DNA of 62,079 nt, counting the filler, from Bipalium vagum (lineage: Eukaryota): assembly GCA_037834085.1 (NCBI GenBank). It is 3 parts of 3 records of this genome, joined end to end, with 100 filler letters (N's around TTAATTAATTAA, not from the genome) between each part and the next. Parts side by side here need not be neighbours in the genome. Positions count along the whole stretch, not along the records: positions 1 to 15,807 come from JBBMKC010144814.1; 2 more parts are not named here. The stretch is one strand, 5' to 3'. Positions 1-62,079 of the stretch are shown piece by piece. Under the pieces are notes generated by a model. The model had not been told where the DNA came from, ran no database searches, and saw nothing but the letters and a program-made list of their open reading frames with translations. Numbering within the stretch: the first letter of the stretch is position 1; each line of letters starts with the position of its first letter. The position numbers were made by a program, and so were the translations under genes.

Positions 1-580
1 ATATTTCTAAATTAACATAGTTCAAATCATAAAACTTTTAATATAATTCGTAATCTACAATTATTTCGATATTTACATGGTGGCCCAAAACATATAGACG
101 GCATTGTATACACTAATCGTTTTTCTGTTATTATTAAGTTTTAGATTGTTTTGTTCAGCCTAATAGATATTAAGATCAATTTTATTAGTTATTATTGCAC
201 ATTTTACTTCAAAGGCATTTTGTAAAATCTTTCTATTTTTGCAAATTTTTACTTTTAAAATTTTTAAATTATGTCAGTATCGAAATAAAGATTCTATTAC
301 ATAAATTATAAACAATCATTGAAGTATGACTCTAAAAATTATCCTGTTGAATATTGATTTCAGAAATTTTATAATTTTAAAATATTTTTTAAACTGAACA
401 AAAATTATGTTTTGTTTAAATGTTTTTATTCGGAAAAAATTAACTTGTATTTATTTTGAATTATAATTATTAAACGAAAAGAAAATTTTATAGATTTTAT
501 ATTTAGCTAACAAAATATTTTTAATCACTAATAAATTGCTATTAAATTTCAAAAATTATTTTTATAATTAATTCAGTTCT

Positions 581-3500
581 ATGAAAATGTAAATTTTATT
601 GATTATTTTAAAATAAATGATCTTTTTAAAGGGAATTTGATAACTTTAAGAAATATTTGCAAAATGGTGATTTTGAAGGAGTAAAAAGAAATTTTAAAAA
701 ACAGTTCTTGGATGAAATTATTGATAATTTCTATGTTAGTTTAATGATTAATCAATAAATCTATGGGATAAAGTTGAAATGATTCGTTTTCTTTTTATAT
801 TTTAGCACTTTTAAATGTTAATTTCAATAAATACCAACTTCAATTTTTTAAAATATAGTTTTCTCTTCGTAACTTTTCTATTTAAATGAATGAATTTTTA
901 GGGAAAACTATTTTTTCGAATATCAAAATACAGCTTTTTTCACTGTTGATTATTAATGAAAATTATTGATTTTAATTTTTTCAGAAAATGAAACCAATTC
1001 ATCTTGCCTGTGAAAATGGTCATTTTGGAATAGTGAAACTATTAGTAGAAAATAAATGTAATATTGAAAGTGAAGACAAAAATGTAATTATGGTTGAGTG
1101 AAAAAATTAAATTGATATATCTAGAAAAAGAGACCCATTCATTTTGCTTGTGAAATTGGTCACCTTGAAATATTTAAACTCCTGCTGGAACAAAAATGCA
1201 ATGTTGAAAGTGAAGAAAAAACTGTAATTCGTTATATATGTCCCAAGTAAAAGTAAAGACCTTGGTTAATTTAGAAGAGGAGACCGATTCATTATGCATG
1301 TCAATATGGTCATTTTAAGATAGCTAAATTATTAATCCAGAGAAAATGCAATATTGAAAGTGAAGATAAAGATGTAATTAAATATATTTGATTTGAGGGA
1401 AAGTAATGATTTTACATTTTAGAAAATTAGACCTCTTCATTATGCATGCCAATATGGTGATATTGAGATAGTAAAATTATTGATTAACCAAAGGTGCAAT
1501 ATCGAAAGTGAAACTGAAAAAGTCATGATTTATTAACGATTGACTTAAAGCTTAACAATATTTTTTAGAAAAAAAGACCGATTCATTTTGCATGTTGTAA
1601 TGGTCACATTGGAATAGTCAAATTATTGATCCTCCATAAAGTCCAGATTGAAAGTAAAGATGAAGATGTAAATATTTCTCAATGGAAAACAAATATAAAA
1701 TGGATCTACATATTTTAGAGAAGAACACCAATTCATTATGCATGTAAATTTGGTCATTTAGAGATTGTGAAAGTAATGATCGAGAAAAAGATCAATATTG
1801 AAATTGAAGATAAAGATGTAATAAATTATAAGTGATTAAAAAAGTATTGTATTTTGATTGGTTTAGAAAAAGAAACCGATGCATTTTGCATGTGAAGGGG
1901 GTCATTTAGAAATAGTGAATGTATTGATCCAGAATAAAAGTAACATTGAAAGTGAAGAAAAAGATGTAAATAAAAATCAATAATTGGTAAAATTCTGATT
2001 TTTTTAGAAAAAGAAACCTATTCACTTTGCATGTCAATTTGGTTACGTTGAAATAGTGAAATTATTGATTGACCAAAAAGTACATCTTGAAAGTGAAGAT
2101 AAAGACGTAATTTCTTATCGATGTTTTTGAGAGATAAATGATATGATTTTATAGAAAAAGACACCGATTCATTATGCATGTCAATATGGTCACACTGAAA
2201 TAGTGAAATTATTAATTAAACAAAATATTAATATTGAATGTGAAGACAAAGATGTAAGTATGGATTTTTCGTTTATTAAAAAGAATTGAATCTGTTTGAC
2301 TTAGAAAAAGAGACCGATTCATTATTCAAGTCAATATGGTCACATTGAATTAGTAAAACTATTTATACAAAAAAGATGCCAAGTCAAAGTAAAAGATGGA
2401 GTGAGTTATAATATATATTGACGAGATTATAATTATTTCTTGGTTATAAATCTCAACTGTCATAAAATATTTATCTCTTTATTTTATTATAATGCGTGTT
2501 GACTAAAATTTTATATTTTTAAATATAAAAACTGTTTGGCTAATTATTTAGTCCAATAATAAACGTTTTGTTTCAAAATCTACAATAATGAATTAGTATT
2601 TTAGAAATATTTAATTTTAACAAGTCTTTTTCAACGTACACTGTCGGATCCATTGTGAAGTGTTATTAGCTAGCTTTTGTATAACATATTGGTCCAATCT
2701 TCTAAGATAATATTTAAAACGATTAATAAGTTGATCAGTAGCTGCAGCTTTTCGACCCCTTCTATATATTCTTTTTTTTCATAACCCTCTAAAAACCTCC
2801 GAGAATACTTTTTTCTGGAGAATTAGCAGAATTGTCTTTTCTAACATCCTGGACTGTTTTTGAGTAATGTGAGCTGGCCAAGTCAGACCAAAACACGTAT
2901 TCATCTTTGTTCTAATTATTCCTGATATATGGAAGTAAACGATTTGTGATACAATCATTTTTTTTAATAGATTTCCATGTTAATGGACAAATTAATGACT
3001 CGTGAGATGAGACCTTCACGTTATCCAGACCATACTATTTTTCAGATTTTCATTTTCGTCGAAATTATACTCAAACACGGACAGCTAGAATGTTTCTGAT
3101 CTAATATCCATCATTTCCTGACATGGTTGTATTGGTTACATTGAAATAGGATTGGTCATCAAGAATAAACTTTTATTGGAGAACTTTCTATACAATGTAA
3201 TACATTTCCGCTTTGATTAAGAATTTTGGTTTTCAGTTCGTTCAGATATCTTTCTTTTTTTATGATATTTAATTGATGTTTTATTTTTTAATGTTCTGTA
3301 CAAACATGACTTCTAAACATTAAATTATCCTAGCAGTGCAACATAATATCATTACCATCAAAATGGGATGTGATCTGATTTAATTTTGAAAGCCTGATCT
3401 TTTTGGATTTACATCTACTTCCAGTCTCTCTTTCTGATGGTAAGTTATTCTCATATCTTTGTAGAATGAACGTAGCTGCTTGTTTTTGGAAGTTTTCTTG

Positions 3501-6420
3501 AAATAAATGTAAAACATTGTAAATTACTGTAATATCGTTGCTTAATGCTTGAGAATAGTTTCATATTCCTTGAGAATAGTTTCATAGTCCAACAATACCT
3601 GGCACCTCCATATAGAGCTTTAAGAATTTATAAGTACTATAAAAGGAAAAAAAACTGATGTGTTAGACTGGCCAGGAAATTCTCAAGAAGTCAAGACAAT
3701 CGAAAATATTTTGAGATACCTTAAACATGCAATTCCAAAGAACAAGCGTGGAAACAACAAATCTGGTATATTTTGGATAGAAAATATTTTAGCAAAATCT
3801 CGTGGGATCAATGACGATTCGAGTCAAATCTGTTCTCAATATGAAAGAGCATCCCACTAAGTTTTAGAATGCAATTATGGTGAAAATTTGATAAATATTT
3901 CTTGAGTTACTTTCGTTTTTATTTATAAGATATTGATATGAACAAACTTTTGGAGTATGTGGTATTTAAAAATGAATATAAATCTATTGAATTTACAAAC
4001 AGGCCTTGCTTTAAATGACAACTACATTTACCAGTCATCATAACTTATTTTCCTATTACATTATTATGGAATTTTAGAGGACACTTTAGTAATGTTTAGA
4101 TTAAGTTAATAATAATGTTCTGAGAATTTAAAGCTTTAAAAATGTATTCAATTCTTCTGACTAACTTCGCTAATGCTTAATTAACTTTGAAAACCGCATT
4201 TTTAGAGATATCATATTCCTAACATATTCACTGAAATTAGATATTTTAGAATGATAATGTAAGGAATTTTCAACATGGTTTATTTTCTAAATTTTCTCTG
4301 GCTTGGAGAAAAGAGTATTGATAGCTATTTTATTGCATTAATAATTTATTATTTTCTGGTTACTATGAGGATGGTTCAATGATTAAAAAACCAAACTGGT
4401 TTATTCAGAGAACAATGAAATATATAATTATTTATTACTTATAAGTAATGATTTATAATAAAAGTATAATTATTATTACTTAAATCATTAAAATTATTTT
4501 GTTTAAGTTAATTAAATCCCATTAACTGATGACAAATCTATTTTTGAAATATTTGAACAACGTTCAGTGATACATTTTTTACTTGCCAAAGGTGAAAAAC
4601 CATTAGATATTTATACTGGGGTTTCCAAAAAATATGGAAAATGAATCGAAGGAATTGCTAAAAATAGATCGAAAAATTTAAGGACGGGCGAACTTCAGTG
4701 AGCGATGAGTACAGTTGTGGGCGTTCAGCTGAAGTTTCAACCGGAATCTAAAAAAACAAAGCATGGAATGGATGCATTCAAGCCCAACGGTCAAGAAAAA
4801 GTATCGAACCCAATCATCAGCAGGGAAAGTCATGAAGACAATTTTTTGGAAATCAATGAGCCAGGTTTTGTCGGTTTTCTAGAAGTTCAATTGACAATAA
4901 ATAGCACATACTACTGTGACATGCTCATAAACAAAGTGAAGTAAGTAATATTAAAAAATCCTCTGGATATCGACACGGAGGCACCATTTTGTTTCACGAT
5001 AATACAAGGCCTCATACAGCTCAAAAAACTCGAGAAGCCATTGATAAATTACATTGGAGCTATTGCATCATCATGACATGGCTCAACCGGATTTTTATTT
5101 GTTTGGTCCACTCAAGGATTACTTAAGAAGTCAGAAGTTTATTGACAATAATCATACCAAAAAAATGTGCTAAATTATCTCCGAGATCAAGATAATTCAT
5201 ACTTTGCAGCCGGTATAAATAAGCTTATTTACAGATGAGACAAATGTATAAATGTTTGTGGAGATTATATTGAAAAGTAAACACAGTGTCACATTGATTA
5301 AATAAAGAGTTTTATCTCTATATTAATTTATGTCTTTAATTATTGAACCACTCTCGTATTAGGTTTACAATTAAGTACGTGTCTTTTTAATTAAGCAATA
5401 AAAAAACTTGCTTCCAGCCATCTTTCAAATAACGTAGTTATTTAATGTTTGTATAACTCAGAGTGTTTACTAACAAAAGGTGTCTTTGAACGGATTCCTT
5501 GCCAGTGAACACCTTTTTCAAGAAAATCTGTAGCGACGCGAGATGGGATAAACATATCACCAAAAGACCAATAATTGGTTCAGATTAAGATGTATGAAGC
5601 CAGATAGTATCATGTTCCTGTAATGTATTGTAATATGGCTAATTGACAATTAATCATTTGAAGAGATGTGAACAGTTCGAAAAAAGTGATACATTTAAAA
5701 TTCCACCAAACTGTAAGCATGATCTTCTTTGGGTGCAAAGATTTTAATGACTAACTAGGTTGACTTTGAGATTTTACTGACAAAATTGTCTTTGACACCA
5801 TTTTTTTCTAGACTGGTTACCATTTTTTTAATTTTTTACCATTTTGCATCTGAATTTCATATTTTAATATTAATAGTACGTGCCAATAAATTTTTTTCTG
5901 TTAGTGCATGCCTTAACCAAACATTAGGTCGAAAAATAACTCACCGTGTACTTAGATGATTCTCTGCCCATATAAATAGTATCTTTATTATTGCCTTATC
6001 CATGTGGAACAGATTCTGTATGATGATTGGTTGAGGATCACTGTACTCAAGTGGAAATCACATATATCTAAATCTCCCTATCTGAATTTAGCATGTGGGT
6101 TTTGATAGGCACTATGTATATTACATATACTTTTGTCTCCCCGCGATTCTCTTTTATGTTTTAAAATATTACTACTATAATATTTGTGAATAATGTAATA
6201 TTTACTATTTTTAAATGAATATAATAAAACAGGATGAAAAAATATTTCTTCAATAAAGATTTTTTAAAAATTATTTTACACATTTATACATTTTAAGTTG
6301 TCGATAAACATGAAAAATTGTAATTTCTTAGTAATATTACAGGAAGGACGAACTCCTTGTGACTTGGCGAGACTTAAGGGTTACAATGATATTGCCGTAT
6401 TAACACAAACACCCACTGAC
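581..6420 (+). CDS. Multi-exon ankyrin-repeat protein (10 one-repeat exons plus a capping repeat); C-terminus unresolved
   Basis: GT-AG exons: 581-588, 632-734, then 985-1083, 1125-1223, 1275-1373, 1423-1521, 1569-1667, 1719-1817, 1867-1965, 2008-2106, 2155-2253 (each 99 nt), 2305-2400 (96 nt) and 6343-6420 (EGRTPCDLARLKGYNDIAVL). Repeats read like KKRPIHFACEIGHLEIFKLLLEQKCNVESEEKT, matching the ankyrin consensus, with no stops through 6420. Confidence 0.9.
2638..3540 (-). mobile_element. Degenerate Tc1/mariner-superfamily element, ITmD37E-like
   Basis: Minus-strand fragments FILDDQSYF, RLLPYIR, EYVFWSDLASSHYSKTVQD and DNSANSPE recall the FWPDLASxHY...NPPNxP motif of DD37E transposases. Many stops and frameshifts; ends approximate. 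Confidence 0.6.
3590..3890 (+). mobile_element. Tc1-like transposase C-terminal fragment
   Basis: LDWPGNSQEVKTIENI resembles the Tc1 motif WPxNSPDLNPIEN. Confidence 0.6.
4364..5358 (+). mobile_element. Internally deleted mariner element with both TIRs (irritans/Hsmar2-like ends)
   Basis: Left end tatgaggatggttcaatgattaaa; reverse complement of right end tacgagagtggttcaataattaaa. Peptide fragments FEQRSVIHFLLAKGEKP, LFHDNTRPHTA and DFYLFGPLKDYL. Confidence 0.85.
5400..6230 (-). mobile_element. Degenerate mariner element
   Basis: Minus-strand VWLRHALTEK (WVPHEL motif) and LHPKKIML; ends approximate. Confidence 0.6.
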
Positions 6421-7144
6421 GTAATTTTTCTTCATTTATTTTCAATCGAGTGATTTCTTTATTATATAGATGATTTTGTTCCTACAGTGGAAAGAGAAAG
6501 GAATGCTTTAGAAATACAGTCAGGCCTGTCTAGGGGAAACATTACCTTTAAGAGACAAATACTTTAAGGAACAATTTTTAAAAGTTGCGAGTAATACTGT
6601 ATAAATTTGAAATATATAACAAACAGTGAATTTTAGGAACAGTGAACATAATTTGTTTTAACAATACAATACTATTACATTTTTAAAAATTACATTATTA
6701 ATTCTAAATTTTTTAATGAATAAAAGTTCAGAAATTAAAAGGAAAGCCTATTCTGTTAAAAAAAGCTAGAAGTCATTCATTTTTTAAATTCACCACTCAA
6801 AGACAATTAAGCAGCAAATTTAAAATGTTCTTGTAGTCATTTATAAGAAAATGAGAAAATGATTACAAGTCGAAGTAACAGGAATATGAAGAAATTAAGG
6901 ATTTTTTAAAACACAAGAGATTGGTTGCAAGTTGTTACGCCAAAAAACACATTAGTGTAACTGATGATAATGTGACAGTTATGGGTCTTAAATTAGATGA
7001 ATTTTTGGCCGAGAGAAAATCACGAAGTCTTACGATGATTGATTACTTAATTAGGAATTAAAACCGCATTGCTTTTTCATTGGATCAAAAAAAATATAAC
7101 TGTTTCTTATAAATCCATAGCGAACAAGTTCAATTTTGTAAATT

Positions 7145-8600
7145 CTAGTGTTTTTTATGGACAGGTCTGACTAATAATAGAATAAACACTTTTATAATAG
7201 ATTTATTCCATGGAGAAATATTCTTTAATTTAATATAAATATATATTTTAAATAAACACATTTTAGCAATTGAAAACAAAAAATTTTGTAAACATTTATT
7301 ATCATGACACATATTTGGAACTATTATTAGTCCATCGATAGTCATATTTAATGACACATTTTAAATACTTAAATGAGGGGCTAATTTTTAATTTAAATAT
7401 TTTGTGAATTCTGAATGGTCGAAATTATCTTTATTTTGTTTTTTTTAAAATTTTAAAAAAGAAAATGTTTTTTTAAAGTAATATTTGTTATTAACTAAAT
7501 TAACTTCCAAGTTTTAAACTTTTTTAAAAATAATATTTAATTAATCAGAGAACACATTGGTAATCTATTGACTTTTACCTTCTGTTTGAATATTAATTTC
7601 TTTTATTAACAATGATTCGCATATCTTCCATTCATAGTTATTATCAAAGTTATTCATAATTAATCGAAATTCTTCAGCACTAACTTTATTATTTCGCACA
7701 ACCCAATTCAATGAATAATCTAAAACTTTACTGGTTCTGCTTAATTGCGAATATTCACTAATATCTGTTCTGAAGTGACTATCGATTTTTAAATTTTTTA
7801 TATTTTAGCATTGGGCTAAAGTAAAAAAAGCTGTCTTTCAGAAAAGTCGTCATTCGAGTCCAGGATCTACATTAAAGAAAGAAATTTTGTTCCAACATGA
7901 AAAAAAAGTACTTTTATTTTGTTGAATTCTGAATATTGTTAAAATTAATATTAAACATTTACCGAAATTGAATTATTTCGACGGTCATTCAAACTGATCA
8001 TAGAGACTTCAATTAAATATTTCTTTAATATCTCTTCATGATTTTCATCTAGTTAATGATTTGCAAAATTACCACATGTGGAAATCAATGGTAAAAAATT
8101 TAAAAATGTCTTAATATTGTTAATACATTAACCAAGTCCGCTATAATCTGACTCAAAATCTCTATTGACTGTTTTCGCTCACCCCACCAATTCTTCAAGA
8201 ACCAAATAATTTAAGTCTTGAATTTCAGATGTGTTCGAATGTCTACAATCCACTCCGAAAAATCGTTCTATTATTCCTAATGAGTGAATAGTCGTAATAA
8301 GTCAAATAAAAATAATCAAAATTAAATATGAATGAAAAGAAAAATAATCTAATAGGTTTTCCAAAGAATTGAACAATATAATTTAGTTATACAATCCAGA
8401 TATTTTCAAATGACTCAACTTCAAATCAGGTCCTCTTATGGTCTGCTTGGATCATTAAGGTTAGAAAATAACTGACTCGGGAGATTGTTTTATAGGAAAG
8501 TCAAAACATCATCGGACTGATCCGGTCACTTATCGTAAATTTTTTCAATTTCTTCAAAAGACACATAAAAGAAAATCCAACTGGAAGAGAAATAGACAGG
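7145..8600 (-). pseudogene. Unidentified spliced gene relic
   Basis: AG/GT-bounded exon-like blocks at ~8276-8133 (GIIERFFGVDC...YLVLEELVG*), ~8048-7963 (ENHEEILKKYLIEVSMISLNDRRNNSIS) and ~7770-7578 (TDISEYSQL...WKICESLLIKE). In-frame stops present. Confidence 0.4.
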
Positions 8601-9693
8601 AATATATAACAGCTTAAAAGATTCTTTAACGCGGGTTGATGTAAGGATTAAATAGTCAAAGTCAAATAGTAACACATGCATTAAAAGAACTAATTAATTA
8701 AAGAATTTACTATTCAATCAGATAGTAACACAAATTTTGGTATTTAAGCAATAGCGTAGTGAGATAAAGATGACGCAAGTCGATTAAGTTGATTAATAAA
8801 TGTAAGAACATTAATAATAAAAAAAATTCACTATAATAATAATAATTAAAAGAAAAATATAATAAAATAATTGAAAAGCCTCAAGAAAAACACGATAATG
8901 AGTCCTCAGATTGTCAGCCATACCCAAACGATACGCTCAATGGCGGTCATGTGCAAAGGAAACCATTAACAATCTTGTTGCGTGTTTTTTTTATTAATAA
9001 TATGGTACCTATAAATAATAAAAACATGATATATGCAATCTTCCGACGAATAGCTTAGGTTTCTTTTGACAATCTCAAATACTGTTTCTTCTTAAGATTC
9101 AAATACTGATTTCAAAATACTGACGATAGCTTTAAACAAAACGAAAGTTTGTTTTCTCGAAATTATCTCTTCGGTGACTGTATAGTAAACTATTTTTCTT
9201 TAATAGGAGTTTTTCCAACAAGCCGACCAATCCGGTCGTTGGATGTAAAATTGTGGGAAATCATCCCATTAATAATCGAGGATTTCCCCACAAGATTCGA
9301 TAATTTGTAAATGCTATTGAGAGGGAAACATTATTATTAAATTCAGTCCTTAATTATGGACTTTAAAAAATAATTTTCTTTTTATTAATTCGGAGATAAA
9401 TTTATTATTATTTGCACATAATTATATTTATATATAATAATATTAATTATTACCAATTATTTTTTAGAAATGTTTGTTATCATTTTAATATTGTGGTTTC
9501 TATCTCTAATGTGGGACCGTCAGTGACCCAAAATCTTTGGTGCCATTCGTGAACCCAAAAAAATTATCAAAATATTTTGCTATTTATTTCTATACCAAAG
9601 ATGCAAATTTTATTAAGATTGTTTGCAATTTTTTTTCAAAACTATTATTAGAAACCATAGAAACTGTAACTTAAAGAATATTAGTATTTACAG

Positions 9694-12600
9694 ATCCGAG
9701 AAGCCATCATTAATAATGATGAAAAAACTTTTGTTAAGCTCTACCACAATGTTATTTTGTCAATTGAGGACGAAAATGTAAATATAAATTAAATCCGACG
9801 AAAATTATAAATAATCCACATATTAAGTTCAAACAATATTGGCTTGACATGATATTGGACAATAAAGCGGAAAAGATCCTTAAGTTTATTGTAGACAGAC
9901 CAATCGATGATCTTGTAAATTCTGAATATGTTTTGGCTTTTTAGTGATTCGATTTGCAGGAAATTTCATACTTCAAATACTTAATGACAAAAGATCATTA
10001 TAAATCCACAAATATCCAATTATGGCAGGAGGTCATTGAAATTGGGTTGTTGTTGTTATTCAATTCAAATATTTTCAGGTTCTGCTTTACAAATCGATCA
10101 GAGATAATCATCAAGTAGTATTTAAATTGACGTGTTGTCCTAACGTCATTAATGCCGAACGTCAAATTGTAAAACATTATTAGAATGTTCTTTTAAACAA
10201 TTACTGTTCAGATACCATGCTCATTCCTGGAGGTGGCAGCAGAGCACGGTAGATGTGTCTTTGTACATGAAATTTTGTTAAAAAGCATTTTTAAAAATGA
10301 AGTTGGAGATAACTGATATTAAAGAATTGATATTTGTTTTAATGACAATATTTCTTTAGATATGGAAGAGAGCAAAGAGAATCGCTTTGCAGAAAGCTCA
10401 CCATCAAATCTATAGAACAATATTGAATAGGGAATATTTGCTCAGCTACAGAGAGAAAGTACTTTCATATTTCTTGATGAATATAAACCATTTTCAATTT
10501 CATTAAAGGCAAATTTTTCTATTTTGCACACTTCTGTTTGTGATAACGACGCGGACATGATTGAATACATTTTGAATAAAGGCATCGTTGATCCCAATCA
10601 CAATCATGAGGTGAAATAAATTCTTCGAAATCTATTTTTTGTGTTGAATATTTTTTCAGATTTTAGGTACCGCTTTTACATTAGCTATTACATTGTGTCA
10701 CGAAAAATGTATGACTGTGTTAAAAAAATTTAAAGTTAACTGTTATACCCACAATAAAGTAAATCGATCAATATTAATTTGAAATCGAGCTCTGATTGTC
10801 TCTGGTTTAGTATTTGCAAAGTCCACTTCATGAAGCAATTTTAAACGGATATTTGATTGTCGATATTTGATAGATAGTTCATCAAACATTGATGAAACTG
10901 GATTTGTGAGTGCTTTTATAACGATTTTTTTATAACATTCACGAAATAGATGGGTCAGACTGCTCTGCATTGTGCAGTAATGCAAGGATGCGAAGAACTT
11001 TGTGATAAATTGTTGAAAATGGGTGCAGATTGCAATCGATATATGGAGGTTTGGAAAGAAAGAATTGCCTTTTCAGCTATCGTTTTAAATCTATAATTTG
11101 TTAAATTAAAAGTTCGAATGCCAAATATGTTTTAAACTTTTCTTTTTTATAAATTGGATCTGTTAAAGAATTCATTACCATAGAGGTTCCGGGTATTTAA
11201 TTTATACATTATTTCTTCTTATTTTTCACTTGAAATTTAATTTTTTCTAAACCATATAGAACCTGGATTCTTCATTTCATCGATTTCTACTTAAGCATAT
11301 CTAAAATATCTAGAAATTTCTTTTGCGTTTGACCTTTTTAATTTTTAATTACCCGTTATTGTTTTTCGTTTAATAATTTGTGGAATAAATTAATTGCAAA
11401 ATTTTGGTTGGTAATAAAATATTTTAATTGCCATATATATGAAATTTATTTGATGTCCCTTATTTTTTTGATGTTTCAGTTTCTCTGGAATGCTCAGAAA
11501 AAAGGTTTTATAATTTTATTTTTCTCTCAATTACCTACATTTTGAAAAATATAAAATCGATAGAAATTCCAGTTTTTAACAATTCGATTCATCTTTCAAA
11601 ATGGGAGAATTCGTTGACTCTTTGTGCAAAGATGAATAAAACCATTTATCCATGTTTTCTTGAAACAATGGATAAAACAAAAGCAAATAGTTTTGACGGT
11701 GATGGAAATTCCTTGCTTCATTTAATTGTAAAGTTTTTTAATACTGAGGTTTGTGAAGCTTTGATTAAAGCTTCTGGTGATGTTAATTCGGTCAATTTTC
11801 AAGGCAATACTGCCTTATTCGAATTACTGTTCTCTTTAGACCAAAAAACTTTTAATGACGTAATAATAATTATTATTGATATTTTACAAAAAGTTATTGA
11901 TATTTTAGAATGAAGATAAAATTATTGAAATTGTGAATTTATTTGTTCAATTTGGATATGATCTCAAAAGGTGGTGTAAAAAAGATTTGTCAATTTTTGA
12001 AATTTCATCAAAATTTAACTGTGAAAGGTGTTTCATTTTCTTAGTTGATTTTAATTTTTTTGATAATATCTCATTTAACATTGATTGGCAATAATTTTAG
12101 ATTACTACTTAACTTTTTATCACGACCTGAAAATGGGTTATTGGAGATTAATAAAAACCTGTTCAAAACTGCCTTGGAAAAAAACTTTTTCCAGTTTTGT
12201 GAAACTTTATTGGGTTTATATCATAGAGATCAATTACAATCATACATTACTACAGATTTTATCAAAATAAGTCTGAAGCATAATTGCATAAGTCTATTAA
12301 AATCCTTGATCATGAATAGTAGTGATGAGGTACAACAAACTGTTTTAGAAGGCTCTTTGTATGATCTGACAAACCTTAACGCCAGTGATCTGTTTGAATA
12401 TTTGCTCAATATTGAGATAAAAGATCCAAAGCGTTTTGGAAATGGTGAAACGCTATTAACAAAATTGTTGAATGAACAAAAACTTGGTTTTTGTCAAAAG
12501 ATCATTGAATCGAAGAAAAATAAAAATATATATATCAATTTAAATAACAGAAAAAATCAAACTCCATTACAAGTTGCTATTGAGAAAGACCTCATGGAAA

Positions 12601-13175
12601 TAGCACAGTTTTTAATATTTGAAACTAACAATTTAGATAATGAAGACTGTGATGGCCAAACTGCCTTAATGCAGTTGTTTTTGAAAATATCAAACACTAT
12701 TCATGTACGTAAAATGTTTCTATGAAATAGTCGTTTAAGTATTGTTTAGAAACATCAATATACGGTATTTCTAAGCGCAATCAAAGCTCTAATCCTCAGA
12801 GGAGGAAACATTTATCATCAGACAACGAAAAGAGAGCAGATCATACAATTTTGCTCTTCACTTCAAACGAGAAACGAAATCGAAATATTATACAAAGATG
12901 AACAAGAGAAGTTCTCCAATTGCGTAACAGAAAAGATTATTGGAAAGGAAAATATTGTTGTAGTAAAAGAAATTATTGAAATAAAAAATGTATGAGATCT
13001 CATTTTATCACTTTACCTAATCTTGATTCAGATTTGTCAAATCTGCTTCGATAGAGAAATCAATTGTTCATTAAAATGTGGCCATACCATTTGTGAAGTT
13101 TGTGGACAAGATATTGTACGATGCCCATTCTGCAATTTTGAACCAGTTATGATTCAGAAAATTTATTTAGGCTAA
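9694..13175 (+). CDS. Ankyrin-repeat protein with C-terminal C3HC4 RING finger (putative E3 ligase); start not resolved
   Basis: Short phase-0 exons with ankyrin motifs (QSPLHEAILNG; GQTALHCAVMQG at 10950-11048; GNSLLHL; GNTALFE; QTPLQVAIEK; GQTALMQ). Last exon 13032-13175 reads ICQICFDREINCSLKCGHTICEVCGQDIVRCPFCNFEPVMIQKIYLG*. Splicing at 11049-11560 not fully resolved. Confidence 0.8.
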
Positions 13176-14569
13176 AAGTTTTATTCGTTTTTTTAATCAC
13201 TTATCATTGTTGCCATCTTTTAAAAAGATTAATTTTTTATTTATTTTCTCTTTTATTTTCTGAATAGAGAATATCGTATTCCCATTTTTATTTACGGATT
13301 TTAAATATGAAGATTATGTTACAAGGTGAGTCTTGGTAAAAATTCTTTTGAGAGAATAACAACGTTACTTTTAATATCTGATCAATTTTCATAGATTTTT
13401 CAATTGTATAAATTGGTATTGATTTGTAGTTTCTGTAAATATTTTGTAATGAATTAATTGATGAATTTTCATAATATTTTTCGATATATACTTCAAATAA
13501 AAAATTAACTCAAACTTAACATTTTGTAGACTAGACTTTGATTATCACCTAATATTTAAATTTTTGTTTGAAACAGTTAAGGAAATTTTATATTATAAAA
13601 ATCAATAAAAAATAAGATTCACTTTAAAAAATGATAAAAATGAAATTAAAACATGAGAAAAAGAAAAAGATTTTTCATAAAATAAAAAAATAAATTATAT
13701 TGGTTTATTTTGATTTAATCTTGATTATTTAATTATTGATTATTTTATTTATCGATTTAATTTAATTATCATAAAATTAATTTATGGAAACATGACAATT
13801 GTATTCTTGTTACTGATTTAAAAAGTGAAGAAAATAGAAATTTTTTCATACATATTTGAATTGTTTTCTTTTGAGTGTTACATTTGTTACAAAGTTTTAT
13901 GAATAGTGATGTGCTTGGGTTTGAAAAATTAAAATCCTTGTTAAGGATTAAATAATGAGGACAATAATTGTAATAATAAGAATATTAAAATAATGCTAAT
14001 GATAGCCTAAGGTAATACAATGTTAAATGTGTTCTTTCTTAAATTTAAAATGATTGTCTTTATATTTTCCTTTTGTTATTTTTAATTTGGTTATTAAATT
14101 ATTATTTACCTTATTGACATTGGCTATTTGAATAATAGTGTTGAGTAATATTTGGGCTTTTGTGTGGAGAATTGTGATATATTTTAGAGCAGAAAGTTGT
14201 GATCAGTGTAGATTTGATCATTTTTGTTGAGTTGCTTATCGATTACATAAAAATATTTGTACTTTAGGATTGTATAATTTAATTATTAATAATGCTAATT
14301 TTGAATAAAAACTATTTTTGCTCTAAGCTTATTAGTAAAGACTTTGTTGAAAAATGACTAACTTATTTATTTGTTTAAATTGTTGCATTTTTAATATCAA
14401 TCGATAAATAAAGTAAAATCAAGATGCGGCTAATGTGCTAAAAATAAGTCACTTAGAAAGTTTAAATTAGAACTTTTTTATAAAAATTGGTTAAATAAAG
14501 TAAATGTGAAATTATTTTGTTAGATCTAAAAATACATTTGACAAGGAGGAGATAAATTTCTTGATGCAA

Positions 14570-14839
14570 AATCGAGAAAATCACTGTTTGGTGATCTGCA
14601 AATGAAATTATTCACTACATCTTTTTACACCTGGTGATTTTATCACAGGTCACTTAATGCAACGAAGTACAGTAGAGCATCAAAAGTTGCTTGACGGTCT
14701 TTATAATAGAAAAAAATCTATTTTTCTCTACGATAATGCAAGATTATTTGTTCCGGTATTTATAACACAAAAATTACATAAATTGAATTACGAAGTTTCC
14801 CCTCATCTAGCTTTTTCATCGGAGCTCCCACCATTAGAT
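14570..14839 (+). mobile_element. Mariner transposase fragment cut by an LTR-like insert
   Basis: FLYDNAR...KLHKLNYEVSPHLAFSSELPPLD (PHPPYSPDLAPSD motif) breaks exactly where the TG end of the LTR-like repeat begins. Confidence 0.7.
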
Positions 14840-15780
14840 TGTTATGTTACTATTATACTTTACCAAGTAACGTATGCTCGTCTACCAGTAACTCCTCACT
14901 TTTATAATTTTTTGTTCGCAACTCGGTTACACTCAACTCGAATCAAAACCCTCAAAATAAAACCTTATCTACTCTCTAATCGAATCAAAACCTCCACGAT
15001 AATACTGTATCCGCACCCTGAAAACTGAATCAAAACACTCACAATAAAACTTTATTATAAATGTATCAACAACCGGATGTAACAGCGCAAGTCGCTCCTA
15101 CCCTCGCAAAGCATCAAAATATGTCCAATACTCAAAACAAAATGGCTTTAGTTAAAATCAAGTTAATGGCTATAATAATAAACACACAAAAGAAAGTAAA
15201 TGATAATAATAATCTAAGAATAAAAAGAAAAGAATAATTACAAAAGTTCTAGAGTAAAATAAAAGGTCTCACCAGGACTGACAAGGAGTCCCCGGGTCGT
15301 CCTCTAGGTCCTTTGCAGGTCACTTAGGGATTCCCAAACTCGATGGGTCCTTTTGGTAAATCCTCTTGCATGGTCATTGACTGAATAAAAGGCAAAAATT
15401 TACTGAAACTGGGACGATTGGAGTAAAATTTGTATAAAATCTCTTCTGCCGTTTTCTTCTGTCGTTGACCAAATAAATAACAAATTCCAACAAATCCAAA
15501 TAAATCAATCTTCCGTAAATATCAATCTAAATTAATTTTTGAAGTTTCCTGGGTAAATTTCTGGGAATAGTGGTCTCTATATAGACGTGGAGATTGGATA
15601 CAATCACTAATCTCCAAGCTCAAATGACGATTCCGGACGACTATTAACCAGAATGGCCCTTAATCTCCACTTCTGTCTCCACGTCGAGACAGAACAAAAT
15701 TTCAATGCTCCGACGATGGAGCTGATGTCTCCAATTACAAATCCTCCCAAAGTCCAATATCAAAAGTTGCAAAACTCAAT
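14840..15780 (-). mobile_element. Solo-LTR-like dispersed repeat, copy A
   Basis: Homologous to 31740-32426. On the minus strand: TATA (~15578-15583), a shared agaaattt(a/g)cccag block, the GC-rich core at 15291-15371, AATAAA (15051-15056) and a terminal ...ACA at 14840. Three internal gaatcaaaac subrepeats. Confidence 0.6.
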
Positions 15781-15807
15781 CATTATCACTATTATTATTA
15801 TTATTAT

Positions 15808-15907
15808 NNNNNNNNNNNNNNNNNNNNNNNNNNNNNNNNNNNNNNNNNNNNTTAATTAATTAANNNNNNNNNNNNNNNNNNNNNNNNNNNNNNNNNNNNN
15901 NNNNNNN
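15808..15907. other. Assembly gap with artificial spacer
   Basis: 44 N + TTAATTAATTAA + 44 N, following an (ATT)n tract. Confidence 0.97.
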
Positions 15908-16791
15908 ACACACTCTGCATAAAGTACAATTTCATAATTTTGACTTTGGATATTGGGTGTACCTTATATAGAGGTTCTACTGTATTCTAAAAATATCATT
16001 GAAGTCACTAAAATATCCAGCTGAAAACGTCAAGATTTAAGATAATGTGACAACGGATTTTCAGAATGGTTAAGCTAGAGGAAATTACGAGACTTATGAA
16101 ACCAGGCTTGAAGTACTAGCTGAAGATGGACTTAATCCATAGTGCTAGAAATTCACTTAAGAAATCCAATTGATCATTGACATTGCTGAATAATCGCAAA
16201 CGCGATACGTACTACTTGCTGCTTCGAAAACATATTTATTACCCCTTTAATTGATTTATAATTATAATAAAAATAATAAGTTAATAAATTGTAGACAACA
16301 AATTTTGTCGACCCATTTATAAATACTAATTTTCTTGTAATCAGCTCACGAATATTAAAATTTCGCTATTACTTTTTCCTTTAGCCAGAAATTAGATTTT
16401 GTAAATTTTATCGAATTTTCTAATGGATAAATTCAAAAATAATAATTTATCAATTTGAATAGATCATTTGATAATAAATTTTAGCTTAACTAAAACAAAG
16501 TTATATATTGTCTATTTACATTTTAAAATTCACCAAAGAACGTTTAAAAAATAGTAGTAAATAAAAAATCAAAAAATTAATCAAAAAACTATTTCAAACA
16601 AATAAAGTTTTTATTGTTTCATTACTCTAAAAATCTATTATTTTAAAAACAGAATTTTAAGTTACAGAAATTTTAAAAATAAGAACTAAAAAGAAAATCG
16701 ATATTTGGGAAGAGTAAGAAATATTCAGATAATTTTATAAATACTAATATTATAATAAAAAATGGAAAAATTATTTATCAAAACATATAAC

Positions 16792-19700
16792 TCACTTGAC
16801 TTGGCTCCGAAGCTCGTTTCGTTCTTCAGTCAATTCGGTCGTTTTGTGTTCCCAGTAGTTTTTCATGTCAACCACTTGGTTTTCAAGTTTCGCGATCAGC
16901 TCAGATTTATCCTTCCATTTCTGATTGATCTGCCTAAAGAAAACATATGGAAAATTCGCGATCAGAGAAAATCATGTCACTTTTATGTCACCGATTGATT
17001 TATTTCAATCTTAACAATTTTGAATTTTAATATTAAAAATCTATAAATAATTTTATCAATAATCAATAACCGATATTCAACCAATAACACAATATAAGAT
17101 CATTAATATTGAAAATAAAATCAATATTTAAGATCAATTTAAGTATTGCATGGAAGTTGTTTGAACACAAAAAATTTTAAAATAATAATGAATTTTTAAA
17201 AAATTAATTTAATTATAAAAAAAATAATTAAATTAAATAATAAAATAATATTTAATTTAATAAAAATAAATAATTAAAATTGATAGAATTAACTTTTAAA
17301 TTCCATTTCTAATAACACCGGACTAAAAAAATCATTAACAATAAAATACTTTTTTAATTTTTTAAAAGGATTTATTGATAAATATTGTAAAGAATTAACT
17401 TTCTAAACAACTGCAGTATGATTTTAAAGGGAAATTTTCATGAGATATAAATAATCAATATTACAAATTCGAAATTATTAAATTAAGCAGAGTACAGAGA
17501 AAGAGTTTAAATAAAATTAACATAAATCTAAAAAATAAAGTTGAAAATTGCATAAAAAATAATGACAATTGATTTAAGTAAATTATTAATTTATTAGTAT
17601 TTTATTTATTTTTTATTATTACTATTATTTATAAACGTGCTTATTAGAAAATATTTCGTAAATACTTTTGAGTGGCTTCTGATTCTTCAAGTTTGTCTTG
17701 TAATTCAACTATTATGTCTTTCAGCTCCTCTTTTCTCTTTGTGAGCTTATTGATCAAATCCTAGACATTAAACGTATTCGTAGCAGAAATTATGAACCAG
17801 TACAAATAATCAATACTTTTAATTCTGAATTTTCATTTAAAATATTTTTGATTTGATTTTCCATTTGCTTGGAATCTTCCAATATTTTTTCTACAAAAGC
17901 TTTCGATTCAAGATCCTTTTCAGTCAGACCCTATTTTCAGATGACAATAGAGATCAAATTAACTTCCTAGAATTCTTTTGTTAACACATTACCTCTTTTA
18001 TTTTCATAATGCTTGCCGTCTGATCTTCGATAATTTTCGATTTTACTTTTACGGTCTCTGCAGATTTCTGTAAGAAAGGATTGATTAAAATGAGACAACA
18101 GTTCAATTGGTGATGATCACCTCAATTTCTAATTTTAGACAGTTGATTTCTGAAGCTTGTGCCTCAATTTTGCACTCTAATTTCGATCGATCCTGAGTCA
18201 GTAAATAACCTATTTGAAAATCAGTTTTGAGTGAACTGAAGACAAATTTTCTAGTCACCTTGTTGAGCAAGTTCTTCACTCCATAGCTTTCTTTCTGTTC
18301 TAAGTCCTTCTATTATAGATTCTTGAGCAGACAATTTTGCTTGAATCTTTTTATTTTCCTGTGACATCAAAACAACATGAATGATAAACTTAATATAGGC
18401 ATGAAATATAAATTATAACAAAAATTCAACTCTAATAATAACGTAATTGTACAAATATCAATTCACATACTTCCTACAATGGAAATTAAAAAAACAAAGT
18501 AAAATTAATGATAATAATAACAACAACAACAATAATAATAATAATAACTCAGATGATTTTTATGTTTATGGGATGGATTGTGCTTGATTCAAGATTATTT
18601 GAATCAGTTATGAGTGGTACATCTCATTTATATCGAAATTTTTTGGCATCTAAAATTAGCAAACCACTTTTGACATGTTCTTTTTCATAATGCACCAACT
18701 ACTTTCATATTACGCTTTCTTTTTTATACATATCTCCAATGTAATATAACATTTGTAAATAATAAATAACGTGATTGAAAAATATGAGCAAAATGTACAA
18801 TTTATCGTCTGTGGTGCTAACTGAATTTCAGCATGAGAGATGTTCTCCAAAAGTATTAGTATATTTTAAAGATTGAAAGTAAAAATTCCAGAGTCACGGA
18901 ATACCTTTAACCAGTTTCTTTGTGAACACTCTACGGGAATCATATTCAGTTAGACATTATTTTTAACCAAAAACAGAGCACAATATATTTTACAGTGAAT
19001 ATTAAAATCATCACATTGGTAAAGAAGAAAGGTCACCTGTTTTGTTAATTCAAACTGCAGCATTTGTTTACGAGCCTCCTCAAGATGAGCTTCCAAAGTT
19101 AAAATTCTTTCCTAAATCAATAAACTCTGTCAAAAAAATTAAGAACAAACGTATTTTAACTTTATTGTTTCTGTTTGTTTCCTGTTTGTTTTTGCTCAAG
19201 TCAATAAGCTTGCTTTTTTGGTCCTTCGCAACCTGGCGGAAAATGAAGAATTTAATATTATTGGATCAGCACTGTTGTAGAATAATACCGTGGTTAACTC
19301 AGTTATCAAAGATTTTGATTCCTCATCTTTCTTGGCTAAAATTTCAAGTTTAGTTTTGATCGAATTACATTCGGAAACCACTTGCAGGTATGCACTTTCC
19401 AGCTGGAATTAAAAAAGAAAAAATTTCGATGTTTATAAAAATATATTTTATTAATATCACTATAATAAATAATAACAATAGTAATAATAGTGATAGTTAG
19501 TGAATATATAAATAATAATTTTTTAAAAATCAATAAATATCTTTAACATAAAACAACAACAAAACATAAAACCAATAATAATAATAATAATACAAAAATA
19601 ATAATGATAATATTATTTTTATTAATAAAAATATAAAAGCAATTTCGTTAAAAAGTTCTGTTTGACATGATTTCTTGTAAAAACATGAACGACAAATTTT

Positions 19701-22700
19701 GTAGGTCCTTAGTCTAACTCCCAAAAAACACTAAGTATGTTCATGTATATTACTTTGTATATTTCTGGCATAAGAAACATAAATTTGGTTTCCATGTATT
19801 TCAAACGATCAAAGTTATTCCACATACCTTTTTGTATCGATCTGCTTCCATGTGCAGAGCAAGCCGGAATTCATTTTCAAGATCTTTGTATTGATTATTT
19901 GATTCAGATATTCTAAAAAATTATTTCGATTAATTAACTTCCCACTACTTTTTGACATTTTTTTAATAATATTTTTAAGAACCTGGCAGTGGACACATTT
20001 TATTCAAATGAAAATTTTATGTAAATAAATAATAATAAAACCAATATTAGAGTAGTATTAAATTTAAATATAATGCCGTCTACCAAAACTAAAATTATAT
20101 TTAAGAATTTTATATATTATATATTATATAAGTTATATTTATTTTATTTTATAATAAAAATAACATTAACAAATGACAAAAATTCGACATAAAAAAAATT
20201 TTACGATAGATTTTAATAATGAAAGTTCTTACAGATGATTTTAGTATTATACAGAACAATTTCAAAATTATAAAGATCAATTTCAAAATCAAAATTTTCT
20301 TATCATATAAATAATTGATGATAATTATCATTATAATTTTAGTTCCACGAATAATCGGTAAAAACAAATTACTCTAACGGAGGTACTTTTAAGCAACATA
20401 AAACGTTGGTTGGAATTGAATAAAGATGTAGAATTTATCAAAGAATTAACGACTGTTTCTGAATTCAGCATTTACAAAAATATAAAAGAAAATGAAGAAA
20501 ATGATACTGATATCAAAAGATTAAAACCGAGAAGTAAAAATAAAATCTAAATATCGTCAAAATACTCAACTTCATATCCAAAGACTATTTTTAACACAAA
20601 TAGGTGTTCAAGAAAAGCTTTTGATGAAATATGCACCAACACCTATTCTATTTTTGTTATTTAAAGAAAGTAATTTAAAAAGGAAAGGACAAAAGAAAAA
20701 ATCTTCTATTCCCTTATCTGAAAACCATCAAGATGAAAAACGCGAAAATGTCTCAAATATTTTGGGTAAAAAACAAAAATAATATTTTTAAATGAGATAA
20801 CCAATTATGGTTATCCAAAGATTAATGAGAGTTCAACTCTTTCAAAAAAGGAAATCTCGGACAAAATATTTCAGTATGCGCAATGATGGACTCTATGAGA
20901 ATATGACATTAAACATGAGTGACGGTGCTTTAAATGAAGAAAGTTTTAAAATTTTATTATTGAAAGTTGGAATAATGGAAGTTTTGACTTTCATCCAATG
21001 TTGATAATGGACAATGTCCACTTCCATCACTGTAATTCAAATAAAAACTTATTTAACAAATGAGACATTATATATTGGTATTTGCTAAAATATATTCCAA
21101 CACAGAAATCGATCGAAGAGGTTTTATCCGTGATCAAAGGAAACATAAGTGCAATTCGTCCTGTTGTAATCAACAGAGAATCTTTAAAAGAAAATATGAC
21201 TGAGGTCTCAAACGCACTTGTGGATTGTAGCATTAATTTCTGTAATTTTTTAAAGAAAATGTTGGAATTTTGTTATAATGTAATGTAATGAAGTTAATAA
21301 TTAAATATTGATTTTTCTAAATATTTTTAATAAAGCCTTTAATTATGACTTCAAATTGTAAAAAAACAATTAAATTTATTGATACAAGTTTGAATTTGGT
21401 CTTTATAATACCACAATCTTCTGTCTTTAAGGAATTTTATTATAGTTGAAGTAATCAATAAAGAAATTGAAAATAATCAGTGTCCATTCCAATTGATCTA
21501 AATAAAACCCAATAAATGTTGATTTGATAAAATAATTGTTTAATATATAATTATAAATAAATTTTTGTACAATATCAAATCAAAATTCCACCAAAAATAT
21601 TTACAAAATAAGAATGATATTTAATAATATTGACAATAATTCACAATATCTTATTAATAAATTAGAATTTTAAAAAATATATTTCTTTTAATAAGAAGTT
21701 GGTTGAAAGCCTCATTTTGGTAAAAATGTTGAAACAAAATTGTCAGTCCATTCAAATTTGAAATAAATAAATTATTTATTTATTTATAAACCTTAAAATT
21801 TAAAAACACGAGTTTATAAACTAATTTTCATTAAAAAATTGAAAATTATTTTTATTTCATTACCTTAAAATTACTATTTTACTCTTTTTTGAAAGTAGAG
21901 TATCTTTAAGAAATTATGATTTATACTTTTAAAAATACAAAAATACTTGACAGACGCATGAAGAGATTTATGGGTTGAGTGTACCTTTGACAAAGGTGGT
22001 AAATGGTTTGGATGTATTGTATTTATTGAATGTAACTTAGTTAAAATAAAATATTTATCAAGGTTTTTTTAAATAAATCAAGAACAATAAAAATCTTATT
22101 TTAAAAATCTAATATTACTCTTATCATTCAAAACTTATTAATTTACTGAAAACCTTTCACTGAAAAAAAAATTAAATTTATTCCTGGGCAGCGCTAAGTT
22201 TATACACTGACAAAGTTAAGGCTAAGACAGTACTTGACTTTCCAGGCATTGATCTCGTGATAGGACTCAGTCTTGGCTGCATTAATTTGTTTTTCTATAT
22301 AGTCTTTCAATTCCTGACTATCAAGTGCGTATCGATTCAGTAGACAAGTCCTAAAATCAATTCAATCCATTTCAACAGATATTCTAACTTCTTTACTGGT
22401 ATTCCTTTTCTCTTTTACTCATAATCGACTGTAAATCTTCCACTTGACTTTCCAAATTAGAACAGTGCTTCTTAATAGACGTAATATTCGATTCAGCCGC
22501 TTTCTGAACTGATTTGCATTGTTCTAAATCTTTATTCATCTGAAACAAACAAATAACATAAAGATAAAAAGTAATATTGAGAATTTCCAGGTTATTTTTT
22601 TCAGATTTCCTATCAATTTAGATAAATTAATTTTTTATTAAATCGATATGTCAAAATTCTTTAAGTATTTTCAGTCTTCTTAGGTAGAATAAAATTGAAA

Positions 22701-23012
22701 TACCTTTTATTTTATTATTATTTTTTACCAATAACTATTAATATCCATTATAAGTACTTAATGTAATTGATAGATCGGTTGATTAATAATATTGATAACA
22801 ATAAAACATCTTTCAAACAAAGATCTACCAAACTTTCTTTGAATAAAAGTAATATTTATTTTATTAATTTTTATTATTATTTAATGATTATTTTTTATTA
22901 ATCTATTATTTCTATTATTGATTGATAATTTATGAAATTCATCAAATATATAATAGAATAATAAATAGAAATTATATAATTTTAAATATCTTTATAAATA
23001 GTTTTATTATTA

Positions 23013-23056
<44 letters not shown>

Positions 23057-26000
23057 TTATTATTGTTGTTATTAATTTTATTTTTTTTATCATTTTTATT
23101 GTCATTATTGATAATTATTAGTGATTGTGTTAATATTAATAATTATTTTTACTATCTTTTTTTCTGTATAAAAAATACTATTTAATAAGTCTATTTAAAA
23201 AATAAAATAAAAAATCAACAATTAATGGTCAAATCAATTAATTTGATTAATTACTAAATTTCAGATCGCTGTTAACATTCTGTATCCAAGTTTTATTAAA
23301 GCAGATTATGGAAATTAATGTTTACTGGAAAAATATCAAAATAACCCACTTTCTCAAGTTCCTCGGACTTTGCGTTAATTATTTTTTCTTTAAGGTCCAA
23401 TTTCTTTTGATAATCTATTCCCTGTGACTCCATATTAACTTTAAGTTCCGCTAGAGAAGTTTCCTTTTCGTTAATACGACCCTAATCCATTTAATCGACA
23501 TTTTATAACAGAAAAGAAAGCCTTATACCTGTAAATCGGAAACTTTTTGTTCCAAGTCCTGACGACTGGATTTCTCTTTCGAAAAAGCCTCAACCAGCAT
23601 TTCTGTAGACTTCAAAGCATCGGTTTTACTTTTCTTATCGTTGATCATCATCAATTGAATCTCTTTGTATTTATTTACAACGATTTGCAATTTGTTTTCC
23701 ACTTCTACACGCTTCTGTCTTTCCAAATCTAATTCTTTCAATAAGCCTGCAATTTTTAAATCAGAGTTTTCCACTGTTTTTCCTCTGGCCGTCACACTTT
23801 TTCCGTCTTTATGATCATTCTTTCCGTTTCCACAATACTTGTCCGTATGGAATTTTGGTAAATTTTCCAAACCAACAGTCTCATCAAGATTTTTGTTCAA
23901 CAATGAAACCATTTTATTTTCCAATTCTTGTATGCGCATTTTTAATTCTGACTGATTATCATTATCGTTTTTATTCACTGTCTCTTTTTCTATTGAACGT
24001 GATTTTTGTGGCTCTTTTGCCAACTTGTTTATTTGTTGATATTTTGTCATCGGTTTTGGAGTCTCGTGGTGCTGAATTTCTGAATGGTAATCGGTAGAGC
24101 TGGACAGATATTCCAAAAAATGTTCTAAGCCAGGTATATCGGACAGGATATTCATTTTTATTGGTCGACCTTCTCTGTCCTTACCATCGAGTATTTGTAA
24201 ATTATGCAAGCTCGAAAAGATCTTTTTTCGATAATCTAAATGAATTTCATGTGTGGTTTAGAGAATGAAAAAAATATCTGAATATTTTTTGGTTTTTAAT
24301 TGTCTAAAAAAGTACCAAAAATTTGAAAAAATTAATACCGATTCACAAAAGAAAATGGAATAAAAGTACGTTCAAATTTATTTATGTCGGTGCATAAGTA
24401 ATGTTTTTTTAATAATGTATAATAACAATTAATAAATTGCTTAAACATATCAAAACCATTTATTTTTTGGCGATTTGATGAAGTAAATTAAATGCCTAAA
24501 TATTTTTCGATTAATTTGAAGAATATGTATGAAATCTGTAGAAATGAAAGACTAAGTGTCAAATGAAGATTCCAAACGACATTGAATTGAATGTACGAAT
24601 TTAATCATGGTAAAACGGCTACAAGGTCAATTAACCAAAAATAATCAGATGCTGTTGATGTCAGAAAAATGTTAGAGATCATTTTCCAAACTCAAAATCG
24701 AAAATGTTGATTTAACAGACACTCTTGATCTGGCACATCTCAGGTTGTAGATAATAAAAGTAGACAGATATCAATTCAAAAAAACATTGGTTCGAATTAT
24801 TTCACAAGTAAAAGTTAACAGGGAAACAATTCGACAACATTTAAAGGAAATTTGTAAAGTAATCAAAGCAGAACTCCTTATGAACTTATCAATGGCATAA
24901 AAAGAATCGTATGATAGATTGTGACAAAACAACAACTCAAATCTTAAAAAACAATGTCTTTCATCTTTTCGAAGACCTACAATCATTGCAAAACCAAATA
25001 TTTATGAGAAAAGGTAACAGTGATTGTCTGATCGTTCTCTAGAAGGTATTTTGCATATCGAAAAAATAGCTGCGAATTGGTATTGTGCTCAGTTTGACAA
25101 ATTAAAAGGTAAAATGGATAATGCACGACCGCATACTACACACGACACACTCCAGAAGATTACCGACTTTGGTTGGGAAATTTTAGCTCATCCAGCTTAC
25201 AGTCCGGAAACTACTACTATCTGCTCAGGACAAAGCAACATTTTTTGATCGGATAAAAGTTCATTTTTTATAAAGTTTGAATATTGCATTTTAAAATATT
25301 CTGAATTCCAAATTCAGTACTACAAATGGTTAATGAAAACAAAACCACCAACAGAAGTCTTGAGAACGATGAGATCGTTGATATTTTGTAGACAAACAGA
25401 TTTTTGATTGACGGGAGCCCGAACCGTTCCGCTAAACATTGAACCAAATTTTTATAAGTGATGATGATATCAAAATGAGACAAAAAAATCAATGATATCC
25501 AAAGATAATAATTGGCTCGGAGATGCAACTAAAAATCTCATGGCCAGACAAATATGATAAGTCTCAGAAAAAAATTGTTTTATTTTACTCATTTGTTTAG
25601 GATTTTTTTATATGCAAATACTGATAAAACAAACAACACCAAGTGGCGGAAAAACATCCATAAAAAAGATTTTATCCTGAAAATATTATTATTGTAACTA
25701 TGACCTTTATTTTCAAAATTGGATAGCTTAAGAGCTTTCAAAGAATCACAACTCAGGTGTCTAAATAGGTGAAGGATCATTTTAAAAAAAATGAAAATTA
25801 CGATAAACCACCAGAAGTTAAAAATGAACTGAATTTACTATTTTGTTGAAATAGCTAATGAAAAAACCAATGATATCCGAAGGGATTTTAAATATTCTTC
25901 GAGCAGGAAACACTCAATTTCTATTCACAAATGAAATTCATTTTCTGTTATATATGAGAAAAAGAGAATAGCCAACATTGATGGAGAATATTTGATTGAT

Positions 26001-26999
26001 TAATATTCAAAAAACCAAAAAAAACGTAAATCGCTTTTTCATTTATTTCATATAAAATTGAAAAAAATATTACCCATAAAAATTCAATATTATAATTACA
26101 AATTCTTATACTCCATATTTATTTTATAGATTAATTAATATTTTATTAATTTACTTTTAAGAAAGTATTAGTCTCAAAATTATTTTGAAATATTTTAGAA
26201 TAAATTTTACAATCTTTATAAGAGTACCTTTCAGAAAATTCATAAAATTACAATGAAACTTTAAAAATTTAGCACCCTTTCAAATTGACCTCATTTTAAC
26301 TTTACTACATTTTTTGATAACGAAATAAAATTCTAAAGTCCTTCGATATAAAGCCTTTCTCTGAAAGTTTTGATTAATTTTCGTTCCACCGATCTCTAGT
26401 TAAACTCATCTAATATTAACAAAAATAAACCTGGAGTCTTGCACACTGGATTCGAAGACGTATTGTCACTCAAACATAACTGACGGAGGTTAGCTAAATC
26501 TTGGCAGCTTTTGATGATATGTGTCACTAATCGAACTTGATTTCCTTCTAACTCGACAACAGTCAGCGGATGATTGCGAATATCGATAAATTCAGACAAA
26601 CCAGAAATGTCCGTTATTTCATTATACGATACATTCAATTTAATTAACTGTCTAAATAAAAAAAAATAAATCACCACAATGGTTTCATTAATGAAAAGAT
26701 ATTTACCGCAGTTGTGAAATATTTTCAATTTTCTTTAAGCGATTGGCAGATAAATTCAAAGTTCGTAAAAATTTCAAAGAATCAAGCCCAGATATTTTAG
26801 TTATAATATTAGAAGATAAATCAAGATGTCTTAAATTAACCAAATGATCCAATCCTTTAATATTCACAATCCTATTGTAATGAAGATTTAATGTGGTAAT
26901 GTTCGATTTTAAATTTAGATTTGAAATATCTTTAATTCCAAAATCAATATAGTTTTCCTCTAGTACATTTTCTGATTCAGAGTCTCCAGATGATATCAT
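16792..26999 (-). CDS. LRRCC1: Leucine-rich repeat and coiled-coil centriolar protein (LRRCC1/VFL1 orthologue); 3' end possibly incomplete
   Basis: Exon 1 (26999-26707) has SDS22-type LRRs (LRHLDLSSNIITKISGLDSLKFLRTLNLSANRL), then an LRR cap (NPVCKTPG...YRKKIFSSLHNLQILDGKD) and coiled-coil exons. The last visible exon, INQKWKDKSELIAKLENQV...EERNEL, matches the LRRCC1 C-terminal region as I recall it. Confidence 0.85.
20380..21290 (+). mobile_element. Degenerate IS630/Tc1-family transposase in LRRCC1 intron
   Basis: LIMDNVHFHH and LKYIPTQKSIEEVLSVIK resemble the DD34E motif MDN...YLPPYSPxLNPIEE; frameshifted. Confidence 0.6.
23013..23055. repeat. (TTA)n microsatellite
   Basis: Direct reading; explains the spurious poly-Leu ORF 22922-23185. 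Confidence 0.9.
24380..25260 (+). mobile_element. Degenerate mariner in LRRCC1 intron
   Basis: TIR-like tatgtcggtgcataagtaat; MDNARPHT...GWEILAHPAYSPE. Confidence 0.75.
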
Positions 27000-28559
27000 T
27001 ACTTACAATTTTTAAAATTAATTACATTTAAATAGATTTAAAAATGAGTGTTTCTAGGTAATCTAATTAAAGGTTAAAACAAGGCATTAATTAAAAATAA
27101 TTCCATGAATGTACTTTTTTTCTGGAGTAACAAAATAAAAATGAACCGAGTTTAACTATTTACAAACATGCCAAGTGTTTTTTTTGTATTTTTAAAATAT
27201 TATTTTAAGACTATCTGGCATAAAAATCTATTTTTTAAAATAAATTTTAAAATATTTTTGCATATTTTACATATTTTTATTTAAAATTTTCCATAATTAA
27301 ACACAAACTTAGTTAAGATTACATAAAGTATTAATTTAAATAAAATGCTGAATTCATAACAGTATGATTAATAAGAATTATGTCATTAATATTGCTAGAT
27401 TCTGTCTTAGTGAAATTATGATTAGAGTATTAAATTATTGAAAATCTTATTCCTGAGATTGAATTAAAATTTTTGTTAATTTTTTTTAACAATATGGTAC
27501 AAAATATTAATCAAACTCTTGCCACGCTCTGCACCATGTATGACTGTGTTCCTACTCTTGCTATACACTTATTAAAATATTAATCAAGAAAACAATTAAG
27601 TTGATGTGTGACGAAAAGCGAAATTAGTCAGAAATTATCAATAGACTTTTTCGTTGCTGTGTTGAAGCAATCCTAAACGTCCGAACTGGCTGCTAGATTC
27701 AAAGTTGGGGTTGGGTTTTCAGCATATGTCATATGAAATAATATGCTAATTGATGTGGTATTTCCATTGTCCGTCTGTTCGTCAGAATGCAGCTTAAATT
27801 GGCCTTACATGGTATTTATCAGAAGGGATTTCTATCCAAGCATGTGAAACGGGATTGATATAGTCTTTTCAAATAGTAGAGTATCTTCCTCTGTAATATT
27901 ACCTATGATCTTGTTTCTTTCTGTGTTTTATAACAATATAAATTCTTTCATTCTCCTGAATATTATTAATTAAAAATCATTACATTAATTGAAAAATATA
28001 TATAACCGATAAAAAAATCTACGTTTGAAAGTGATATTATATATAGGAAAATGCCAAAGCTTATTTTACAAGTTTCAAATTCCAAATAGGTCGGGAAATT
28101 AGAAAGCAAAAAATAATATTCTGGAATTTTGTTTGAGTTATTAACTAAAGGTTACCAAAAAAGTACATATACCCATCACTAATTTCAAACAATGGCCTTT
28201 TGGTTTACAGCACACCTTGATATGGAAAAGGAGATTCCTTTGAATTTGAAATCGCAAATCCAGATAAAAGCCATCAAGAGTTGTTACGAAATTTGAAAGG
28301 GACAATAAGTTCTACAAACAAGTCAGTGAAAACTATTTGAAACTTTCGCTGAATACAGTCATAAGGTAAACTCAAAAGAAATATAAGAATTAATTTAATG
28401 CAGTAGAGTTCAGCTAATCCGAATCACTGATGACTGAAAAAATTCTACGGAATACGCGAATACCGGATTATCTGACCTTAGTGATTATATAACAACTCAG
28501 TATTATACAATAAACAACTCATAAAATATGTCAATATTAATTGAAATGAAGTATTTTAG

Positions 28560-28940
28560 AAAAAGACTCCGTGATGTTTCAATATCAATAACAGGATAAT
28601 TTCCGGTAACATATTAAGAAATAGAAAAACTTGAGCTTGATCTAACCAAAAAAAATGATCTTTAACAAATATCGACTGATAATAAATAAAGACCCAAAAA
28701 TATGAGAAAACATCTTTTCAAAATACTTTTATCTCCACCATATTCTTCGGATTTTGCTTCAAACGATTATCACCTGTTCTGTCCTTCCATCACATTTGAA
28801 AGGAAACCAACGCAAAGCAGTTTTTTTTTAAAAATTGTTTTGATTCAAAGGTCACCAGTTTTTATTGCTGAGGAATAATGAAACTGTCAGAAAAATGGAA
28901 AAAATAATTGAAGTGAATGGAGAATACTTTGGATAAATAG
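28560..28940 (+). mobile_element. Mariner 3' fragment
   Basis: SPPYSSDFASNDYHLF and the terminal KIIEVNGEYFG*. Confidence 0.7.
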
Positions 28941-29620
28941 TAATAGTTTATAAATATGATAAACTTAAATAAAAAATTTATTTGATATATATTTATTTAT
29001 TTATAACAGATAGAAAACTTTTACAGTGAGATAAATATATGTGGACACATGTGAAAATTAAAAATTGTTTCCTTAATGATTAACTTTCGTTGAACACGAA
29101 GATTGTTATAATTGATAAGATTAGAAATACAGAAATCATAATTTAATGTATATTGGTCAGAGCAACGACATTCTAATGATATTTTCAGGTTTGTTCTCAA
29201 ACCAACGTCTCGCCAACACGTACAACATTCAAAACGACTACCTGAAATCAAACAATATAATAACTATAATGATATTAATATATAATAAGGTAATAAACTC
29301 AAAAGGCCTTAACAACAGCCTCAAAAAATACACAAAAAACATACAGAAATGATCTAGTCAAACTTTGAAAATCTTTCTCATCCAATATACCGACTGATAA
29401 TCATTTTTAGACATCCTTGATTTCTTTTTGTTTGGATAAAATTATTTTATAAATTAATAAGATCACTTATACACATACCAATTACTTTTACTAGATTCAT
29501 AAAACTTTACTCAACCTGAGATTTGTTTATTTAAAGTTGATGTTAGCATTTTCATTTACTTATTCCTTACTTATTAATTGTTTAATGTAAAATATTTTTA
29601 CTGACACAAAGCTTCTAAAG

Positions 29621-30278
29621 TATTGGGTTGATTCATAAGTTCGTGCGTTTTTTCTATATAAAATTTAAAAGCAAATTTTAAATATATTATTTGTTTAAAC
29701 ATTAACAGGTTGTACATCATTTGAAAGCTTTGAGAAGCGTAAGATACTTTTAATTATATTACCTTATATGTAGTTTGTATATATAAATATTTATTCAGAA
29801 AAAAGCATGAATAAATTAGCAATCCGTATATTTCTGCATCATTATTGGAAGCAGAATTTCAGACCCATATATTCTGCAAAGAAAATATGTGAAGTTGAAG
29901 GTGACAAATCAGTGTCCATAAGAACTGCTCAAAAGTGGTTCAAAAAATTCAACAAGGATGACATGGACCTCAATAATTATCCTCGCAGTGGATGCCCCAC
30001 CACTATAGATTCGGAAGCTATTCTCAAAGCCGTAAAAATGAATCCATCAAATGTCGACTGAGACCGGAACATCACAAGCATCCGTGGATCGTCATCTACA
30101 TCAACGCAACAAGAGACAAAAGCGCGTTTCTGAAGTACCGCATGATTTGACGCAAAGTCAGGCTAAACGCCGTTTGTCGATCTGTCGTCAATTATTAAAT
30201 AATCCAAATGATGAACGCTTTATACGTTGCATAATCACGTGCGACGAAAAATGGATATATTATTCATTTATGATCTGA
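29621..30278 (+). mobile_element. Mariner 5' half (left TIR, HTH, start of catalytic domain)
   Basis: TIR tattgggttgattcataagttcgtgcg; RTAQKWFKKF, PRSGCP, VPHDLT, IITCDEKWIYY; truncated. Confidence 0.85.
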
Positions 30279-31739
30279 TTTTAAATATAAATTAACAGTA
30301 AATGTTTATAAATTAATAAATAATAAAAATACCTTGTTTAATATTATTTTTATTAATTAAATATTATTTATAAAATATATAAAATTTTATTTTTTAAATA
30401 AATGGACTCAATGTTATATACATGAAATTATTATTATTATTAATTTGATCCTAAATTCCAGGAAGCTAAATGTAGCTTATTAGGAAACTGGAATGCAATA
30501 ATCCCACGATAAAATGAGGTCGAATTACGGAATGGTAGACAATGTAAATAGATAAAAATATTTAAAATGAAAATTCTGTTTGAATACAAATGGATCTAAA
30601 ATTTATTTTAATGAATGAATCTCAAAGTAAAAATATAAACTGTAACATTTATATCTTACTTTTTAAAACCACCTTGCATTCAGTATTTTCACAAAAATTT
30701 ACAAAATAATAAAAATATAATTTTATAGTTAAATTTAATTTTTTGAAGATTATTTTTATCATTACAAAGAAAATCTTTCATTTGAACAAATTAAATCGTT
30801 CAATTAATGATTTATAATTAAAATGATAATAAATTCCTTTACCTGGAAATTATTGAAGAAATTGTGCAATTAAACAAAATTTTGGTAGATAAACAAAAAA
30901 CAAAAATTTATTTAAACTATACCTCAAACAGAAAGCGGATCGAATGAAATGGCAAATCGAAATACATGACATCACTATTATATATTTTATTTATTAGATT
31001 TGTTAAAATATGGCCAAATGTCTCCGGGTAACAAATATTTCTTGTAAAGATTAAAAATGAATTCATTAAAAAATTAATGACATTTAATATTTTAAATGTT
31101 ATTTCATAGTTTTATATTTTCCCGGTTATTATACAATTAAATTGTTTTAAAAGTCAAAATTATTAAGCATTTAACTAAATATTATTTTTTATTAAACTGT
31201 AGTTTCATTAAGAAAAATCTTTCTTAACCTTTACATCCCTAAGTTACATATTTACATTTTCTAAAAATTTGAACCATTCTTTTTTAGAAACTTTTTTATC
31301 TCACTTATTTGATTGTACTCGTTTTTGATTTTTCAATATTATACTACTAACTATAGTGAATACTATTGGTAACATTGAATATCGTCATTTATTGTAATAG
31401 TTCGATAAAGTCATTGTTCAACGTTTATTTTATTGAAGAATTGGTTAAATAGATCAGATTTCTGTGTTAGGTTAATATGAATATTATTAACTTTAATTAT
31501 TTTATTTTCTTCATTTATTACTTTAAACGATTTTTTGATTTTTAATGATTTATTAAGCTACTTTTTTAAAATATCAATTTTTAAAATTATATTCAGTTTA
31601 TTTTTTTACCAATATTATCAAATTGAAGATTTTTAATTTAAATTTAATGTTAAATATTTTAATTAATATTTTTAAAAATGTATTTATTTTTATCAAGATT
31701 AAATTTAATAATTTTGTTACTATTTACCTTGAATCAAAA

Positions 31740-32426
31740 TGTGTAACTTTAGCTCGACTATCCTAACTCTTCACTTTGTTGATAACGTGCTTGTTAGATT
31801 GAAATTATTCCGAAAATCTAAGTGTTGAATCAAAACAATCACAAGTAATTGTAACCTCTTTTTACGATTCAAAATAACCACAGTATCCCTTTAATCCAAT
31901 TTATTGTAATAAATCAAAATTGATTACAATAAACTTTATTTCACAAATCGGTCACACAAGCAATCACAAAATACACTCAGATCAGGATAATTGAATAATA
32001 AATTTTAACGGGATCACGCGGATCACAGTAAATAATGTCTAATAAAAAGGTTTAAGTTGATATCAATAAGTAAACCCTGGGTCGTCCACCAGGCCCTTTC
32101 GGTCGCCTAAGGATATCCGAATTCGGCGGGACCCATTGAAAAATCCTGCTGCATATTGTCTAGAAAAAAACAGAAGTAAATTACTTCGCTAAAAAGATAA
32201 ATTTTATATTTAAATCTTCCCACTAAAATAAATTCTTCAAATACTTAATCCTAGGAATGATAAATTCTTCCAACGATAAGTCTCTTCAAATAAAATTCTT
32301 AAAAGTAATAAATTGTCGTTTGCAAGCACAAATAAAGCTATCTTTCTTCTGGGCAAATTTCTCAAATTACATCCTCGCTTTATATAGAAAAGGAGATTGG
32401 CTAACAACCGCAAATCGATAGTTTTA
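31740..32426 (-). mobile_element. Solo-LTR-like dispersed repeat, copy B
   Basis: On the minus strand: CTATATAAA (32379-32387), conserved core 32075-32154, AATAAA (31935-31940) and a terminal ...GTTACA(CA). Truncated on the right by a mariner. Confidence 0.6.
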
Positions 32427-33403
32427 TAGGATTGCCCGAAAAGCTCGTTCCAATTTTTAATATACATAATTAAAACAGTTTTTATTATAATAGATAGATA
32501 GAAAACATGGCATAATTATATATATTCTGAATGGTAAAAGATGCTTTTTTATTAAATAATGAAATGTATTTGTTTAAATATTGATCTAAATTATTGAACA
32601 AATTCAAAGATGAATACAAATAAAATACATTTTCGCCATTTAATGATCTTCTACTAACGAAAAGGTAAAAGTGCCGCAAAAACAGCAAACACGATATGTG
32701 GTGTTTGTGGTGAATTAGCAATATCCGATAGAGCTGTTCGGAAGTGGTTTTCAAGATTTAAAGATGGTGATTTTAGCCTCGAAGATCAAGAAAGCACGGG
32801 AGACCGAGAACCGCTGAATATGAACAAATTGTCGTGCTTCTTGAGAAAAATTCACGCCATTTCACACGTGAATTAGAACCTGATGAATCGCATTAACATC
32901 TGTGACTTAAATTATAAACGCAACAAAGTAACACAATTTTTGAAGCAATTGGTGACCGGAGATGAGAAATGGATCATTTATAATAATGTCCAACGGAAAC
33001 GATCCTGGGGAAAATTTCGTGATCCACCATTAACAACCGCAAAAGGCAGTCTTCACTCAAAAAACATTATTATTCTTTGTGTCTGGTAGGACTGGCTAGG
33101 AATTCTATTCTACCAACAAAACAGACAATAAATTCTGAAAAATTTTGCTCGCAGTTGGACGAATTAAACAAACAATTTGAAAGAAAACTTGAAAGAGTAG
33201 TGTTTCATCAAGATAATGCGCGTCTGCATTTGTCTTTGACCACCAAGAAAAAGTGTTTGGAGCTGGGTTGGGAAATGCTACCCCATCCGCCATATTCACC
33301 AGACCTTGCATCCACTGATTTCCATTTATTCAGGTCATTGAAAAACTCACTTAATGGAAAAAACTTTATCTCCTTGGACGATAAAAAAATCACTTGTACC
33401 TAA
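32427..33403 (+). mobile_element. Degenerate mariner element
   Basis: TIR-like taggattgcccgaaaagctcgttcc; LVTGDEKWIIY, VFHQDNAR, PHPPYSPDLASTDFHLF (DD34D). Confidence 0.9.
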
Positions 33404-35109
33404 ACTTTTCTATATATTATTTTATTATTATTATTATTTTTTATCCATTTTTTTATCCTTGGCAAACTTAACAATTCTTCTCTTTTTTGATTTTGATTTT
33501 TTAATTAAAATTTGTTGTTTCTTAATTAATGAAAAATATTTTTTATAATTTAAAATATTTATATTATTATAAAATAAATTATAATTAAAAAAGATAATTA
33601 GGTATTTCATTTATTATTTTATATTTTAATTTAATCAATTAATAGATTATTTATCACTCAATTATTTGATATTTTTTATTTATTAATTCAATTTTATTTA
33701 AAATATAAAGTAAATTTAAAATGATTTTTTAAAATGACACAATTATTCAATGAATATGTAAACAATCAAATATTTATTTTAATCAAATGAAATAAGAATA
33801 AAATAAAGTTTTATGGATGTCAATTGATATTGCAGTTTCAAGGATGACCAACCAAGAAATAAGAATAAAAAGAAAACGATTTCTAAGAAATCAATATAAC
33901 TTCATTAAATAGTATTTCATTTTGTTTATTTCAAAGACTCGTAATATTCTATTCTGTAACTTCACTACCTCTATTTACAAACTAAACAGTTTAGGGACTC
34001 GATTTCAATTCTTTGGGCAAATGTCAGATGTAACCTCATTAAAAATTTTCCATTTACATAATAATAAAATTTCAATAATATTATATAATAAATGGAAGAG
34101 CAAATGAACTTCTTTTGATACAAAACTATTTCGTAATATGTTACATAATAACACTTTCTTTTTATGGGTCACTTCAACGTAAAATAACCTTAACACCTCA
34201 TTAAAGACTTATTTGGAAAAAAAACAGTTTCATCAGTTCATTTACCGATATTTTCAGAAGGTTCAATCAGAAGTAAGACAATTAAAGCTCCGTATAACTC
34301 TTGTTCATGCTATCTTAATAATTTATTAGGCCCCAACAGATTTATCACCCATTCCGGACCCTTCATCAATTCTTAAATTTCAAAAATTCTCAAATGATGA
34401 AGATTTGAAAGTTGTATTCGGAGACTTTTTTGGTAGTAAGCCAATAAGCTTTTATAACGACCTCATTAATGATCTACCTCATTATTGGAAGTATGCGCTC
34501 CAGCATAAATAATGTTGATTACATTAATTAATAATTGATAAATTACTTTCTACATGTTTCGTTGTATGTTATAACATTATAACATTATAACTTATAATCA
34601 ATAAAAATTACGCAATTACTTTGTTTCCAATCTAATATTATTATTTATTTACATTCTTTACCGATATTCTTAGGGTTTTATCATCATTATTGAAATTAAT
34701 AGGTTGGTTGATTTAATTATGTATTACTACCATTAGCTATGATCCTTTTCTGTATAAATCATTTAACCAAGCATTATCATGTGCGGTAAAACTTGTTTTG
34801 AAGAACTGAGTTTTTAACAAGAGTTTGCAGAAGGTGATTAGAAATTTTAATTTTGAGATATATAAGCTCAAAAGTCAAGAATTCAAGTTAAGTCAAAAGT
34901 TATTTAAGTTCTGAAAGTTAAATTGCAGTATTAATATTAACTGGAATATATTATCTCATGAGTAATCATAAAACAAATTAGTTAATGTTAAAATTATAAT
35001 TACTACTAATCTGACAATCAAATTATTTTACTGCAATCATATGGGCTTCAACAGAACAAAGACCGCAAAGTTTGTTCCAGAATTTTACTCCTCATATGAC
35101 TTTAAGTTG

Positions 35110-35720
35110 TTTAAAAAATAATGTTGTTTTTGTCATACTTATTGATCAGATATTTTTTAAAATAATTTCTCTTTTGTTTTAATGCGTTTATTATATCATT
35201 TTAAAGAGCACATCTCAATCTACATTTTTGTAAGTTTAACATTTTAATTTATATTTAAATAATGTGTTTAATAATTATAAAAACGATTACCCGCAATTTT
35301 TTTACATGAATTTAAAGTGGTGCATAAAGCCAACCGTAACATCAACAGTGTATTCGAAAAAAGAGCAGCAAACAAACGTATGTTTTTCCATGGAGATGAC
35401 GCTTAAAGATGATCAAGGTCGTGAGCAAAAGACTATCATTGAAAAGAACAAATTGAAGCCTGTGGTAGAGACCAATTTACGTACAAGATTTCAAGAACTT
35501 GCAGAAGAAATGGATTTCTCCATTTCAAAGATTTGGGAGAAAATGATAAAATAAAATAGTTGGACAAGTGGGTTTCTCATAAAAACGAAATGTGGAAAAT
35601 TCATTGATTTGAAATTGAGTTTTCGCTCGTTTTGCGAAATAGTAATATAGTGAGACTTTTTCCTTTTCACTTTTGAAAAATTTAAACTGATTCAAAATAT
35701 AACTATCATCACTAATCACA
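35110..35720 (+). mobile_element. Mariner N-terminal fragment
   Basis: LKDDQGR...LKPVVETNLRTRFQELAEEM, followed by a DKWVSHK (WVPH-like) remnant. Confidence 0.5.
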
Positions 35721-36093
35721 CTGAGCAGTGTAGAAATTTAATAAAAAGAACATTTTATAACATTTATATTAAAAATTTCGAATGGTCATTTATATAAAAT
35801 CAAACTACACTGTTGAACTTATGATATATTCATATTAAATTCCCATAATTAAAAAAGTATTATTATTAGTTTTTGAAACAACCAAGTAAATGTCAACATT
35901 AGGTTCATTTCCTCCAAAAAGATTTGATATAATATGGAAAAATATATAGTTAAATTAGTCAGTGAAAATTAAAATTTTACATATTCCTTTAAGACACATT
36001 TATGAATTAATCGCATACAAAAACTGATTTTCGAGAAAACCAAAGATTTGGTGATGTAGTTCAACCTGAGACAAGAGATAGTAGGCGACTTAA

Positions 36094-38797
36094 TCATAGA
36101 AAATCATCGATTTTTTCGATAAAATATTGAGGCGCTTTCAGATACTTTTTTAGAAAATTTGGAATCTTCAGATTATTGATGTGATCTTGTCGAATCAATA
36201 AAAGTATTTCAAAGCGACATAGATGCATCAGAGATTGGACAGTCCTGAATCTTGATAATGGATACAACAAAGATACTGAGACACGCCCATTCTCCGTTAA
36301 TTGTCCACTGAAACTGTTATCATTTATCAAATATCGTACGTGGCCGTTCCTGGACTCTTCTATCAGTTGATTAATAAAGTCAACAATATTGGCTGCCTTA
36401 ACGGCGTTCCTGTCATTTTGCCAGAAGCTAAATTTTCCTGCAAATAAAGTTTTCATTAATTTTTTGGATAAGTTCATTTATTGCGTTAATATAATAACAT
36501 TTAATAACCAGCGTAATTTTGTCAAATTTTAACACAGCAAATATTTTCTGTTTCAATAAAATAGACAATTAGTAATTGAACAGATTTTAATTCGTAGACA
36601 ATATTGTCTGCAAAAAGGAATGTATTTGAAATATATTGTGGTAATTTGATTAAAATAATTTGTAAAAAATCTGTTTAAGAACAGAAAAATATTTCGATTT
36701 GATCTCTGATTTTGTTAAATTTGCTGAGATATTCGCAAAAATAATTCTATATTTTTATCAAATAATTATTAAAATATTTTATTATGATTCAATATTTTTT
36801 ATTTAATATTCTTTTTATTTTATTTATGATAATTATGAAAATATAAAAAATCAATATTGAAAAAAAAATATTAATTTGACACTATTTTGGGTCTTTTAAA
36901 ATATATAAATTAAAATTATAATAATTATTATATAGAAAAAAATTAATTAATTTAATTTCTCGTTTGTTTTAATTATTTGAATTAAGAATAGATATTTTAA
37001 ACTTACTTTTTCACATCATAGTTTTATTAATTTCTCTTATTAAAATCATATAAATAAAAAATGGGATTTTTTAAAGTTTTATAAATAATAAATGGATCAA
37101 GATATTAGAAAACAGTAACAAGATTTGATGTCATCATAAAATCCTTTATTTATACAAAAATGGTTTCAATGGTTTCATTTGAAAAAGTTAAGTAATACTG
37201 ATTGTTTATATAGGATAAAATTTTCATTTAAGCACAAATAACAAATAAATTTATCACAGAATTTATTTAATTTTGCATTAAATAAAACCTGCTTTGTCTT
37301 AATAAATACTGATGATTTCATAATAAAAATATTTTCAATAAATATAATATAATGAATTCAAAGATTTAGGAATTTTTTTAGAATTTTGCATTTTATCAAA
37401 CTATTTTATTAAAAATATTTTTTTTCAAACCACTACAGTTGTGAATATAGAAAAAAAATTTCACACAGAAATGTTCTACACTAATGTAATAAATATTTTC
37501 ACCAAATCAATTTAAACAAAATAAATTATTTTAAATTAACAATAAATACGAAAAAATGAATAATTATCATTTCATATTAAAAGGTTTTAGGAAATAGTTT
37601 TGATAATTAAAACACTAAAAAATATTTTTCCAAATAAAAATTAAAAGTAATTTCTCCATTTCTAATTTTAGATTTTTTGTCTATTTCATTACAAATACAT
37701 GAAATCTGGGAATAATGAATATAAATCTAACCTAAAGAGTGTTCTATTCTAGTATGATAAGTTTTGTTACCAGCTCGGAAACTAACGCTCAACACGTACG
37801 CTTCATGGCCACTGTCTCTAACTAAGAAAACACCATCTTCTTTATTTTGAAGTAATAATTCCGCATCATATTTCGTTAATGGTCCCCAGTACCATGTAAT
37901 CTGAACGAAAATCGGAAATAAATCTTGATAAAAACTGAAAAGGAATCCTCAATTTCTTAAAGTACATCAGACAGCGAAAAACATTTGGCAAATGGCCAAA
38001 CCACAAAAATCAATTCATTCTTCGATTTGATTGGCTGATTGCTATATTGTTTATTTGAAAATAATTTTTCCTGTTTGATGTTCCAAATATGATTAATAAA
38101 ATAAATAAACTGATAAATGTTTATCGGATGATTTTTATTTCACTTTAATAATAACAATTCTACATAAAACTGATTTTAAAAAATAATAATAAAACTTTAC
38201 TCGTCTCAGTTGGCGAAAATTATCGATTGTTTGATTTGTCTTGATAGATTTTGGATAATGAATGGAAAGCGGTTGGCCAGTGATTATTGATCGATTAAAA
38301 TAATTAGAATCAATTTCATTAACTTGAGGTAAAGATTTTCTAAGAGGTAGTGGTGGTGGAGAAGATGCAATAGTTAATTCGTTTGAATTTAATACAGAAC
38401 TGGGAAATTTAGATTTTCTGTGACTTACCTTGTGACTGGTAATATCAGTGATTAAAGGCCCATAATTAATATTATCATGTCTTCTTGTCAAAGGAAGTGA
38501 TTTAGGAGGTTCTTTTTTGATCACAGCTTTCATATCGATAATATTTTCCTTAACAACATCGGTACATGGATTAATTTTCCAAAACGAAAGCCATTTACTG
38601 AAACCTTTCTTTTTTGATGTTTGATTTTTCTTGTTCTTCATTTTATTATAATTTTCATCTGACATTCCCAAACGGACAATATTTTCAAAATCTTTTTTTG
38701 TTTTACATTGGCTTTTCAAATAAAATCGATAGAAAACATTTTTCTTTGTTTCTGCATCGAAATCATTAAAATCTTGAAAATGATTTTCTGATAACAT
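36094..38797 (-). CDS. SOCS7: Suppressor of cytokine signalling, SOCS6/7-like (SH2 + SOCS box)
   Basis: Exons 38797-38201, 37900-37732 (WYWGPLTKYDAELLLQNKEDGVFLVRDSGHEAYVLSVSFR...HTRIEH) and 36437-36094 (LLYPLSRFRTVQSLMHLCRF...LKIPNFLKKYL). Splice phases are consistent. Confidence 0.9.
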
Positions 38798-39228
38798 TTT
38801 TTTATCCTTTCATAATTTGTTATACATCTACGCATAATTCAAATCATTTATTTTTAAGGAATAATGCCAAATAAAGAATCTAACTTTTCATTGGAAGAAA
38901 TGAAGTTTTGTTTCTTTATATGTTGATTATAATAATATAAAATTATATACACAACTTCTAACTTTCTATTGGGCAAAATCTAACTGATAAAACTGATATT
39001 AAATATATTAAAACCTTTCACTGGCCTTGAGCCAACAATTAAAATCGGTTTTAATGTATAAAATATTTTTTATAATTTTCTTTTACGTATTTATTGGTTT
39101 ATAAGTGATTTACGAATTTATTTACTATTATTTAATTAAAATCATTATTAAGCTTAATACATTCTAAACCTATTGTTAATTTTATTTGACTGAGTTTGTT
39201 TAAATATTAAAAAAAGTTTCTTTTTGAA
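38798..39228. promoter_or_regulatory. Probable bidirectional promoter region
   Basis: Only 431 bp separate the divergent ATGs of the SOCS and PPR genes. Confidence 0.5.
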
Positions 39229-41827
39229 ATGATGAATAATTTTACAAAATTAATATTACACAATACTTATAGTTTACATAATTTAAGCTTTCAAAAATCA
39301 CTAATCACTTTAAATAATTTAATTCACTATAATCTTTATTGTGCTAAAGCCAATAATTGCTCAGATCGTAAACTTACCGAGAAGGATTTAACCCCTATCA
39401 ATAAAGGTTAATAAATCTACACTACATAATTTTAATGTTTAAATGTAGATGATGAAATATCGGAAATCAAAACAATTGGAGACATTCAGCATAAATTGCG
39501 ATTGTCTAGATATCATCGGAGACATGATGTTGAGTTTTACATGCGTCTCATCAAAAAAGCTGCATTGGAAGGAAATAAAGAAAAGATGCTTACCGTATAA
39601 TTTTTGAATAATTCGAAAAATTCACCAAGAATATTTAGATTTTTTTTCATGACATGTTAATAATAGATCGAGTAAAACCGAGTTTGTTTTTGGTGAATAT
39701 TTTGCTGAAGAAGTTAGCCGACCTTGGTGGTCATAGCGAAGCAGCTTTTAAAATTCTCAAGAAAGTAAAAGACTTACAAATGGAACCGTCGTCTGTAACT
39801 TATAGCTTGGTGTTTAAAAACTGTTCCAAAGAAATCGGTAACAATGAACTATTTTGGAATTTATCGAAAGATACCGTTAAGTTAGTTTTGAGTGTTTATT
39901 GGTTTTATTCGATTTTCACCTTCCTCTTTCAACTCTCTAATCCTTCAGATTGGTATCAAATGAAGAGATGGAGAAGATCCAGCAACCCGCCATACGGGCC
40001 TTGAAAATATGGAAAAATCTTCGAGAAGAAAACCAATATCTTGAAATTGGTGCTGTCAATTCACTTTTATTGACTCTGGGTAGAGGTTGGTGAATAATCG
40101 ATTTTCTTTTAATTGAAAAAATCCGAATGATTTTCCAGCTGGAATGTTGAAAGAAACCTTTGTCGTTCTCGACACATTTCTTCAAGATGGTAACCGGCCC
40201 GACAGCTACACGCTGGTAGCCATGCTTGAAGGCTGCTTAGTAGATCGCACAAGTGGATTCGGTTTGGCACTGGCCGTTTACAACAGGCTCGTGTATACAT
40301 ACAAGTAATATCATTGATTTTTTAAAAATTATTTTGATTTTAATGAGAATTTATACTTAAAATCAATCGATAAATACATTATAATTAGAGGTTTTATCAA
40401 ATTCGAGTTTCCTCTGATTTTGAAACTACAATCTGTAAATTGATTGAGTGATGGTCGTTTATTTATTTTTAAAATTATTTTTTATTCACCATGAAAATAA
40501 TTCCTGTTTTTTCCAATGACATTTATCGATTTTTCCACAATCTTCAGATGTACCCTGTCTCCTTATGTTTTTTCCACTTTATTGAAAGTTATCCAGTCTT
40601 GTCAATTTGGAAATGATCTGTTGATCCAAAAAATTATTCAATCGGCCAGTTTCAACACCAATCAACACCACCAGCCCGACAACCACCCCCAAACATTTGT
40701 TTCGTTTTTCCAAGATGATAACAACGAAAAGTCAGTGAAAATGAATGTTTCCAATTCAGTCGACCATTGCGCCATTCATTGGGGACAGGAATCGTTCAAC
40801 GAAATCATACAGACAAAGTCAGAGAAATTCGGAATCGCAGCCCGCGATTTCATCCAGTCACATTGGTCTCAGTCGAATGCACTGGTTTATTGTTTAAAAA
40901 GCCCAACGAACATGTTGCAGAAAAATTTTGTCAATTTCTTCGTAAGAAGGAGAGGCCGTTGATTTCAACTGATTTTTCGCTTTTCCAGGATCTAAAATGG
41001 CTACAGGGTTGGTTGGAACCATCAGAAAAGCTTGCTTGTGTCGGCGGTGTGTTAGGGATTGTCAGTCAAATGCAGCAACACCAAATAGTTCCCAACATCG
41101 TTACGCTGACATCGATGATCGGTTGCCTGCCGTACAAGAAGAGTGTCGTCCGAAATCTTGACACTGGAACCGAAAATGACTCGAAATCCGAGGAATTTTT
41201 TGCGACGGTCATCAGGTCATTGGCCAATCATTTCAAAGTTGAATGAAAAAAATGTTTCTTTTATCAAATTAATATTGATTTTTTTTTCATAACAATCAGT
41301 TGCAACAGGAGACGGCATTCAACAATGCTCTGTACAAAAGGAATATCCAAATGATTAACGCTTCAGATTTGTACAACCAAACTGAAGTGTTGGATTCGTC
41401 GGCCTTTGATCCATTAACATGGAGTATTTATGGGAAGAAATGTCGATTGGTTGAAGACGTTAATCGATTTTTCCAATTGCTTCAACAGAATCAAGTCCAT
41501 CCGAATTCGGAAATGTTCTACACGTTGATGCGTTCAGTTTCAACATGGGGTGCACGGCTCAATATCATTCAAAGAATGCAGCACAATCGGGTTCCCTTAA
41601 GCCGCTCGATTATTGTTCAGATCGAAGACGAGATTGGCAAAAATCGAAAGAAGTTGCGTTCCTTGGCCGAAACGGAATTGGACAAGCTGAACTTAAAAGC
41701 TTTTTATAAGTTTCAACAGATCTATTCCGAAATTCTCGATGAGACCCGGACGGAGACCGTTACTACGGGTGATAGGAAAATATTTATAGATGATTTGCCT
41801 GCGTGTTACAGGTCAAGAGAAACTTGA
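39229..41827 (+). CDS. PTCD1: Mitochondrial pentatricopeptide-repeat protein, PTCD1-like
   Basis: Spliced exons with PPR motifs (DRVKPSLFLVNILLKKLADLGGHSEAAFKILKKVKDLQMEPSSVTYSLVFKNC) and PSEKLACVGGVLGIVSQMQQHQIVPNIVTLTSMI, which resembles the PTCD1 C-terminal block. N-terminus resembles a targeting peptide. Confidence 0.75.
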
Positions 41828-43689
41828 TTAAAATTTTCTTTTTCTTTGTTTTATTGCTGAAATTGCCCTTTGAAACTTGAGAGGAAATTTTTTTCTTAAT
41901 TTGATTTTAGAAATATCTTTGTGAACAATAATTTATTATTACTATTATTGTACGAAGTTCATTATTTGGTGCTAACATATCCATATGATTGTCTTCTGTG
42001 CGGACTGGTCTTATTGAAATACTTGAAAATATGTAAATAGTGTCTCTTCGTCAGCAATTTATTAAATATTTTTGGTGAATCTACTTTCAATGGATAACAA
42101 TTAAAAAAATTCGTGATCTTCTGGTATTTAACTTTATTGATTAACTAAAAAATTAATGTTATCTTTCATTATTAGAAATAAATTTATATTCAGGGTGTTT
42201 GGTAAATATGTATATGCGTCTAAAACAAAATAATTAACAATATATACGTTTATGAAATACCCTTTATATACAATAATGTAATACAGGTGCAAGTAAACTT
42301 GTAAGCCACAAAAAATTTTAAAATTACCAGTACTGGTATTATTGAAAAGACCCATAATAACTGCAACTTTCAATAATACGAGAAAAATTTTTAAAGGAAA
42401 AAACCTAAAGAAATTGCACTCAGTTTATGGTAATGTCGAGACTCCCAAGTTTTGATCCGTCAAAATACAATCCAAACCTTTCTATATTCTTTGTTATCAT
42501 TTTGTACATGAAAAATATGTATTTTTATTTATTTTTTTAATTTTAAGTTAGTAAAATCAATCTATCCCTCTTTGTTATATTAAAATAATTATCAAATAAA
42601 AATCAATACTTAAAATATAAAAATTATTAATAATAATAATAATTAAAATTGATAATTAATAAAAAAATATTCATTTTTGATGAATAAGTAGGCAAAAATT
42701 AATTAGTATCATAAAGTTATTAATTATAATTATTTTATAGAAAATTTAATATAAGGTTACCAAAAATAAAATTATAGTAAATAATTTTTAGGTAAAATCT
42801 TAAAATAATTACAGTAAGTTATTAACTTCAGAAAATGTTAAAAATAATAAATACTGGATGATTTCAGTATCAAAAAACGCAAAAATCACTCAAAACAAGA
42901 CTAACAGTAGACGCTTGAAGAAATCACAATGGCCCTAAAATTAACAAAACAAAACAGTTATCAAAAGCGGAATTCGAAAGGAATCAGATAGTCTACAGTC
43001 GAAGACAATTACAGAAAATCTAAAATAGTAAAAATATTTTATTCATAACCTTTTTTCATTAAATTTGATTACAAATCTATAATAAACAATTATTAAATAT
43101 TTTAATAAATTTAATTTACACAGTTGGATTTACGACTGCCTGCAGCTTTAAATAATCAATTAATAATTACTGTTTACGAATTATAAGCTGTTAATACATT
43201 AAAAATTAAATAAGTATTAATACTCAGTGAGCGTACCGCAGATATTAGAATCAAATAATTCAGTTTTTTCTTTTATTTTCCAGTATCTTCTTTTTTGTGT
43301 TCTTAACGTCAAGTAAGACAAGAACCGCATTTTAACTGAGGCCCCTTGATATTAATTACTGATAGGTGTTCTATTATATCTTTAAGTCAACTTATTCACC
43401 CCCATCTTATATTCAAATTGTAATTACTACTCATACTGTTAGATTTATTTAAAATACATATTATGAAAGCAGTCATTATTTCAGTCATTCGATTTAGTGT
43501 GTGATTTATTTTTATTTTCGATTTAATCCGATTTAGTGTTTAACAATCGGTTTAGTATTTATTTTAATTTGTATATCACAATTGTTACTTTAAAATAATA
43601 AAATTACATTTAAACCTTACTTTTCCTTTAATAATTCCTTTTGATACAGACAGTTTATGTAAAGTTGCATTCACACTTGCACCTATTAT

Positions 43690-43915
43690 TTTTGAAACTT
43701 ATCACTAACAAATCAATTTTTATTTTTAAACCAGTTAGAATTTGTGACTGAGTTTTGAACATATCTCATAGTGCTTCATTTTGTTTTTTATGGTTAGCTC
43801 AAGTGGCACCCACATGTCAAGCTTCTTTGTCTTACCTATTTGCTTCCTATGACTGGAAACGGTTCCAATACTGACATTTAAACTTTTGGCAAGTTTTCTT
43901 TATGTTGGGATCCAT
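43690..43915 (-). mobile_element. Mariner fragment
   Basis: LAKSLNVSIGTVSSHRKQIGKTKKLDMWVPLELT on the minus strand. Confidence 0.75.
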
Positions 43916-44120
43916 AGAAAAAGAGGTCCCAGCACCAACCAACAACAATTCTAAAGCAAAAGACCAAGAGCTTATGGAGGCTGATTCTCCAAAGCTCATT
44001 ATCGACAATTGTTAAACATTTAATCACATTTGATTTTATTTTTATTGTGCATGAAAAAGCCTTGTTAGGCTTACTGTCTTTTATAATAATGACCATGTTA
44101 TGTTATTTTATATTTTATAT

Positions 44121-44220
44121 NNNNNNNNNNNNNNNNNNNNNNNNNNNNNNNNNNNNNNNNNNNNTTAATTAATTAANNNNNNNNNNNNNNNNNNNNNNNN
44201 NNNNNNNNNNNNNNNNNNNN
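44121..44220. other. Assembly gap with artificial spacer
   Basis: 44 N + TTAATTAATTAA + 44 N. Confidence 0.97.

Positions 44221-44286
<66 letters not shown>
44221..44286. repeat. (AAT)n microsatellite
   Basis: Direct reading, abutting the gap. Confidence 0.95.
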
Positions 44287-44287
<1 letters not shown>

Positions 44288-44999
44288 TAATAATATTAAT
44301 ATTAATAATTTTTAATATTTTGAAAAATATTAAGTAAAATATGTGCTCGATCTTACTCCAAAGATTTACTGGGTTGATACACCAAATGGAATAATAAAAA
44401 TATCAGTTGAATGTTCCATTTCATATATAAACACAACAAATTTCAGTAACAAGATTATGGAAAATCAAAATACCAAATATTATATTCGAGTTGGTACTAA
44501 GACAAATATTTAAAATTCCGAATATCAAGATAGTGCAACAAATACCTCGTTCTACCTGCTAAACATTCCATTTTTCAAAATTCAATAATGAATGAAAACT
44601 AATGTGATGAAAATGGAACTCAGAGATTAAATCAATTTTATTCAAGTAAATGAAGTGATCCATAATACAAAGTGAAATAATCAGTGACTTGTTGGAATCA
44701 GTTATTTATTTAACCCCCAATTGCAAAAGATTTATTAAAGTCGAGTTGTTAAACCGTTATATCAATACCGGAACCAAATTCAAAATAGTTAAAATAAAAA
44801 TCGATCGTAGAGGTCCTGATATTTTTCTATATATTTGTGTATAACCCTGCAAACAAATTCTAAATATTTAGTAAACCAATATGAAATGTCACAAAATTTT
44901 ATATACTGATAAAAATTTTAAACCATAACATTTAAAAAATTTTTAAATATAAATAATTGTTTAACTACTCAGAGTTATAAATGATAATATAAATGAATA

Positions 45000-46873
45000 C
45001 AGTCGACCCTCTATTTAACGACGCTTGAGCACGGTCCCGACGAAAAAGGTAAATGAAAACCTTAAATTTAACCTTTATTTAACGACACTCAATTTGTTTT
45101 AATTTTTTAAAATCATTATGCAAACATTTCAAATTATGATTTATGTATTATTTATTGATTTATAATTATTTATTAATAATTATAGATATTTAGTTCATTT
45201 ATATTTGTAGAAATAGAGTTCCGTGTAATGGAGCCAAAACATTTAAAGAGACGCATCTTGACATTGTATGAAAAAAATAGATTATCGAAGCTGCGTCTAA
45301 GAATTCTAGCCATACAGAATTGACCAAACGTTTTGGAGCTCCTAGAACCACCATTCTTGGGATTCTAAATTCCAAGACGTCGATCGAAAATGCCACTATA
45401 ATAGATGCTAATGAACTAAAACGAAAAAGAATATTTCAAAGTCGATCAGGCGATTTTAATGTGGTTTAAACAATCTAAAAACCATAACATTCCAGTCACT
45501 GGCCGTCTTTTACAGGAAAAAGCCAGAACTCTTGAAACAGCTTTAAAGATAAACGACCTCCAGGCAAGCAACGGATGGCTTCAAAAGTTTTTGCAATGTC
45601 ATTCCATCGTCTTCAAGTCGTATCAAGGAGATGCTGGTTCAATTAATACAATTGATCTCAATAATAGGCAGCAAGATGTGCTCCAAGAAAATATTGGGAA
45701 ATATCATCGAAATGATGTATTCAACGTGGACGAAACTGGTTTTTTCTGGAAACTGTTGCCGAAAAAGACTCTGTCTTTCAGAGGAGAACGATGTCCGACA
45801 GGCAAAATGAGTAAAGAGAGAATAACAGTTTTGGTTGATGCTAATATGACTGGAAATGAAAGTTGCCTTTGTTCATTATTGGCAAATCAGAAAATCCAAG
45901 ATGCTTTAAGAATGCAAAGATTCCACTTAAATATGTTGCCAACAGTAAAGCATGGATGACTGCCAGTCTTTTTGAAAAATGACTCAAAGAGTGGGATACA
46001 AAACTTAAAATAGGCAATAGAAAAATTTTGCTTTATATTGAAAACTGTTCTGCACATCCACCAAATGTACATTTGGATAACATCAATTTTATAGTTTTTT
46101 TACCGAATATCTGGCCCATGGATCCAGATCATCAAAAATCTGAAAACCCATTATAAACTTTTGATGTTGCGCCAAAAAGTCAATTCAATGGACAGTGAAA
46201 ATCCATCGACAATTAATATTCTTGATGCTTTACACTTTATTCGCCGTGCATGGGAAGCGGTAACATCAAATACTATAAAGAATTGTTTTCATAAAGCAAA
46301 ATTTATGAATTGCCAAGATTTATCAGATGAAACAAATACAAATGATGAAGTTTTGGTGCTTTTTCAAAATTTAAAAGAATTGGAAACAATGTCTACCAAG
46401 ATTACTTTGGACATGTATATTGCAGCCGATCAATATTTGGTTACAGATGATATCATGACCATAAAGGAAATCGTGGCATTGGCGAATGATGAAAAAAATA
46501 AAAATGAAAGTGGTGATTTAGATAAATCAGAATTAACTCCTGTTTTAGCTAACGCAGAATTTAACGCTGTGGAAATTGTGCGAGGTTATATGCAAGAAAA
46601 TGTTGATGATCCAGTGATAATTAATGCTTGTGACAAGCTTCATGATATTATTTCTAAAAATCGATTAACAAAAATGAAACAAACAACTTTTTTTGATTTT
46701 AATAAAAATTAATTATAATAGACTGTTTTGTATATTCTTTGTGTTATATTTTATAAGTAAAATCTCTCGATTTTTATCATTTACGTAATTAGGAAAAAAT
46801 TTTTTTAAAAATCCTCTATTGAACGACACCTTCCTTCGGTTCCTTTGGGTGTCGTTAAATAGAGGTTCGATTG
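45000..46873 (+). mobile_element. Full-length but inactivated pogo/Tigger DNA transposon
   Basis: 23-bp TIRs (cagtcgaccctctatttaacgac and caatcgaacctctatttaacgac, 2 mismatches) flanked by TA. Subterminal copies near 45070 and 46811. CENP-B HTH (ASNGWLQKF) and DDE_1 domain (FNVDETGFFWK, KERITVL); frameshifts and stops. Confidence 0.95.
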
Positions 46874-46889
46874 TATTTTAAAAATTAAT

Positions 46890-48060
46890 TTATAAAATAA
46901 TTTTTTTCAGTCTAATTTCTCAAATAACATCGTTCCAACTCTTTTTAAGTTGATTAAATTTTTATTTCATTATCATAATTAAAATCCTCAAATGCTTTAT
47001 TATAAAATTCAGTAATATTATCAACCCAAAGTTTTCTTAGGTTTTCTTTGGTAGTTAAATAAAATGGTAGTTATAGATTTTCCGATTTTATTTTTTAAAG
47101 GAAAATCAAAATCATATCTTGGGTACAAATCAGTAACTGTTAATATTATTTTAAAATCTTTCTCTTTTAGTACAAAGGTTAAATATATATTAAAATATCA
47201 CCTTTATTAAACACTTTAACTTTAAGATACTGTATTGGTATTCTAAATTCTTAATGAAGTTCATTTGCTAACTGTTTTCTTTTACCTGATTTTAATTCCT
47301 GTGATTTTTCAAATAGTTTTTCATCAACAATATTTTTTGTAAACCTTTTAAATCCTAGACTTGAGACACCAAGAAGATTTAATTCTCCTTAGCCGAATGC
47401 GATCTTGCTCCTTATGAATAATTTTCTAAAGCTTTTAAAGTTTTTCTCTTTGGGTTGGATTTTAAATATTATTCATTTCATGTATCATTTAAACATCAGC
47501 AGTATGACCATTTTGTAATTTTTTTGAAAGATATTTTACATCATGTTTCATTCTTGTTCAATCTATTTTGTTCATTGGAATGAAATTTGGTTTAGGAATT
47601 GGAGGAATGTAGCTTAGGGTTCCTGAGTTATCCGGATTTATTTCTCCTGTTTCATTATAATTATTTATTATTTTATTATAGTTTTCTATACATTTATTAA
47701 TATGCTTCCCAGGTCCGGTAAATTGGTGCATAGAATTTTTTTTATTAAAAGGGTTTAAGGATTTTAAATTTAATTCTCCTGGATATATCTCTGTTAAAAA
47801 TGTATGTAAAAATTATTATTTGAAATTGGTTATTGTAAATCACCAATTGCTTTTTGAAAATACTTGGATATTTTTCTTGATTTTCTTGAATATTTAAAAC
47901 TTCTTTATTACTCTTATCTTGTACTTTTTTTAATCGTCATTTTTTTCATTTTTTTCTCATTGGTTTTTGTTTATCTTTCACATGTTTAGTGTTTTTCTAG
48001 ATGATTTTTATTTTTTTAGAGATATATTTAAAAAAAAATTCACAATATCATTTTTCATTA
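46890..48060 (-). mobile_element. Polinton/Maverick (adintovirus-like) relic: PLA2X followed by retroviral-type c-integrase
   Basis: Minus-strand fragments: YPGELNL...HQFTGPG, IPMNKID*TRMKHDVKY...HTADV*MI...NPTQRE, then QLANELH, LTVTDLYPRYDFDFPLKNKIGKS and LWVDNITEFYNK. Confidence 0.8.
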
Positions 48061-48399
48061 TTTTTATAGAAAAAATAAATTGATTAATGAACATAAATGA
48101 TCTAAACATGATAAGGAGAAGATGAAATATATTTTTAAATTCTTGAGTCGTTGGGCATGTTTCTTCCTTTCCTATTCACTTCCACCGATCCTTTAAACTA
48201 TGATATGTTATGTCTATCTATCTGTGAAATAAATTATCGACAGATGACAATGATCAAAACACTAGTTAAGGAACGTTAACGTAATATTTATATACTTATT
48301 TATATTATTCCATTATTTATGAGTAGTTATATTTATCATGAGACAATTGAGTTAGAGAAATAGTAAAACGTTCTTGTTATTAGTTTTTATTTTTTGTCA

Positions 48400-49450
48400 A
48401 CTAGGATTTAATTATTGTGGGATAACCTCATTACTTTGATGGTGACGAAGGACTACCATTTATTAAAATCTTATTTTTAGAGACTACTGAACTATCAATG
48501 AATATGAAACATATGAGAGATGAAAGGTCACTCAAGGATCTGTGATTTAAAATATAAGGGCCATTGAAAAAAGCTAATCTGATACGAGGCTTGGTAAGAT
48601 CAAACACAATGCTTTATTTGAAAATCAAAGACAAATTTCAGCTCAAGAAATTTTAGGCAAACAGGGAAGGAGCCCAGTCTAAAACCATAAATCGAAAATT
48701 GGGGCCGGATCCTTTGAAAAAAATATTTCAGAGTTAGGAAAAATGTAAAATGGAATATAAAAAAAGGAATTCTGTTAAATTTTTAGACCATATAGAAATG
48801 GTGAAAATAGAAATTAAAACCCAGAAATTAGAAGTTTTTATCTTTTCACATCAAATGTGTAGAAAGTCTCCCAAACCTGAGCAAAGCGAATCAACATGAG
48901 AGCATTTCAACTATGGCTAGAGAGATTGAAGTTAGACGCCACAAGTCCACAAGCAGGATAATTATATCAAATGTTTTTGGTTGAGGACTAAATAGTTTTA
49001 TAAGGGCAAAGTTAGTGAGTTAATTGAATCACACATAACAATTGGACTACAGGCTACTATCAAATTTGTTAACAAAAGCACTCAAGATCCATGGTAATTT
49101 CAACTGATTAGAGCAATGGATTCTCCATGTTTCCGGCCAAAACCGATCTTGGCAGATATATATCGTAATCTTGGTACTTTATGTTGTTAAGATTTTCAGA
49201 TATTCATCAAATGCATTGTCGGTAAAAACATGTTTAAGATGGAGTGAACTCAAAGGAAAAGTCACTCTTATTCTCATTAAATGGAGTCTATATACTAATG
49301 CTTACTGTACCATGTTATCAAACGTTGTATCAAACATGAAAGATTGAGGTGTGCTAGATAAAAAGTTAATTTTTGAAGATGATCATGCAAACAGATCCAA
49401 ACGTTGAAAAGAATCACTTATCAAACAGACTTCAATAATCTATTTTATGC
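48400..49450 (+). mobile_element. Highly degraded non-LTR retrotransposon RT fragment
   Basis: KSPKPE, DPW*FQLI...ILAD and DxSNA remnants occur in the order expected for LINE RT motifs. Confidence 0.35.
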
Positions 49451-49559
49451 TTCACAAAAAATGAAAGATTTTTGGTTTATTGAAAGAATTTAGAGAAAGC
49501 TCACTAATACTGTTTATAAACATCCTATGCTAACCACAGCTCATGGGTTTTGTGGCCAA

Positions 49560-50230
49560 ATTATAACTGAGTAGAGATTAAACACTTACTTCATCAACAA
49601 AATGATTCATGAAGTTCCTCCTCGACTGTCAACTCTTGTTAATCTCAAAGGCAACCAAATTCAGCCATGGTGGAAGGTCAGTTACCGCCCAAAAAACATG
49701 ACAGTTGGGGAAATTTAGTCTGCATAATTCGAGGACAATATGCAAGACACTGGTCTTTCTGCGTTTGATCCTGGTAAATGCTTTCTGATCAGAAAAGAAC
49801 CAGATTTTTTGTGCTTCAGGTGGATGTTTTAATTTGCTCAGAAGTTTCTTCACATTTGTCAAACGATTTTCCTGAACATTTTGAGTAAAACAATAACCTC
49901 TGCGATTTTTGTACAAATATTAACAAATGTCTTCACTGAGTGCAAACTTCATGGTAGATTCTGAAACATTAAATTCACTCTACAAAGCATGAGTTCCAAT
50001 ACCAGAGTCCTCCAACATTTTCGTCTAATAAATTGCCATGAGATCAGCATACTGAGAGCAATCAGATCGTTTGGTATGCTGACTTCTTGCCACAGCTTTG
50101 TGGTCTTCACTGTACTTCTTCAGCTCATGCCGAATAGCTTTCACAGTGTTCAGGGAGCTTATTTTGATTGATGGCTCGAATCATCATGATACAAGCTATT
50201 TTCTTCCATAATTCAGGTGGGTTCTAGTCA
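49560..50230 (-). mobile_element. Degenerate Tc1/mariner element, DD37D (maT)-like
   Basis: RLTNVKKLLSKLKHP...IWFFSDQKAF resembles the WFFSDEKNF motif. Confidence 0.6.
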
Positions 50231-52811
50231 TCCATTGTTATTGTTACCTAAATCAAATTGTTCGCTGGTGAAATATAGTCTTCGAAATCAAAACTGCATT
50301 GTATCTACATTGTCGTTTTCTACACTCTTGATATTGTTTGTCTCTTTAAAGAAATCTAAAATCTTAAGATATAAATATTCATATTTCTCTTCAATTTTTA
50401 ACAAATCTAGTAATTTTTAAAAAGATTTAATTCTTATCAAATTATCATGATTTACTATTTTATGTTTCGTTCTTATTTCTAGAAATACGTACAAACATCG
50501 AAATTTCGATAAGTTCTTTAATGATTTCCGCTGTTAATACATATTTATGAAACAAGTATTTTTCTATTTTTGATTTAGTTATTTTTATATCTGAAAATTT
50601 TGATTTACCTACAGCTTTCTCTTAGTTTGTATCATGTTTTATGAATAAAAAACAAAAAACAATATAACAGTAGCGGTGCTAATTTTTCCGGATGAACAGC
50701 ATATTAAATTTCTTACTGATAATTTGATAATAAACTTTATGTTCAATTTTTTGATAACTTCGGTTTTCTGCATTTTACTTAGCGACTTTCTTTTCCGGTT
50801 CATTGAACAATTACTTTAATTTGAAAAATTACCAAACATAAATTTAAGCTTTCCAAAATTACTTAAAATACCAATTTTAAAATTGTTATTAAAATTAATA
50901 TTATTTAAACAAAATCTTCAATCATTGTGAAATCCAGTATAAAAGAATATTTTTTATTTATTTTAGTAAAGAGGTCGGACTCAGAAAGTATCAACTGTAA
51001 TCGACTTCATTGTAAGGTGAATCGAATGTATTAACATATGAGACAGTTCAGTTAAAAATAGTTTAAAAATGCTATGTAAGTACGAGGTAACAATTTTTCA
51101 ACTAATCAAGCCTATCTCGTAAGACGCTGTGACATACTTCGATATTGACATCTCTAAACATTTTCCTGAAAAAATTATTTAATGCAATTTGATAAAATAT
51201 ATTTGATAATTTTATTTGTTCACTTGATTTTTTAGTGATACTTTCGAACTTTGATGGTACCGGTCTCAATGAGACAGTTGTATTTATGGATGTTGCTAGA
51301 ATTAATACTAGAAGTAGTCCATGTTTATATCACGTAGATGACCATATATCAAGTCTTCAACTATTTATTTTCGAAACAAACTGACTGAAAAATTAATAAG
51401 AAAAAATAAAAAATTTTTTAAAAAATCAATCGTTGTGGACGTTGATTTTTATTCGAATAGTACTATGAACATACGAATAAATTAAAGCTATGGAAAAATA
51501 TACATAAACATATTACTTTTAATTATTACTCAACCAATATTTTTAATAATTGGCATTTATAAAAGAAACTTGTTGGAATAATAAATAATTAAAAGTTGAA
51601 ATAATAAGGTAAATTTGTCACCAACATCTATCCTTAAAATTTATGCATAAGTAGAAATTTATTTTATAAAAATGTTAAAATTATATATTAAACTGATTTA
51701 ATTATATATTAATTTAATTTAACTTGAAATAATTAATTCGATCATTTTCTAATTCATCACAGACAATTTTTAAGTCTCGGAAAAATAAAAATGGAATAAA
51801 ATCTCAAAGAGAATAACTTCTAATTATATCAAATCACATAATTTAATACAAATAACTTATTAATGATATTTTTTAATTTAATTTAATTAAATCTGACTTA
51901 ATTAATTTGAACTAAACCTATTTCATAGCACATTATTATTTTCGATCCACACAAAACGAACAGCAGATAACATCTCAAAGACAATTATTTGTAATTATAT
52001 TACGAAAGTTGATATTTTAATAATTAATTTAAACAAGAAATACCAAAAAATCTTAATTATATAATACATCACAATCACGTTTTTATTCCAGAACAGTCAA
52101 CAGATATGATCATTGAATTTCTTGTGTAAAATGATAAAAAAAGTGATCTGCGGATCTGAAATTGTCGAAATAATTGGCAAAATTATGTAACGTTTATGAT
52201 TTTATTACTAAAAATCCACCAATGTTAAACATGTAATTCCAGCCACATCAGCACATGTACTGCAGCAAAAGAAGGCCATTTGTGAAAACTAAATGAAAGG
52301 TAGTTCGAGGCAATGGATTTCATTAATCGTCATATTAAATTTATTTCAAAGCAGTCAATATTTTCAGCTGAATAATACGATTTTGTAGAGGAAATCAATG
52401 AAAATTTCTTTCAGTATTTTTGGTTCACAGAAATCTGTAAATAACCATGCCGGGATAAGTACATCATCACAGCGAACACTCGCTTCGAACAAATCAAAAC
52501 ATAAAATTTATTGAATTATACTGCAATGGTTTATACAAGTCAACGACATTTCAGCGAGAAATTCGCGTTTGTGTTTTGCTTGATGCGGTACAAATTGATC
52601 GGTAATGATTATATCTAATCAAGGAAATATCAGAACTGTCATCCTGATTCAAATATCGCCTCTATTTTTTCGACCGACTGAATAAATTTATTCTTTCAGT
52701 GTTTCGAACTGATCCACAATATTATTTCTTTCTTTGACATTGAGAAATATTTTTTGAAGTATTTTGATAATATCATCTTTTGATTATCATTTTAATTACC
52801 ATGTAGCTATA

Positions 52812-55800
52812 ATGGCCGATGATGACAGAAGACGAGAAAGAGAGCAACGTCGACGAGCCCGAATGGAAAAAATGTTTGTTGAATTTCTTTGGACAATTTA
52901 TTATTTATTGTTTTAATAGGCAAGAAGGTGATGAAACAGACAGAAGTGTAAGTATTTGGAAGAGCGCTTTGCATGATTTTTTCTACTAATTGTATATATA
53001 TATATATATATATATATTAACTAAAAAACCCTCAATATTGTTATGAAAATGCTTGTTACCGTTATTTAAGGAACCCGTTGAAACATCTAGACGACGGAGA
53101 AATCGTGATAATGAGGAAGTGAAAGAAATTGATAACCAAGAGGTATAAAGCATACTTGGTACCCCTATTAACAGTTGTTTGATCCTATGATTTAATCCCA
53201 GTTTCAGTATTAAATTTTATTATATTCATAGGAAAGTAAGCCTGAAGTTGTGGTAGACGATTCACAAAATAGTATGGTAAGTAAATGTGTTTATTGTTCA
53301 TGTAATGATAAACTTTTAGGATTATGACAGAGAAGCACAGATGCAGGCAGAGCAAAGAGTATTTTTATAAAAATTTTTTTATATTTTTAAAAAAATGTTC
53401 TATAGCGCAGAGAAGAATCAGCTGAAGATGAGAAAAGAAGACGCGAAGAAGAACGTAGGAAAGAAGAGGTATAATAATATTTATTTGATTAAATGAATTT
53501 ATTAACAATTCAGATTGCCGCTGAGCGACAAAGAAAGCAAGAAGTAATCATTATGATAACTCTGGTACATATTTAATTTTTCAACAGGAAAAAGTGAGGC
53601 AAGAAAAAAAGGAACAAGAAGAAGCTGCTAAAAAGAAACGCCCTGGTTCAAAAAAGAAGGGTCTAGGAGGTTTATCTCCAGAAAAAAAGAAACTACTGAA
53701 AGTAAAAGAAAATACTTTAAGAAAGCTTTTATTAAATTTTCATATTCAGCAATTAATCATGCAAAAGGCAGCTGAAGAAATGAAAGCTGAAGCAAGACGA
53801 AGACAAGAGGAAAAGGAAAGTAGACTAAAAACCTTGGTCGGTCCATTGAATATTGAAAACATTGACGAGAGTCAGCATTTCTTATCATAAAAATATTAAA
53901 TGTTAACGACTTCATTTTAATATTTTAGACGGCTGTAGGGCGCTTTGCAAAAAATTGCACGAAAATATTAGTAGATTGGAAGGAGAAAAGTATGATTGGG
54001 AAGTGAAGATTAGAAATCAAGAATTTGATGTTTGTTAACTTTTTTGATAAAGCAATATAAACAGTTAATCTTTCTAGATAAATGAGCTCACAGTGAAGGT
54101 GAATGATATCAAAGGAAAATTGTAATTTATTCATTTATTTATTTTTTTCAATTTCATTTCGAACGATTCTGTGATTGATGACTTTGTTTACATAAAATAA
54201 AAAAAATGTCATTTTAGGATAAATATTCATTATTTTTTTTATAAATTCAACTACCAGACCATGTTTGATGTTATCCTACATTCCAGGACAATTCAAACGG
54301 AGGATTTTTTTTGTACATTTATACATCTTACACTATTTCTTTCTTCGATATAAAATAAATAAAATATATTTGATATAAAATAAATAAAATATATTTAAAA
54401 TTGTCTTGTAAAGTAAGTTTATTTCCAAGTCCCTTACTCCAGCAACGATTCTCCTTTCTATTATTAAATTTTAAAAGCTGTTTTCAACCAATAAAAAAGC
54501 TAAGAATCTTAACAAAAAATAATAAAAATAAATATTAATAATAATATTAACACTTTTTTAACGACCACCAGCATAGACTATCAGGAAAAAATATGACAAT
54601 ATTTGATATTTACTAAATTGATTGTCACTGAATGAAAATTGGGAAAGAATTTTATAACAGTTTCCCTGTTTTTCTTGATAACATCTCAGTGTCAATTTGT
54701 AATAGAAATCATTTGGAGCTGATCTATTAGCAGACCATGTCACAAAAACTGATGGGTTTACTTTGTCATATTAGCAGAAAAAATCGAAAATGTTAAAGAA
54801 TATTTGCAATTTCTTGTGAGAAAAATTTCGCATCACGTAGGAGAAGATGAAAGATAAAATCGGCAGATGTTTTCAACGCATTTCCAATGTCACAGAGAGC
54901 TATGGAACATGGAGTAAAAGAGGTGTTAACAGAAAAGTGCACCGAACACACCAAACCAAGGCAGCAGAATCAGAAGTCATTCTGCTAATTAATTCAGTGC
55001 TTTATAAAATTCCATTTTGTGGATCTACATTTTAATTGATTCTTAATTAATCAACAAATATTAGAAATAGGAATTTTCATGTACGGTTTTCCAGAATAGT
55101 ATGGAGAATTTGCCTTTCCCACGTTGAAAAGAGATTTGACGAAATAATTTTGTCTAGTTAAGCCATTTTAAGTCGATAAACATATCAATGTTCAAACTAT
55201 TTTATATATTTTTATAATATATTAATATTATATTTAATATTTTTAATAGATTTTCCCAATTTTCTATTTGTTTTTAAATCTGTGGGATTTGATTCCTTGA
55301 ATGATAAATTAATGAAATAATAATAAAATGCAATATTTTTTTTGTTGTCACTAGTAATAGGAAATGACAAAAATAAATAAAGGTTATTTAAATAAATAAA
55401 ATTTTAATTAACTTATTGGGACTAAAAGGAAAATAATATTATTTCTTCAGTTATCGTGATAATCGAAGTATATACTTTGTGAAATTATTGAAATTGTTTT
55501 CTGTCAAATTTATAAATGATTTTGTTCATTTCTCTTCAGATTTTACCAAAATATAGACAATTTTTAAGACAAAAGCTCAAAATTTTTGTTTCATAATTTT
55601 TTGTAAAGAATTGATTTAATTTCATTTAAGATGAGAACTTGATTCTGAATATATTTATTTTTTTTAATCTTTTATTTTTTATTATTTTATCTTTAATTTT
55701 TTCATCATTTAATACCGATTTTTTAATACTTGCCGCTTACATTTTCATTTATTCAGTGTGAAGCCTGTATTAAAGAAGGTTAACAAAACAGAAAGCAAAC

Positions 55801-56042
55801 TTGCTCGAATTGGCAAAAGTGACGACAAACAATCTCTAGCAGCTTTTAGAGGACAATTAAAATCGACTGGACAGAATAAATTTGCTCTTGAAGAAAAGGA
55901 AGAAGCTCATGTAATTATATATCATTCTCATTTTAAACAATAGCATCTTTAGGGAAATAAACCTGACTGGAGAGAGCATTTAAAGGCTTCTAAGGAAGGA
56001 GGAGAAGAAGGTGATGCGCAGCCAGTTGCAGCTGAATCCTAA
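52812..56042 (+). CDS. TnI: Troponin I, lophotrochozoan type with charged N-terminal extension
   Basis: Spliced core KKKGLGGLSPEKKKLLKQLIMQKAAEEMK...ALCKKLHENISRLEGEKYDWEVKIRNQEFDINELTVKVNDIKGKFVKPVLKKVNKTESKL...KFALEEKEE...KPDWREHLK. ATG at 52812, TAA at 56040-56042. Confidence 0.93.
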
Positions 56043-56468
56043 ACCTCAACTTTCGAATGTTTATTTGTAAAAACCTGAATGAGCTACTTAATTTTACCGA
56101 TTTTCATTTATCCTTTTATGCTAATTTGTTTTAATAATTTCTGAATTGTGATTCATATAGGTTTCAAAAATACATAGTTATTTAGTGACTTTGATCATTT
56201 ATTCTTTATTAAATAAATAAATATATATATATGTGATAATAATATTCATAAATTAATAAAAATTTAAAAATATTTAGATGAAATATAAAGTTTTCAAATT
56301 TTATTTTGTTTATTCTAAATTATCTAACCATAGAATTTCTATTTTATAAGTTAAAAAAATAAATAGATAACTAAAATAAAAAACATTATATATAATATAT
56401 AATCAAAATATATTATATAATTATATATTATCATATAGTTATTATTTATATATTATATTTATATATTA

Positions 56469-57700
56469 TACCAGGCTGCCCAATATGAAATTTTAAAATG
56501 AAATACTAAGTTTCTTGATAAATCATTAATTAATTTATTCATCAAATTTATAATGTCAATAAGATAGATCTATTGACAAATCTGGTATGTTTTTCTTTAA
56601 GTTTTTGCGTCAATTTGTGCAGTTGGTCATAGTATATTTCTACTGTGATTATAAGCCTGGTTTCATGAATTCATAATGAATATAACAACTTTAGACTACA
56701 AAACACTCACCGACAGGTTTTTTGATAAATATCTTGCTTCGGGGCTCATCTTTATCTAGCCATTATGGCGATTGTTTGTAATTCATGTAGCAAACTTTAA
56801 GTTATGCGCAGATTGAGTTTCCAATTATCATTTCATTTCCTCGTTAAGAAAGTTTGACAAAGACCTGAATAAATTGAAATCTGTAGGGGTGATGTCTGGT
56901 GAAGAAGTGGAATGAGGAAAAGTTTCGTAACCGAGGACTTTCAATTTTTGTAAAGTTAATTTTTAGGTTTTACTTTTTTTGTAAAGTTAATTTTGAAGTT
57001 CTTGCATTATCTTGCAGGAGAATTGGAATTTTCTGTTTAACAATCATGGTTACTGAATTTTAAGGTTTTCAAGAACTCTATAAAGCATGTTGCAGTAGAC
57101 ATCAGATGTTATGGTTTACTCAAAGTAGATTATACCAGACATGGACCACTAGACACCATTGTCTTCTTGTAATGTCTCGTTTTGCCACTTCCTGCAGGCA
57201 CACTTGCATCAATCAATTGAGCAGAGTGACGAACATTGTCATAAGTGATCCACTTCTCATCACAGGTGATAGTTCTATTCAAAAAGGGTAGTTGTTGTTG
57301 CGTAGTACAAAATAAGTGCAGATACTCAGACGTTGAGATTTGTTCTTTTCATTCAATTTATGTTGAAACCACCGATCATTCTTCCACACTTTTCCAATAA
57401 GATGAAAATGGTTTGCAATGGTCTTAGATTGAGCATTGAAAATTTTGGCAAGTTCACGTACTGCTTGGGAGGGATCAGATTCAATATGCTCTTTCAAAAC
57501 CGATCAAGAGCTGGTAGACGTCCTTCACGAAGTTAATCTTCTAGTCCAAAATCTCCCGAAAAAAACGTACATACTTATTCTAAACAATACGTTCTGTAAC
57601 ACTGTTATCACCAAATGCTTGCATGATGTTATTGGTTGCCTGGGGTTCGAAATGGTTCAGCTTGAACTCATAAGACATACATAACCTAATTTTCTCACAA
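56469..57700 (-). mobile_element. Degenerate near-full-length mariner
   Basis: VRELAKIFNAQSKTIANHFHLIGKVWKNDRWFQHKL, ITCDEKWITY, PHSTSSPDITPTDFNLFRSL; TIR-like end at 56469. Confidence 0.85.
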
Positions 57701-58827
57701 TTCATGGTCATTTAAAATTTCTGTATAATAATCAATAACTAATTTAGAGTGTTAAAACAATACTAAGTTCCTAATAAAAAATTAAGTTAATAATTTATCT
57801 TAAACCATGTATGAATCTTCAAAGTTTTATTTTCACTAGCATTACCACGAATCACTTTAAAATAAACAAAAAAGCAAGATAAAATAATAAATGAAATAAA
57901 ATAACAAAAATCGCAAGATTAACGGATTATTATGTTTGTTGTCAAAATATGAAAATTATTTCCAGTTCATTCCTTTAATTGGAATAAGCGCTTTCAATTA
58001 CTTTTTAATGTTTTGCCCGCCATTGAAAGTACAGTTTATTTATTCAATTGACTAGTTATTTAATGTGTAGGGGTTCTGTGCTCTTCTTTGAAGAACGATT
58101 TCTTAAAAATAAAATTTATTTATTTATTTTTACTCACTATTACTTTAAATTGATCAGAGTCAATTGTTTTAATTATATCAATGGACAAAATCATCATTGT
58201 AGGAAATGTAATTAAACATTTTTAAAAGTAATATTCGTCATCATCACAAGTAATAAAAAACTGTCTTGTTATTTAATTAGAGTGATAATTATACTCATCA
58301 AATATTCATAGGGATCAGATATTAACAATCCATATATATTTTACGTCAAGTTCAACTACCACCTAATCTAAAACTTAACTGAATCAATTAGTTTTATATG
58401 ACCAACTCTATCGAAATGTCTTGATAATCCGTATCAGAATCACACTTCACTGACAAAGTGGTTACGGAAAAATATCTCCAAAAGTTTAAACTTAGGTAAG
58501 TTCATGGCAACAAGTTTTTTTGTCGAATTTCATTTCAAAAATGTGTCGGAAATACGAGAATTTCTGGATAATTTCCTTTCTTCGAAACCTATCACTTTCT
58601 ATCATTCTGGAAATTGCCAATCAATTGATGGCAGAGTGATGGTCAATAATTGGTCTTTTGTACCTTAATTGTATAAATAAATAATTATTATAAATAAACT
58701 TATAATTAAAATATAAATAATTATTATATATATTATTATATATTATTGAATTATAAATAATTATTATCACAAGATTTCATGATTCATTTTCATTTCAGAA
58801 AGTGTTTCAATTCATTAATTCAAAGAG

Positions 58828-58828
<1 letters not shown>

Positions 58829-58897
<69 letters not shown>
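58829..58897. repeat. (AAT)n microsatellite
   Basis: Direct reading. Confidence 0.95.
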
Positions 58898-58898
<1 letters not shown>

Positions 58899-59025
58899 GT
58901 AATCTTAATGGAGTTTTCAGCATTCATAATTATTTCTATTAATATTATTTAAGATATTTAAATTGAAAAATTAAAATTTTAATTTTCAAGAAGACTGAAG
59001 CAAGTCATTTTTAACAGATGTAAAA

Positions 59026-61856
59026 TTATAATTCACAGACGGTCTCAGTTTGAATAGTAATATCTGCAAACCCGAGAATATCCTTAGATGTTTCATGGGC
59101 CATTTTCAGTACGTACTGGGTGTTTTGTAATGAATCTATAAAATAAGTATTGAATCAATATTTTAAAATTTCTCTGAAAAAATTATTTTATAGAGGAATG
59201 ACAAATAACAAGAAATTAATACATAGAAAATAATATCATTATATAAATGATTCGACTTTCTCAATTTGTATTCATTTATAATTTGGACATAAAATACATA
59301 TATAAAATTAAATTTCTTGACAATATCTAATAATAATGAATTATACAAAAAAATATATGATAGACAAATACCTCTTTTCAGAATTATAATCTGAACGAGG
59401 AAACTCTTTATGCTCAAGAAAAATAGGAAAACATTTATATTCACATTTCTTTTCAAATAGAATTTGAATTCCAGAATAAAAATTTAAATAATATAAAATT
59501 TCTAAAACTTATACTAACCTTATTATATATTAAAAATAATACAGTTTTTCTTAAAGAGCTTTTCATGGAGGGGAACCTTAAAGATAATTGAAGACATTAA
59601 TGAATCATTAATGAGAAAGAAAAGCTGAGGTACGGTTTTTTTTATTTACGGTAGAGAACGCAGAAAGACAACTTAAAAGATAATTGATTATTCAGCTCAA
59701 GAGAATACGTTTAGACTGAGTTGAATAATTAAAATTTCCTAGTTTTTCCATTAACTAACAGAAAAGGGGAATAGTCATTAGGTGGTGAAGAGACTCTGAT
59801 ACATATACAATGGAGTAGCAGAGTCTCCATAGTTAAACGGGAGAGTAAGTCCAGAATCATTCGAGATTTAGATAGAAATCAGAAGTAAAATTAGTGCGAA
59901 ATAAAAAAAGATGTCAGGTTATGTCTAGACTTCAGAAAGCTGAACTAGGGGACTGAACGTCAGGCTTTTCCGATGCCAAACAGAGGATTTACTGGATAGA
60001 TTGGAAGGAACGAAATATTTTAGCACGATTTACTTGGGTAATGCATATTAACAAGTTGAATTGACGACGGATTCACAGGAAAAATCTTCTTTTTCAACAA
60101 AAGAAGGACAGTTTTGTTTCACAAGAATTCCTTTTGTAATAGCTGCTGCTCCTGGTACTTTTTAAGAGTTAATGACGGGTTTATGAACTTTGAAAAATAC
60201 AATGGTTTATTTAGATGATATCATGATTCAAACAAAGGATATAGAACATAATTATGCCGGGCGTGTTAAGTGAAGTTCTAAAGAGAATAAAAGAAGCAGG
60301 ACTTAGAGTGAATCCAGAGAAATGCTATCTACTAAGAACAGAAGTCAAATTTATAGGACATATACTTGATAAACAAGGAATCGAGCCAGACCCAGCGAAA
60401 ATTGAGGCAATCAACACCTTTGAGAAGCCAAAATGCGTAAAAAATTTAAGAAGCTTTCTGGGCATTTTTAATTATTATCGAAAATTTATTAATGGATATG
60501 CAAAAATTCAAGAATGTTAGAAAAATTGTGTGGGAAGAACAATAAGAAATTAATATGGACCGAAACCTGCAATGTAGCTTTCCAAGAATTGAAAGAGTCG
60601 CTAACAAAGACGCCAGTTTTAGCCTTTTAAAATATTTTTAATTGGCATGAATTCTGATATTTAATTGCACAATATATTAATTTATTAAGAATGGAAAATT
60701 TGTTTAAATATTATTGTTTTTAAAAGATATTGTTCAAACTATGCTGCTCTCATAGAAAACGGACCAAAAGAAAAATAATTTTAGTCAGAGAGCAATAATA
60801 AGATAATCTGAGAATCACGGATAAAAATAGTAATTGGTTATTCTTTTGAATATTAATAATATACAAAACATGGGGGAAATTTTTGAGAGTGTTGTAAAAA
60901 AAACCCAATAAGATACGCAGCAATTATTGATTTAATGGCCTAATAAAAGGATATAAGCACGTATGTAGGAATTTAAATCTTTTTCTGGACACTTTTACAA
61001 TAAAATTTTATGAAGTGTGTATTGTTTCCTTTAGATTAAATAAATTAGATCAATTATTCGCCTGATCTAATTTTATAACAAATTACGGTAAACAATAAAC
61101 TGAGATTATGTAACAATGTTTTGATGGGAAAAGAATGAATTGTTTAAAAATCATACCAACAACCAAATGACAATTGAGAGCAGTTCGGTTCAATGTGATG
61201 CTCCATATTCGCAAATTATGGACTTGAGTCACTCCAGGAATAATGGATAAGAGATTCTTAACTTTGTCGTAATCAATGCGCGATGGTTTCCGTTCGAGAA
61301 GAACACAAATTATATCACGAAATATGAAAATAGTTGTAAAAATTACAGAGATTGAAAAAATAAATGTGCAAATTGGATCTACAATTTTCCACTGTGGCTG
61401 AAAAATAAGGAAAACACGATTAAATACCGAAGTATCACATCATACCTTGAAATATATAATACTAGCAGCGGCTGCTACACCAACACTTTGTATAATATCC
61501 CCAACAACATGAATAAATGCAGCTCTAAGATTTATATTTTCAATTTTCATACAAGAACATGGCTCTCCTGAGTCCAATTCATCACGAGAGATTTCTGTTT
61601 GGATTTTTGCCTTAGTATGTTCATGAGAATGAACATGAGGATGTAATACTATTGCTAGGCTATCAAAATAGAAAATAAGTATTAAATAATTAAAATGCTT
61701 ACACAATATTCATAATTAGTGCGACAGATGCCAAAATTAGCATAAGAGAGGCATTTAAGTAGAAATCGTCATTTATGATTCGTAAAATAGCCACATAAAC
61801 CAGTACTATCGTCACTGACCAAATTAAAAGGACTGAACACAGAGCTCCAAGAACTT
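59026..61856 (-). CDS. Cation diffusion facilitator zinc transporter, ZnT2/SLC30A2-like; 5' part outside the window
   Basis: Exons read EVLGALCSVLLIW..., a His-rich loop HPHVHSHEH, NINLRAAFIHVVGDIIQSVGV, PQWKIVDPICTFIFS and VHNLRIWSIT. Last exon 59135-59026 ends ITIQTETVCEL*. Confidence 0.92.
59700..60630 (+). mobile_element. Ty3/Gypsy RT-RNase H fragment in ZnT intron
   Basis: LCLDFRKLN, AFPMPN, FSTKEGQFCFTRIPF, VYLDDIMI, LRVNPEKC, LRSFLGIFNYYRKFI, LTKTPVLAF; stops present. Confidence 0.92.
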
Positions 61857-61923
61857 CTATTATTAACAATCACAATAATAGTTAATTAATTACAATATTA
61901 ATATATTATTATTTTTTTAGATA

Positions 61924-62079
61924 TACAAGGTGTGTATAAAGTTTGTATCCGATTATTAAGTCATTAGCGTTTTTATTCAATATATTCAATTACAAGAAAA
62001 CCAAAGAAAATCACAATCATTCCTCAAAGTACAATCCATCATTTTCAGTTACTTGGAGCCACCTTTGAGTCAATTGTTC
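61924..62079. mobile_element. Probable end of a Tc1/mariner-type element
   Basis: TA-CAAGGTGTGTATAAAGTT TIR-like start; cut by the window edge. Confidence 0.4.

Follow-up and report, generated by a model that had tools for sequence, protein, structure and literature searches.

We propose that an array of ten short ankyrin exons in Bipalium vagum, found within a stretch of 62,079 nucleotides (hereafter the window), is the N-terminal ligand-binding module of an intracellular ankyrin sensor that belongs to a multi-copy family. The predicted plan of this family comprises an N-cap, four to ten R-P-I-H repeats each carried on its own phase-0 exon, a C-cap and an effector that may be a TIR, kinase or RING domain. 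Judged jointly, as a single explanation, we consider this fairly probable, and we infer an immune function for the family. A first-pass annotation of the same DNA had read the array as a diversifying, possibly immune, binder assembled from exon cassettes. That idea appears to fit the family, through duplication, homogenisation and selection, and not the copy in the window.

The array consists of nine 99-nt exons and one 96-nt exon, all bounded as AG-exon-GT, in phase 0 and free of stops, with introns of 41, 51, 49, 47, 51, 49, 42, 48 and 51 nt from R1 to R10 and a tandem period of 148 (TRF, score 478), exactly as had been annotated (Table 1). Each exon holds one ankyrin repeat and begins at consensus position 4, and nine of the ten exceed the Pfam Ank cut-off (PF00023, 21.1 bits), R10 scoring 21.0. 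In an nhmmer search of both strands of the 62 kb window, a DNA profile built from R1-R9 matched all ten exons at E ≤ 1e-12 and gave no further match below E 0.6 on either strand. The residue pair singled out as variable, here called xx, reads EN, EI, QY, QY, CN, KF, EG, QF, QY and QY from R1 to R10, as reported, with Q-Y/F in five of the ten. A profile alignment sets it against the variable pair of a DARPin and, together with the positions given in the available part of PMC4308713, upholds its placement on the concave positions randomised in DARPins. The framework is indeed that of ankyrin repeats but is looser than had been described, since column 2 is M, K, R or I, column 7 is once L and the last repeat has YSS. 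Likewise, xx is variable, but columns 14, 22 and 23 (column entropy 2.17, 2.37 and 2.12) vary as much as xx itself (1.69 and 2.12). As for the basic K-K-R/K-P-I-H said to replace the usual G-x-T-P-L-H, the K-K is special to the window array, but R-P-I-H is common to the family, in which relatives have G-x-R-P-I-H.

Table 1. Features of the ankyrin array and of the gene model that surrounds it, in positions of the window
Feature	Position	Strand	Basis or remark
Predicted first coding exon, ATG, 8 nt, then 43-nt phase-2 intron	581-588	+	Predicted from sequence and splice sites
N-cap exon, motif NGDFEGVKRNF..FLDE, phase-0 end, then 250-nt intron	632-734	+	Homologue matches
R1-R9	985-1083, 1125-1223, 1275-1373, 1423-1521, 1569-1667, 1719-1817, 1867-1965, 2008-2106, 2155-2253	+	99 nt each
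R10, final array exon	2305-2400	+	96 nt
3.9-kb intron with high-copy sequence	2401-6342	+	High contig depth, bins 3438-5607 of run X1
C-cap exon, GRTPCDLA motif	6343-6420	+	Register with R10; equivalent caps in L003 and L021
Middle region, six phase-0 exons	9694-9777, 9828-9914, 9960-10031, 10079-10168, 10212-10301, 10360-10458	+	Common to ANK-TIR proteins P0250 and P0262
Older ankyrin or ankyrin-like exons	10509-10610, 10660-10758, 10811-10905, 10950-11048	+	Begin at consensus position 3
Degenerate ankyrin repeats and linker	11443-12989	+	Pfam Ank_2; exon borders partly resolved
Final exon, C3HC4 RING finger and stop	13032-13175	+	PF13920, 27.8 bits (cut-off 27)

The array seems to form the front, N-terminal part of a much longer gene, whose modelled splice sites look canonical throughout. 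From 581 to 10758 the model, which joins 6420 to 9694 and continues through eight phase-0 exons, is open over 633 codons. The N-cap exon found its top matches among 262 proteins in P0262 (E 0.001) and P0250, and among 87 loci it also matched L019, L002, L001 and L003, while R10 and the C-cap exon share a 33-residue register. The middle region is 35% identical to P0250 over 164 aa (E 2e-22), and its only strong matches among 379 proteins were P0250 and P0262, the next, an unrelated one, being at E 0.001; in a wider search just two of 1389 candidates matched, P0250 itself and P0262. A single gene is supported by these matches of the middle region and by the post-array part of the model, which is 31% identical to P0250 over 229 aa (E 1.7e-26). 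A shorter gene ending near 6470 was considered and dropped, the join from 6420 to 9694 fitting both P0250 and the border of the cap exon in L021. The high-copy sequence in the intron that follows the array is probably made of transposon remnants; two ORFs of this intron were searched against Pfam and gave no match. Two stretches at 7344-7777 and 8212-8645, with contig depths of 13,400 and 770 in sequencing run X1, appear to be short high-copy repeats within the intron that separates the C-cap from the middle region.

Further downstream, Pfam Ank matched one of the older exons (10950-11048), matched 10509-10610 weakly and gave no match on 10660-10758. The exon at 10811-10905 is 95 nt long, with a shifted frame and a stop 19 codons in. 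An X1 contig across 7733-13400 is identical to the window, frameshifted exon included, but X1 may be the source of the window, in which case its support for the frameshift is not independent. The neighbours of this exon are in phase 0, so skipping it would preserve the frame. At least one junction within 11443-12989 is probably in phase 2. The final exon has all eight zinc ligands in C3HC4 spacing and is 39% identical to the RING of the ANK-RING protein P0032 (E 7.5e-11). Since exon borders between 11049 and 12100 are only partly resolved, we infer, rather than trace, that this RING belongs to the same gene as the array, with the frameshifted exon lying in between. Among the window exons scanned with Pfam, none had a NACHT, NB-ARC or ROC-COR domain.

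Elsewhere in the window, where GC content ranges from 22 to 37%, a multi-exon troponin I-like gene with short introns lies at 52811-56040 on the plus strand (Pfam Troponin E 1.5e-4, below cut-off; no usable match for the troponin exon in ESM Atlas). On the minus strand there are a SOCS-family gene at 36094-38809 (SH2 exon 37727-37948, SOCS box 36094-36477), zinc transporter exons at 61083-61709 (ZT_dimer), and LRR exons near 26.4-27.0 kb with coiled-coil-like ORFs down to about 19 kb, the whole of 19006-27002 being possibly one LRR/coiled-coil gene. Pfam also recognised DDE/mariner-like, Tc5 and reverse-transcriptase remnants at 33023-33403, 45420-45959 and 60245-60520. Such gene content, with short introns and transposon remnants, is that of an animal; a troponin I motif would suit a spiralian invertebrate, and the troponin gene is a useful marker of its placement.

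The effector part of the proposed plan comes from homologous proteins. Among 261 proteins, the closest single-repeat matches were P0032, P0022, P0250 and P0095. According to Pfam, P0250 and P0262 combine ankyrin repeats with TIR_2, P0032 with a RING and P0095 with a kinase, and P0369, whose N-cap is similar, contains a kinase fragment below cut-off; no NACHT, NB-ARC or ROC-COR was found in these five proteins. P0032 and P0095 are assigned to the family by repeat type alone. The two ANK-TIR proteins are encoded on intronless contigs of 2.1-2.2 kb and have retained three repeat pairs in matching order; concave omega in these two transcripts was 1.19, not above 1. In a tree of 59 repeats the family proteins cluster with the window repeats at a UFBoot of only 76, so that monophyly from the repeats alone is weak; N-cap, middle region and exon layout provide the stronger ties. 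When the whole library was searched with the repeat profile, long generic ankyrin proteins prevailed among the matches, and in ESM Atlas P0250 met generic ankyrin clusters only.

A separate set of R/K-P-I-H ankyrin proteins (P0081, P0347, P0375, P0022 and P0096), some with a U-box in front, was not counted in the family: these proteins matched neither the N-cap nor the middle region, and a tree with weak support separated them from the family. This set presumably resembles giant-virus proteins. Seven loci lie on viral contigs, at 34-58% identity, and transfer from viruses is not supported. Another locus (L036:62-973), with the same dataset prefix as P0250, has an N-cap-like start, a short ankyrin array and a further C-terminal region, which is possibly another effector type; a death-fold tail was considered for it, and Pfam gave no tail domain.

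Tails of this kind bear on what the binders would recognise. Effectors of the TIR, kinase and RING types are characteristic of defence signalling inside the cell, and their presence in the family speaks against diversifying binders aimed at non-microbial targets, that is, at transposon proteins, at allorecognition factors or, should the animal be parasitic, at the proteins of its host. Such targets would suit a window rich in transposon remnants (Pfam matches to Tc5, DDE and RT), and selection on a binding face does not by itself identify what is bound. Nevertheless, the model opens directly with the N-cap and no leader was seen in the sequence, and we consider non-microbial targets quite unlikely.

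The preferred reading of a sensor family also requires several copies, and the family character assumed in the first-pass annotation is borne out by foreign array contigs and introns in X1. At 80% likeness, the summed depth of X1 contigs reached 180-260 across 1268-2569 and 55-79 across 9514-10381 and 12118-13400, compared with 17-26 for the window's own long contigs; contig depth in this run is not a copy number. At 1493, 14 contigs differed from the window, and at 1921 seven did. The window's own exons explain at most three of the former and two of the latter, so that no fewer than 11 contigs are foreign at one exon position. Among the 15 of 248 joints listed, some bear foreign intron letters and foreign codons around xx, and two more, at 10614 and 10850, hint that other loci have relatives of the downstream exons as well. 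Two of the foreign intron stretches were searched for in the window and are absent from it. These differing contigs and foreign introns point to several other, non-identical arrays, divergent alleles or a second organism being less likely as their origin. Single X1 contigs with a depth of about 20 differ from the window at 1096 and 1521-1544, inside array introns, and we read these differences as a second allele or a close paralogue.

Four of the 87 loci (L003, L005, L019 and L021) are genomic and share the window's exon layout and intron site; all are metagenome sequences with one dataset prefix and 27-33% GC. Their 99-nt exons start at position 4 and their introns measure 45-48 nt, with one of 61. 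An N-cap exon was found in L003 and L019. The final array exon is 96 nt long in L003, L005 and L021, as in the window, and in the first and last of these three a C-cap exon follows it. L003 has six repeats and L021 four, compared with ten in the window. We had considered the position-4 intron as a slip unique to the window gene, which was rejected given the identical site in these relatives.

A signal of selection on the binding face was found in these four relatives. The concave set comprised seven codons: exon columns 32, 33, 2, 7, 10 and 30, which are ankyrin positions 2, 3, 5, 10, 13 and 33, and column 11 (position 14), taken from the DARPin alignment. It was drawn from design sources but fixed after the relatives' sequences had been seen. 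Across 12 complete internal exons, which represent four arrays of one dataset at most and exclude first, last and cut exons, omega was 13.75 on the concave codons versus 0.81 elsewhere (2dlnL 36), values inflated by few synonymous changes, multi-base codon changes, recombining repeats, possible assembly chimaeras and the small sample. Concave omega fell to 12.95 when the hairpin-tip codons were removed; L003 by itself gave 25 and the other three loci 7.7. Omega on convex codons was 0.52, and the concave excess was robust to star trees and data splitting. Similarly, pN was 0.38 on the concave set versus 0.057 elsewhere, and amino acids varied in 22 of 28 concave cells and 19 of 104 others. Intron divergence was just 1.1% in L003 and 4.9% in L005, and the exons of these loci are 80-95% alike at the nucleotide level, in short-read assemblies that may be chimaeric among near-identical repeats. 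Whichever omega model is used, introns that are nearly identical stand beside contact codons that have changed. The young arrays of these relatives thus appear to change their target-contact residues rapidly, in the manner of immune receptors.

The array in the window itself has a different history. Its repeats are on average 58% identical in amino acids, and its exons are 62-81% identical at the nucleotide level with no near-identical pair. With dS of about 0.76 and dN of 0.26, the array is apparently under purifying selection overall; its exon tree is star-like. Its introns resemble one another more closely than do 13 control introns, likewise short and from the same gene (22 of 20,000 label permutations); these controls were added because similarity against shuffles alone was deemed insufficient. 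Each exon was thus copied with its intron, and the divergence of the units puts this far back in time, which bears out the earlier proposal of duplication. In R1-R9 (R10 excluded), omega was 0.34 on the concave set (below 1, p 0.0002), 0.18 elsewhere, 0.44 on convex codons and 0.73 at xx (p 0.41, not different from 1). A dN/dS analysis of the kind suggested in the first-pass annotation therefore gave a divided answer on the diversifying binder: concave omega rises above 1 in the young relatives, but in the window copy the concave face is under purifying selection and xx is not above 1. We also compared the array with 14 others, chosen by internal identity from 28 with six or more repeats. Its hairpin positions were less variable than in all 14 and its convex positions more variable than in 13, and three of the 14 reached its variability at xx. 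A conserved hairpin together with a variable convex face argues that this copy has no hypervariable binding face, and it looks like an older member that has settled and is possibly damaged.

Several of these properties are what would be expected of an ordinary ankyrin scaffold or RING-ligase adaptor with a fixed partner, whose repeats grew in tandem by neutral processes with the exon geometry usual for ankyrin genes. Purifying selection across the window array, the recurrence of Q-Y/F at xx and the conserved hairpin would all fit, and the older ankyrin exons of the gene likewise hold one repeat each. Ankyrin genes of vertebrates also contain 99-nt exons, a point that our literature search did not return. 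We nevertheless hold the fixed-partner scaffold to be unlikely, as it is at odds with the multiple copies in X1, and with the swapping of effectors and the concave-specific omega in relatives of equal exon layout.

Rearrangement is suggested in the relatives. In L005:101-640, exon 4 agrees fully with exon 2 in its 5' part, as does the intron before it with the intron before exon 2, which suggests that a two-exon block was duplicated; the 3' block of exon 4 matches L019, making this exon a mosaic. L005 and L019 may be the two ends of one array. Mosaic exons of this kind, the phase-0 junctions throughout the array and the 10 of 12 listed X1 array joints that depart from the window exon order would be in keeping with a per-cell generator of diversity, in which repeats are skipped or cassettes moved in a targeted manner between loci, as proposed for the ROCO genes of Ectocarpus. 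However, best-match order is unreliable on a star-like exon tree, the mosaic partner L019 may be part of the same array as L005, the window holds no near-identical repeat pair and the splice sites look canonical. Moreover, spare, non-coding or inverted repeat exons were absent from both strands of the 62 kb window (nhmmer), and the exon shuffling of Ectocarpus type that had been suggested is not supported for the window copy. We regard such a generator as very unlikely.

For the sensor family that we favour, the following mechanism can be outlined. Ankyrin repeats stack into a curved solenoid. Its helix-1 and hairpin residues would form the target groove; the AlphaFold model of P0250 has a pLDDT of mostly 79-97 at residues 91-340, so that its array is modelled at high confidence, and below 50 from residue 349 on. 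The effector would come into play once the groove has captured a foreign or damage-related protein; in the window gene, the RING would act as an E3 that ubiquitinates the bound target or relays a signal. In the germ line, exon-plus-intron units of 144-150 bp may mispair, and unequal crossing-over and gene conversion would alter the number of repeats and homogenise introns and framework while leaving the frame intact. Changes at contact codons would then be fixed by selection, the pattern seen in the relatives. In the window copy, such exchange probably ceased long ago, as would befit an older member. As a consequence of its frameshift, this copy might produce a 652-aa protein without the RING, skip the phase-0 exon, or be decaying. 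A bolder version, which we put forward only tentatively and as the less probable, is that of 'natural DARPin' immune receptors of animals that lack a NOD domain. Their exon cassettes would be actively copied and reassorted within and between loci, selected at the contact residues, possibly skipped per transcript and mounted on interchangeable TIR, kinase and RING domains, with the window gene as an aged copy among no fewer than 12 arrays in its genome.

The proposed family is analogous to two known systems in its working and would be a member of neither. In the available parts of the reports on the ROCO (LRR) and NB-ARC-TPR genes of Ectocarpus and other brown algae, one repeat is encoded per exon (Zambounis et al. 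2012, PMC3341825; Teng et al. 2024, PMC11378527). As in those genes, the family has one repeat per equal-sized exon, an N-terminal sensor, a signalling tail, multiple copies including damaged ones, and positive selection on the concave face, which is here seen in the relatives and not in the window array. In contrast to what is described there, the repeats are ankyrin rather than LRR or TPR, the organism is an animal, no ROC-COR or NB-ARC was seen, the window is without non-coding or inverted spare exons, and the introns are just 41-51 nt long. In fungal NLRs with highly conserved ankyrin repeats, such as Podospora Pa_3_8560 and Pa_2_8180, the part of the report available describes concerted evolution, variation in repeat number, positive selection on inner helices and hairpin, and interchangeable effectors (Dyrka et al. 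2014, PMC4986451). L003 and L005, with their highly similar exons, resemble these arrays and approach at the DNA level the fungal criterion for high internal conservation (85% over 100 aa), whereas the window repeats fall far below it. Unlike the fungal NLRs as described, the family has no NACHT or NB-ARC, its repeats are N-terminal and its effectors C-terminal, and each exon is copied with its intron.

Our literature search, in which most subscription journals lay outside coverage, returned no ankyrin family with one repeat per exon and TIR, kinase or RING tails, and the portion of PMC5094078 available mentions ankyrin only for NF-kB; the multi-copy cassette family is apparently undescribed. 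The value of the finding rests with the family, that of the window copy alone being modest. Functionally, the window gene can also be likened to a wider class. In nematode F-box and MATH-BTB proteins and vertebrate TRIM proteins, a ligase module is joined to a fast-evolving substrate binder and action against foreign proteins has been proposed; the folds differ, and the likeness is one of function only.

Diversifying repeat receptors are known with LRR or TPR exons from brown algae and with ankyrin repeats from fungal NLRs. If our explanation is true, small invertebrates would have a third version, made of ankyrin exon cassettes with TIR, kinase and ubiquitin-ligase outputs and no NOD domain, and a testable candidate for specific intracellular recognition would be at hand in little-studied animals. 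The closest parallel in design is with engineered binders. In designed ankyrin repeats, positions 2, 3, 5, 10, 13 and 33 were randomised and lie on the concave face, according to the part of PMC4308713 available. Like the DARPin and ANK-N5C libraries described there, the family combines an N-cap, internal repeats and a C-cap, and in the young arrays variation falls on the codons that were randomised in the libraries (2, 3, 5, 10 and 13, with 14 and 33 varying less). The family differs from these libraries in being natural, in its fusion to effectors, in its R-P-I-H and cysteine-rich framework and in its additional variation at position 1. It would thus offer a natural counterpart of DARPin libraries, in which the positions chosen by selection can be compared with those chosen by engineers.
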